DNA of 58,994 nt, counting the filler, from Jimgerdemannia flammicorona (taxonomy: Eukaryota), in NCBI GenBank assembly GCA_003990765.1. It is 2 parts of 2 records of this genome, joined end to end, with 100 filler letters (N's around TTAATTAATTAA, not from the genome) between each part and the next. Parts side by side here need not be neighbours in the genome. Positions count along the whole stretch, not along the records: positions 29,567 to 58,994 come from RBNJ01000499.1; 1 more part is not named here. The stretch is one strand, 5' to 3'. Below, piece by piece: positions 1 through 58,994 of the stretch. Made by a program: the position numbers and the translations under genes. The notes below the pieces were generated by a model, which did no database searches, was not told where the DNA came from, and worked only from the letters and a program-made list of their open reading frames with translations. Each line of letters opens with the position of its first letter. Position 1 is the first letter of the stretch.

Positions 1-184
1 CCCCCCTCTACATCTTTATGATTGAATGCTACTTTACCATCTCTCACTACAACTCTCCCCCCACTCGGCCCACATATCTTCTCTACCAGATGGTGATGAC
101 AACCTCCTTGCAGACCCCATTCCAGCCACCAACCCATCAAGACATCTACTATCAACTCTTTCCATCTCAGTAATTGCTCACCCA

Positions 185-1222
185 CGGTCCTCCCAACACC
201 ATTCCACAACCCCGAAAGCCATTATGACTACCGCGGCGAGACCCACTTTCGATCCCGCCCGAGGCAAAGATAACAAGGGTCCAACCCTTCAGTATAGTAA
301 CCGTGACCTCGCTGCCCACACCAAGCTCAAATTCAGACAACCTGGCCAAGGCATTTCGGACGAGATCGGTGACCGGGAGCGGCTCAAGGATGAGCTCCGT
401 AAAGCCGAGCGCGAGCATTTTGAGCAGGTCTCCAAGGAGAAGGGAGAGTATGTCCCTAGGTCAGCGTTGAAGGAAGGAGAGGAGGATGAAGACATGGAAC
501 CGGCTTTGAAGCGGAGGAGATTAATGGAGGAGGCGACGAAGGCGGCTTGGTTGGATAAGGACGATAGTGATGACGACGATGAAGAAAGCGATAGTGATGA
601 AGATGACGATGGAGATGACACGGCAGAACTGCTACGAGAGCTCGCAAAGATCAAGCAAGAACGAGCGGAGGAAAAAGAGCAGCAGGAACGTGAAAAGCAA
701 GCGGAGGAGGACGCCAAGCGCGCACAAGATATCCTGACGGGCAACCCACTATTGAATCTCGGAGATGGAGCGAAGATGAATTTCAACGTCAAAAACCAGG
801 CGCGCGGGGTGGACGAGAGGCCCAAGAAGCGGTTCGTCAACGATACATTGCGGTCCGATTTCCACAAACGATTTTTGGGCAAATTCATCAAATAGATGAC
901 AGGGCGTGGTTGTTAAGGATTGTAATGCTTCGTGGAGTGGTAGTATTAGATATTATACTTCGGTGGGTGTGAATTGTTGGTATTGCTTAGATTTGGATTT
1001 TGCCCTCGTTTTTTTTTTTTTTTTTCGTAAACGCACGAACAGTTTTCCATCTATCTATTTACTATTGCGGCAAAATGGTCTCTGTATTATTAGAAGAAAT
1101 ACATGAAAATAATGGCACTGGGTTCGCGCCAAGTCCATTGATACAAGTGCTCGCAGAAGTGTCAGATTAGGTAGGAGTAAAAATCAATGCACACTGATAA
1201 ATCTCGTGAAAAAAAAAAAAAA
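185..1222 (+). pseudogene. CWC15: Processed (retrotransposed) copy of a CWC15 mRNA: 5'UTR + intronless CDS + 3'UTR + polyA
   Basis: Exact 16-bp direct repeat AGTAATTGCTCACCCA at 169-184 and 1223-1238, an A-run at 1209-1223, no introns, and insertion inside a LINE. Confidence 0.88.
224..895 (+). CDS. CWC15: Pre-mRNA splicing factor Cwc15/Cwf15 ORF of the retrocopy; open frame but lacks the RRWDDDVVFK motif
   Basis: N-terminus MTTAARPTFDPARG...DLAAHTKLKFRQ, an acidic tract, ELLRELAKIKQER, GNPLLN, and C-terminus KNQARG...FVNDTLRSDFHKRFLGKFIK. Confidence 0.9.
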   Translation: MTTAARPTFDPARGKDNKGPTLQYSNRDLAAHTKLKFRQPGQGISDEIGDRERLKDELRKAEREHFEQVSKEKGEYVPRSALKEGEEDEDMEPALKRRRLMEEATKAAWLDKDDSDDDDEESDSDEDDDGDDTAELLRELAKIKQERAEEKEQQEREKQAEEDAKRAQDILTGNPLLNLGDGAKMNFNVKNQARGVDERPKKRFVNDTLRSDFHKRFLGKFIK

Positions 1223-3818
1223 AGTAATTGCTCACCCAAACTCAGCTCCTCAAAAACAAACAACCAGTGTCCAGCCAATCTCACCCATACAGCCAATATC
1301 CACCCAATAGTGAGCCACTCATTCCCAACCCCACCCACTAATCTATCTCTCAAATTCTCCTAGCAACCCCTCTCATCATCCCTCCTCCTCACAATATCCA
1401 ATCTATCTCCAACTACTAATCAAAAGTCTCCAAGTATATACTTTGCACTATTTCAGCCAATGTTCTGGTATCTGCACAAACCCCCCCTCCTGTCCTATAT
1501 TATAGCACTCCTTACAGTCAAATTATCCCTCTTCCACAAGATGGCCCAAATGAAAGTTGAGTATGATATTCCTCCTCAACAAGTACCACTATACTACTTA
1601 GATCTTAGGTGGTATCCAGCACCACACCTCAGCACTCCAGATCCAGACTCTATCCCAGTCTCACCCTTTATCAATATCTGCCATCTGTCAGCCACTAGGT
1701 CATACATCCTGTTCTAACCCTCTCTGGTACTCTACTCTATTACCAATATCAAAGTCAAGTAGTAGAATATTCTCTAACAATACTAGATCTCATCTTCATA
1801 TCACTGGACTCTATAGCATCTCCCCCTCAGCTCTCTGCCAGTAAAGTTCAATACAGTACACCTCATCAACCACTTCTTATCAGAAGTCTCTATATCACAT
1901 ATGCTCACTATTTCTAATTCCAACCAAAGTCAATAAATTCCCTGAGGATCCTTTTGGTGAAAATCTCATCTCTCAGACCTTTTGTATCAGAGGAACCCAG
2001 CTACCTCCTCTCAGTTTTACAGCCCTCTTCAGCCACCATGCTCTCAGATAGTACAGTCTCTTCAGAAAGTCAACTAGTCTAAGACCACCTCTATCTACTA
2101 GCAATGATAGTATTTCCTAGCTAATCTGACTCTGTCTCTCAGCCCAGATCTATTTCTTGGCTAGCTTCAATAGTCTCTTTACTACCTAGGTTGGAAAGTC
2201 CAAATGATATACTAAATATTATAGTTTTGAAAGCCAGTAGATATTCAAGATTAAAATGTAGTCTACCAAAGAGATGTGACAGCTGCCCCAGCTCTGTAGG
2301 GCCTCTCTTCAAATAACTACTTACTGCTCCCACCAAGTCCTAGAGAGGACTGATCCATAGACTGAAAGAAAAATACCCAAATATCTCACAGTATCTCTAG
2401 TAAGAATAAATGTTCCAATGATATCCCCTCCTATCAGACCATTGCTCAATATTATTATTTCACACTTGCACTAGTTGAGTTTTACCCCAGAGTATACCTC
2501 ATACTACTCTACTATTTCCTTAAGAGTCTCTATATCTACAATTGATCTAAGGCCAATCACTATATCATCTGCAAAGACCCCAATCTTCCAGACAATTCCA
2601 AATACAGAGAGCCTAACTACCTTATAACAAACCTATCTATCAATGGCTCTAAAGATAGAGTATACAAAATAGATAACAGTGAGTCACTCTGAGGAATACC
2701 TCTATCTAGAGAAAATATTACCCCCTGATGGCTATTATATATAAGCACTACTCTACTCTCTTTCAGTAGGCTGATCATTGATACTTGGAACTATGGAGAG
2801 ACTCTAATCCTATCTAGCACCTTCATTAGCCAGACCCATTAGATATGATCATAGGCCTTCTTCTAATCCAGAAAGACCAATCTCTCATCCAGCCTACAGG
2901 CTCAAGCCCCTTCAATGATGTCATGAACCCAAGCTATACCATTCTGAACCAATGAAACCCCATTGCTCCTCACCTAATATTTGCTGGGCCACTCTCTATA
3001 GTCTTGCAATAATCACCTTGGTGACCATCTTCCTATCCATATCCAGGAGCATGATTGGTCACCAGTTCTTTCAATCCTCCCTCCTGCCCTTGTCCTTATA
3101 CAACAACACCACCAGCCCCAGATCCTGGCCTCCCACCCACTTCTCTGACTGAAGTACCAAGTCACAAAGTGCTGTCATCAGGAATTGAACAAATGACTGA
3201 ACTTCGCCGCTCGGGAAGGTTGAAGTCAATGGCAAAACAAGCAATGAAATTAAAGGAAGAACAAAAGAAAAAACCTTATCTGGAGGCTAAACCTAAGGGG
3301 GCTAGCAAAGCTACCAAGGCTAATAGGAGGAAGAAACAAATAACGGATATGGATCATATGGATGAGGCTGAGGGTAGTGATTTTTAAAATATTCAGTTTA
3401 GTATATATCTAAGATTATGTATCCAATTTTTATAACGGGCAATCCAGTTAGATTGAGTATAAAAAAAAAAAAAAAAAAATGGTTACAAAGGAAGCTGGGA
3501 TTGGTATATATATATATAAGAATTTTTTTTGCGAGTCCAGAACTACGTCGCCACATCATTCTATTTGCACTTTATCGCTATCAATTTTTGGGCTCGACCT
3601 TCGGGCGATAGGTGAATCAAAGCAGAAATGACCTATCCAGTGATAGGTGGAGAAATGGCATTTATCAACTCGAATATTTAACCTCTTCACCGTAACTTGA
3701 TAAACAGACATGTCATGAAGTTGACATCTTTCCAATCGAGGACTAGACTGCTCGTATACTGAATTTCGATATCCTACAAGGCCAGCAGGGAAATTTCTAA
3801 TAATCCAAAGGGATTATC

Positions 3819-4097
3819 CTAGATCGCATTAAGATCTATCATTATTCGAGCAATCCTGGCACACCAATTGTAACTGGCAATAGCCATTGCCTGGCAGATT
3901 ATATAAATAAATCTCGCTACCACCTTGGGGGTTTCCAAAAAAAATTGAATTCCCGATTTATCAAAATGGCCTTGCGCGATAACAAACCATTTGTGGCACA
4001 CTAACAAAATCGAAATGAGATTGGTAAAAAGATCCCCTACAACATAAGTGTGTCCAAAAATGCAATACAGAACTTCGGGTGGCAAATTGATGGCCAT
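3819..4097 (-). pseudogene. F-box protein fragment
   Basis: Starts MAINLPPEVLYCIF...ILLVCHKWFVIA (F-box pattern LPxE...LVCKxW); the frame stops after 92 aa. Confidence 0.55.
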
Positions 4098-4587
4098 TTT
4101 TTCTAAGGTGTTACTTGTTCGGATCGAGGGGTATTTATTACTTGATCAGAAGATTTTCTGGAACCTTAAAGATAATTAGAATTCGCGATTATTCGCGATT
4201 TTCACGACTTGGTTAGGTCCAAACGGTTAAAAAAACTTCCGACAATATGATCCAGATGATCCATAGTACAGAAGGAAATCAATTAGTTATCCATGGTAGA
4301 CGCGACCGGTTCAATACAATATGATCCATGATGATCCATAGACCACAAAGAGGATTTAAAACCACCATCTAGCCAGAGCCCGAAAACAACCTTCGGTCTC
4401 ATTTGGGTTCTCCTTCGCGATTATTCAAAAAAGATGTTGTTGCCTACTATTTCGAATGTGGATAGAATAATAGTTGAAAACACTCTCAGATACAAATAAT
4501 TGGATACAGATAGAGATACAAGTGAAATACAAATATCATCCGATACAGTTAACATGCCACTAGATATAAAGTACCAGCATCATATTC

Positions 4588-6891
4588 CTAATCTTCATGT
4601 AATACAACCTCTTTCACGTTATTTCTTTTCTGTTGTTTCCGTATTTGCAAGAATTTGGCTACGCTGACAAAGGTTGTAGCAAAAGCTATAACCGGCACAC
4701 ACCACATATAGGAAACGATCTGGATGAAAAAAAAAAAAAAAAAAATGATAATTAGAAAAACGATAATCCTGAACGAACGAAATAATAAATGTCTGAAACG
4801 AAACCTTCTAAAAAAAAAAAAAAACTTACGTCAAGCAAGGTAATTACATCAGGCACATCCGGTTCGGCGCTGCGGATAGCAGGAAGTGCAAACATCACGG
4901 CAGCGGCGGCGGCTATATATCCCACATCGATATCATGTACCTGTTATTCGGGATGTTGATGTTTTCCGATTTTGAGTGATTAAGTTGGACATCACGTCAA
5001 TTTTTGGAAGTGAAAATAATGTGTGGTAAACAATTTATAACTTACATCTGATGCTGCCATAATTACCAGCATCCATGACAATTGCAATGGAAACAGCAAT
5101 TGCTTTGATCATATTGCTCTTTTCAGCAATTGTATCCACGAAAAACCCACTGGCGGGACCATCTGTGTAATTATAAATATTGTACCGAACAAAGGTAAAT
5201 GGACTAGTTCCTAATACTATCAGGTTGAAGGGGATATATGTGTGATTGTCGTACCATGCTGCTATTTTTAAACGAGAAGAGCATTTCATAAAGGGGTAAT
5301 AAAATATATCACAATTGAGAAAAGGAATTTCTTTCACATCGATGGGGTTAAAGGAATTCGTTCTTGTTATAAGTATAAAAAGTTCCGTCAACATAAAGTT
5401 TGAATGGTTGTTCAACAGATTTTGTGAAAAAATCGTTGACATCAGCTGGTGGAGAAAACTGGATCGAATATGAGACAAACACGGGGATTCTGTGAAAAGT
5501 TGAAGAGACTCAGCTTTTATTTTTATTTTTTTATTTTTTTCATTCGCTGGAAAAATGAAATAGAATTAGAGGAACTTACATTGAAGTTATAGTTATCTTT
5601 GCGAAGTTCGGAAACACATGGAAGGGATCGTGGGAGCCATCAGGGGCTAATTCCATAATCGAACCTGATTCCATGATCGAAGCTGTCTCTGTAATTGCTA
5701 TTGCTTCAACGAGAGCGATTACAATCATTGAAAGAATTACACCAACACAATATCCTAGGAAACGCCCTGGTACGTGAAGAGATGTTAATTTGAATATTAG
5801 AAGAAAGATCTATTATCTTGGTTATTATCAGGTTTCTTTGGTTGATTTGTAGATCTTATCCATATTATACACAATATATAATATTGATTACCTTGGAACA
5901 GGGATCGACTGCCAGTTTCTGTTTGGGCTCCAATTTGGGTTTCATTATTAGCTGCGTTTTGTATCTCTGCGTCCGTGATAGTGCTTTCCACGGGAGGGGT
6001 ACTGACTTGGGCAATGACTGTGAGAAGGGCGATGATGAGGGTGACAGAAATGACCCAAGTAAGGACTGCGGTGAAGGTCAACACAAATCTGAGGTTGTCC
6101 GAATAGTCGAAGGAGGTAGCGGCGACGGCGACGATGGCAGTGGTGTAGGCTAGCCACATGACAGCGAAGATGAGGAAGACGACGAGATGCAATATGCCAG
6201 GAGCGGATTCGGAGCTATGAGCGCCAATGCCGTACTTCCACCCGAAGCTGGATACAACAGTAGTTATGGCAGAGAGAATAGCGAGGCAGACAAATAGTAT
6301 TTGTAAGTCGCTGATCTCATTATCATCTCTTCTGATCAGAATCATAATGATGCTGAGGATGAAGGTGGCAATTCCCAAGGAGCCGAGGACGAGGGTCCGA
6401 ATTCTAAAGTTATATGTTTGAAGGATGACCTCAAGAGAGGCAATGCCAAATTTCGCGGGAGGAGGAGGACTCGTGATATTTCGCGAAGAGTGTTTCTGAC
6501 CTTGGGCAGTGACTATGAGAACGATGAGGGTGACAAAGATGGCCCAAGCGAGGACATCGGTCAAGTACACCAAGGGCGGGATCTCGCAGTTGATGCAGCG
6601 GACGTCGGCGGCGTTGATGGTGGCGGCGATGGTGGCGGCGAGGAAGACAAGATGTAATATGCCAGGAGCGGATTCGGAGCTATGAGCATTTCTCCACACG
6701 AGGCTGGGTACAACAACAGTGGTGGTGGCGGCAGAGAGAATAGCGAAAGAGACAAATTGGAGGAAATTGATATAGTCCATCATCCCTCTCAAGTCCATCC
6801 CACTCAAGTAAATGACGCTCGCGACAAAGGTGGCGACCCCCAAGAAGGCGAGGATGGCCTGTGTTCTAAAGTGGATGGCCTCAAAATTCAT
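4588..6891 (-). pseudogene. Multi-exon polytopic membrane protein: duplicated N-terminal TM block plus a DUF4436-like C-terminus with frameshifts
   Basis: A 364-aa hydrophobic ORF (5797-6891) has a GTAATC donor at ~5891. Downstream GT-AG exons lie at ~5748-5580, ~5490-5045, ~4940-4830 (AVMFALPAIRSAEPDVP, DUF4436-like) and ~4719-4588. Frameshifts are needed near 5075 and 4692. Confidence 0.55.
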
Positions 6892-7315
6892 GATATTTCA
6901 CTTCACTTGTGAGTTGAATGGTGACTTGGAGTGTCATATATATATATGGCAGGGGGGAAGCTAACGATTTGAATGGGGCGGGGTCACAGACCCGAGCTGT
7001 CCACTTCAAAATTCTTATCTTAGTCCCAACTTTTAACCCAAGCCTAACAGCAAAGAAATTCTCCAGCTATATACAAGTAATAGAAACCTGCATTGAATGG
7101 CATGTTTATGTCCCCCACGGTTTCATTGAAGGATGCGTAATACTGGATTAAAATGAGATGAATTTTATTAGCTGGCTTAAAAATAAAAACAAATTTCTTT
7201 TAAAACAGAACTATACTCCATACTTACAATGGTTACTGCAAATGTTAGCTCTCAGATTCCCAAAGTAGTAATTTGGCAGTATGTGGCCAAACTCATAGAC
7301 TTTTTGGGTGCGGAC

Positions 7316-8106
7316 TGTAATAGAACGAACGAGCGACGCGACGAGCGATCACGCGACGAGCGATCACGTGACCCGGCGATGACGTCATCATACGATCGAG
7401 CGCGACATACGATATTACGAACGACGAATGTAACAAACGATGCGAACGACGCGAAAAACGATATCCAGTTTACCCCCAGCAATCAGCGCTGCAGCAACTA
7501 TTGCCACAGCAGCTGATCATTGCCTAGTAATTAAGGTCCTGATCACAAAGTGTTTTTTGCCACAAACCACCTGACAAAGGTCGTAATCACAAACCTCACT
7601 ATAGTTACCAAATTAGTCACTTATACTTAGTCAGAAATCATAGACCAACTTGTATAAATACCCCCCAGTTTCCATCCAAAATAAAGCAGTTTAGTTCAGT
7701 TTTTGATACAAGAATCAAGTCCCCCCCCACATACACACACATTTCCCTGAGTCTTAGTTATGACACCTAAGTGACTCTAGTATTTCTGACTAAACTCCAG
7801 AAGCCTAGCTAACTTCTGCCAGAACTGAGACTGGTATACAAATCACAAAAGACTTAAGTAAACCCATTGAACCTGAATTCCAAGGCAAATTCAGTTTGTG
7901 CACAGCAAAGAATAAGACCCTTGAAAGATAAGGCAAATAAGAAAGATCTTTAAAAGATAAGGCACTGCTACTATAACTACTTTCAAGTAAGCGCTTCCTC
8001 AAACTGAAGGCTTTTTGGTACACATTGTGTACTAAGTCCCTAAGTAATACTTTATTTCCCTAAGTATCCAAAAGATCAGAGAGGGATAGAAATAAAAGTT
8101 ATTATA
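7316..8106 (+). repeat. 5' LTR of the chromovirus
   Basis: Begins TGTAATAG, has TATAAATA at ~7653, and ends AATAAAAGTTATTATA (terminal CA mutated to TA). Colinear with 23440-24239. Confidence 0.92.
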
Positions 8107-8109
8107 ACT

Positions 8110-8118
8110 TGGTAGCAG
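8110..8118 (+). promoter_or_regulatory. Primer binding site, initiator tRNA-Met type
   Basis: TGGTAGCAG lies 3 nt after the 5' LTR and is complementary to the ...GCUACCA 3' end typical of initiator tRNA-Met. Confidence 0.7.
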
Positions 8119-10079
8119 TAGATTATCAAGTCAAGAAGACACTTCTGAGAAGTTAGAATAAGACCAACCTTAGACAGGAGTAACCCCCAGAACCAACTGT
8201 GGATTCCCTAGGATCAAACCCCCAAACCAGAGCCAGACAAGCCCTTGCCACATTAAGACCAGGTGGTACCAGGAAACCACAGACCCAGGGACCCATCAGC
8301 TTGTAATTGACTAAATATAAAAGGATCTATACCAGGCCTTTAGAACTTTCCACCCAGGACTTAGGAATATAGTTAGCCACTATAGGTTCTATGAACTTCT
8401 CTATGGCCACATTGGAACCACTAGAACTCCAGAATCTACTGCTATAGTTACTTAGGATTTTCTAGATTACATCTTACTCTCTGCTATAAGAGAAGTAGCT
8501 ACTGAGTGGATTACTTCTGATAGATATCATCACACTCCTACCAAGACCTCCTTCTACTATAGGCTAGTTGTATACTATGCCTTTACTATAACAAGGTATG
8601 AGAACAAGTAAGTAGGCCACCTATCTCCTATTATTAAATAAGAAGCAAGTCTATCTACTTAGCCAGAACTTGATATCCTCTTTGAAGGACCCAGTCAGTA
8701 TGAGGATACACTATCTCATCAGGAAAGAGAGTTGGATGAAGACTATATACTATACCAGTCTGATGATAGCCAATAAGGAATAACAGGCCTAGGAATTTAC
8801 CAAAGAACCACAGATCAAGAAGATCAGACCTCAGAACCAATCCAGCTACCTATATAGAGGTTTGGTTTATCCTCTCTCACAGGACTATTTGATCTGATAT
8901 TTGGGAATCAAGTAACCCTAAGTCATACAGCACCACAACCTCATCAGGCAGAATAATCTTTAAGAGAATCTACCCCTATAGATCCACTACCAATAGTCAA
9001 TATAATGGTAGATATCAATATTGCAGCACTGACTACCCAGCTAGTCATATAACAGGAATAGTAGGACAAATTGCTGAACAGAACAAACTAACCAAGACCT
9101 TGCAAATTCTAACATTTAGTGGAAAAAACAGCAATATTGAAATCTTCATTAATGCAGTTGATACAGATTACCAAGCAAACCAATGAAATAACAACTGAGT
9201 ATCTACAGGAATACTCACCAATAACCAGAACAATACTCTTTAACAGTGGTTTGCCACATCAGCAGTACAAGTGAAAATAGTAGTCACATTCTTTACTAAA
9301 ACAGTACCAAATTCTGATATATCTTAGAAGAATACCCAGTAATCTGGGAAGACTGCCCTCTAGTCAATAGACAAGTACTTACCAATAACAGACCAGGTTG
9401 AAATAACTATGAAGCAGGCCCAGGACTCAAGGCCCTGCTACTGACCAAATTCTGAAATACAGCCTATATATAAGAAACTTAGAATAAACTGGCCCAGATG
9501 AAGTTCTATAAGAATGATGAGAAGGATCTAGAAATCTTTGCCACTAGGATGGATGCTTATCTCAAAACCATTAGACTTATCTACTAGGAAAACAATTTGG
9601 CTATCAATGGTACTAGAGCCAACCATCTCTTTACAACTCTACCAGACTGGCTCACTCAGAAGATTAAAAAACAAGGCCTCCCCCAAGGATGCCCCCACTA
9701 CTCATAGTGCTTTGCCTAAGTACAAAGAAGAGCCCATGAAATTCTTGCTGTACAGGCTCCACAAAATCCAGAATACAAGAAGGATAACTAAGATAGGAGG
9801 AATCTCATCAGAAGGAATGATCAAAGGAATGATTAAAAGAATGATCAAAGGAACTAGCAAAACCCCAGAGGACCAAGACCTCCCACTGAGGATGAAAAGA
9901 AGTAGCTTCACAAAAAAGAATTGTGTTTTATCTACAAGAAGGCAGGACACATCTCAGTCAGATGCTCTGAGAAGAAAAACAGATCAAGTGAACCCAGTAA
10001 CCAGAACATTACTATTATTGAAGAAGGTCCAGGAAAGAAGAACTCTAAGAATATCAATAAAGTGTAGAAGATATGGTAC

Positions 10080-10465
10080 AAGACTACTATCTCCACTAAG
10101 ACTCATCTCACTGATATAGAATATGACCTCTATAGTAGTTAAAGACCTCACTATATCACAAAGTACTAATACTATAGTACAAATAGAGATTATAATACAA
10201 GCTTCCAAAGATATATATATCCACCTTACTGAGTAAAGCAGCCTGGCTAAAGAATTCAACATCAGGCTAGGAGGAGGAGTAGTTGACCAAGGATTTACTG
10301 GTGAAATCTATATCATCTTGTAAAATTTTGGAGATATCTCATTTGAAGTCAAAGCAGGCCAAAGAATTGTCTAAGCAATCATTAAAGATCCATCAAGATC
10401 TCACTATTGAAGAAGTCCCCAAGCTCTTTCAGACAGACTGGGACAAGAAAGGGTTTGGATCAACT
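10080..10465 (+). pseudogene. Retrotransposon-borne trimeric dUTPase domain
   Basis: All five motifs appear in order: DIEYDL (AGYDL-like), *SSLA (RSSLA), GVVDQGFTGEI, GQRIV* (GQRIAQ-like) and WDKKGFGST (RGxxGFGST). Confidence 0.85.
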
Positions 10466-12605
10466 AACAAACCTCTTAGTCAAAAGGTCACCACTATGAA
10501 GAAAGATGATGAAAACTAGTATAAGAAAATTGCAGATGGTTATGTGCCATGTAGATAATACCCTCATTCTATCTGAATATATCATATAGAATATTTTGGT
10601 GAATAACATGTATACCTCTCTAAAGTTTTCAAAATCAACTCTGAAAGATGTCAAGCCCAACAGACTGAGGAATCCAAACAAGACCACTCTCCTTATAAAG
10701 GATAGGAATAAACTGACTTTGAGGAGACTGATAGTAATTGGGACAATAATGAGGATAAAGAGCTCAATACTATCAAGAAGGAGGACAGTTGTATCAAATT
10801 CACAGGCCAAGTCTACAGACAGAATGTCAGTGTCTTACTTGACAGTAATGCTATTGGAAACTATATCAGTATTAGGACAGCCAAGAAGATTGGAGTCTGA
10901 AGCAGACCAGCTACCAAGAAAAGGAGTATTATTTTTGGTAATAGTAAGATTGCACCACTAACTAAGATCTATAAAGATCTATTGCTTAATATTGGCAAAT
11001 ATTAAGAGAAGTTGGACTTCAGTATTATAGATCTTCCAGAATAAGACATTATTCTAGGAAAAGCCTGATTGACCCAGTATAACCCAGATATCAACTGAAG
11101 GACCAATGAGGTTAATCTGATCTATGAAGACAGAAAGATCACTCTAGCACTCTAGAAAGATACTAATCATCAAGGAATCAAAATCATCTCTACCATTCAA
11201 ATAAAGAGACTCTCCCAAAAAAAAAGGAAACACCTACTTCATCTGTACTATATAAGAAGTCACCAAAGCTCTGAGTAGCCCAATCCCAACAGAAGCTCAA
11301 CAACTATTTGAGAAATTCTAAGATATATTTCAAGACCCCCAAGGACTTCCACCTAAGTGTTAAATCCAACATAGAATTGATCTTATTCCAGAATCTGAAC
11401 CTCCATACAAGAATATGTATTAACTGGCCCAACCTGAACTTAAGACCCTCAAGGATGAGTTGATCAAACTATTGGCCTAAGAATATATTGAACCCAGCTG
11501 CTCTCTCTTTGGAGTCTCCATTCTGTTTGTCAAGAAGAAGGGTGGCTCTCTGCAAATGTATATTAACTATAGAGCCCTCAATAAGATCACTATTAAGAAC
11601 CAATATACCTTATCTAGGATTGATGAGTTGTTGTACCAAATCTTCAAGGCCAAGACCTTTTCCCTACTAGATCTATGAAATGACTATCACCAGATTCTCA
11701 TTGATGAGAAAAATATTAAAAAAACAGCTTTCTGAATATGATTTAGATACTATCAGTTCTGAGTTATATCTTTTGGTTTGACTAATATATCAGCAACATT
11801 TTAGTATCTGATAAATGATATCTTTGGACCACTTCTCAATATTTATGTCCTTATATATATTGATAATATACTAATCAACAGTGAAACAGTAGAGTTACAC
11901 TATACCCACCTCAGATAGGTACTGACCCTTCTGTGAGAACACTAGCTCTATGTCAAGTTAAGTAAGTATAAGTTCTATCAAGATCAGATTGAGTATCTAG
12001 GACATATCATCTCTGCTGAAGATATCAATGTAGACCCTCAAAAGGTATCAGCTCTTAAGGATATTCCCATCTCTACTACCCTCAAGCAACTCCAGTGCTT
12101 TCTGGATATTGCCAGTTACTACCAAAGGTTTATCTAAGGATACTCTACTATTGTAGCCCCACTGACCAGCCTAGCCCACAAAAGAGTGGACATTAAGACT
12201 GAATAGATCCTTGAGTATACTCAGGCTATAGACTACCTTAAGAGACTTCTTATCAAGGCTCCCATACTAATTATATCTGACCCTACTAGGCCATTTACTC
12301 TGACTATAGATATCTCTGATATTGCCATTGGGGTAGTGCTCAGCTAAAAAGATCACCCAGTAGTCTATCTTTCTCAAAAGCTTAAGCCAGCTGAGATCCG
12401 GTATACCATCTATGAGAAGGAACTCCTGGCCATTATTACTGCACTCTAGAAATAGTGACATTTCCTTTTAGAATAACTATTTATAGCCTATACTGATCAC
12501 TATACTCTGCAATACATTCACATATAGTCCATACTGTCCCACAGACAAGTCTGCTGGATAGAAATCATGGTCAACTTTAATATAAAAATCAAGTATATCT
12601 CAGGT

Positions 12606-15600
12606 CACACACCTTTCTCAGCTAATATTCATGTTATACACACTTTACAACACACTCTCAAGTTATTTATTGGAGAAAGGTGATAAGGAAATGGCAAACA
12701 ACAAGCATTCTGGGGTGTGTACTAGGCAGGGCAGCCCTAGCGCATTCAACTAGCAGCAGGTGGGGAGAGGTCCTGGCCTGGGGGGTGGTATGAGAGGGCT
12801 GTTGGCAAGAGAATGAGGAGGAGGTGGAGACAGCAGTGGAGGACAGGTGTCTGGGAGGGTGAGCTTTGCAGAGATAGTAAAGGGGAGGCAGCAGATAATA
12901 GGGCTGGAGGATTGGCTGAGGAAAGGTAAGGAGATGGAGACAATGACAGTTCACAGGAGAGTAGCACTTGGGGGTGAGGGCAGTGGAGCTGGGGGAGTAG
13001 TGGCTGGGGGGGTGTGATGGCTGATGGTGACAGGACTGCCAATCTAGAAAAAAATCCAGATGTGACAGCTAATGGTATGGCTGAGCAACTGAGGCTTAGA
13101 AGGCAGGGAGATTTGGCAGATGGTATGATGGGCCTAATGGTGGTGCTATTACTCAAGAAATCAATCTTGGTGTTTGCAGTGACATTGTGCTTCCAGGGCC
13201 TGGTGGTGATGGTGAAAATGGTATTGGGGCTTATTGCTAAGCAGGTGGCTAGAGCAGTATCTGTGAAGTTCCTGAAGGGATTGGAGGGAGTAGAGGTGGG
13301 TTTTGAGAAGGCTAAGCCCCAGGAGGAAGCACTGAAGATTGGATTGATTGTTAAGAAGATATGTGTCCTGATGGTATGCTGTCTGAAATGGGACCCCAGA
13401 GTGGTCCAACTGCTGGTGAAAGGAGTGCCCACAGTGATGGCAGTGGAGATGAGAAGGAGAGTCAAAGAGGTCATGGCAGAGTATGGTGAGGTAGTGGATA
13501 TTGGGTTCAGGGTCTGGGAAGGGACCTCACTCAGAACTGGAGATGTGGATGTGCAGATTTGGCTAGTAGGAAAAGAAGCCACAGGGAAGACAAGGGACTG
13601 GCCTTCAGTGATGGTCTGAGGGGTGATCTTATGCAAGATGACAAGGGTGAAGGGGAGTGAGGAGGAGGAAGAGAACTTGCTAGAGATACTGGAAGAGATG
13701 AGTGGAGTGGCGAAGCAGCAGGCAAAGGCTTAGAGGTCCTTTGTGGAGTTGACATACTTGAAGATAGTAGATGGGAAGAGGATCAGAGTGGACAAGAGGC
13801 AATGAGAAAAAGCTCAGAGTCATAAACATCAGAAGGAGTTACTTGTTAAGATGGAGAGTTGATTGCTAAAGGAGGTAGGTGGAATGGTGGAACCAGGGGG
13901 TACCAAGGTGAGTGTCTGGGCCAGTGAGAAGGGTGGGAGTGTAGGGAAAGAAACAGAGGAGGACAGGAAAGCAGCTGGTGGTGACCCATATGCTGATGGT
14001 ATGCTCAAGGTCTGGGAGGAGGACTGGGAGGGGTTGCCTACCCCTACCCCCCTCATCAGGCAAGGGCTGGCTTACCAGAGCAGGGCAGGAGAGGATGTGC
14101 TAATAAAGGGGGCCTAGCAAGTGCAATTTGGCATACCTGAGGTAGCAAATGGGGGACAGGTGGTGGCAGTTGGAGAGGAGGAATTGGTAGATGTCTCAGA
14201 GATATGAGATGAGGCTGTGAGTACCAGGGCTGATACCATGATGTTGGATAGTAGAAGACCAGCAACCTTGGGAGAGAAGGAGGTGGGAATGACTGGGTGC
14301 AAAGAGTCTGGCTGGCAAAAGTTTTGGATAGAATGGGGGTTCTGCATCAATTCCAGTCAGCAATGGTCAGCCTACTGGAAGGGAGTAGGGCTGCACTCAT
14401 GTGTAATGGACATAGAGGGGTAGCATTCCCCTTGGATAGTGGGGTGCCCCAGGGGGATCCATTGTCCCCCATTTTATATGCTCTTTTCCTGGAACCCCTT
14501 ATGGACAGAATTAGGTGGAGGATAGTGGGGCTCTCTGTCTTTGGCATAGGATGGAAAGTTGGGGCCTTTGCTGATGACATGGTGGTGGGTTTGGGTTTGA
14601 TTGCTGATGTTGAGGAGCTCAAGAAGACTGTGGAGTGGTATGAGGAGTACTCTGGAGCTAAGCTGAATTGGCATAAGTGTGAGATGATAGTGCTAGGCAA
14701 TGGCCTGGTGGGAGGGGAAGTTATAGGAACAATCGTCCCCACCGGTGAAGCAGTGCAGTACTTAGATATCTACTTGTCAGTCTATGGGTCAGTTCTGCCC
14801 AGGCTTTGGTGGGAGCAGAGGATTGGAATCTGGGAGGAGGCCCTGCAGAGTTGGGGGGGAAGATATTTTTCTCTGGCAGGGTGGGTCTCAATTTTGAATG
14901 TCTACTGGCTGCCAAAGTTGTAGTACCTGGCATATCATCTGGACTTCCCAGCCTGGGTGGTGAAGAGATTGATAAAGTTGGTGAAGGGATGAATTTGGAC
15001 TGGCAGGCAGAGTCAGATTAGTTGGGAGACCTTGTCCCTACCAGTGGCAAGAGATAGTCTTAGGCTGGTTGACTTTCCAAAACAGTTACACTGCTTGAGA
15101 GCATGGTGGCTGAAGAGGGCAGTGGAGTTGAGAGGAGGTAGATGGGTTTCTCTGCTACAGAAGATATGGGAGAGGTAGGCATCACTAAGGGGCTCAACTA
15201 GTGATCTCCTCTCCTTGGTTGGGCTTCAGAACACTGCCCAACTGCGATATAAAGGATTTTGGTGGGGGATTGCAGAAGGGGTGCACTGCATGGGTATTCA
15301 TTGGCAGGGGAATGAAGGAGAGGAGGATTGGGACCTGGCAATGTGGAGATGGAATCGTATACTGCTGGGTGGCACTCCTTTAATTGAGTTCAACATTAGT
15401 GATGGAATGGAATGCCAAAGGGGACCAGGCCAGGATCTGTGGCCTAGCAGTTGGCAAGGAGTTGGAATTGGCGAAGAGTGGAACAGGCATGGTATTTGGA
15501 TCTGGAGTGCTGCAGTGAGAACATGGCTGCTGCCAAAGTACTGGGTGGTCTGGTGGTGCATGCTGCAGAGGAATGTTATGCTCAACTTTTGCTCAGGGCA

Positions 15601-18600
15601 CCTTGTCATAGGGGATTGCTTTGACTGTGAGGAGTGCCATAATGTAGGGCAAGAGGGGGGTTATATACAGACACCAGAACATTGGCTAGAAGAGTGTGAG
15701 GTGTTGGGAGATTTTTGGCAGACAATTGAGAATCACTTGGGGGTACAGGGTAGGAGTGATAAAGTATGGGAGAGGTGGGAGAACTTGAGGGATAGATTGG
15801 TAGGGGGGATAGAGAAGGAGTGGCTTACTTTGGATTGGGCTTTGGCTATTTGGGTAGGGCTGGCCAGCCATTGGCTATTTGTTTTTGAGGATAGGAGGAG
15901 ACAGAGCTTGGGGGACCAGTTGCTGCAGTGGCATAGGCTTATGGAAGACACCTTAACAGGCTGGTGGCTGGGTTGGGAGATGTGGGGTGGTCAGAGGCGC
16001 TGCTTGGTGGAGAAAATCTGTGGGCAAAGTGGGGGGAGAGTGGGGGTAGTTGGTGAAAGGGTGATTTTCATTCATGAGAAAGTAGGGAGGGGCCCCTCTG
16101 TGGGGATTGGATAGTGGGTAGGAATAATATATATTTATTCATAGACTGGTAATAAAGGTAGAGTCCAAGTAACTATAAAAAAAAAGAAAGAGAAGGAGGT
16201 GGGAAATCTACTTTGGATGTGCAGGATGATGAATAACCTGGCAGCTGAAGAGCTTGGGGAGGTGGACTTGAGGGTGATAAGTGATGAGTATAGGGCATGG
16301 GTATTGCAGAGAGATAGTGTGGAGTTGGTATTGAAGGCAGAGATCCTTGCAGTATATCTGGAGGAGGAAGGGTATGAGGTGGATAAGGAGTGAGAGGCTG
16401 AACTAGTAGAGGTTACTGGTGAGAGGGCCAAGTACTGTTGGGCCAAGCGACATGGGTTGTAGCTCTGGCAGGAGGCCTGTCTGGAATACTGAGAGGAGTT
16501 TGAGGAGAAGGCAGATGAAGAGATGAATGAGCTGTTGGCTGGATTGGAGGCTCAGAGGACTGAAGAGGAGGTGGTGACTGCAGAACATAATCTGGACATA
16601 GTACAGGAAGAGATGAACTTGGAGCAGTAGAGATAGACTGGATAAAACCACTATACTTCAATATGAATAGTACAATCAACATTTTTTCACTGAACATAAA
16701 TGGGTTATGGGGTACTTCTAGATGAAGGAACATTTTTACTTGGCTGAAGGGATTGGAGACTGATCTCTTCCTCTTGCAGGATGTCAGGTATGAAGATGAT
16801 TTGAATAAACTGGAATGAACAAAGAAATGGGGAGGTGAGGTAGTTTGGATGGGCAAGGTTAGGATTCTGATATAGAAAGGCAGAGGGGAGATAAGGGATA
16901 TGCAGAGCTGGGGGAATAGACTGGTCTGGGGTAAGTGGATATGTACTGGATAGGAGCCAATTACAGTGGGATCTTGTTACTGCCCTGCTATATAGGGTGA
17001 GTATATGGACTAGGTGAAGAGTCTTCAAGAGAGTAGAATACTTGCAGAGGCTGGGGTGGATGTACTGGGTGGAGACTTTAATATGATTTGAGAGGTACTA
17101 TTAGATAGAACAGATGGAGGACAAGGAGTTGAGGGTCAGAGTGGAGGGCTGGTGGCATGAGAGGAAGTGGAAAGGCTGAGTGCTCTGATGGATGCAGGTA
17201 GGAAGTACTGGGGAGATAGGAGAATATACATGCATTAGGCAGAAGGCTTGGAAACAAGAATTGATTGGATTCTGATGGCCAGCTGCTGGGGTTTGGATGT
17301 TTGGAGGTCACTGGAGGTGGAATGGTGTCCTTGGTCAGATCATTGAGGGATTCTTAGACAGGGTCAGTTTGGGGGAAGTGGGGATGGGCCTGGACATTGG
17401 CACCTCAATTCCTCCTTATTAGATGATAGGATCTGGTGAGATGGGTGGGCTGCAGACATTCAGCTACAGGTAGAGTGTTGGAGGCAGGAAGGTACCCCAG
17501 TGGGTATTTGGTAGATGAGGATAAAGGAGATGGCCAAGACATACTGGAGTGAGGCTGGCAAGGAGGCTGAGAAACAGAGAAGGCAAAAGGTGAGATGGGC
17601 TTCTAGTAGACTGTCTAGGCTCTTAGGAGATTGGGCAAGACTGATGACATTGGAGAGGGAGGAGAATTGGAGGTCCATAAGAGTGAAAAAGGAGGTTGGT
17701 GAACTACAACAGATGCTGCAGGAGGAGGAAGAAGTGAGGGTGAAGGGCTTGGCAGCTAGGCTATATTGGCAGGGTTTGGAAGAAGAGAAGAGGCCCTCTA
17801 AGTTTCTCATGAGGGCCTTTCAGGCAAGGAGAGTGCAACAAAGGTGAGAGGGAGTGCTCAACTCTGATGGTATTCTGGTCCATAGTATTTAAGATATTCT
17901 TGGATCTTTAAAGGAGCACTGGAGTGGATTGTGGAGTGAGGAGAAGGGTGGGGTAGATGCCAATGTGATTGGCTGTGTATTAGAAGATTGGTAATCTCTA
18001 CAAGTAGATGAGATGGGTGACTTGGTATTGCCAGTCCAAGAGGAGGAGATCTGCCAGGTTCTCACCATGACAATGCTGGGTATGGCACCTGGAGAAGATG
18101 GTTTGCCCTGGGATTTCTTGAAGAAAATGGTTGGGAACTGAGTGAGATGATAGTATTGTGTGATCTTATTCTACAGACAGGAAGATGGGTGGGGGAATAG
18201 GATCTGGGATTGGTGATATTGCTCTACAAGAACAAAGAAAGGTAAGAGGACTGGAAGAACTGGAGGCCAATTATGCTCTTGGATATAGACAGAAAGTTGG
18301 TTACTAAGGTGGTGGTTGTGAGGCTACAAATGGTGGCACAGCAAATCTTAGGCATTGAGCAGAGGGGCTTTGTAGAGAGATGGCTCATTAGGGATGGCAC
18401 AGCCTGGGTACATGGAGTTATTGAAGGGGCATGAGCTTGTGGATTGGATGGGTGCCTGGTCTTCTTGGATCAGGAGAAGGCTTATGACCAGGTGAGATGA
18501 GTCTGGCTGGTGAAAGTTTTGGATAGGGCTGGGGTTCTGCACCAGTTCCAGTCAGCAATGGTCAGTCTACTGGAAGAGAGTAGGGTGGCACTCATGTGTA

Positions 18601-20369
18601 ATGGACATCAAGGAGTGGCTTTTCCCCTAGGTAGGGGGGTGCTCCAGAGGGACCCATTGTCCCCCATTTTGTATGTCCTTTCTCTGAAACTGCTACTGGT
18701 TAGAATTAGGCAGAAGATAGTGGAGCTCTCTATCTTTAGCATTGGGTAGAAGGTAGGGGCCTTTGTAGATGATATAGTGGTTGGACTGGGATCAATTGCT
18801 GATGTCAAGGAGCTTAAGGAGATAGTGGAGTGGTATGAGGAGAACTCTGGGGTGAGACTTAATTAATATAAGTGTGAAACAATGGTGTTAGGCAATGGTC
18901 TGGTGGGCAGGGAGATTATTGGAACAATTATCCCTGCTGATGAGGCAGTGTGGTACTTGGATATCTATCTATCAGTATATAGATCAGTACTACCCAGGCT
19001 TTGATGGGAGCAGTAGGTTGGTATCTGGGGGGAGGCCCTGCAGAGTTGGGGGGGCTGTCAATTGTCTCTGGCAGGGTGTGTTACAATTTTGAACATCTAC
19101 TGGCTGCTGAAGTTGTAGTATCTGACATATCATCTGGACTTCCCATTCTGGGTAGTGAAGCAGCTGATGAAGCTTGCCAAGGGATGGATCTGGGCTGGAA
19201 GGAGGAGTCAGATAATCTGGGAGGTCTTATCCTTACTAGTGGCAAGTGATGGACTGGGACTAGTTGACTTTCCGAAGAGGCTACACTGCTTGAGAGTTTG
19301 GTGGTTGAAGAGAGCCATAGAATTGAGAGGGGGTGGTTGAGTTCTCCTATTGCAGAAGGTTTGGGAGAGGCAGTCCTCACCAAGAGGCTCAACTGGTGAT
19401 CTCTTATCTTTGGTTGGACTTCAGAACACTAATCAATTGTGGTATAAAGGATTCTGGTGAGGGATAGCAGAGGGGGAATACCACATCAGGATCTGTTGGC
19501 AGGGGAATGAAGGAGAGGAGGATTGGGACCCAGTGATGTGGAGATGAGACTGGGTGCTACTGGGTGGCATCCCATTACTTGAGTTTGACATTAGTGATGG
19601 AATGGACTGCTAGAGGGGACCAGGTCAGGATCTGTGGCCCAGTGGTTGGCAAGGTGTAGGAATTGGCAAGAAGTGGGACTGATGTAACATTTGAACATGG
19701 AGTGCTGAGGTGAGAAGATGGATGCTGCTGAAGTACTGAGTGACTTGGTGGCACATGCTGAGGAGGAATATCATGCTCAATTATCACTTGGGTTACCTTG
19801 TTGAGGGGGGTTGTTTTGATTGTGAGGAGTGCTATAATGTAGGATAAGAAGGGGATTATATACAGATACCTGAACATTGGCTAGAGGAGTGTGAGGTACT
19901 TAGTGACTTTTGGCAGACTATTGGGGATCATTTGGGGGTAAGGGGCAGGAGAACTGGTGTGTGGAGGCAGTGGGAGAATTTGAGAATCAGACTGGTAGAG
20001 GGGGTGAGAAAGGAATGGCTCATGCTAGGCTGGGCTCTGGCCATTTGGGTTGGGTTGGCTGGTCACTAGTTATTTGTTTTCAAGGATGGGAGGAGACTGG
20101 GCTTAGAGGTCTGGCTGCAGCAGTGGCATAGCCTTATAGAGGATACCTTGATGGGCTGGTGGCTTGGTTGGGAGATACCAGGGGGCTGGAGGTATCATCT
20201 GGTGGAGAAAATTTGTAGGCAGAGTGGGAGAAGGGTAGGAGTGGTGGGGAGAAGGTGGTCTTTGCTTGGGTTGGGGTGGGGAGAGGCCCCCCTATGGAGA
20301 TTGGGTAGTGGAAGGAAGACTGTATATTTAACAATAGACTGGTAATAAATGGCAGAGTCCAAGTAATTA

Positions 20370-20397
<28 letters not shown>
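12606..20397 (+). mobile_element. Apparently full-length L1/Tx1-like LINE (5'UTR, ORF1, APE-RT ORF2, polyA/(TA)n tail) inserted at the end of the Gypsy RNaseH
   Basis: TSD TATATCTCAGGT (12594-12605) / TATATCTCAGAT (20398-20409); removing the insert restores KYISGKTNYMADGFSR. ORF2 starts MNSTINIFSLNINGL (~16661) and contains GGDFN, SDH, PGEDG, LDQEKAYD, RDPLSP and FVDD. Confidence 0.9.
14290..16188 (+). mobile_element. 5'-truncated LINE of the same family, inserted in ORF1 of the larger LINE
   Basis: Exact 17-bp TSD AGAGAAGGAGGTGGGAA at 14273-14289 and 16189-16205. Contains PQGDPLSP, FADD, the C-terminal CxxC...TPEHWLEEC, AATAAA and a polyA tail. Confidence 0.92.
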
Positions 20398-20401
<4 letters not shown>

Positions 20402-23400
20402 TCTCAGATAAAACCAACTATATGGCTGATGGTTTCTCTAGATATATGGAAGATGAACTTGTCTTTATGGTCAAGATAATTAGAGACCTTACCCAGATGA
20501 TTAAGGATAGTTATTAACAAGACAGCCTCTTGGTGAAATTCCTTCAATTCTGCCAAGACCCAGAGACCAAAGTCCCAGAATCTATGAGGCAAATGTCTAA
20601 GAGATTCACTTACCAAGATAGACTTATCTACAGAGACCATAACAGAGTAGTTATACCTAACAATGATACTCTGCAACTTAAGATTATGCAGGAACTCTAT
20701 GATACTCCTGCAGTAGGACACTTTGATTTCAAAAAAATCTATAACCTCCGCTCAAGAGAGTTCTACTGGCCAAAGATAAACAAGGACATTAAAGACTTTA
20801 TAATCTTATGTAAGATATGTCAAAGGTTCAAAAGTAGTAACAAGCTACCCACAGGACTTCTGCAATCTCTGCCTATCTCAAGTCACAACTGAGGCCAGAT
20901 TGTAATAGACTTTATTATCCAGCTCTCCAAGACTAAGGCAGGATGGGATGCCATTATAGTATTTGTGAACTACTTAAGCAAATAAGCCCATTTTGCATCC
21001 ATTAAGACCACTGTGACAGTACCAGAGATTGCTAAGATTTTCCTCAACCAAGTATTCAGACTATATGACATATCTAGTACTATTGTATCTGACTGGGATA
21101 TAAAGTTTATAAGCAACTTCTGGAAGGCATTCTTCTCTCTCCATAGAACCAAGCTGAAGTTCTCTACTGTCTACCACCTCCAGACTGATGGTCAAACTAA
21201 GAAAACTAACAGAACTCTTAAGCAGATGCTTAATATCTTCTGTTGTTATAAGCAAAATGATTGGAATAAGTACCTAGCCCATGCTGAGTTTGTCTACAAC
21301 AATAGTTAGCAAACCTTTATAAAGAAGACTCCATTCTTTCTGAACTATAGTCAATACTCAAGGACCCTAAGCACCACTGTGAAATCAGCAGTTTCAGCAG
21401 CCCAAGATTTGGCCAAGACCATTTCTGATATTACTCAAATAACAAGAGATGCTCTCATAGAAGTATAGAACTATCAGACCAAGTATACAAACTTGAAGTG
21501 AAGAGAAGTCTCCTACAATATTAGTGACATAGTCATACTTAGAATAGACCACCTCTACTCAGATACCCTAGCACAACAACTAGCTAAGAAACTCTGTACT
21601 AGAATTATTAGACCATATAAGATTGTGAAAAAAGTCAGTGAAGTCAACTACAAGTTACAACTCCCCTACAATATTCAAGTACACTCAGTATTCCATATCA
21701 GTCAACTGGTGGACTACCATGAGAACTAATTCTCTAAGCATATAGTTCTACCACTACCACCAATTAGGATCAATGATTATAAGAAATTCAAAATTGAGAA
21801 AGTACTTGACCACAAGGTCTACAAATATCCCAAAATATTCAAGCAGTTTTTCCTCATCAAGTAGAAGAGTTATCCCAACCATGATGCTACCTGGGAAAAA
21901 GAAAAAGCTCTGAAGAATATATATGAAGCCCTCCAGAACTATATAGAAACACTCACTCCTTAGTAAAGAAAGAAATTACAGCTCTAAGGCTTAAAGCACA
22001 TAGTAATAAAAGAAGACACCATATATTTATCTGAAATATACAATACTGAACATTACAGAAAAAGGAATACTATAACTAATCAATAAGGAAGATACTCAGA
22101 CAAAGAATAAATTCAGTATGATATAGTAAAATACATTTGAACAACTCTATTTTATACTATCTGTATCATCTCTGCTGGATAATGATAGATACTTCATATG
22201 GAACTTAGAAAAGCCAACAATGTCAAAACCAATCTAAGTCCATCTACATGACAGATATTGTTACTAGGAATTGCCTTAAATTATAAGAAATACTATTTCT
22301 GAGAGATTTGAACTTCCAGCCATAACAATGAGAGCCCTCACCCTAGACAAGGATGGCCAGTTCTTGTAAATATACCAACCAGATAAAAAAAAAGAGAACC
22401 AAGATCTGTCAACTCTGTGTAACTACAACTGTAAGTAGCAATATCTTTGAAATTAGGATTTTCTCAGGTGACTAGTATATACTCTGCTTACAGCAACAGA
22501 TCACACATTCTGCTAAAAAGCATAATTATATCAAGATCATACCAGACTGACAAATAAGTATAAATATCCAAAGCAAGAATACACCACAACCCTTATCTCT
22601 CTCTCTTCTCACAAAGAAAAGACAAGACAAGAATGCCTGTTATCTACTGCTAAACTGCCTGCTATAGCCACTCTCTCCCAAGCCAGATTGACCACCTCTT
22701 TGGACACATTCAGATTGCTATTCAAGGAAGAAACTGCTGCTCTGAGACTCTTAACCTCTCCAGCTAGGACCTAGAATATTATGTTCTCAATTGCTATAAA
22801 GTCATTGAAAGGGCCTACCTTGCTACCAGCTGCCTAGAGATCTGGTATAAATACAAAATTGGCTACCAACTTCTCTAATATGCAAAGAACCTACTTATTG
22901 ACCAGATCTCAGACTAGACTCACCTAGACAGACACAAGCAAAGACTAACCAAGAAGGTCTATCAAATCATGTGCTATATACCTGAAGGATTTCCAGAACC
23001 TCTTCTTCTCTAAGATTGATGAGCTAGAGATCAAGGTAGCCCAAGAAGCTAACTTCTGAATTATCCTCAAGTCTACTAACTGTAAACTCCACTGGAGCTC
23101 CCTTCTGAATGACAATTCCAACCAATGGCTCCAGGATCTCTCTGATCTCTTTGAAGGACCACCTATCTGAATGGATATCCCCAGGTATAAGAATCAAGAA
23201 CCCTACTTAGATGGTCCCAACTGCATTCAATAGAGAACCCCTATACTAATACCCATACCAATTCAAGAATCATTTGCAGACCTCATTAACTTCTTTATCC
23301 TGAACTTCAAACTATTAGCAACTACTCCCTCAGCCACTAGAGAAGAAGATAACAATACTGAGAAGGATTCCCCACCTTTCTTTCCTCTGGTTCTCAATTT

Positions 23401-23426
23401 CCAAATCAATAAGAATGTTGATTTTT

Positions 23427-23439
23427 AAGAAGAGAAGAA
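23427..23439 (+). promoter_or_regulatory. Polypurine tract of the chromovirus
   Basis: AAGAAGAGAAGAA immediately precedes the 3' LTR. Confidence 0.8.
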
Positions 23440-24239
23440 TATAATAGAATGAATAAGTAAATAGATAAGATGTGATAAGTGATCATGCAATAAGTAATCA
23501 TGTGACCCAGTGATGATATCATCATATAATTGAGTATGACATATGATATTATGAATGATGAATATAATGAATAATGTGAATGATACAAAAAATAATATCC
23601 AGTTTACCTCTAGCAATCAGTACTACAGTAATTATTACCACAGCAGCTAATCATTGCCTAGTAATTGAGGTCTTAATCACAAAGTGTTTTTTGCCACAAA
23701 TTATCTAACAAAGGTCATGATTACAAACCTCACTATAGTTACCAAATTAGTCACTTATACTTAGTCAGAAATCACAGACCAACTTATATAAATATCCTCT
23801 AGTTTCCATCTGAAATAAAGCAGTTTAGTTCAATCTTTGATATAAGAATCAAGTCCCCCCCCCCATATATACATATTTTTCTGAGTTTTAATAATAATAC
23901 CTAAGTGACTCTAGTATTTCTGACTAAACTCCAGAAGTCTAGCTAACTTCTGCCTGAACTGAGACTAGTATACAAATTACAAAAAACTTAAGTAAATCTA
24001 TTGAATCTGAATTCCAAGATGAATTCAGTCTGTGTACAGTAAAGAATAAGACCCTTGAAAGATAGGGTAAATAAGAAAGACCTTTGAAAGATAAGATACT
24101 GCCACTATAACTACTTTCAAGTAAACACTTCCTCAAACTGAAGGCTTCTTGGTACACACCATGTACTAAGTCTTTAAGTAATACTCATTTCCCTAAGTAT
24201 CTAAAGGATCAGAGAGAGATAGAAATAAAAGTTATTATA
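23440..24239 (+). repeat. 3' LTR of the chromovirus
   Basis: TATAATAGAATG...GTTATTATA; aligns with the 5' LTR almost entirely through C>T and G>A differences. Confidence 0.92.
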
Positions 24240-24244
24240 CAGAC

Positions 24245-25320
24245 CCAAAGTGTCTCCAGTACCAGAATACCGCCCAAACTAGCTCAACCAGATATAAGAA
24301 ATTACCCTGTAAAAAGCCTGAGATAGTATATCTGAAAATGAAGATTTATTATCAAGGAAATCATCATAGCAGGTTATATATACCACTTTATCCACAAGCA
24401 GTATATGTAAGAAGAATTATTGATCAGCATTATTGATCTCTCTCAAATCTGAAACCACATGGATAATAGCTTTAAATGATTCTTATAGAGAATTTTGAAA
24501 ATTTCATAGAGTCTCTTTTACCTATAAAGTGAATATATTAATTAATTTCATGAGTTTCTTTATAAAAATCATTCTTCCAATTAATGATCCTGGTTTATTG
24601 AGAAGCCTTTCAAGAATCCAATGTATCTACCTATTAAGGAATGATATTAAGATATTGTCATAAGTGTGCAAAGAATATTTTCCGATATATGATGTTCTCC
24701 ATCGCCCCTATTAATTGCAAGGTGTTGAAGGTTCAAACATGTGTGTGCTACTGCTTCGAAAACATTGTCGTTGAACAGTTCTGCACATCCTCTAAGATGC
24801 AGGATGTAAAGATTACTCCAACTGCCCCTTATAATATGTGAGAGATCCAGCAAATCAGTTGACCAGACGTTTTCAAGACTTAATTCCCAAAGATTACATG
24901 GAGCAATTGCAGCACCAATGTTTAATGATACTCAGTTCTTGTTGACAATTGGATGGGAATAGGAGGTATTGATGCATTGAAAGGTGTATGAGTGACTTGG
25001 GAAAAGGAGGCAAATCAACGTTGTCATATCATTGTAAATCTCCAAGGAGTCGAAGTATCTGAAGTTGGCTCCAAGGGGTGTATAGGAATAGGTTTTGAAT
25101 GTTCGAAACAATGGATAATTTTCGATGTCCCGAAATCGTATTTCAAGAGACCTCACAAAATCAGTGCACTTAATGGCTTCCATAGAGTTTTGGCTTAACC
25201 ACGATAAGAGCCAGGCCAGAGAAAAATTCGTTGTGGAAGGATGCAGGTACAATTGTTGAAAGAGCAATGGAAGAATGATTTCATTTCATGTCTTGCAAAC
25301 CAGTGAACAGGTTTCTGTCA
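24245..25320 (-). pseudogene. F-box/LRR gene disrupted by the Gypsy insertion; the exon continues at ~7225-7315
   Basis: Reads TCSLVCKT*NEIILPLLF, then LRR-like LYILHLRGC..FEAVAHTCLNLQHLAI. Joining across the TSD gives the open frame LETLWVRTQKVYEFGHILP...NH followed by GTAAGT. Confidence 0.65.
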
Positions 25321-25324
25321 TCAG

Positions 25325-25530
25325 ATCGCAGAATTAGCAAATGTCAAGCAACTCAAGTCTGTGTAAAGTTATAATGTACAATTCCTATCAATTTTACTTG
25401 AACTACCAGCAATAGCTGAAGATGAGAAGATAGACAGCTACATCTGAGGCCTGAAAGGAAACACATGAGTCAAGGTTGAGCTAGAAGAGCCCCAGACCCT
25501 TGATGAAGCCATGAGAATTATTGACTGGAG
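25325..25530 (+). mobile_element. Isolated Ty3/Gypsy gag fragment
   Basis: ELANVKQLKSV*SYNVQF...EKIDSYI*GLKG...ELEEPQTLDEAMRI matches the retrotransposon capsid pattern. Confidence 0.65.
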
Positions 25531-25834
25531 AGCATTGTGATAACTGTGAAATCAGCCTTGCCAGTAAAAAATTGTGGCGAGAAGGAATCGATAAGGTAGG
25601 GAGGAGGAAAAAATCTGCAAATAGCAGTGGAAGGATGTTTTCGTGCCAAGCTCTGCAAGTCAACAAACATGCAAAAAGGTCTGGATTTGCAATCTGGTAA
25701 TAAAAGAAATTAACGTCATTCACTAGCAGTTCCAAGAAAACAAGAATCCATATTTCAATTGGGAGTGATGGGTGGGGTGAGGTGGGGAATGGTGGGTGGG
25801 AAGTAGGTAGATGTGAGTTGCGTGAGTTGTCCAT
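25481..25834 (-). pseudogene. F-box N-terminal fragment truncated by the gag fragment
   Basis: SLPIEIWILVF...LFACLLTCRAWHENILPLLF; paralogous to the F-box segment at 25260-25320. Confidence 0.6.
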
Positions 25835-27284
25835 CGGCTCGGTCCCGGTGCATTGGTTGAGGCTCCGGTGGGAAAGGAGAGGTGCTGGATAGTAAATAAA
25901 CCACGATAAGCTCGATTGCTTTACTTACCGACAAATACGATCATTCATGGATCACAGATCAACATGAATCAAGTGCTGTATCACGGCTATGACGGCAGGG
26001 AAGGATAGTATCATATTCACCCCGTATCCTACCCACAATACCTTGAAACACCTCAATAAATCCCGTCCATTTAGCTCTCTCATTTTCGACACTATTTTGG
26101 GCTCTTCAATGCACGACAATGCTAAGCACGGTTTTAGGCCGATGCAGCTGGCGCGTGTAGTGAAAATTAGGCTGAGAATCTTCCCAGTACCTTTTTTTTG
26201 TCACTGACACGCTTGCAGTTTGGTTTCCCATAATTCGGTTAACTGACTCATTGTGGAGTCTATTTCACCCTCGCTCATCTCGTCGGTAAACAGCGAACGT
26301 TTAATGTATTCATATATGTATTACGCACTAGTTCAGTGGAACGCATCTGGCCACACTCTGGATGACGGCTGTGGGAGGTTGTTGGCTGATCACCGATTGG
26401 AAATGTTGGATTTCCATCAACATTTTCATCTCATTGCGTGAACTGGTTGCACAACCCATCCTATCCTCAATATGAACCTAGGAGTATCGATGCCACCAAT
26501 CCCTTCGCCTATTACATCACAGAGGCGGAATTTCAGACAGGTGTCCAAATAACGTGTTTTTTATAATGGTAATTGAAGAGATCAAACAATAATTCTGCAC
26601 TGGAAAAGTGGGGGACCACAAAGCCTTCCCTGCTAGCTGAGATTTATATTCAATTATCATACAAACATATAAAATGTTTAGGATATCAGTTGACAGACTA
26701 AGAAAAAAAATACATTGATGTTTGAACATTGTAATTAGAATTATGGCTAGCCTCAGCCATAGATTCCGCAACCTCCCTATTTCCAGAAAAAAAAAAAAAA
26801 AAAAAAAAATCTTGTGTAATATATATCTAAACGACGATTCCTACTCAGACCTTTTATCTACGATTTCCTACTGGTTTTTTTAGATGGCTTGACTTGAACG
26901 ACCAATGGGCTTTGCAATCCAACCAAGTTCCTCTCCAATAAAGATGTGGCAATTATCTCCGACCTTCTGTAACATCAAGTCTGTTATCCCCGACCTGATG
27001 AGCAATGCCAAACCTTGGCTGAATCGCTTCCGCACGGAAGTCAAATTAGGCAGAGGTGTCAGATATATTCTGCGCGTTTACCAGACTCTCAATTTCACTA
27101 CGAACCATAACAAACCACAACAAACCATAAACAACAACCACAAGGTGCTGTAAATCAACAAAATTTGACACATTTGAAGTATTGGCGAGAGTCTAACACA
27201 TCTTCCTTCATAACAGATGAAGTACAACAGACAAAATTGTCATAAGGCAACCCATTATGCAGAGCAACTCCTCTCAATGGATTC

Positions 27285-27722
27285 TGAGCTAGGAGGATTT
27301 GAGATCTCAACTAGTGGGAGGTGTCAGCAATGGGTGGCTCACTGTAGGGTGGGTTTTAGCAGTATGGGTAGGGTTGGCTGGACATTGGCTCTTTGTTTTT
27401 GAGAAAGAACAACAGATAGGTGTGCAGGAGAAGTTGTTAAGGTGGGAGGGGTTGTTGGGTGATCTGCTGACTGGGTGGTGGATTGATTGGGGTCCCCAAG
27501 GTGGGCAACATTGCCATCTGGTAGAAGGGATCTGTGAACAGAGTGATGGGCAGATAGAGATGGTGTTTGACAAAGTAGTCTTTCATCAAGAGAGAGTGAG
27601 GGGGGGGCCCCTAGGGGGATTGGATAGGGTGAGCTTTGTGTATTATATAGAGGATAAATAGGTGTACTAATAAAGAAAGGAGTCTGAGTGACTATAAAAA
27701 AAAAAAAAAAAAAAAAAAAAAA
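27285..27722 (+). mobile_element. Short 5'-truncated LINE with polyA tail
   Basis: ORF2 C-terminus LVGGVSNGWLTVGWVLAVWVG, AATAAA, a long polyA, and TSD TCAATGGATTC at 27274-27284 and 27723-27733. Confidence 0.9.
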
Positions 27723-27794
27723 TCAATGGATTCCAAAGAGTTATCAGATCAAGAAGTTATTGAGGAATACAAATTATTTTGTATCAAGAGGTGA

Positions 27795-29466
27795 TGATAA
27801 GTCTTGAGATAGCTCCTGGAAAGAATAGCTTATCTTGGGATTTCTGGAAGAGAATAGTGGACATTGAGTTGATTTTGGAGGAGATAACATAGATATATGA
27901 TGAGATTATCAGCTTGGGGGCTCTTAGGTCTTGTGGCTCTATTGTACAAGAACAAGAGAAGAAGAGAGAAGTAGAAAAACTAAAGACTGATCATACTTCT
28001 AGATATAGATCATAAGTTGGTTATAAAGATATTAATAGCTAGACTATAGAGAGTAACTCAGTGAGTACTGGGGGAGGAGTAGCAGGACTTTGTTAGTAGC
28101 TATCTGATAAGAGATGAGATAGCATAAGTATATAATATTATTAAGAGAGCACATACTGCAGGAGTAGATAGTTATCTGGTATTTCTAGACCAGGGGAAGG
28201 CTTATGACAGAATCTGGTAAGTATGACTAAAGGAGTACTGAGGCATATTGGGGTTTCTTTAGGATTTTAGTAGTCTTTGGTCAAGCTATTGGAGAAAAGT
28301 CAGACAGCTATTCTGATAAATAAGTATAGAGAGATTTTATTTCCTCTGGATAGAGAAGTACTATAGAGAGATCTATTATTACTGATCTTTTATACTATCT
28401 TCTTAGAGCCTCTACTGGATAGGATTTGGTATAAGGTAGGGAGATTGAACATTCTTGGAGTGAATTAGAAGATGAGGGCCTTTGCTGATAATATAGTGGT
28501 TGGACTAGGCTCAGTGAAGAATGTGGTAGTACTGAAGAGAGCTGTAGAATAGTATAAAGAGTGCTCAGATACTAAGATTAACTAGTACAAGTACAAGAAT
28601 ATGATATTGAGTAGTAGAATAGTAGGTAGAAATATGATTGGAATAGTTGTTTCAGCAGAAGAAATAGTGTATTATTTGGAGATCTACTTTTTAGTATATA
28701 GTTCTCTATTATCTAGAGGATGATGAGAGCAGTGGCTGATAGAGTAAGAGAATATACTCCTAGAGTAGAGAGGCTGATATATCTCTCTGACAGAAAGGGT
28801 GATAGTATTGAATATATATTAGATGGTAAAGTTGTGATATCTAGAGTATTACTAGACTTCCTGATATGAATAATTAAGAGATTATTGAAGATAGCCAAAA
28901 TCTGGATATAAGCTAAATAGTAGAGTCAGATTAGTTGAGAGATTTTGACACTACCAGTAGACTAGGAGAGGTTAGATCTGGTGGACTTTACCAAGTACCT
29001 ATACTGCTTGAGAGCATAGTAACTGAAGTGAGCTAGCAAGTTAAAGGGATATAAGTAGGTGCCTCTAATATAGTAGATATAGGAGATGTAATTCTCTTCC
29101 CATAATATATCTGGTGACTTGCTTTCTCTAGTAGTATTGAAGAGGAGTCAGAGCGTGGTGGAGGTTCTTGAGGGGGAATGTGATGCTGAACTACCAGTCA
29201 GGGCACTTAGTGCCTGATGGTATGTTTGAGTGTGAGAAATGTTTGAATGTAGGTCAGGAGGGGGGAGTGGTGCAGACGCCTGAACATTGGCTGGGGGAGT
29301 GTGTAGTAATGGGGGACTTTTGGAACATTATTGCTAGTCGGTTGGGCCTACGGCCTTTATTGGAAGGGGAGGGAGGGAGATGGGGGTACTTTAGGCGGAG
29401 GTTAGTGGGTGGGGTAGGGGATGAATGGTTGACCCTAGGTTGGGCCCTGGCAATCTGGGTAGGGAT
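27795..29466 (+). mobile_element. LINE ORF2 remnants: a heavily mutated RT part to ~29150 joined to a less mutated C-terminal part
   Basis: LDQGKAYD and FADN with many TAG stops, then CEKC...QTPEHWLGEC with some CpG retained. Confidence 0.85.
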
Positions 29467-29566
29467 NNNNNNNNNNNNNNNNNNNNNNNNNNNNNNNNNN
29501 NNNNNNNNNNTTAATTAATTAANNNNNNNNNNNNNNNNNNNNNNNNNNNNNNNNNNNNNNNNNNNN
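29467..29566. other. Assembly gap with an artificial six-frame-stop spacer
   Basis: N-run, TTAATTAATTAA, N-run; 100 nt in total. Confidence 0.95.
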
Positions 29567-29579
29567 AAAAAAAAAAAAA

Positions 29580-32025
29580 AAGATACTGATCTGTTCTTGC
29601 TATAAGATATAAGATGTAAGAATGAGTCTAATATAGAGAAAGAGAATATTATAGATACTGGATATTAGAGTAGAAGAGTGATGTGAGAAACTTAGAGGAG
29701 GTAGAGTTGGGAACTGATAGTAGTTAGTTTATACTACTGTTCAGTAGAGAGAGAGGCTAGGATAGAGTGACTAAGCTAATTAAAGAACTCTGACATTCTG
29801 ATAGTAGCTGGGGTAGACTACTTAGGGAGAGACTTTAACATAGTCTATGATAGCAAAGAGGATAGAACAGATGGTGGGAGAGAGATAACAGATTGAAGTA
29901 GTGACTGAACTACTGGAAGGAGATTAAACAACTTAGCTCTCTGGTAGATAGAGGTAGGTAGTAGTGAGGTGAATGTCAGATCTATACTTACTAGGAAGAT
30001 AGACTTGGCTCTAGGATTAACTAGATCCTAACAGCTGAATGCTAGGGAGAGGATATCTGAAAAGCACTAGAGATTGAATAGTGTCTATAGTCAGATTACT
30101 AAGAATTGTTAGAAAGTAGAAGATTTGGAAGAGTAGAAACAAGTCTGGACATTAGTGACTAAACTCTTTATTATTAGAGGAAGACATCTTGTAGAACTCT
30201 TAGATGATTAATATAGAGACTAGAATTAGAGATTGGAAGAAGAGGGGTCTGAAGATTGGATATTAGTAGCAGAGACTGAAGTCAGAGACTCAGAGATTTT
30301 GGAGAGGCAGAGAGATTCCAGAGCAGGTAACAAAAGAGATACATATATTTATTGGGTGTCACAGAGGTTGGAAAGGCTTCTAAAAGAGTAGGCTGGTCTG
30401 TTAGAGAATAGTGAGTTAGAGGACTGGAGAACTCAGTATGCCCAGGTAGAAGTGAAGAAGCTACAGAATCTTTTATATGTAAAGAAAGAGATAATAGTAT
30501 AGGACATAGTGGCCAGATTGAGGTGGTAGCCTGGAGAAAGAAGAATGACTGACAAAGTTTCTGTCAAGGCTCCTCTATGTAAGAAGAGTGAGACAGTATT
30601 GAGAAGAAATATTGGATGAGAAGAGATAGATATTAATAGAGATGCAAGATATGTATCTTAGATCAGCTAGGTTAGAGGTGGAGTCTACTATAGAGTAAAG
30701 AGGAGAGGAGAGAGAATATACAGACTATTGAGCATTATCTGGAGGACTAGCACTCTGACTCAGTAGTAGAGTTAGGGGAGCTAGAGTGGCCAGTACAAGG
30801 AAGAGAGATTTTCAAGATTCTAGTAAAGACTAAGATGGAAATGGCTTCTGAGAAGAATGGTTTGCCTTAGGACTTCTGGAAGAAGATGGCTAAGGTAGAA
30901 GTAGTATTGGAGAAAATGTTCAGATATATGATACAGTTATTAGTAATAATAAGTAGATTGGAGAACAGAGTCTGAGTCTGATAATACTGTTGTTTAAAGA
31001 TAAGGAAAGATAAAATAAATGAAAGAACTAGAGGCCAATAATACTTCTAAATATAGACTACAAGTTAGTTATCAAGATCATAGTTGCTCACTTGTAAGAG
31101 ATAGTTCAGAGAATTCTGAGTGAGAAATAGTAGAGTTTTATAAAGAGTAGACTAATATATAATAAGACAGTATAGATATATAGTATTATTGAAGAAGCTT
31201 GAGCTGTAAGAGTAGATGAGAGACTGGTATTTCTAGATCAATAGAAGACATATGTATAACAGAGTATATAGAGTATAGTTGAAGGGAGTTCTGAAGTACA
31301 TTAGTATTCCTCTGAGCTTTTAATATATACTGATAAGTCTATTGGAAATAAGTAAGACAGTTATTATAGTAAATGATTATAGAGAAGTTTATTTTCCTTA
31401 GGTAGAGGAGTGCTACAAGGTGATCTATTATTACCAATTCTTTATATTCTATCCTTGGAGCCTTTATTAGATCATATTTAGTACTATATAGAGAGTTTGA
31501 TAATTTTGAGGGTGAATTGAAAAATTGGTACCTTTGCTGATAATATAGTGGTTAGACTGGACTCTATAGCAGATGTGGTGATCTTGAAAAAAGCTGTAAA
31601 ATAGTATATATAAGAGGTACTTAGAGGCTAAGCTCAATTAGAATAAGTATAAGATTCTGATACTTAGTAGAAATATAGTGAGTGGAGATATCATTTGATT
31701 AATTGTCTCAGCTGAGGAGGCAGTCTAGTATCTGGGAATATATTTCTTAGTCTATGGCTCATTACTGCCTAGAGATTGGTAGAAGAGAAAGCTGGAGGAG
31801 TGAGAGAGAGCTTTATAGACTAGAGTAGCAGATATATCTCACTGACTAGGAGGGTTATGATTCTAAATATTTACTGGATATCTAAGCTGTAGTACATATC
31901 TTAGTTATCATCTGAACTTTCTGACATAGGTAGTGAAGTAACTCTTGAAGATAGTCTGCTCTTAGATCTAGGCTGACAGATAGAGTCGAGTGAACTGAGA
32001 GATACTAGTACTACTAGTAGACCAA
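29580..32025 (+). mobile_element. Heavily mutated LINE ORF2 (APE and RT)
   Basis: Contains GDFN, VLQGDLL and FADN; colinear with ~16760-19250. Trp codons are often converted to TAG. Confidence 0.85.
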
Positions 32026-32343
32026 TATAATTAAATTACATCCCAATATTATAAAGAATGATATCATCAAGCTGACATTATTGGATTCATATCACTAGCA
32101 AAGTTACATGCTAAAAAAACTAAGAATATTAGTGAGATTATAATAATTTTGTACTAATTTCAGCTCTCTTCAATCAGTGATATCATAGTAATCACACTAG
32201 TCTCTATACTAGTTTAGTATATACTCACACTGATATCACTATGAATATACCTCAGAAATAGACTAAGAATGCTAAAAATAGTATGAGACTAAATTAGTCT
32301 ATAGCTACATTGATGTTATAAGCTAAAATAGTCTATGATATAT

Positions 32344-34405
32344 TGTAAGCGCATGATCTCTAAGCCACCGAAATTACACGTCACCCTCTGAACAAGCCAC
32401 TGAAATCTCACATGACCTCCGAACAAATCTGGAAATCACCTGCTTGATCATGAAGCTGAGTCAAACCGAAGTCACAGTGCATAAAGCTGAGTCAATACAA
32501 AGTCATAGAATACAAGATCTACACAAACAGAATCTTACCAATCAGGATCAAATGCATATATACCGAGCACCAAGATGCATCAATTTAGAGAACAAACACA
32601 CAAACAACAACCACAACTTCTAAACACACAAACATGACCACCGAGATCTATACCCACATCTGTACTGATATTTGGAATGCCATTGTCAACCGAGCTACAC
32701 CCCCTCTGCCCCTCATGAATATCCATAGCCTAGCACCCCTCTACTTCATGGAAGCCTGTTGGAATGCTCTGAACATGCTTAGCGAGGCCCACTGAATCAG
32801 ACAAATCTCAAGCTACTACCAGATCAGTCACCTCCTGGAAGACATGGTCAAACACCACCATGATACAGACATCACCCAGATGTCTCAACACCAGAAGCTC
32901 ATTGCCCGCAAACATCGAGAACTTTTCTATGAGTACAGTACCATTATTCTCCACCTCCGAGTTACCACCAGTGAAATGGTTGCTACCCTGTCCTACGGCC
33001 AAATTGATGACATGATACAAGAACTCAACCACAAGTACCTTGAGTACATTGAAACCACAGACAGAACCTTCCCACACCCCAATGACCATATCCTGCAAAT
33101 GCCTCAAGTTGGATACGCCATGAAGGATATCTACAATATAATCCACTTCGATGAAGACGAAGCAGAAGACAATGATTCCTCTGATGCTAATATGACTCTA
33201 GCCAAGGATCTCTGCCAACCCTGATCACTCCGCCAACCTTGCCGATGAACTTACAACAGTTCATAACTACATACGAGACTTATTGGGATAATGACCACTG
33301 GCACGAATACCAACCTGCGTTCACCCCTGATTACTTCAACTACAATGAAGAGACCGGAGAACACAACCTGTACCTCCAGACAACCCTCGAGATTAAACCA
33401 ACCACTCCACCACCTGAGTACGAGTGACATGAACCACAGCCACCAGCTTACTACAATTCTGCAACTCATAGTGCTGTAACCTATAGAAGGTATGCAGACA
33501 GTGAATCCAATAAAGCGAAGATGATACACCCATCCTTCGTCCACCAATACCTTATCCAGCCTATGAGACAGACGATACTATCCTGTGGGATGGAGATGAA
33601 GTTCCAATGTATTATTATCTCAGCAAACAAGGAGAAGTAATCTGCGAACCACTCTTTCTGGACGACTACTTCATCAGAGATGATGCAATTGATGGTGATG
33701 TCATCGAGGACTACCCAGACAGTACCTAAACCCATAAATAGCCTAGCAGTCATAGTATAGTCAGATTAGCTTTGTACGACATGACTGTGAACTGACTCAG
33801 CAGTCAGACGATCTCTTGACATGTCAGATCACACTTGTACTACATGACTGCATTCCGACTCAGCAAAGCACTTAGTGCTACATCCATATTCAGCATAGCC
33901 CAGATAGCTCCTCACTAGTATAAATACCCCCTCCCCCAGACCTCAGAATCTTAGACTCAAACACACAAGAACATTCCTAAATACTTCCCCACAATATCCC
34001 TTCACACAACTACTCCTAGTATAGCAATATCATGAATAGTGAATAAACCTATTTAATAACCCACAAACCACTCTTAAGTAAATCCACTCCCTGTTAGGTC
34101 CTACTCCTAACTCCCTCATGAAACTTCCTAATTGGGTATTGTCTGCAGCGATACACCAATTCAACTAAGCTGGTCTTAGTTTCTTGAACTTCCTGAAATA
34201 CGGAAAATCCTGAACATCCAGAACTAGTCCGAAAAAGGACTTTGGTTGAGACGTCAATCCAATCTTGAAATCAATAAGCATAGAGGACGTACTCCATATG
34301 AAATTGATCTTGACCATAAGAAAACGGTCTTCCAGAATATCCAGAACTCCCAGAAAACCTTTCCAGAACTACATAATAGTTACCATAAAAAGCAACCCTC
34401 TTACA
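32344..34405 (+). mobile_element. 2,062-bp solo-LTR-like element carrying an internal ORF cassette
   Basis: Termini TGTAAG...CTTACA with a 5-bp TSD TATAT (32339-32343 / 34406-34410). TATA boxes at 32557 and 33919, AATAAA at 34042. Composition differs sharply from the flanks. Confidence 0.7.
32634..33729 (+). pseudogene. Two tandem ORFs of unknown function inside the solo-LTR-like element
   Basis: ORF-A runs from ATG 32634 to TGA 33246-33248 with internal TGAs at 32793 and 33222. ORF-B runs from ATG 33245 to TAA 33727-33729 with an internal TGA at 33425 and a 1-nt shift near 33512. Confidence 0.55.
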
Positions 34406-37133
34406 TATATATTATAGAAACTAGAGTATATTGAAATTAGTCATTGATATCATTAGCTCTCTGATGTCAAAAGCTAGTAAGATCTTCAAGACCAGTGACT
34501 TCATGAGCTAAACTAGACTATGATAAGTTATAAAATCATAGTTGCTATATACTAAAATAGTTTGTTTGGTAAATAAATAAAAAGCCAGCAAATTAGCTCT
34601 GAGAAAATAATCAACTAAACAATTACCATATAAACTCAAAGATACTCCACAAAAACAAAAACTAAACATAAATAAATCATGTCTTCTTCTTCTAAATATA
34701 TCTATGAAGTCTTCTGAGAAGTAGTCTTTGATCATCAGCACTAGTATCACTAGGAACATATTGATCTTGATACTTATAATATAGAGTAATTTTTTAAAAC
34801 TATTGATGAAATTGCTACTAGAATATAGTTAGTCATAAGATACTTCTAAATATTAAGAAACTATCAAGCTGGTAGACTCTTAGTAAGGAGTAGTATGATT
34901 TTATCAGAGATGGTAGATGAATACAATATCTCTATTTTCAGATAGTATATTTTGATCTACTCTTACCAATTACTCTGAAAAATATTCTATGCTATTAGTA
35001 GTATAAGAGAAGTAACTCCTGCAGAAATTGGTAGTCTTGATGACTAATTAACAAGTCAAATTAAACTAGATCTCATAAATGACTTTAATCTATAAGAGTA
35101 TTATAATGATGATATCTGGTCTTATAAAAATAATATCTTCAATAGACTCATTGGTCTATTCCAAGCACTTATTTCTTAGATTCAAATACTTATAAATACA
35201 TATCTGGCTATAGAGATTTCCTATACTAGCTAATATGAGACTAGTCTCACCAGTATCATATCATCTGACTTTAAGACTCTAGGAGAGGTCTTAACTCCTT
35301 TTACAGAGATCTGTTATTATCATATGATGTAATGAAATACTACATCATAAGTTTCAGTTGAAATTCAGAATAATTACTTTATAGTTTATGTGTAGAAATA
35401 ACACTATTATGGTATAACTTTTATATTATTTCTAGTAACTTTTTATTTTATACTTTTTAGCCAATAGTTAGTCAATGTTAAAAGACCTTCAAAATGTATA
35501 AATATCCCCAGATAAATAACTCAAGAACTTAGAGAATTCACAGAATATTGAATATAAGAACAATTAAGACTTAAGTCTATAATATATAGATAAGTCTCAG
35601 AATAATTTCTAATAGAAAGACTATATCTAAAATTAGATATCCTGAACTCTATAAATACTTGAATCCTGAAGAATTTAAATATAATTCTCAAAACTAGACT
35701 ATATCTAAAAAGGATTTACTAAAGAACTTAGACTTTAAAGAATTAAAGTTCATAATTGCTAAATTATTATTCAAATCTACCAGAAGGAAACTAAATCAAT
35801 TAAAAGTACAATAGATAGTACTTAGGCATTAAGACAGCCACTTTCTCAAGTTACAAACATCTAACATAAGTATCTTTAAGTTATTAATATTAAGAATTAT
35901 TAACTTAAAGAGTATAATTACTATCTCCAGGCTCTGAGATTGAGATATAGCTATCTTGCTCTAGTAGAGAGCTCTCAGAGATAATTAATTTCTCTTTTTC
36001 CAGTAGGGTCTAGGGCTTCTATGAAGTTGATGGTATCTTCAACTCATTCTTGACAAGTTTGATATCTAATGAGAGCTAGAATATTATCTCTTAGATTATA
36101 GATCTTAAGAATCTTCTTTTTTGGTTTTTTGATTTAATTCTTTTAGATCTGAGCTCTATTATCTCTCTTCTTCAGTATGTATATAATAATATCTTGGCTG
36201 AGGTGAATCTTCTAATGTTAGCAGTCTCTATAGTCTAAATGTTTTCTATTATTATAATATCTCATTGCTCAAAAATATAGTTCCTGTTTATTGATTTCTT
36301 ACTGCCTTGGAAATTAGTATTCATCTTTATTATAGGTTAGGAGAAGGGTGGCTAGAGGTTGTACCTCTGTTTGGATAAAGAGGTTTTGTTTATTGGCTTA
36401 TCTTTTCAATATTGTGATTTTTTCTTAAAAGGTAGTAGACTATGCAATTATAGTTAGAGATTCTGATCTATAATTTCTTTATTTTTCTTGCTGATCCAAC
36501 AGATAGCACTAGTTGGAGAGAATAGAAGACTTATTAATGCTGACATCTCTCTAGTCTAAAGACTCTCTTTTGATAGATTTCATATCTTTAGATAATAGTA
36601 ACTATACTTGGGCCTTCTTCAAGATTCTAGGGATCATTATCTTCTGGTAGTATCTAGTAAAGATTATCTTAGAGAATGAGTTTAGAGAGTTTTTCTTATT
36701 TGGGAACTTCTTGTTCAGGGGTTTCTTCTTCAGATATTTCTTGATCCCAAATTGCTTATACTTTTGTAGCTTCAGTTATAGATAACTTTAGGATATAGTT
36801 GTATTTCTTCTTTCTTTTTCTACACTCTGAGCAAGCTATACATATCAGGTGAATTCCTTTTTTCAATGATCTTAGAAGAGTGTTCAGAGCACTTGTATCT
36901 TTTGAGACAGGTGGAATATCCTTAGATTTGTTCTACTATTGCTCTAATTATGATAGAGATAGTGTTTTTGGTCCATATATTATCTTCTGGCCTGTCATCT
37001 ACTATAATGATTTATAGATTAAGTCAGAGGTCATTTTTATCTTTAGATTCTTCTTTTTCTTCTGTTGTAAATTCTTTACTACTAATAGACTCTTTCTAGA
37101 TAATGGCTTTCTTCTTATTTATTTATTTATTTA

Positions 37134-38585
37134 TTTTTTTTTTTTTATAGTTACTTAGACTCTATCATTTATTACCAGTCTATTAATAAGTTTACAGTAT
37201 TTCCTCCCACTACCCGATCCCCATAGGGGAGCCTCTCCCTACTCTCTTCTGAATAAAGACCACCTTCTCTCCCACTACTCCAACCCTTCTCCCACTCTGC
37301 CTATAGATTTTCTCCACCAATTGATATCTCTGACCACCCTGCAACCCCCAACCAATCCACCAGCCTGTCAAGGTATCTTCCATAAGGCTATGCCACTACA
37401 GCAGCTGGACCCCCAAGCTCAGTCTCCTCCCATCCTCAAAAACAAATAGCCAGTGGCTGGCCAACCCCACCCAAATAGCCAAAGCCCAGCCTATGTGAGC
37501 CATTCCTTTCCCACCCTTCCCACCAGTCTATCTCTCAAATCCTCCCACCACCCCCGCATGTCAACTCCCCTGTACCCTACTACCAAATAGTCCCCAACAG
37601 TCTGCCAAAAGTCACTAAGTACCTCACACTCTCTTAGTCAATGTTCTGGCATCTGTACATATCCCCCTTTCTGCTCTACATTATGGCACTCTTCATAGTC
37701 AAAACAACCTCCCATGATAAGGTGACCTGAGCAGTAGTTGAGTATTATATTCCTCCTCAGCATGTGCCACCAAGTCACCCAGTACTTCAGCAGCATCCAT
37801 CTTCTCACCTCAGCACTCCAGGTCCAAATGTCACACCAGTCCCACTCTTCACCGATTCCTACTCCTTGCCAACCACTGGGCCACAGATCCTGGTCTAGTC
37901 CCCTTTGGCATTCAATCCTATCACTAATGTCAAACTCGAGCAAGGGAATGCCACCCAGTAATACCTAGTCCCATCTCCACATCACCAGATCCCAAGCCAC
38001 CTCTCCTTTATTTCCTTGCTAATGAATTCTAATATAGTGTGCCCCCTCTACTACCCCCTACCAGAAGCCTTTATATTGCAATTGTTCAGTGTTCCAAAGG
38101 TCAACCAAAGATAGGAGATCTCCAGTCAAGCCCCTTGGTGAGGACCTCATCTCCCAGACCTTCTGCAATAGGAGAACCCAATCTCCCCCTCTTAACTCCA
38201 TAGCTCTCTTCAGCCACTATACTCTCAAGCAGTGTAGCCTTTTTGGAAAGTCAACCAGCCCAAGTCCACCACTTGCCACTGATAAGGACAAGTCCTCCCA
38301 GCTGATCTGACTCCTTCTTCTAGCCCAGATCCACCTCTTGGCCAGCTTCATCAATCTCTTCACCACCCAGACTGGGAAGTCCAGATGATAAGTCAGATAC
38401 CATAACTTCAGCAGCCAGTAGATATTCAAAATCAAGACCTGCCCTGCCAGAGACAATTGGTGACCCCCCCAACTCCACAGGGCCTCTCCCCAGATTCCAA
38501 CCCACTGCTCCCACCAAAGCCTGAGTAGAACTGACCCATACACTGACAGATAGATACCCAAGTACTGCACTGCTTCACCAGCAGG
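37134..38585 (-). mobile_element. 5'-truncated LINE, ORF2 3' part plus tail
   Basis: PolyT at ~37134-37147 next to the family 3' end, and QYLGIYLSVYGS...LSLAGQVLILNIYWLLKLWYL. No TSD was found. Confidence 0.9.
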
Positions 38586-38923
38586 AATTCGAGCGGAGTG
38601 ATAGTTGAATGTACGACGATTGTGAATGCCACGCGTGTAGGCCCATGATCCAATGTTCTGGGTCCTCAGTCAAACTGACCATTAGGCAAGCCTAGCGGGA
38701 CCTGTTATCGCCTTTGTGTTTGAATACTGAGATTGTATTTGTGAACCATTCTCTCATATGGCACGATGATATGAAATCCGCCAACACCTTCCCCTAAAAT
38801 GCGCTCGAACAACCAGATGATTGGGAGGTATGGTTCACACCAAATCATAACTCTGCTGTAATTGTCATGGGGGTAAATTTTGTTCGTTACCTAACTATGG
38901 AAGATCTCGCACGCGAGATCATG

Positions 38924-39236
38924 TGTTAACGTATAAGTATTCTAACTATTCGCATTACCTTTTACGCCAGTTTCTAGCGCCGTTTCGGGCGCTACTACTT
39001 CATATATGCATTACACCCGCATACACATCCTCCGCTTCATACATACTTAGCCATACGCTCGCTCACCTATCGCTCTACGCTTGCTCGCCTATCGCTCTAC
39101 GCTACATCCATTACGACTCCTACTTTACATAACATTGTATCCCTTATTTCTTTTCCCACCCGCCTCTCCTCTTTCTCTCGAGACCGCTCTCCTTCTTTAC
39201 TGTTAGTTCGGTTCCTGCGCATCTTTTAGCGCAACA
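38924..39236. mobile_element. Possible small solo LTR
   Basis: TGTT...AACA termini, an imperfect 4-bp flank CATG/CATA, and an internal direct repeat CCTATCGCTCTACGCT. Confidence 0.35.
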
Positions 39237-39333
39237 CATATTTTGCTCTCCCCCAACACACATACAACTTTAATTATCATCCAAATGAGTGGGCAGTGTG
39301 GGCCGTAAGCATAGTACCGTAGGGATTCATGCA

Positions 39334-39367
<34 letters not shown>

Positions 39368-39394
39368 AACCCTCCTTCCTTGACAACTCTCTTG

Positions 39395-40830
39395 ATGCCT
39401 TCTCCGCCGGAAGAATTCACGTTGTTTCAAGGCACATCGTCTCAAGGCACATCGTCCCAAGACACGTCGTTCCATGGCACATCGCCCCAAGGTTCCTCTG
39501 AAGGTGCTAATTTCACAGCTTACTCTTTCTCTGCAAAAGATGGCACGATTCCACAGGGATTCAAAGTGGCTGGTCATCGCGGCAACACGATACATACTAT
39601 CCAGTGGTGGTGAAAGTGAAATGGATAGGTTAAATTTCCAACATTACGTCTTCAGATATTTAACACATGAGTAAGTTTGGAACGAGCGTAGCGTATGCGT
39701 TTAATGGTGATGAAGTAGGGCTATTAAAATTTCCGAAAAATACCCATTACAGCAATTTCAATTTTCCAATTGAAAAAGGGTGATTATGCAAATCTTTACC
39801 GTCGCCATCTTTTGAAAACATCCAATTAAATGTTTGCTTGCATTTATATAGATGTGGATTAGGCATATGGATCTTGGTAAATACTAGTTTGCTGTTACTG
39901 ATATTGACGATAGGCCTACGTATTTCACAATTAATCAACTCAATTCTCAAACTCACACTATTTAGGAAAAAGTAAATATTAATAGAAATCCCGCGATGGT
40001 TTTGTGTATGACATAATCTAAGAATTTCAATCTTCACGTTGAACTACGCAAATTCTTCCTTTATAGGCTACGACATCGTAGAGGTCTTTCCCAAAACCAA
40101 CGTGCCGTCAAATCGTAACTTCGTGCAAGCCGACACCAGAAAAACCTTGCCATTCCCAGACAACACATTCGATTTCGTTTTCCAGAGGTATGTTTTCATG
40201 AGTCAGAATGACAGATAGTTCTGTACTTATCTCCGGCTTAGAGTGGCCAGGAGGGGCCGAGATTCGCAAAATCCTCCATAAAATACAGCCAAAATCCGAA
40301 CCGCTCATCCCTTCATCGTTGATGTCATACTTGTATGCACAGATTAATGGTTTTCGCATTTTCGCTCGATGATTGGCAGGGTGCTGTCCAATAGCTTATT
40401 CGTGCGACAAAGCCTGGAGGATGCGTTGAGCTTGTGGAAGCACAAATCGAACTGTGGAATTTAGGGCCCAACTACAACCGCTGGCACGAAGCAGGTACAT
40501 ACTTCATGTGATACGTATTCATTCGGTATATAGAGCGACGTACTTACCGTACAATATTCTCAACGAAATTTCTATTCTGTTCTGCAGCAGTGCAAGCCCT
40601 GTGGGCTCAGGGCGTTGATCTCAGCGTCACTAAGCGATGGCGGGGTAGGATCGGTGCATTGACCAAAGAAGCGCACATCTTGCCTCAAGGAGGGCGTCGC
40701 TCTATCGCTTGGGCTTAACGACGGAGAGTATATTGAACTCTTACATAAGATGGATGCTGAATAGACCTCCGAAAGATCGTGGCCGAAGACGTACTTTGCA
40801 TACGGGTTCAAGCCAGAGCACTGATTGCTG
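39395..40830 (+). pseudogene. Class I SAM-dependent methyltransferase pseudogene (LaeA-like fungal family)
   Basis: Contains EMDRLNFQHYVFR, LPFPDNTFDFVFQR and LMVFAFSLDDWQGAVQ*LIRATKPGG. It has an in-frame stop and frameshifts, and no visible motif-I exon. Confidence 0.75.
39428..39492 (+). repeat. 15-bp tandem repeat (~4 copies) encoding QGTSS-like units
   Basis: Tandem variants of CAAGGCACATCGTCT. Confidence 0.85.
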
Positions 40831-41861
40831 CTTCCAAATGAGGCGACCTCAGATATTGCCTGCTATACGCGTATTTATGTGTTATGTAAATATGCTTAAT
40901 CGTCAACAAATAAGCAGAACATTAAGTACATGATTCCGTTAAGCACGTTGTAATTGTTGTGATGGGATGCCTTCGTATTCGCATTCCGTGCGATGCGGTA
41001 CGTTGAGATAAAACAAGCGGGACAGCGGTAAACAGCACTCAATAAACTGTATATGGATAGTATCGTGCACATTTATTCATCAGCACTCGGCATGTCGATT
41101 CCCGACGTCTAACTCAAACCTCTAAATTGGCCAAATCACGATACCAATTGCCTTGAACACAATCGTCGATTCCAAAATTTAAGGCCAGTCCTGCAAGTGC
41201 ATCACGTTCGGCTATGATCTACGCCACGAACTCCGCATGCCGCCACCACCGGGGAGACAGCCCGATATGGCGAGGTTCGTGCAACCCGCGCAAAACCAAA
41301 TCGATGGTGCTGACATTGGAGAGATCGAAGCGTCGTAATTTCGGATTGGCGGAGACTTTCAGCGGGTAGTCGTCGTGGAGGGTGGCGAGCCTGAGGATCT
41401 TAAACATGGCGTTTGTCGGCCGATTCGTTGTGCTTCGAGGACGCGATCGCCGGCCCCGTGTGCTTTGTTGTGTCGATCCGCAGCGAAGTTCTCAACACGA
41501 TCGCCATGTCACGATGTAGGAGATTGAGCTTGTAGGGTGGACAAGCCATCTACCAATTTGCCTCCTAATCAATTTTCTCGAACTGAGTTCCTCGACTGCT
41601 ATCAGAATGAGGACCACGCCGTCGGCGATACGAATTCCAGTCTACTTCAAGAAATAGGGAAATAGGGTATATAGCATGGTTTATAAGCCAGTATCGTAAA
41701 GCTGGAACTGTAAAACAACATTGAACTTTCATATACAAATTAGTATATTTGCCGAAAGCATAAGTGAAATAGTGCATCAACTTGCCAACCCGGATCTAAA
41801 CAATCATTTACATCTATAATGAATTTTGATAAACACAGCATAAGTCGACCAGCATCACTCT

Positions 41862-42358
41862 TCACGCCCGCTTCTTTTGCCCGAAGGCGTAAGGCAAACT
41901 ACCCAAACTTTTGTACTCCTTGCACTCCTGGGCCATCTTTGAAACCATGTCTTCGAACTCCTTATCCGTTATGTTTAGTATCGGCATCACGCCTGCGCGC
42001 GTTGCTTTCACGAAACCGAGGAGATTTTGCAGAGCCATGTCGCCCCATTTATCCTGCCACCCTGTTGGACATGAAACGCAATCAACCTCAACGTTATCAA
42101 GGGAGCTGAAAAGCGAACCGAGATTACGGACGACCCGAACGTCGACTCCGCGAGATTTGGATATAGCCTCCGCTGTGTGGGTTTGATGAGTGATGGGCAA
42201 ACAATCATCAATCTCATTCTAACGTCGGTTTACTATTTACGAACAGCAGTGGCCTACGTACCAGCCTCCAAGAACCTTTTCATTAGTGGTCCTGATCGCT
42301 CGATTATAATGTCGCCCTCGGCTTTGTAGGTGTCATTAAGGATAAATCCATGAGAATC

Positions 42359-42416
<58 letters not shown>

Positions 42417-43523
42417 TGTGGCTTACTAATTTGAATCCACCCCCCTGGCTTTGTCACACGTATCATCTCTTTCATAGCCGTTGCCCAATCGCTCGGCGAA
42501 AAATCGAAAACCATTAACCTAGACGATGTTAATTTCGATTCCATCAAAAGTGAGAACTTTGTGCCTAACAAATTTGTGACGCAGATTACAGCAATACTGA
42601 CCGCTGGTGAACAAAATCGAATGTATTATCTTCAAAAGGTAGGCCTTTCACGGTATTGGCCAACATAAACTTGCAATTCTGCGGCGGCGTTCCATGCTTA
42701 AGGAAAAGATCCACTATGTCTGTACCAACGAATTCTGAGTTGGGGTAGTCACTAGCCATGTCCTGTATCATGTTCAATTAAATAGATCAATGAATTATCA
42801 TTTCGTATGCTCCACGAGGCGGGAAAGGAGAGCGCAAAATGACTCGGATCGGTACTAATACTCACCATCAGCCATCCCCCACCTCCACAACTAAAAGAGT
42901 TTATGAAACACAATACATGAGTCATGGCACGATGAATCACGAGGGAATGATATTGAGATTGCCTTACCCGACGTCCAAGACCTTGATGCCTCTGGCAAGG
43001 TCGTCATCCACTGGGGCGACAAAATTGCTAAATGGAAATGATAATCATTTGCTGTGAGTGAGAAATTCTTTCCAAGGCTACTCAAATGAAAGCCCACCAC
43101 TCTGACATACCCGTGAAAATTGTATCTGTAAAGGTTGGATGGAAAAAGTGAGAACGAATACCACAGATTTATTAGCGTGTACCGGGAGCTAACATGCGTC
43201 TCCAAAGACCAACTTGGATAGAATCACATACCTGTAATAAAGATGCATGGACTCCAACCTCTCATCTCGCACGCCGTCGCTCGGTATAAAGGATCTGCCA
43301 TTCTTCTTTACGCGATGGCTCTTACTTGCATTAGGGCTTGAAAGCAGCCGAAAAACACGGAACAAACGTCGACCAGGTACGGATTTGGAGCCGTCTAGAT
43401 AGGGATCGGAATACGTGAGAAGGCTATATCCAGGAACCGCGCTTGCCAGATTGTCGAAAACGAAGGTCATGATTTACCATCCGAGCTGTTGCTGTCCTCT
43501 TCGATGAATTTCTTACGCGGCAT
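41862..43523 (-). CDS. Class I SAM-dependent methyltransferase (LaeA-like fungal family), multi-exon
   Basis: GT-AG exons give MPRKKF.., ERLESMH, KVLDVG/CGGGGW, DMASDYPNSEFVGTDI, LPFEDNTFDFVHQR, EMIRVTKPGGWIQ and YAFGQK. Confidence 0.85.
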
Positions 43524-45275
43524 GACGTTTGATGGAATTCGGCAGCCGTTGTGTTGGGTTGTTATGGGGATGTGGAATCAAGAGTGAAATGGAAAATGGA
43601 TTTCAAACAAATTAAAGAAACCGTGGCGCCTGAATTTGTGCGACTGGAAATCTGCATGGAACAATGATCGGTGGTGCGTGACGCCGTCATAGCTGGAAAG
43701 AGTAAAACGGAATCGGATGTTTACTCACAATCCTTAATTTTTGTCAATTATCCATGTGTTAATGCAATTGCCGCGAGATTTGGAAATATGAGGACGTTCC
43801 ATATTGTGGAGCAAACATTCCATTATGTCATCAGCGGCTAGAGCGTGCGTAACATGTCGATCTTGACCAACTAGGCCTAGAAGCGTCTAGGCGGTCTTAT
43901 ATACATCGTGGGATACAGACCTACAGCTTTACATAGTGATTGAAGCTGACAGTGCAATATCCAGCTACAAAGCCATGAATTGTGCCGGCCAAGAACCGGT
44001 CACCACCATACTGCAGGGTCCCGGACAGATGTTTCACACGATGCTAGTTGGTCGCTTTTGAAATTGGCTCTATTTCCATCCAGAACCATGTGAAATGAGC
44101 TCAGTCAGGACCGGCGTGATCACCATAATTCAGTTCTGAACGTCCTGTCAAAATGACAGAATGGCTTGCTAAAGAGAGCCTCAAACGAACGTTCTTCAAT
44201 TTTATAGGAGGATAGTAAGGCATGACGATTGGCCCCATCTTGGCCTGTTGCCATCGTCACCTGAGAAAGTATTAATGAAACCTTCTTAAGGAAGAAGTGC
44301 GCTTTCCGCTTTTTATTGTGTTTGAAACCAAAAATAACTGGAGTATGCATGCATCCGAGACCTGCAATTCAAAAAAGGCAAACAATATTAGCCAAGCCGA
44401 AAAGGTCTTCATGTGCAGGCGCACGATATGCATACATGGAGCTTTACCCAAAACTAACCGTATGTCAATTGTGCGTGACGTTGACAATATGCGAATGACT
44501 CATAAGTAAGGAAGGCACCGCGAATGGTACTTGTGGCCAGCAATTGATAACGTGAATGAAAGAACGTGTGCTGTCCAACATCCTCGGCTATCGCTTTAGT
44601 TCATCACCACTGGTGCCGGAAATTCGCTACTAGCCGCGCATTTACTCCCACCGCCCCGCCCCGCCCGTTCTTGATTCTTCGCCAGGTAATTATATGGACT
44701 GCTGATATTGTCGAGTCCAGGCAAAAGGGTGTCGTCTAGCGAGTTGTACATTTGTACAAGATTGGAGACGACTAATGGTGTCGGGTGCGGTGGCAGTTCT
44801 AGATTTCGTAAATTGATGTAGCAAGACGTAATAAAAAACAAAAGGGGGGGGCTCTGTGACGATAATCAGGATCGATATGGTCTAAGGAAGACAAGAAAGG
44901 AGGTGGTATATACATGTTTGTGTGAACAGGTCAAGTATTAAATTTTCGTTCCGTGCAAAGCGATTTCGTAAGGCCCGTTATTTGGCTCAAGGACAAATTT
45001 CAGTGCGGGACGACCGAAAGTGATTGTCGCGACCAGCCAAAGTACAGAAGGCAGAGGGCGAAAGCTGATGATCCCACAGAAATCAAACCTAGGAGGAATG
45101 GGGTATTTGTGCGCTGACAAACGCCGTAGTAGCGGATTATCCAAGCAAATGACGCCTTGCCTCGAATTTCCACCGCTGCGCAGCTTCGGGAGTCCGAGCT
45201 GTGCAGACTCGGCTGCGAGTTCGAGTCGCCATGGAACATCTGATGAGCCATGTTTTTGAGGTAACAAACAAGACC

Positions 45276-45560
45276 TGTTATCAGAATTTTTGGCATGCTC
45301 CCAAAAACACCTTCCTTGTGAGTTTTCGGGCTTTGCTAGATGAAATTGTTCTTAGACCAGTTGATCATGTTCAGTGGCTAGTAATAGCCAATACAGTCTT
45401 ATCTGAGTCTATCTATTCAGCAAGACCAAGTCTCTTGATATACAAAATTATCTTGATCACATATAAAAGAGTGGGGTTTAACTATTAGACTAGATATTAC
45501 TGCCAAAGAAAGTAGAAAAATTAGACATACATCTAAATTAAATTTCTAATATTTATTACA
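45276..45560 (+). mobile_element. Possible small solo LTR
   Basis: A CpG-poor island bounded by TGTTA...TTACA, with an internal TATAAAA and flanks AGACC/AGCCC (4 of 5 match). Confidence 0.35.
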
Positions 45561-45830
45561 AGCCCGAATCGAATTAATCCGCGTTAACGATTCGATTGAT
45601 GGCCTTGAATTATTGATCAGGGCCATGCGGCTTAATTAATTCAATTGATTCAGGTTAATAATCGCGTGGCGTTGGTCATGTGACTAGATTCGAGTTGGAC
45701 TATTCGGATGACAAAATGATATGCCAAATCATAAACACAATTCACGGGTTTCGCGTATCGTTTGTATCTCAAAAAAAAAAAACGCTCTTAATTACGTTGA
45801 TTACAAATGCAAGGAGAAACCACAAAAGAA

Positions 45831-48800
45831 CTAAATACACATCTCAAAGGGAGCCCCCTTCACCCCATGCTTCTTTTCATCCAAGCTGCTCCTACTATTC
45901 TGCGAAAACCACCTACGCCTGCTACCATCATCGGTCGGGCCACTCATGTTTAAGGTACGACTGCTTGAAAATGTCGATGTCCACTGGAGCGCTGACGTGA
46001 TGTCATTCGTGCTCCTACTCCTAAAATGCGACGACCAGCGAACCCAAAGGCCTCTGTCTTCCACATTAGATTCTTCGCCCTGCTCAATATCCCCACCCTG
46101 CTTCTCCTTGTCTGATCTTCCAGTTCGGCGCAGACGACCAACAGTTTCAACAATGACAAGGACGAGGGATAATGACGAGACGATGGCAAGGAGACTGAGA
46201 GAGTTCAGTTTGGCGAGAGGAAGGACGGCGAAGATGGCGGCGGTGACGTATCGAAAACTGATGCGCCATCTCTGAAAGTATTGGTCGAAATTGAGAGTTT
46301 GTCAGATGCTTGAAACATTAAATCGATCGGTGTAACCGGGCTTCTTGATTATAATGAAAACGAAGTACTCCCGGTACAATATTGTTAACTGTGGGCCAAT
46401 AAATCAACTTATCCGAGAACATCTACGTACCTTGTGTATCTTCATCAAATCTACTGCATCCATACTTTGGTGACTCAAACCAATCGTCGCCAAACAGCAG
46501 ATTGCCATTGAGAGCGACCCGCAGAATAACCAGTCAATCCCTGGAGGGATCTCTGTAAGTCGCTCGGCTCCATGTAGTCCCACAGGTATATTTTCCGATC
46601 CGGGAAAGTCCATGACCTGGACCAAAACTCCTAACGTGCTGCCCATGATGATGATTGCGGCGCAGAGTGGCAAATGCAAGAAGACAAACAAGAGGCCCGT
46701 AAAAATGTGACGACGGAGGGCGTGCTTGTATTGTCGTGACGCGTCAACGTCGAAATAGATCCAGTGCAGATTGTAGGCGAGGAGAAGACCCAAGACACCC
46801 TTTGCCGCTTGGGTATTGATATTGGAGCTCCAAGTGGAGTAGAGCAGAGCAATGACGCTTTCACCGAGGGTGATGATGACAAACAAACCTAAACGATCGG
46901 CCATGTGCTCGATGTTGACGGCTGCGCGGTAGAGCGGCTTTTGAATACAGAATATTTTGTCGTGCGGCCAATACTTCATAGCGGCTGGGTAGGCTGTGTT
47001 CCATAACCAATCTGCGTAAGTAGGGTATAATAAAATATTATGAGCTATTGTGAGTATAATGGATGGTATCTTTTGCACAATCGGTAATCAAGGTGACGCA
47101 CACTATCAGCAACAATCATGGTACGAATTTCCCATATCAACATGACTAACATTTACCAACTTACCAACAATAATGGCATACCAGATCACATTGGCTTGCT
47201 CCCTACTAGCAATTGGCATGCCAAGCGAGACAGCCCACAAAATGCAGCTGAACACATTGCCAAATATGTTGTAGAGCAAATATATGCGGAATTTTGGCAT
47301 GAAAAAGCAGAATATGAAATATACAAAGGCGATGGTAAGGCGTGCCAACAGATAACATCCTATATATATTGTGTAAAGAGAAAAAGAAAGGGAAGGGGGG
47401 GGGGGGTAATTCCTATTAGTACATAGGAAATTGAAGAAACACCAAACTAGATGAAAAAACTTTGGTAAATCTTACACGTACCAACAAATTGATTGAAGGT
47501 GGACACCACGACACCCTGTCATAAGAAAATATAAGGTGTCATGAATGCGTTCCACGAGATCCAATATGGGGGTGACGTTACGGCTTTATGCGCATCTCTT
47601 ACCTCATCGTTCACGTAGCCGGTGGAATGTACCTGTATGAATGAAACAGCGCGAGGAAATTGCATGTCCATATGAAGCTGGGCCTAAAATTTCATGGTTG
47701 TGTATGAAGCATACTATTCACTCATCTAGTTGACATCAATACATACCGCACTGATTGTCATCCCGATAACACACACCATTTCCTAGAGTGCATACAGAAT
47801 CGAGAATGTATGGGAAATAAATATATCTAGACAACCATCAAGCACCCTTTTCTCAATGTGAAGCGAGCTTTCCCTTACCCATAATATAAAGAATTTCTGA
47901 ACTAAATCTTCAGATGCCCAGACGTTGAGGTAAAAGTGGACGTCGTTCCTATGATTTATTCAACGAAAAGGTGAATATGATGGATCCCCAAGAGTTCAAA
48001 CGGATTCAAATATAACATCGCATCGATTATCAAATATTTATTGATCTTACCAAACTTTATAAAGTGGAATGAACGTCAGCACAAACTGTTCGAGATGAAA
48101 ACCATCGGGCTTGTGCACGAGCTCATGACCCATGAGCCCAATGGCACCCACAAAGATCAGGTCCCAAAAGAGCTCTGTATACGAAGTCCTGCGCTCCTCA
48201 GCTCCGCGGTGGAGAGTATCGCCTAGAGAGAATAAGATCAACCATCGATGAGTTTGAGCCAGGAAAATACAGTGGCTGTGTTCGGTATGGTATGCCATAC
48301 CTTTGAAATATTGTCTTGTCTTGGGTCTACGGATGAGTCTATCGTATTGGTGCTCGTCTTCATCGGCTGTTGATAACAGTGACGTGTATGTAAGTGCCGA
48401 TAGTTTGTTAAATATTTTGCGTTTGCCGGACCTCAAAAAGGCCGCAGAATTCCATGCTGACAATAACGATTGCAAAGTTTGATGAAAATAAAAACACTTA
48501 CGAATAATCTCAAGTTTTCGTATATGTCCAAAGGTGTGAATAGTAGCATGAATTGTCTTTGGGTTTATCATATAAATAAACCTAGTAAGCAATGTAATCT
48601 AATATACTTTGGAGATCGCACACCCCGATGGGCGCTATTTTTTTTTTTTTTTTTTTTTTTTTTTCATTGTGTACACAAAAATTGAGACCGCAATTTTTAC
48701 CTGCTCGGATGAATCGGTGCCATCTGCGGAATCAAGCTGTTGCAATTCACCTTAAGGGTAACACACGCGTTGCATGCAGTCAGAAAATGACGATAAACGG

Positions 48801-49397
48801 ACGCATCTATATTTTACACGAAATAGCCATTCGCAGGTTTCTTATCGCTCGCCATGTCAATGCAATATACTCACTGACTAAAGTGTCCAATTGCTGTCCA
48901 ACATTCTCGCATCGTTTCAATGCTGCTTCCTTTTCAGCCTCGGCTTCCTGGGCTTTGTTGGCAAGTTCTTTTACTTTTGATTTCAGGGCCAAGACCTGTG
49001 CATATGTAATTGCATCAATAGTGAACATGTCGGTGATTAGACGGAACTATGTACGTTTTTTTTTTTTTTTAATTCGACAACGGGGAAACTCGAACATACG
49101 TACATGGTCCCTTGACCCCAACACACAGTATTTCGTCTTTACATCCTTCTCGTTCAAGACTTCGTCTTCACTATCAACAACAACAATTTTCTGGCCAGTT
49201 TTGAGGTGGAAGTGCTTCGAAAAGTTCACGCACGCAGCACGCTTCTCCTTCACTTCTTGGGTGTCACTTTCTAGAATGGGTTCGGGGCATTCAGGAACAT
49301 TGTAGACTTCGGCCTCTTCTATTTCGGTGCTTGGAGTCAAAGAGTCAGCAACACCTTCTCGTTTTGGGTAGGTCTCATCCGTAGACTTATCTGCCAT
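45831..49397 (-). CDS. Low-temperature requirement A (LtrA)-family membrane protein, multi-exon
   Basis: Contains ELFWDLIFV, NIEHMADRLGLFVIITLGESV and LHWIYFD, with multiple TM segments across GT-AG exons. Confidence 0.85.
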
Positions 49398-49666
49398 TGT
49401 ACCGTGTTACAAAGAGCAGAGAGGTTATTGACGCTATTATATACACTTCCGAGTCACGTTTCAAGCCACAATTTGAGCGTAAGCAGATTGGCCACTGATA
49501 TGGTTGTCTCGACCATAATATTGTGTGCGGCAAATTTGACATTGTTGATCAACCCCTCATTAAGCACGGCCCCGAAAACTAAATACAGTATCACACCATC
49601 TATTGTTTCTCTTGCGAGTGGAATGAAGCAACAGGGTCAACACTTATCACCGGCCGCAAAATGGTA

Positions 49667-50351
49667 CTATCCCTTCTCCCTCGCGTCAGAATTCGCAAAC
49701 AGCTTAAGCATGCCTTCCCTCATCGCCTCTGGGATTCTGACGGGCTTCCGTCCCTCCCTATCCACAAACACATGCGTAAAGCCTCCTGTGACGGCCGCTT
49801 GTGACTGTCCCTCCTCGAAAATCCCGACTTGATATCGCACGCTCGAGTTCCCCAGTTTTGTGATGGCGAGCCCGGCCTCGATAACACTGGGGAAGGAGAC
49901 ACTCGAGTGAAACTGGGCGTTCGATTCGACCACGATGCCGATGGGTTCAACGAAAATGGTGCTCGGGGATGGATTGAGATTGCAGTGGCGGATTAGGTAG
50001 GTGTTGACAATGGAGTCGATGTAGAAGTAGTAGATAGAGTTATTGACGTGGCCGTATTGGTCGTTGTCGCTCCAACTAGTCGACGGCGCAGAATCAAAAG
50101 ATGCGCAACGAAGGGGAGCCCGTTAGGTCATGGTCGGATGAAATTAATCACATTACTAGACGCTAACGAGATTACCGAGTCTGTATTGGAAGGAAGAACT
50201 TGTAAAACAATCGATCACGAAGTGAGGGAGAGCTGGCGGTGGAAGCGCAACGTCGGGCTGATAGATGCACTTGAAGTGGCAATACTGCTCCACGATGGTC
50301 CAGGTGGCCTGCCAGCTGGGCGAGGCGGTGAATGGCTGAGGGTCTACTCAT
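49667..50351 (-). CDS. HotDog-fold acyl-CoA thioesterase (4HBT/YbgC-like), 2 exons
   Basis: IQTR/WSDNDQYGHVNNSIYYFYID...LGNSSVRYQVGIF...GGFTHVFVD. The start could instead be 50417. Confidence 0.88.
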
Positions 50352-50480
50352 GGGGTGGCGGGGTGGGAGATAAGAGGTTTGGTTTTGGTGTGGGTGACTG
50401 GGATATTTTGCACCCATGACATCATCGAGTCTTGTTTACAATATCGAAATGCAATCCTCCGATCTGTGTCCTCATCAATC

Positions 50481-50802
50481 ATGCGTGCTGCTTGGAAAGG
50501 TCCATTTTTCGTCACGTTCCCCGGCCTTCGCCAGGCCATCGAGAACAAAATGCCCATAGCGACACAGGGTAGGGCTCTTCTAAGATGATGGTAACCGTCC
50601 TCCCACACCAGCTTATTTTACCTCCAATTCTACAGCTCGTAGCTGCACCGTCCTTCCGTCCTTTGTCGGTCTCAAGTTCTTAGTGCACAACGGCAAAGAC
50701 TACACTCCAGTGGAGGTGACAGAAGAGATGATCGGGCACAAACTGGGTGAATTTTCGGCAACAAGAAGGAGGTTCACATACAGGTTTACGAAGGCGAAGT
50801 GA
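50481..50802 (+). CDS. RSM19: Mitochondrial ribosomal protein uS19m, 2 exons
   Basis: [10 protein letters not shown].../[38 protein letters not shown]. Confidence 0.92.
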
Positions 50803-51205
50803 AGACTTTGCGATTCGGTTTGGCACCAGTAAAGGAAGAGGCTAATTGTTGAAAGGCAACGGAATCCTTATAAAGATTGGATTTTTACAGGACCAACTTT
50901 TCAATCCCAGATTTGTCGCGGATTCTCTATTTGTATATTCATTAGAAAATCTACAACGCGAGTCCGCCTGTTCGTACTCTTCCCTCATAGAAACCTGTTG
51001 TCGTGGTGTTCCCTCCCCTGTCTATTTATCGACAACATATTCGCATACTACCGAAAGCCAAATATATAACACGATATACGTGAAGGCATTCCTATCTATC
51101 TGTTTGACACGGATTTATTTACTACCCTGCAACGAACAATGTTTTATCTCATTTTCTGCGCGAAAGATTCCCACAGTATCCCACTCCCCATTCTGATACT
51201 GAGCT

Positions 51206-53025
51206 TTACCTCTCCATATAATCTCCGCCATGCTGCTCAGCCGAGATTATACTCATGCATCTCCAGTCGTCTGTGAACCCAGCCTTCCAAAGCCGCACTT
51301 TGCCGTCATCACCCGATGAAGCGAGAATCGTACCGATGATGTTCCATTCGACGCGCCAGACCTATTAGAAGACGAAAAAAGAAAGCGTGTAATGAATACT
51401 ACGTATGGGGACGCGGAGGACGATTGAAGTTGAACAAGCTTGTAAAAATGGATCAGTCCATAGGCGAATTTTCCTGTGTTCCCACTAATCACGGGGAAAC
51501 ACAAGCAACATATGTATATATATTCAACTTACTTTTGTCCCATGATCTAAAAAATCCGCCACAGTCTCCACCCTGAATCTCTTAATGCCCGCCTTTTCAT
51601 TGATCCCACCGCTACCAGGTGATCCGCCTGCTTGATTATCTGAAGTCGCATAATTTGTGTGTTCCACGGTGAGTTTGAATATCCGGACGTGGTGGTCTTT
51701 ACAAGCTGTAGCGATGAGTTGGTACGATCTGCACACACGGGTGGTAAATAATTAGAATAAAATAAAATAAAATAAAATAAATCAGACAAAACGGCGTGTA
51801 TTTCACAGGTCGATTTGCACCTACCTCCCCATGTTAGGTGCCCACACGACATCGTGGACGGTGTTTTCGTGGCCTGGTAAAACCTCAGCGGCAAACCATT
51901 TGCTAGGCGAAGAGGTAGAGTCGAACTTGAAAATCTATCGATCAAGAGCGAAAACGAAGAGATCCAAAAGGCGTGTCGCTGTCAATGAAGAGCGTGTGGG
52001 AAGTTACGAGATTCAATATTCTGGCGAGCATAGGCCTCGATAACGCCGACAATGACACTAAGACAGACATTCCCTCCGTTTCACAGAAAAAATAGAGAGG
52101 AGAAAAATCAAAGAGAGCAGATAAAGAATGAAAGAATACTCTTATAACGAACCTTGGCACAGTTCTCTTTCCCACATCCTACCACCATCATTGGCGACAA
52201 GACCTTTCCAGGATACCATGAGAAACAGTAATTGCTCTCAGTTTCCTTCAATGGCAAACTCCCACCCGTCCCTGCACCTGCCGCAGTGGACAATGGCGCG
52301 GACGAAAGAATTTCAAATTCATCCATATGCGCCCACTGTGAGAGTTTGGTGACTTCCATGGCCTCATAGATGTGGATAAAACCGTCGGCGGCGCATGTTG
52401 CCTAAGAAAATGAGGTGGTGCAAGTAATGAGCAATAATAAAAACATACACCCGTTCTCCAATATCGCCAAAGTAACACACCAATTTAAGGCCCATATGCC
52501 TCGGGGAGAATGCAATATCCCGCACCGACCCACGGCTCTCAGTCAGACGCGCTTTTTCTGCCCACCGTTTTTGACTACCTTTGGCTTCTGTCGGATAGAT
52601 AATTGACCAAAATGAGAAAAAATAAAATAAAAACGGATGATCTAAAAAAAAAAAAAAAAACTGCACCGAACTCCTGTTCCTCCCAAATCTTGACGATGCG
52701 ATCGAAAGAGCACGATGCAATTATTTGGCCGTATTCGGGGTGCGCCCAGGAAACTTTTATAATGGAGCTGTCGTGAGCCTGAACCCGAAGAGACACATGT
52801 TGAGCGGTACGTGAAATCAAGTAAAATCCCGCACATTTGAGCCAAAAAACAGTTGCCCACCTTCCAGTCATCGTTGATCTCCCATGCGCCAATTTCATCG
52901 TTGAAATCCCAAACCTTGAGGCGCTGGTCGGAGGAACAAGTAACCAGTCTCTTACCGTAGTAGTCGTATGCAATGTCATGTACTAAATCGGTATGTTGGG
53001 TGTCGAATCTCGTTATCTGGTTCAT
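51206..53025 (-). CDS. SEH1: WD40 nucleoporin / SEA-GATOR2 subunit Seh1, multi-exon
   Basis: Contains [57 protein letters not shown] and [26 protein letters not shown]. Confidence 0.92.
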
Positions 53026-53165
53026 AGCGAATTCTTGGTTTCAAAGGAAAAGACACGTGTGTGGTTGAGGCTTGTTTCGGGCGTTAGTGATGTCACCACA
53101 TCCTCGATGTGACTTACTTTCATGAAGAAAGTCCCCAACAGCCCACGTCGTTTCTCCCGTTTACC

Positions 53166-54154
53166 ATGCAACGATTCACTTTGCTTCGTCTTCGCAGCTT
53201 CTACGTGTCCTCGGCAAAACCACTTGCCATTCGCAAAGGCGATAAAAAATTCCCCGACGAGTATACCCTCAATGTCGGAACTGGTAAGAACGCATCGAGC
53301 TTATATCGTTGTAAAATTACATTCGACCTTTGCATCATCTTACTCACGCTATCTTAACTTCAGCCATCACCACCCTTCGCCATGACCTCCCTCTCTTCTT
53401 CGACCGCGGGTTAGCCGATCATACCATTTATTCACCGCATATTGTGCTTTCGGATCCGCACCATACCCGGTTACATTTGCGGGGACGAACAGTCTATATT
53501 GGTATCTCGGAAATGTTACGATGGAGCCTGGGCATGTACTTTGACAACATTGCATTCGAGATTGTCAAGCTTAGAACTGAGGGCGAACGCGACGACGGTG
53601 AAGGCGGAGACGAAGAGAGTGGTGGCGTGTGGAACAACCATCATGAGTCATCGGAGGGACGTTACGAAAATCGAACCAAAGCACAAGCGGCCTTCGCAAC
53701 CACACGAGGGTTGGAGGCCTTGCCTCGGTTTTCATCAAACCACATCTCGCCGTCAACCACGCTTCAGTTTGGCACTCCGTCTGCTCCAAGTCCACACCCT
53801 ACTCATCTCTACGTCCGCTGGACTCTTGAGGGCACTCCCCGCACCAATCTCCTCTTCTCCCTACCATCGACCCCAATCCGCCGCTCGACCTACCAAGGCA
53901 TCTTCACGTATCGCTTCGACCGCACCGGTCGTATAGCCGAACACCGCATCGAACGGGTCGTCCCGGCACCGAGCAGACGCGCCGTGTTCCTACATGGTTT
54001 TGGAAGCTGGTTCTGGAGGGCGCGCTCGTGGTGGGAACAGAGGAGACAACGCGAGCCGGAGTTGGGTGGCTTGGTTGGGTATATGAATACCAAGGTGAAG
54101 ACGATAGAAAGAGGCATAGATGGGGAGGAGAGGCGCTCAAAGGGATTGACATGA
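53166..54154 (+). CDS. DUF2358 / C6orf136-like protein, possibly mitochondrial, 2 exons
   Basis: Arg-rich presequence-like start, then LRHDLPLFF..IYSPHIVLSDP..RGRTVY and VRWTLEG...GIFTYRFD..GRIAEHRIE. Confidence 0.7.
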
Positions 54155-54892
54155 ACATTTGAGGCGGTTCGGATTGTGTAGGCATTGGGGATGCTTAGAA
54201 TTTGAAGGCGCGATGTCTTGCGCAGATATAATAGAACGATAACACATGGTAGTCTGGGATGCAAGCTACCCCTTTTTTGTTGAAAGTGATTGGGTTAATT
54301 GATACTCTTTACGATCGCTTTATCCTTTCATTGCCCGTCAATTCGACTCTTATTCCACATGAATTTCAACCGTTTCGCGCATTCAACGTTCGTTTTTGTT
54401 TCCAAACCAAAATGTAAGAACTACCAAGAGCACCTTATCAGTCTTGCATAAATCGCACCTTACAACCCTAACGTATATTAGTTTCCCACCTGGTCTTTAC
54501 GCACGTTCCATTGTGGTTTAATGTCACATACCCGGCCTCAGTTGGAATCTTGACCGTCTTCATTCACAGTAACAAACTTGGTTGCGCTCTCGCAATTCCT
54601 CACGATCAACTGCGGAAACTCTTGAAATCCTTGCTCGTCTCATCCACAATCCTTTTTCTTCCACCCGTCACAGCCGTACCATTCGCAATCGCATCGATCA
54701 TGTTCATATTTCCGTCCACGTTGATTGCGTTGAAGCTTCGATCTGCGAGATTGTTCAGCCGCATTGTTCATCCATGAACGATGAGCCAGCGACCACTTAT
54801 CGTCAAGTCACGTGCGCCGCGCCACTCAAAACACAAAACAACGGTAGTTTGCCACAAGATCTGGCTGCTTACTTTTCTCTTCGCCAAAAAAA

Positions 54893-55304
54893 ATGATTAT
54901 CCCTGTCCGCTGTTTCTCGTGTGGAAAAGTCATCGGCAACAAGTGGGACGAGTACTTGTCTCTGTTGCAATCGGACTACAACGAAGGGTATGGTACACTC
55001 ATTGCATGAGGAGAAAATGGACCAACATCACAAAACACAACCCATTGCTCAACATTCCCGAAAACCCCCCAAACAGCGAGGCCCTCGACGCCCTTGGCCT
55101 CAAGCGGTACTGCTGCCGGCGCATGGTCTTGACACACGTGGATCTGATTGAAAAACTATTGCATTACAATCGTAAGCATTGTGGCATCCTTCGCTCTGAT
55201 TTGCGTTTAGTGAAATTATTATAACAGCCATGTATGTCGATGCTGTCTAACCTATGTGTTCCGTTCATATAGCTCTCGAGCGTAGTAAGGCGCAAGGCCG
55301 TTAG
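54893..55304 (+). CDS. RPB10: RNA polymerase I/II/III subunit RPABC5, 3 exons
   Basis: [18 protein letters not shown] / [31 protein letters not shown] / PLER. Confidence 0.96.
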
Positions 55305-56062
55305 GCTGATTGATGGCGGGTGATCTGATGGAGGAAGCTGATATGATGTTCGTATTTCGTCTACAATATGGCTCGACATCGCGTTATTAATATCTAACTA
55401 AAGGCTTGTCTTCATCTCAAAAATTTATACATCGCATAGTTTTCAATGCTGAAATATCTCATTTTAATAGACGCTCTATACACCTAGGATTAAAATTTTA
55501 ACTAGGACCACTATGATTTTTAATGGGGTCTTTACATTGTAATAGTATACATCAACGGCGCTCCACAGCGAGGTGCACGGCGAAACAACCCCACCACAAA
55601 CTGGATCAGGGTTGATTTGTGGTTTAGGGGGTTAGGGTTAGGGATTGAGGAAAATTCAAAGCATCGATAACATCACATACAAGCAGTCTCCGATCCATAC
55701 ACCCACGAAGGCAGTTTCCGCATAGCAATCGATTCTTCATTTTATCTAGCCTTTGCAGCAAAGAAAGTAAGAAAAAAAGGGGGGAGGGATGCTACGTACG
55801 ACCAATAAATGCTAAACATGTAGACACAAGGCACGTTTCTTCCACACAAAAATGCATCTGTGAAGTGAATCGTACAAAACAGGACAGAATAAATTTCGCA
55901 AACAAAATTATTTTCAGAATGGATTAACCAGTAAAAGTCGTAGAAAGATGTAAAATACACATATTGTGTGGACAAAGTGTTGTATCCATAATATCTCGTG
56001 AACCACCACCCGTCAAGGTCTCATCTGAATGTACTCTATGCAGACGGTGACTACAATGTCTC

Positions 56063-57241
56063 TTACAACACATCCCACAATTCCTCCAACGCGCAGCACA
56101 TCTTTCCGCACGCGACAGACGCGCTAAGCGGGTACTGGGAGATACCAATCTTCTCGTCCACATACGCATCCGCGAAATTGTCGGTACCGTGTGCCATGGC
56201 GCCTATCGAGACACAGATAGAGTAGTCGGCCGGGATGGTTGGAAGGTATTCGGACAGGCGGACGGTGGGGGCGTCGAAAGAGAAGGCTAGAGCGTGGGCA
56301 GAATGAGTATGTGATTGGCGGACGGAAAGCAAGGTAAGAGATAAGATGCGCGAAAAATCGGACAGTAAGTCTCAATCTAATAAAGGTCTAGTACACAAGG
56401 AGACAGTAGATTAAACGTACCGAGCTTCCTACAGTTCATGGGCAAGTGATCCGTGACCGGATTCTTGATCACTCTCAAGAGTTTCTCTGTTCCATTCACC
56501 GAGCGAATGGTAAGCTTGTGAAGCAATTGCACTACATTCGTGTGTAAGTTCAAGTGTGAGAATCGTCAATATAAAAACTAAGGTATGAAGCAATACAGGA
56601 GTCAAACAATGAACGGATTAAGCTCAGTACCCATCAACCCCGCGAAGCGCTTGAAGGTGCGCGGGATGCGCACATGCGGGTTCACCTCGATCAGCACATT
56701 TCGGGCCGTGTGGATGTAGACTTGGAGAAGACCAGCTTTGTTTAGCGGACTGTCGAGAAGTGTTAGGAGGCACTGGGAAAAAGAAGCATGCATAGGCGAA
56801 TTATCAATGTCATGTTGCTCCCATGTCAAATGGCGCGCACATCATCCGGGCAGTTCCAACAAGAACGCCCCGTGTGCAACCTACCTGATGGGTGATGTCA
56901 GGCCTAGCGTCTGTGATATCCCTGCCCAACCTCTTCAATATTCCCTGATGGTCGTCGCAATTGAGTAGCTGATACCTCGCGTCCTGATTCTTTCCGACCT
57001 TGTAGGTCTCCAGACAGCATCTCTCCAGCACGACGATCAGACGGCGAGTCTTCTCCTTCTCGATCAGGGTCTTTGGCACCTTGGGAGCGTGTGGGACCAT
57101 ACTGATGTCAGTGTTGTCATGGGGAAGGGCGGACTGGGCCTGTGCGGGCTGGTCCTCTGCGGGCTGGTCCTCTGCGGGCTGGTCCTCTGCGGGCTGATCG
57201 TGTGCGGGCTCCTCTTTGGTCTGGGTTTTCGGGGTAGTCAT
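56063..57241 (-). CDS. EMG1: 18S rRNA pseudouridine N1-methyltransferase Emg1/Nep1, multi-exon
   Basis: Contains [57 protein letters not shown] and [12 protein letters not shown]. Confidence 0.95.
57143..57209 (-). repeat. 15-bp coding tandem repeat (DQPAE x~4) in the EMG1 N-terminus
   Basis: Tandem units of TGCGGGCTGGTCCTC. Confidence 0.85.
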
Positions 57242-57369
57242 CTGCACGGAGTAGGACAAGGTGAACTGGAAATCTTAAAAAAAAAACTAGGCAACAGCCG
57301 TGACGTCTTTCCATCTTGTGTAAGACACAACACGTCTCTGATCCCTCGCTGTCCTCCACTCTCTCCGCA

Positions 57370-57886
57370 ATGTCCACCCCAGCCTCATTTCAAGCCGCAC
57401 ACCGCGCCTCCGTCCAAAGCCTTTACCGACGCTCACTCAAGCTCTCGTTGGACTGGTACATCCGCCGCGACCTTTGGCGCCAGAAAGCACTCGAGATCCG
57501 CTCGCAATTTGAGGCCAACAAGCATGTCACTAGCCCGCGTGAGCTGGAGGCCCTTTTGGCCAAGACCGAGCAACAGCTCGCCGAGGCCGCCCATCCAGAT
57601 CCGTATCGGTGTAGGTGTTTTATTTCTTAGTTTTATTGTTTCTGGTTGAAAATCCATCGAACAAACAGCTTATCATTTCTCTCCCTTTCGTCTAAGACCC
57701 CACTGCTCCCGAAGGTTCAAAATGGGAACGCAACACCCCGCCCTTTGTGGTGAGCATGGTTTCATTTTGGCTGCCTGAGATCCGGTGTTTTGTTCTCCAT
57801 GCTTCGAGCTCACAGACCATTTTCACACTTCGTCCGCTACGTCTATCTATTTGACTTCACAGGTGGACCATGGCCATGATCATTAG
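57370..57886 (+). CDS. NDUFB9: Complex I LYR subunit B22, 3 exons
   Basis: SLYRRSLKLSLDW...IRSQFEANK...HPDPY / PTAPEGSKWERN. Confidence 0.9.
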
Positions 57887-58652
57887 GGGTGCATTGACGC
57901 CGATAAACGAAGTAGACATTACTTAACGAGGCAAGCCGTATCCACGACAGTCGGATTTTCTTTCTTCTACGATTGAATTCTCTCAATTACACCGCCATCG
58001 CGTCTCGACAGTAAAAAACGTCTCGCCGCTTCTGAGATCTGTGTTGAATAAATTGTGGGATCTTGGCCAACACGCAGGACGATCATAGCTTTGTAAAAGA
58101 TTGAGATTTACAAGCTGAAGAATACAAAAGGATGGCGTCCATATCTTAAAACAATAATCGACGCTACTAACTGACGGTTTCTCCATGTTTAATGAAAGTC
58201 ATGTGATGCTGATGATAGACCGTAACGATCCGTGGTGCTGTGGTGGAATAAGTTGGTCGGATCTCATAGCTGATTAATGATCAACACCAAAAGAACAGCC
58301 CGTCGCGCAGGACATGCGAGAAATGCCACAAGAGGGTGGCTTCCTCCTTCAGAAAAAAAAAAACCCCCCTCCTGACTAATAGGAAGCCGAAAATGTGAGA
58401 TTTGGGAATAACCACAGAAAGCGTTCAGTCTAACGATCGACAAGCTAACCAAACTTAAACTATTGTAAGAGCTTCCTTCGAAACTAGGAATGTACCACCG
58501 ACCATGACACATGCCCGGTTCACAGCGATGCTTCGCATGAAATGTTTCCCGACAGCTCGGCTCTCGCTCATATCCGCCTGTTAGAGGTAGCTTTGCGTTG
58601 TAATTGGAAGGAGGCAGTGATGGACGAGCTGTTCATCTCGTGTTGGTGACAC

Positions 58653-58687
<35 letters not shown>

Positions 58688-58994
58688 GCTAACGACGACA
58701 CTTTCGCAACGGTTAAAATATTCATTTTCTTGCAATCAGCCGAACAATCGTTACGCAAACCTACGGAGCCAGCATCGTCAAATGTTGAATCTCCAGTACC
58801 AGGTAGAAGGACCGATATCGTCGCTGATACCACAGACATCACAACGAATAGACAAATGAATGTTGCACTTCGTAATTTTGATTGTGGTAATACGCTATTC
58901 TATTCTATGAAATAAATTCTATAATATGCAATTTCTATTCTATATAGCTATATCGAGCAGTCTATCGTTTAATAAAAACAAAAAACAAAAAAAA

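Follow-up and report, generated by a model that had tools for sequence, protein, structure and literature searches.

How did an intronless CWC15 coding sequence come to lie inside a LINE in the genome of Jimgerdemannia flammicorona? A sequence-only reading had proposed a retrocopy, made from a host mRNA by a LINE through target-primed reverse transcription (TPRT). We analyzed the window, i.e. the whole stretch of 58,994 nt from assembly GCA_003990765.1 (positions 1-29,466 from RBNJ01000498.1). The answer that fits best is that a CWC15 mRNA was very probably reverse-transcribed in trans by an L1-like LINE and inserted by TPRT into a dead LINE, most likely leaving a young pseudogene, with an intact locus presumably elsewhere.

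Structure of the insert

The insert is an mRNA-like unit (185-1208, plus strand) with an uninterrupted CWC15 ORF and an A15 3' end, flanked by an exact direct repeat of 15-16 bp (Table 1). As the first A of the 3' copy of AGTAATTGCTCACCCA also belongs to the A-run, the structure may be read as A15 and a 15-bp duplication or as A14 and a 16-bp one. Direct reading and a script check thus bear out the intronless coding sequence, the UTRs, the A15 tail and the exact 16-bp target-site duplication (TSD) described earlier. At random anchors, a 16-mer had an exact copy at most 8 kb upstream in 26 of 19,739 trials, and the direct repeat by itself is therefore only moderately improbable. The decisive evidence is not the repeat alone but the alignment of the empty site.

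Table 1. Positions of the insert, the interrupted LINE and related elements in the window.
Feature	Position	Strand	Basis or remark
Interrupted LINE copy A, far end of the ORF2 C-terminal region; continues beyond the window	1..168	-	Alignment to paralogous copies
5' target-site duplication AGTAATTGCTCACCCA	169..184	.	Direct reading and script; single contiguous stretch in paralogous LINE copies
Retrocopy 5' leader	185..223	+	Transcript-confirmed at 212-223 only; 185-211 without contig cover
Intronless CWC15/Cwf15 ORF, 223 codons and stop	224..895	+	ATG at 224, stop at 893-895; Pfam PF04889
Copy-specific T (C in X1/X2/X3)	280..280	+	Synonymous, GGC>GGT
Copy-specific A (G in X1/X2)	681..681	+	CpG>CpA, Arg>Gln at residue 153; orthologue consensus R
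Junction of 30-nt in-frame deletion removing KRRWDEDVIF	788..789	+	4-nt TCAA microhomology; X1/X2 insertion behind 788; gap in orthologue alignment
Retrocopy 3' UTR	896..1208	+	Colinear with X1 contigs (to 1023; 1083-1198) and X2 contig (to 1198)
Poly(A) tail, 15 A	1209..1223	+	Direct reading
3' target-site duplication, copy of AGTAATTGCTCACCCA	1223..1238	.	Direct reading and script
Interrupted LINE copy A, RT plus C-terminal region, 5'-truncated near 3185	1239..3185	-	RVT_1; many stops and frameshifts; 0 CpG
LINE copy C, AATAAA and A9 tail	14290..16185	+	17-bp TSD 14273-14289 / 16189-16205; RVT_1, E 1.4e-12
LINE-family 3' fragment, recent-looking, AATAAA and A27 tail	27285..27722	+	11-bp TSD 27274-27284 / 27723-27733

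The interrupted LINE and the empty site

When the empty-site junction was restored by script, three paralogous LINE copies of the window (B, C, and D) aligned across it as single BLAST segments of 1306-2111 nt, each with one copy of the stretch that is duplicated around the insert. The interrupted copy A is 65-68% identical to them and has RVT_1 matches in two frames (about 2370-2920). Copy C is better preserved, and its ORF2 frame extends for ∼65 codons past the insertion point. Hence, the claim that the insert splits a minus-strand ORF2 is right. Transduction of 3' or 5' sequence by the host LINE was considered and rejected, as the insert lies inside the LINE in antisense orientation and with a TSD of its own. 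The consensus nick site of L1 is T-rich, TTTT/AA; the bottom-strand nick here, ...AATTACT/GAG, differs from it. In two of three cases in the window the nick is at /GAG. The insert is well supported as a LINE-type (TPRT) processed copy of CWC15 mRNA in an old LINE.

Copies of this LINE family end in AATAAA followed by A9-A27, and two of them are flanked by exact TSDs (17 and 11 bp). Given the AATAAA, the poly(A) tails and the duplications of 11-17 bp, TPRT in trans is the best mechanism for the CWC15 insert. Among solved structures, the reverse transcriptase is closest to human L1 ORF2p (E 1.3e-14), with R2 at E 3.8e-05; the family may be called L1-like by this structure match. Among 1816 candidates, none was a full-length relative of the LINE C-terminal ORF, and no intact full-length ORF2 of the family came up, although this negative is weak. 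The Pfam scan of the LINE copies did not report an endonuclease domain, the C-terminal ORF had only chance-level matches in PDB, and Rfam gave no match at E <= 0.1 in 1-12000. By eye, the translations contain an AP-endonuclease-like stretch in copy B, and also a CxxC...H...C stretch. An 11-bp repeat around 4182-4745 was rejected as a TSD, random 11-mers recurring at 179 of 19,351 anchors.

LTR integrases produce duplications of 4-6 bp. That the copy came from another reverse transcriptase, e.g. of an LTR element, and that its cDNA entered the genome by recombination or end joining, is highly improbable: although the window carries a Ty3-type integrase fragment (20518-20889; Integrase_H2C2, E 1.1e-16) and a 2017 review mentions Ty1-mediated retrogenes in yeast (Derr et al., 1991, as cited in PMC5470649), the poly(A) abuts a TSD of 15-16 bp and neither end has an LTR, which is the signature of TPRT. 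Moreover, the LINE family of the window shows the same anatomy of tail and TSD. A poly(A) with a long TSD points to TPRT rather than to an integrase or recombination.

Other versions of CWC15 in sequencing runs

Further CWC15 sequences came from two runs labelled with one organism, X1 and X2 (probably RNA, although this is a guess), and from two root metatranscriptome runs, X3 and X4. One X1 contig (816 nt, depth 1696) corresponds to 239-1023 with two substitutions, one additional T and, following 788, an insertion of 30 nt; a second X1 contig matches 1083-1198 with no differences, giving two substitutions in 901 nt. The X2 contig (1050 nt, depth 508) corresponds to 212-1198; it also has the 30 nt, with 15 substitutions and three more indels, and its differences are mostly in the 3' UTR. 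Save for small indels, the copy is colinear with the X1 and X2 contigs, whose cover leaves out 185-211 and 1199-1208. The X2 contig begins at 212, immediately after an Illumina adapter, and one X3 contig likewise begins at 212; depth over 163-211 is otherwise nil, and 185-211 are unconfirmed as CWC15 leader. From X3 and X4, a few contigs of 151-161 nt lie on the coding sequence, two of them with no differences; the other pieces map to 553-618, an acidic stretch of low complexity, and do not resemble the copy elsewhere.

Since X2 is more diverged and X1 differs by only two substitutions, the copy derives from the X1-type lineage, and the small distance means that it is very young. The abundant X1 and X2 contigs carry 30 nt that are absent here, so the locus as assembled cannot be their source. 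Hence, a second CWC15 sequence exists, intact and abundant, known from contigs and not as a locus. At 1043, the X1 and X2 contigs branch into unlike sequence starting with GT(GT)GTTGG, which in X2 extends for at least 255 nt. This fits a retained 3' UTR intron that the copy lacks, but is a hint only. If X1 and X2 were DNA, the second CWC15 copy would itself be intronless across the coding sequence.

The junctions of the insert have their support from the assembly only: contigs at >=95% identity neither lie on the LINE flanks nor bridge 184/185 or 1238/1239, which reflects lack of cover and is uninformative either way. Contamination by cDNA or transcripts, merged into a LINE-rich contig at assembly, would agree with the want of an independent bridging DNA contig and with the N stretch elsewhere in the window (29467-29566). 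Still, an exact 16-bp duplication of the LINE target, set precisely at the two ends, is not what a chimera would produce, and between the copy and the abundant transcript there are the 30-nt deletion, two substitutions and one indel, making such an artefact very improbable.

Coding sequence and the 30-nt deletion

The ORF matches the Pfam profile Cwf_Cwc_15 (PF04889) over its entire length (1-244 of 244; E 3e-65, 220.9 bits, cutoff 30.4). The closest named orthologue, from Endogone sp., is 72% identical. Conserved blocks are kept at the N-terminus (MTTAARPTFDPARG) and at the C-terminus (KKRFVNDTLRSDFH), but the motif KRRWD(D/E)DV(I/V)F, present in 119 of 120 among the CWC15 matches listed, is absent from a single one, the locus of this window. 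In translation, the frame with the 30 nt restored reads ...NFNVKRRWDEDVIFKNQARG... Splicing was rejected as the source of the gap, as none of the five registers allowed by the TCAA microhomology gives GT...AG, and 30 nt are too short for an intron. The deletion junction was found in no contig of the X runs, although contigs cannot show absence.

Compared with X1, the coding sequence has one synonymous and one non-synonymous change. Functional retrogenes would show kept motifs, with signs of constraint or of their own expression; here, an invariant motif is deleted. The loss of this motif and the change of R to Q at a CpG give the copy the look of a young processed pseudogene, and judging by its sequence, it is most likely one whose frame is still open. 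The copy has probably lost CWC15 function. Of the earlier suggestion that this LINE family makes retrogenes, the LINE-type TPRT is well supported and this particular family as the source of the enzyme is presumed; the word retrogene is too strong, given the lost motif and R153Q.

Search for a parent locus

Within the window, there is no second CWC15 copy: tblastn returned the self match, and all other matches had E >= 1.1. In a collection of 5.8 billion proteins, 3038 homologues of similar length included none between 72% and 100% identity, and 71 matches among shorter proteins, taken as candidate exon pieces, reached 70% at best, with none near-identical. Of 592 pattern matches in JGI metagenome contigs, none was confirmed. 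The model of the window locus in the protein collection is a truncated call of 198 aa, which suggests that the gene calling behind the collection may miss split genes. Thus, while the anatomy of an mRNA copy upholds the proposed retrocopy, the intron-containing parent that went with it is absent from the protein and metagenome matches, and a parent gene with introns is only presumed. The earlier reading would have fallen if no other CWC15 locus existed; the X1 and X2 contigs with the 30 nt answer this indirectly, the locus itself not having been seen.

These observations bear on another possibility, namely that the locus is the sole CWC15 gene, its intron-bearing parent having been lost, with the X1 and X2 contigs as undeleted alleles and the gap as a polymorphism or an assembly error. 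We consider this quite improbable. The ORF is intact, the transcripts are colinear with it over 212-1198, and the 5.8-billion-protein collection holds no second CWC15 protein of this genome. However, split genes may escape that collection, as the 198-aa model indicates; the X1 and X2 contigs branch at 1043 into sequence that the locus does not have; no contig links transcript sequence to the LINE flanks; and a sole copy is unlikely to lack so widely kept a motif.

The statement that every other host gene in the window has introns was correct in part. In a domain scan that took in 123 of the 162 ORFs of the window, EMG1 (three pieces), an LtrA-like gene (two pieces), RPS15/S19, and RPB10 had split or partial matches, whereas 4HBT, Complex1_LYR, and DUF2358 were single-ORF domains.

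CpG content and age

The retrocopy contains 66 CpG (observed/expected 1.12) vs. none in the 1942 nt of the LINE flank 1239-3180, in agreement with the observation that the copy keeps its CpGs while the surrounding LINE has lost them. In the other LINE copies the ratio is 0.01-0.06, and in the gene-rich DNA at 39-59 kb it is 0.89-1.19. The recent-looking A27 fragment is equally devoid of CpG (0 vs. 16.4 expected). Therefore, CpG loss is no clock for LINE age, and we rejected it as an age marker of the host LINE. The youth of the copy, previously read from this contrast, stands on other grounds: the event is recent, as the closest transcript set, X1, differs by two substitutions in 901 nt. A host-derived sequence with all its CpGs in a fully CpG-depleted repeat could be useful for timing CpG loss.

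Proposed origin

The template would have been a CWC15 mRNA, spliced and polyadenylated, from an Endogonales-like fungus. An active L1-like LINE of the poly(A) type, plausibly from the family found in the window, would have supplied its endonuclease/reverse transcriptase in trans. TPRT would have placed the copy in an old, dead member of the same family lying in the opposite orientation, within its ORF2 C-terminal region, duplicating 15-16 bp of the target upon insertion. The 30 nt may have been lost between two TCAA tetranucleotides through template slippage at reverse transcription, or later; this timing, too, is conjectural. The deletion removed the invariant KRRWDEDVIF, while an intact CWC15 locus elsewhere presumably gives the abundant transcript.

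A further reading, in which Endogonales-like fungi have an active L1-like LINE retrocopying host mRNAs and the CWC15 copy without RRWDEDV is expressed as a variant (competing or dominant-negative) spliceosome subunit, or is the sole CWC15 locus with a polymorphic deletion, seems rather unlikely. So young a retrocopy, in which the poly(A), the exact TSD and the empty site can all be demonstrated, indicates that a LINE has recently been active in trans. It lies in the genome, large and rich in repeats, of an early-diverging fungus that is symbiotic with plants, and it could serve as a model for counting retrocopies across the genome.

Comparison with known systems

Retroposition of genes by LINEs is textbook knowledge in mammals. 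Like the processed pseudogenes made by mammalian L1, the insert is a full-length copy of a presumably spliced mRNA with a poly(A), a ∼15-bp TSD and no parental flanks; it likewise lies in repeat-rich DNA, and the resident LINE reverse transcriptase has human L1 ORF2p as its best match among solved structures. Unlike in mammals, the host is an early-diverging Endogonales-like fungus, and the nick is not TTTT/AA. Compared with the CWC15/Cwf15 family (PF04889), the copy matches the full length, but lacks KRRWD(D/E)DV(I/V)F and has R153Q.

In fungi, gene retroposition by LINEs is described as little studied in a 2017 review (PMC5470649). Among the papers listed outside subscription journals, a single one brings up both processed pseudogenes and Mucoromycota, and we found none on LINE-made mRNA retrocopies in that phylum. 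In Magnaporthe grisea, the MGL LINE has reportedly produced chimeric retropseudogenes, one with identical 14-bp direct repeats that were taken as proof of LINE action (PMC2104539). Fungal LINE machinery working on cellular RNAs is common to both cases. However, the MGL chimeras are fusions of non-coding RNA, SINE, and LINE generated by template switching (PMC2104539), whereas here one protein-coding mRNA was copied whole, and the 30-nt deletion may have causes other than template slippage. The yeast Ty1 retrogenes likewise come from a cellular mRNA that was reverse-transcribed in a fungal host, but the present copy has no LTR flanks and instead carries a poly(A) and a long TSD. Set against these systems, it is a clean, recent case of a well-known process seldom described in fungi, and not a new mechanism.

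Structure of the CWC15 unit and its insertion site

The sequence-only reading had described an intronless CWC15 coding sequence with an A15 tail between exact repeats, and both sequence reading and a Pfam search confirmed this: the ORF matches the Cwf_Cwc_15 profile over its full length of 244 positions (1-244), with 220.9 bits and E 3e-65. The unit between the repeats is 1024 nt long and is comprised of a 39-nt leader, the ORF and a 313-nt trailer. As the first A of the repeat also belongs to the A15 run, the length of the duplication can be read as 15 or 16 bp. We found no further CWC15-like sequence elsewhere in the window.

Both flanks of the copy are C-rich and G-poor on the plus strand, and on the minus strand they read as a reverse transcriptase with many stops and frameshifts, with RVT_1 matches in two frames at ca. 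2370-2920 (profile positions 55-140 and 147-203). An empty site was made by removing 185-1238 with a script and was compared with the window by BLAST. It yielded a single segment to each of three LINE copies of the same family, crossing the junction each time, and in the multiple alignment these copies were continuous across the site, with the duplicated stretch present once. The unit is an insertion, and the empty-site alignment is the strongest evidence for it. The 16-mer repeat alone is less compelling in this repeat-rich window; in a chance control, 26 of 19739 random 16-mers recurred exactly in the 8 kb upstream. In the best-preserved LINE copy, copy C, the open ORF2 frame spans 15179-16114, and the equivalent of the insertion point lies ∼65 codons ahead of the stop, so the insert, which is antisense to its host LINE, splits the C-terminal region of the minus-strand ORF2, as had been proposed. 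A TPRT (target-primed reverse transcription) origin of the copy is well supported.

The statement that every other host gene in the window has introns held in part. EMG1 falls into three ORF pieces and an LtrA-like gene into two, and for RPS15 and RPB10 a single ORF contains only a portion of the domain, but three other domains each lie inside a single ORF. Of 162 ORFs, 123 were scanned; the other 39 had been dropped by hand, and all of them come from the first 37 kb of the window, which is rich in repeats and lies outside 38.6-59 kb.

Features of the CWC15 unit and of the LINE family in the window
Feature	Position	Strand	Details
5' repeat copy	169-184		16-mer AGTAATTGCTCACCCA; read in 1-2400
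CWC15 ORF	ATG 224 to stop 893-895	+	223 codons, uninterrupted
A run	1209-1223		15 A; sequence reading
3' repeat copy	1223-1238		16-mer AGTAATTGCTCACCCA; immediately after the A run
LINE alignment to empty site	20243-18146		query 45-2125; 68% identity
LINE alignment to empty site	16041-14306		query 52-1781; 65% identity
LINE alignment to empty site	37268-38564		query 40-1329; 67% identity
LINE copy C	14290-16185	+	A9 tail; exact 17-bp TSD (target-site duplication) AGAGAAGGAGGTGGGAA
LINE 3' fragment, 411 nt	27285-27722 (whole 27274-27733)		AATAAA, pure A27 tail; exact 11-bp TSD TCAATGGATTC
LINE poly(A) tail	16177		A9
LINE poly(A) tail	20371		A9
LINE poly(A) tail	37134-37146	other strand	A13
LINE poly(A) tail	27696		A27

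CWC15 in transcript-like contigs

In the protein collection, the closest named orthologue of the ORF belongs to Endogone sp. (72% identity), ahead of Umbelopsis, Mucorales and Glomeromycotina (50-60%), which points to an Endogonales-like member of Mucoromycota as the source. The window locus itself is represented by a 198-aa model, besides which nothing exceeded 72% identity among 3038 matches. Among shorter proteins, where fragments the size of exons from a split parent might have appeared, identity did not exceed 70%, and a metagenome scan for the parent gave no confirmed match.

In a run index, X1 and X2, both labelled with one organism, contained 61% and 49%, respectively, of the words sampled; several root and soil runs had small shares. 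We compared contigs of X1, X2 and two root metatranscriptome runs (X3 and X4) with positions 1-1600 at 80% likeness. An 816-nt X1 contig (depth 1696) covers 239-1023, and it differs from the copy only by the substitutions 280 T>C and 681 A>G, an additional T and a 30-nt insertion behind 788; a second X1 contig (1083-1198) has no differences. A 1050-nt X2 contig (depth 508) covers 212-1198, starting directly after an Illumina adapter, and carries the same 30 nt and both substitutions, with 13 more substitutions and three indels, almost all in the 3'UTR. Positions 185-211, ahead of its start, are a putative leader. LINE-like contigs had depths of 2-390, far below those of CWC15, and no contig of X1-X4 matched the flanks of the copy at 95% or more. 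Given the high depth, the adapter-capped 5' end and this lack of flank matches, our guess is that X1 and X2 are RNA, which is much likelier than DNA. The junctions of the copy are known from the assembly; contigs of X1-X4 bridge neither one.

In the source organism, the CWC15 3'UTR varies or undergoes alternative processing. X1 and X2 contigs track it to 1043 and then continue into unlike sequence starting with GT(GT)GTTGG, at least 255 nt long in X2; other contigs stay colinear with the copy beyond this point. This branching would fit a retained 3'UTR intron absent from the copy, and is the sole direct hint of intron loss. A 389-nt X1 contig connects 1037 with 1083, and the 45 nt that it omits have non-canonical ends (AA..TC).

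As assembled, the window locus cannot encode the abundant contigs, so material that bears the same organism label contains a second CWC15 sequence, which is intact. The sequence-only reading had depended on another CWC15 locus, and at the sequence level one is indicated by the 30 nt of X1 and X2 that are absent here. Put back into the window ORF, they restore ...NFNVKRRWDEDVIFKNQARG..., and an alignment with eight homologues has a 10-residue gap in the window protein at exactly this place. The motif RW[DE][DE][DE]V occurs in 119 of the 120 homologues listed, the lone exception being the window locus model. A splice variant was rejected as the cause, as no register gives GT...AG. The missing segment starts with TCAA, which occurs again right after it, and the gap is thus a microhomology deletion, either a slip of the reverse transcriptase or a later deletion in DNA.

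Both copy-specific substitutions, at 280 and 681, are transitions: GGC>GGT is silent, and CGG>CAG, at a CpG, puts Gln in place of Arg153, the consensus residue of the orthologues. The copy has the X1-type 3'UTR and only two substitutions in 901 aligned nt relative to X1; it is therefore very young, which had been one of the two options proposed, and arose on an X1-like lineage. There was no sign of its own transcript among the contigs of X1-X4, which cannot prove absence. The copy has lost its most conserved block and carries one silent and one replacement change. As no transcript of its own was seen either, it is best regarded as a young processed pseudogene whose frame is still open.

The LINE family and other poly(A)-ended candidates

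At their 3' ends the LINE copies have a short 3'UTR containing AATAAA and then a poly(A) tail. The duplication around the A27 fragment adjoins the A27 run on one side and the point where LINE homology begins on the other. Among solved structures, the reverse transcriptase of the family is nearest to human L1 ORF2p (E 1.3e-14, vs. 3.8e-05 for R2 proteins), "L1-like" here meaning the manner of working and not clade membership by tree. An AP-endonuclease-like stretch and a Cys/His motif are visible by eye in the translations; Pfam gave only RVT_1. From the poly(A) and TSD anatomy, we infer that this family was the probable enzyme donor. No intact full-length copy was found among 1816 candidates, which is weak evidence.

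At 13000-20379 the LINEs are nested, copy C being enclosed by a longer member of its own family, which ends with poly(A) at 20371-20379 and is followed by a (TA)n run. Directly after it is an integrase fragment of a Ty3-type LTR retrotransposon (20518-21306; Integrase_H2C2, E 1.1e-16). Two 44-nt N runs at 29467-29566, in a LINE-rich stretch, belong to the filler joining the two records.

A 545-nt unit at 4171-4757 ends in A19 and has GATAATTAGAA on either side. It has no ORF, no Rfam match and no second copy in the window, and its CpG content is normal (21 observed vs. 19.3 expected). A host RNA may have been retrocopied here too, but an 11-bp repeat is not significant in this window. The stretch at 3190-3479, adjoining the 5' truncation point of the LINE copy that hosts the CWC15 unit, holds a 64-codon Lys-rich ORF with CpGs, then ∼80 nt and an A19 run, and could represent a further insertion with a poly(A) end or plain host DNA.

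CpG content

The CpG observed/expected ratio is 1.12 in the retrocopy (66 CpG), 0 in the LINE flank 1239-3180 (1942 nt without a CpG), 0.01-0.06 in the other LINE copies and 0.89-1.19 in the gene-rich DNA at 39-59 kb. The loss is a repeat-specific process, as the genes have ratios near 1. The contrast drawn earlier between a copy keeping its CpGs and a LINE that had lost them stands as a count (66 vs. 0), but fails as a means of dating the host copy, since the recent-looking A27 fragment has no CpG either (16.4 expected); the family seems to have been CpG-free already on insertion. In the LINE copies at 1239-3180, 13000-20372, 27000-32000 and 37135-38564, sense-strand G is 0.35 vs. 0.13-0.15 for C, CpG is nearly nil, and TpG and CpA are raised (1.2-1.5).

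Comparison with known retrocopies

Retroposition in fungi is described as hardly studied in a passage of a 2017 review (PMC5470649), and literature listings on fungal retrocopies and on Mucoromycota processed pseudogenes contained no description of LINE-made mRNA retrocopies in Mucoromycota. Chimeric retropseudogenes made by a LINE, with 14-bp direct repeats, are reported from Magnaporthe (PMC2104539). The CWC15 copy is a clean, unusually young case of mRNA retrocopying by TPRT, a process that is known but has seldom been recorded in this lineage, and the microhomology deletion of the invariant CWC15 motif adds a further detail.

Follow-up and report, generated by a model that had tools for sequence, protein, structure and literature searches.

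A conserved gene inside a probable solo LTR of a multi-copy retrotransposon family in Jimgerdemannia flammicorona

The 2-kb unit described here (Table 1) lies in a 58,994-nt stretch of Jimgerdemannia flammicorona DNA, hereafter the window, and is most likely, judging from sequence comparisons, a solo LTR of a multi-copy retrotransposon family. The reading frame that fills much of it is, by the same kind of evidence, one real and conserved gene placed upstream of a conserved TATA block, whereas two TGA stops and two 1-nt deletions have inactivated it in the window copy. Assignment of the unit to a solo LTR of such a family is based on contigs from public sequencing runs, on right ends that pass into different flanks, and on a PBS continuation in another copy. 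The first-pass annotation had offered two readings of the unit, namely an LTR with an accessory gene left behind by LTR-LTR recombination or a new integrase-mobilised cargo element; the former has gained from the multi-copy ends, the PBS beside another copy and the conserved ORF upstream of the TATA block.

Table 1. Coordinates of the unit and its features within the window
Feature	Position	Strand	Basis or remark
Whole unit, read as a solo LTR	32344..34405	+	2062 bp; termini TGTAAG...CTTACA read directly; public-run contigs
TATAT, left TSD copy, 5 bp	32339..32343	.	Read in sequence
Module pair A1/A2, core GCTGAGTCA..AGTCA	32449..32510	+	Repeat family D4; two direct 29-31-nt units with TGAGTCA
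Promoter-like block P1 (CCAAT 32538-32542, TATATA 32557-32562)	32538..32562	+	Motifs only, function inferred
Accessory ORF, ~365 codons in intact relatives, decayed here	32634..33729	+	Three frames; other copies; P0001, P0002
Module pair B1/B2, GCTGAGTC..AGTCA core inverted	33760..33865	-	43-nt units; repeat family D2, inverted pairs I2, I3, I6
Promoter-like block P2, TATAAATACCCCC	33918..33930	+	Inferred genomic-RNA promoter, U3 end; common to both Gypsy LTRs
AATAAA, inferred polyadenylation signal in R	34042..34047	+	Motif only
Inferred R end and U5, ending CTTACA	34048..34405	+	Stretch with the highest number of matching contigs
TATAT, right TSD copy, 5 bp	34406..34410	.	Read in sequence

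An element of ~2 kb with TGTAAG (32344-32349) and CTTACA (34400-34405) termini and a TATAT TSD is present in the sequence as first described, the inverted repeat at its ends being just 6 nt long. The accompanying caution that TATAT could match by chance was well placed: the flanks are low-complexity, with a local 5-mer match probability of ~0.005, and the ends and TSD together are no better than chance in block-shuffled windows. Counting TG...CA end pairs that form a 6-nt inverted repeat, match in their 5-bp flanks and lie 300-5000 bp apart, there were 10 in the window and a mean of 4.5 in the shuffled windows, of which 99% of 200 contained at least one; given 10 pairs against 4.5 expected, the termini and TSD of the unit are insignificant alone. 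The unit is judged real because its ends match the ends of a multi-copy repeat in four public runs.

Contigs from all four of these runs covered the unit (3506, 61, 458 and 482 aligned contigs), and its unique flanks were hardly covered. In run X1, cover was 5 before the bin boundary at 32359 and 899 after it, and it dropped from 1328 to 0.39 past 34418. Among the best 24 of 189 loose contig ends, those at the right end departed behind 34403, 34405 and 34407, each continuing differently, and the X3 continuations behind 34405 and 34407 were unlike each other; the same 24 included none at the left terminus, which is located to bin resolution only, with low cover over 32344-32358. Among the variants listed, a single letter (33395) was common to up to 42 distinct X1 contigs. 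The unit therefore belongs to a multi-copy family with these ends, and the first-pass annotation's own case against its proposal, a single-copy element with unconserved ORFs, is contradicted on copy number by the run contigs and on conservation by related proteins and a synonymous excess. Within the window itself, no second copy of the unit was found, and no paralogue spanned its rejoined flanks as an empty site would.

The relationship to Ty3/Gypsy elements was suggested by the sequence beyond the right end. One X4 contig leaves the unit behind 34403 and continues for 31 loose letters into TA followed by ACTTGGTAGCAGCAG, with a spacer and PBS start identical to those of the ACTTGGTAGCAGTAG that follows the 5' LTR of the window's own Ty3/Gypsy element from 8107. 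The right end thus adjoins a Gypsy-type PBS in one or more further copies, which is the behavior of an LTR. The window's Gypsy element has a 5' LTR at 7316-8106 that starts TGTAATAG, a 3' LTR at 23440-24239, a reverse transcriptase at 14255, an integrase at 20518-21726, AAGAAGAGAAGAA immediately 5' of its 3' LTR, and a 5-bp TSD (CGGAC/CAGAC). It resembles the unit in its TGTAA...TTAYA termini, in a TSD of 5 bp, in the spacer and PBS start ACTTGGTAGCAG (on the unit side from the one X4 contig), and in an 18-nt TATA block with AGTCA-type motifs just upstream. The shared TATA-block motif, which had been noted previously near 7653, aligned to 7648-7665 with 17 of 18 bases identical; in the unit, TATAAATACCCCC starts at 33918, one base to the left of the 33919 originally given. 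In contrast, the Gypsy LTRs are 791-800 bp long and without an ORF, and beyond the TATA block there is no significant similarity to the unit. The TGGTAGCAG at the PBS presumably fits initiator tRNA-Met, and the window itself contains no tRNA genes. Further PBS-like sites at 30263, 31776 and 37577 had no LTR-like context by eye over excerpts of 180-1020 nt.

The internal anatomy of the unit was largely as first annotated, including the paired direct repeats with TGAGTCA, the CCAAT and TATA motifs behind them, the CA-rich leader, which reaches up to the ATG at 32634, and the AATAAA. The second set of repeats differed in two respects: TGACTCA occurs in its first unit and is replaced by CGACTCA in the second, and the pair is a reverse complement of the first set and no direct copy of it. 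The core GCTGAGTC plus AGTCA is invariant in all four module units, two forward and two reverse, and four of the five GCTGAGTC sites of the window fall inside the unit. The module is doubled ahead of both TATA blocks, running forward at the first and reversed at the second, with P1 ~49 nt past module A2 and P2 ~54 nt past module B2.

The ~1.1 kb of ORFs in the earlier description kept its extent, although what had been taken for separate ORFs proved to be a single gene in four fragments. The window copy is broken by TGA stops at 32793-32795 and 33425-33427 and by 1-nt deletions at ~33195/33196 and ~33508-33511, ahead of the natural stop, TAA at 33727-33729. Other copies in the runs carry an additional C behind 33195 (depth 6.03/6.03 in X3, 40.9/44.4 in X4 and 18.7/18.7 in X14), one additional nucleotide at 33507-33511, and a T>C change at 33425 that turns TGA into CGA. 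Both related database proteins read across the breaks of the window ORF: in P0001, which is 86% identical, an R occupies the position of the first TGA, and P0002, with 247 aa, no stop and 65% identity overall, is colinear over all three frames (69, 75 and 61% identity) and shares the same end. Among the best 40 of 519 variants, 27 were ORF sites, and 17 of these 27 were synonymous against 8.9 expected (p = 0.0013). The ORF also shows a codon-position composition bias, and shuffling of the unit gave no open frame above 179 codons.

The ~365-aa protein is an orphan without an assigned family or a confident fold. A search of 1.84 billion representative proteins returned four matches, two of them fragments of the same family and two repeat proteins; no Pfam family scored above cut-off, PDB sequences gave no match, and the ESM Atlas gave no usable match by features, while its structural matches did not exceed a TM of 0.30. 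AlphaFold2 models were too poor for a fold search, with a mean pLDDT of 40.9 from the single sequence and 37.2 from three rows, and with neither Pfam nor PDB matches and a pLDDT of 41 and 37, any function given to the protein is a guess. Its N-terminal half is helical and its tail is acidic, Pro/Tyr-rich and cysteine-free, with a pI of 4.05 for the C-terminal 247 aa; cysteine is also absent from its relatives. Capture of a conserved host gene was rejected, as cellular homologs were absent among the 1.84 billion representatives and a paralogue of the protein was absent from the window. The reported lack of gag, pol and transposase in the unit was borne out by Pfam, where nothing in the five ORF pieces exceeded cut-offs, and Rfam gave no match over 31800-35000.

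Taken together, we consider it probable that the unit arose by LTR-LTR recombination from a Ty3/Gypsy-type retrotransposon with a complete gene in its U3. Such an element would insert into AT-rich DNA with a 5-bp duplication, and recombination between its two LTRs would then leave the solo LTR. From the left, this LTR would comprise the GCTGAGTCA..AGTCA pair, P1 with its CCAAT and TATA motifs, the CA-rich leader and the ~365-codon ORF, followed by the inverted module pair, the P2 TATA block, AATAAA, U5 and the CA end, and the family LTR would extend to ~2.1 kb because its U3 holds a complete gene. P2 would start the genomic RNA and P1 an ORF mRNA of ~1.5 kb, with a poly(A) site common to both; having its own start and the LTR poly(A) site, this mRNA would make each LTR, solo copies included, a self-contained gene. 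The protein may act in trans for the element, and it is a speculation of ours that it could be a transcription activator or co-activator operating through the shared modules. The fuller version of this idea, in which each LTR would by itself encode a transcription activator with feedback on the element that carries it, is improbable; the helical N-domain would bind the GCTGAGTCA..AGTCA modules before P1 and P2, directly or via host bZIP proteins, and the tail, acidic and aromatic, would serve as the activating part of a Tas-like two-promoter loop.

The ORF could instead be a passenger, captured or formed de novo and useless to the element, which spread because the LTR subfamily around it was successful, with the inverted modules and the motifs of P1 as by-products of capture. 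The relatives of the protein amount to two fragments, and neither family nor fold was found, as this reading would predict. In each of the four runs, more contigs covered the 3' 400 bp of the unit than its ORF part, and upstream of 33675 one X3 contig departs from the window sequence; these differences hint at LTR variants without the ORF, and the ORF may thus be dispensable, with the caveat that contig depth is unfit for ranking parts of the unit and gives weak hints only. We nevertheless regard a useless passenger as unlikely, since the synonymous excess, the biased codon-position composition and the 247 codons that P0002 keeps open to the same end at just 61-75% identity all argue against it.

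A different geometry would follow if the unit belonged to a 5'-truncated element, the ORF then being internal, between pol and the 3' LTR, as an env-like or additional 3' ORF, and the true LTR being the right-hand few hundred bases, with the left TGTAAG and TATAT a chance match. The termini and TSD, no rarer than chance in the window, would allow this, a PBS past the right end fits equally, the additional ORFs (aORFs) of plant LTR retrotransposons are internal in excerpts of PMC7264820, and in X1 cover is two to three times higher over the right 400 bp than over the ORF part, an LTR-like pattern subject to the same depth caveat. However, the leftmost 200 bp also outcover the ORF in X3 (18-24 versus 5-9), which with the same caveat is the pattern of a single LTR, and a leftward continuation shared between copies is absent among the best-supported loose ends listed. 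By eye, the stretch between 33729 and 33918 contains neither a polypurine tract (33730-33917) nor a TG start matching CTTACA, and, with the right end fixed, a chance TGTAAG plus 5-mer within ~35 nt of the start of homology has a probability of ~1e-4 or less by our own estimate, which is built on the 5-mer match probability of 0.005. A 5'-truncated element is hence distinctly unlikely. The first-pass alternative of a self-standing, non-autonomous cargo element, moved whole by a Gypsy integrase and lacking an LTR pair of its own, would agree with the integrase-type ends, the 5-bp TSD, the many copies and the absence of gag-pol inside, but it is unsupported and very improbable: repeat comparison found no terminal direct repeats and no family-type PBS lies inside the unit, so that no known reverse-transcription route (in the established LTR scheme) would regenerate its ends, and the PBS after one copy implies a longer element with the unit at its left end. 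Among other classes, a TRIM or LARD was rejected, there being no terminal direct repeats and no TTGGTAGCAG inside the unit at up to one mismatch, as was a TIR DNA transposon (such as the Ginger-like type), given an inverted repeat of just 6 nt and no transposase domain. An insertion nested in the window copy alone was rejected because contigs of other runs bridge 32483-32728 and 33675-34039; copies elsewhere are colinear with the window across 32483-32728 (X4), 33709-34039 (X3) and 33675-33956 (X14).

LTRs are usually seen as control regions that do not code for protein, and solo LTRs are considered dead scars. Among retroviruses of animals, the mouse mammary tumour virus (MMTV) has in the U3 of its LTR a superantigen ORF, the sag gene, encoding a membrane glycoprotein. 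It is alike in layout, with an ORF in U3, an unusually long LTR and a gene carried in every copy, but Sag would appear to be unrelated to the unit protein, which has no Pfam or PDB relation, is acidic and has cysteine-free relatives. The foamy virus genes tas and bet begin ahead of the LTR and extend into the 3' U3; they are served by an internal promoter in env, a second promoter besides that of the LTR, with activator sites common to both. The unit may be compared with this arrangement in its accessory frame in U3 and in the two promoter-like blocks, with modules before both P1 and P2, although homology to the unit was not found and an activator function is for the unit a hypothesis only. 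Plant LTR retrotransposons carry, according to excerpts of Vicient and Casacuberta (2020; PMC7264820), aORFs that are lineage-specific extra genes besides gag-pol, unassigned in function and internal, located 5' to gag or 3' to pol in sense or antisense; wording for a position in, inside or within the LTR occurs 0 times in that paper's text. The unit likewise has an extra gene on an LTR retrotransposon, but to judge from these excerpts its gene differs in lying inside the LTR, and it therefore survives in solo LTRs. A limited search of the open-access literature for ORFs inside LTRs returned MMTV and a foamy virus only, and no retrotransposon; the nearest analogs of the unit would thus appear to be retroviral genes in U3.

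If an LTR contains a conserved gene, each recombination scar begins as a complete extra gene copy, and such copies become dispersed through the genome. This has a bearing on the ways in which retrotransposons gain accessory functions and retain them, and on whether U3 accessory genes of the retroviral kind evolved more than once. It also concerns the masking of such genes by annotation pipelines; of the billions of proteins predicted, only two are fragments of this one. Were the activator idea true, solo LTRs would form a dispersed reservoir of activator genes, waking intact elements in trans.

Scans beyond the four runs gave no further copies, and no pair of these LTRs flanking gag-pol emerged from them: in metagenome contigs, a protein-pattern scan yielded 377 pattern matches, none of them confirmed, and a 21-nt pattern from 34259-34279 had no match, while viral contigs had no match to unit patterns in two scans. 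Within the runs, a 9601-nt X14 contig contains near its start a diverged piece of the ORF, ~82% alike and with a 104-nt skip.

The 2-kb unit is most probably the LTR of a multi-copy family and carries a conserved gene, which lies between the left terminus and a conserved TATA block (see table). The module carrying TGAGTCA-type cores is duplicated about 50 nt upstream of both TATA-like blocks, in opposite orientations; the cores GCTGAGTC and AGTCA are invariant across all four module units, and four of the five GCTGAGTC sites in the 59-kb window fall inside the unit. The first-pass annotation had described the unit accurately apart from three points: its two sets of repeats are reverse complements of each other (inverted pairs I2, I3 and I6), the TATA block was placed one base too far right, at 33919, and TGACTCA was given for the second pair, of which the second unit reads CGACTCA.

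Positions of the parts of the 2-kb unit and of the window's own Gypsy element
Feature	Position	Remarks
Unit	32344-34405	2062 bp; starts TGTAAG, ends CTTACA; TATAT either side (direct reading)
First module pair	32449-32510	two direct 29-31-nt units with TGAGTCA; repeat family D4
P1 motifs	CCAAT 32538, TATATA 32557	followed by CA-rich stretch
ORF start	ATG 32634	first ATG past in-frame TAG 32586; A at -3
ORF, first piece	32634-33221	TGA at 32793
ORF, second piece	33221-33637	TGA at 33425
ORF, third piece	33514-33726	
ORF end	33727-33729	TAA; reading frames broken upstream
Second module pair	33760-33865	two 43-nt units; repeat family D2
TATA block P2	from 33918	TATAAATACCCCC
AATAAA	34042	
Gypsy element, LTR_a	7316-8106	5' LTR
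Gypsy element, RT	14255	
Gypsy element, integrase zinc and SH3 domains	20518-21726	
Gypsy element, LTR_b	23440-24239	3' LTR

By themselves, the ends of the unit are not more than chance: pairs of TG...CA termini that form a 6-nt inverted repeat and have identical 5-bp flanks, spaced 300-5000 bp apart, numbered 10 in the window against a mean of 4.5 in block-shuffled windows. The window holds neither a second copy nor an empty site, that is, a paralogue spanning the rejoined flanks. Parts of the unit were contained in 20 of 22 public sequencing runs, mostly soil metagenomes, with five runs representing two coded organisms; the best share of words was 0.25. Contigs of four runs were aligned to the unit at 80% likeness, and all four gave matches (3506, 61, 458 and 482 contigs), with likeness ranging from >99% to <90%. 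In three of these runs, X1, X4 and X3, the cover was confined to the unit, rising at the bin boundary at 32359 from 5.0 to 899, from 4.1 to 68 and from 0.43 to 18, and falling after 34418 from 1328 to 0.39, from 65 to 0 and from 8.0 to 2.9, respectively. A single variant letter was common to up to 42 distinct X1 contigs, which implies at least dozens of distinct copies.

Copies with the same ends in other flanks, as the first-pass annotation had envisaged, were seen at the right end, where three contigs depart at 34403, 34405 and 34407, each continuing differently. None of the 24 loose ends listed, out of 189, lies at the left terminus, and contigs cover the first 15 nt thinly; the left end is therefore fixed no more closely than to a few tens of bases. 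The chance of finding TGTAAG and the same preceding 5-mer within ~35 nt of the start of homology is ~1e-4 or less by our own estimate, taking the right end as fixed and a local 5-mer match rate of 0.005. The surroundings are themselves repetitive: a 48-nt inverted repeat of 77% complementarity (32288-32335 and 34514-34561; I1) and CTAAAATAGTCTAT-like repeated units (families D1 and D5) flank the unit, and in the fourth run, X14, the stretch on the left side (32050-32358) is high-copy in its own right. Apparently the LTR inserted into a different AT-rich repeat.

The ORF pieces, which lie in three frames, are those of one gene. Other copies carry an extra C behind 33195 (depth 6.03/6.03 in X3, 40.9/44.4 in X4 and 18.7/18.7 in X14), the position where X1 alignments break, with loose ends in 8 and 9 contigs; they also have one base more at 33507-33511, and C for T at 33425, turning TGA into CGA. 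A word-indexed protein search gave one relative among 12 candidates, P0001 (128 aa, 86% identity), which has R at the position of the first TGA. An exhaustive HMMER search of 1.84 billion representatives gave four matches, of which two were real, P0001 and P0002 (247 aa, 65% identity); the two others were repeat proteins and were rejected as relatives. P0002 is without a stop, colinear with 32976-33176, 33212-33514 and 33517-33723 at 69, 75 and 61% identity, and ends where the window's ORF ends. Given the copy differences at the breaks and this read-through in both proteins, intact relatives encode ~365 residues (the alignment has 362 columns), the window's copy having acquired two stops of the CGA>TGA type and lost a single nucleotide at each of two places. 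Composition is biased by codon position (G 22-39% at position 1 versus 8-14% at position 2), and no shuffle of the unit gave more than 179 open codons. Among 27 variants on the ORF path, drawn from the 40 variant places listed out of 519, 17 were synonymous versus 8.9 expected by change types (binomial p = 0.0013).

The protein had no Pfam family above cut-off, no match in a PDB sequence search and no neighbour in the Atlas, and the window contained no paralogue. The protein is missing from cellular proteomes, which speaks against capture of a conserved host gene. Predicted models of residues 1-196 were all-helical and of low confidence (pLDDT 41 and 37). Both P0001 and P0002 are cysteine-free, and the C-terminal 247 aa are acidic (pI 4.05; D+E 18.6%, P 9.7%, Y 9.3%).

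Comparison with the window's Ty3/Gypsy element bears on the identity of the unit. In that element the LTR begins with TGTAATAG and finishes with TTATTATA, ACTTGGTAGCAGTAG comes after the 5' LTR, AAGAAGAGAAGAA precedes the 3' LTR, and the flanks CGGAC and CAGAC form a 5-bp duplication with one transition. The X4 contig departing from the unit at 34403 goes on as TA and ACTTGGTAGCAGCAG..., thus having in common with the Gypsy element a 3-nt spacer and the opening 12 nt of the primer-binding site (PBS). The two LTRs are also alike in TGTAA...TTAYA-type termini, in TSD length and in an 18-nt TATA block (17/18 bases), but are otherwise unrelated. Neither terminal direct repeats nor a PBS of this type occur inside the unit, so it does not constitute a complete element of small size. 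We consider it probable, though no LTR pair around gag-pol came to light, that the unit is a solo LTR, and the earlier reading of an LTR with its own gene was largely right on structure, with multi-copy ends and a PBS in one copy.

Other readings account less well for these observations. The ORF might be a functionless passenger, but the synonymous excess and the open frame of P0002 speak against this. A truncated element whose ORF is internal is also less likely: by eye, 33730-33917 has neither a purine tract nor an LTR start, and TGTAAG with its TSD coincides with the homology boundary. A self-standing cargo element, the other suggestion made earlier, is not supported, as the unit has no way to replicate its own ends and is followed by a PBS in one copy. 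A cassette inserted privately into the window's copy was excluded because contigs of other runs bridge 32483-32728, 33709-34039 and 33675-33956.

Under the standard LTR scheme, P2 would start the genomic RNA and AATAAA would end R, leaving 34048-34405 mostly as U5, so that the ORF would fall in U3 and at the genomic RNA's 3' end. Its translation would then need splicing or its own promoter (P1, 32538-32562), from which a putative mRNA of ~1.5 kb would end at the LTR's same poly(A) site; with P1, every LTR, solo LTRs included, would be a complete gene. Alternatively, P1 may be the genomic promoter, with the ORF within a very long R. The TGAGTCA-type core presumably belongs to the AP-1/Gcn4 class of bZIP sites. 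More speculatively, the acidic aromatic tail of the protein resembles activation domains, and the common module might hint at a feedback activator analogous to foamy-virus Tas.

By analogy of layout, the closest counterparts are retroviral. MMTV sag is located inside U3, and the bel/bet frames of foamy viruses, which have a second promoter, extend into it. In phrase searches of an open-access library, ORFs in an LTR or U3 were matched only for MMTV and a foamy virus, with no retrotransposon case. A review locates the additional ORFs of plant LTR retrotransposons in internal regions, unlike the ORF inside the LTR described here, and its text lacks the phrases 'in the LTR', 'inside the LTR' and 'within the LTR' (PMC7264820). 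We take the unit to represent an LTR retrotransposon with a conserved accessory gene in its LTR.

Elsewhere in the window, the Gypsy LTRs have decayed one-sidedly: LTR_a has 32 CpG (observed/expected 1.0) and LTR_b none, where every one of the 32 sites reads TpG, CpA or TpA. The two LTRs show 116 differences, with C>T or G>A from a to b accounting for 96, versus 17 in the reverse direction. These changes fall in CpG context (27/32 for C>T) and also CpA (20/64), which looks like RIP-like or methylation-driven hypermutation of one LTR only. Four repeat families (D3, D6, D9 and D12) with identical spacing of 4193-4195 bp at 14289-20349, a strongly G-rich stretch (+ strand), indicate that the Gypsy element's internal region contains either a tandem duplication of ~4.2 kb or a pair of nested copies. 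The same G-rich repeat, CTGGTTGACTTTCC...CTGCTTGAGAG, has further copies at 28978-29033 (+) and ~38205-38260 (-), on opposite sides of the unit, which lies between them in an island of AT-rich DNA (GC 0.29 at 34-36 kb). Immediately to the left of the Gypsy 5' LTR, a 366-codon open frame (5800-6897, -) with internal repeats of ~465-490 bp (D10, D11) has no Pfam family and is unrelated to the LTR-borne ORF. Two open frames with weak F-box-like matches, below the Pfam cut-off, flank the Gypsy element (3822-4145, - and 25484-25924, -; E = 1.5e-4 and 4.4e-4). Pure poly(A) runs of up to ~54 A (42361-42414, 27695-27722 and 58650-58682; family D1 of a separate repeat list) may have originated as the tails of non-LTR retroposons or of retrocopies. 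On both sides of the repeat-rich middle lie ordinary cellular genes (26-895; 46404-48598, -; 53315-54154; 56810-57274, -), namely Cwc15 (E = 6.8e-65), an LtrA-family membrane protein (two exons), DUF2358 and EMG1/NEP1, and CpG observed/expected is 1.03 at 43-59 kb versus 0.44 within the 2-kb unit.
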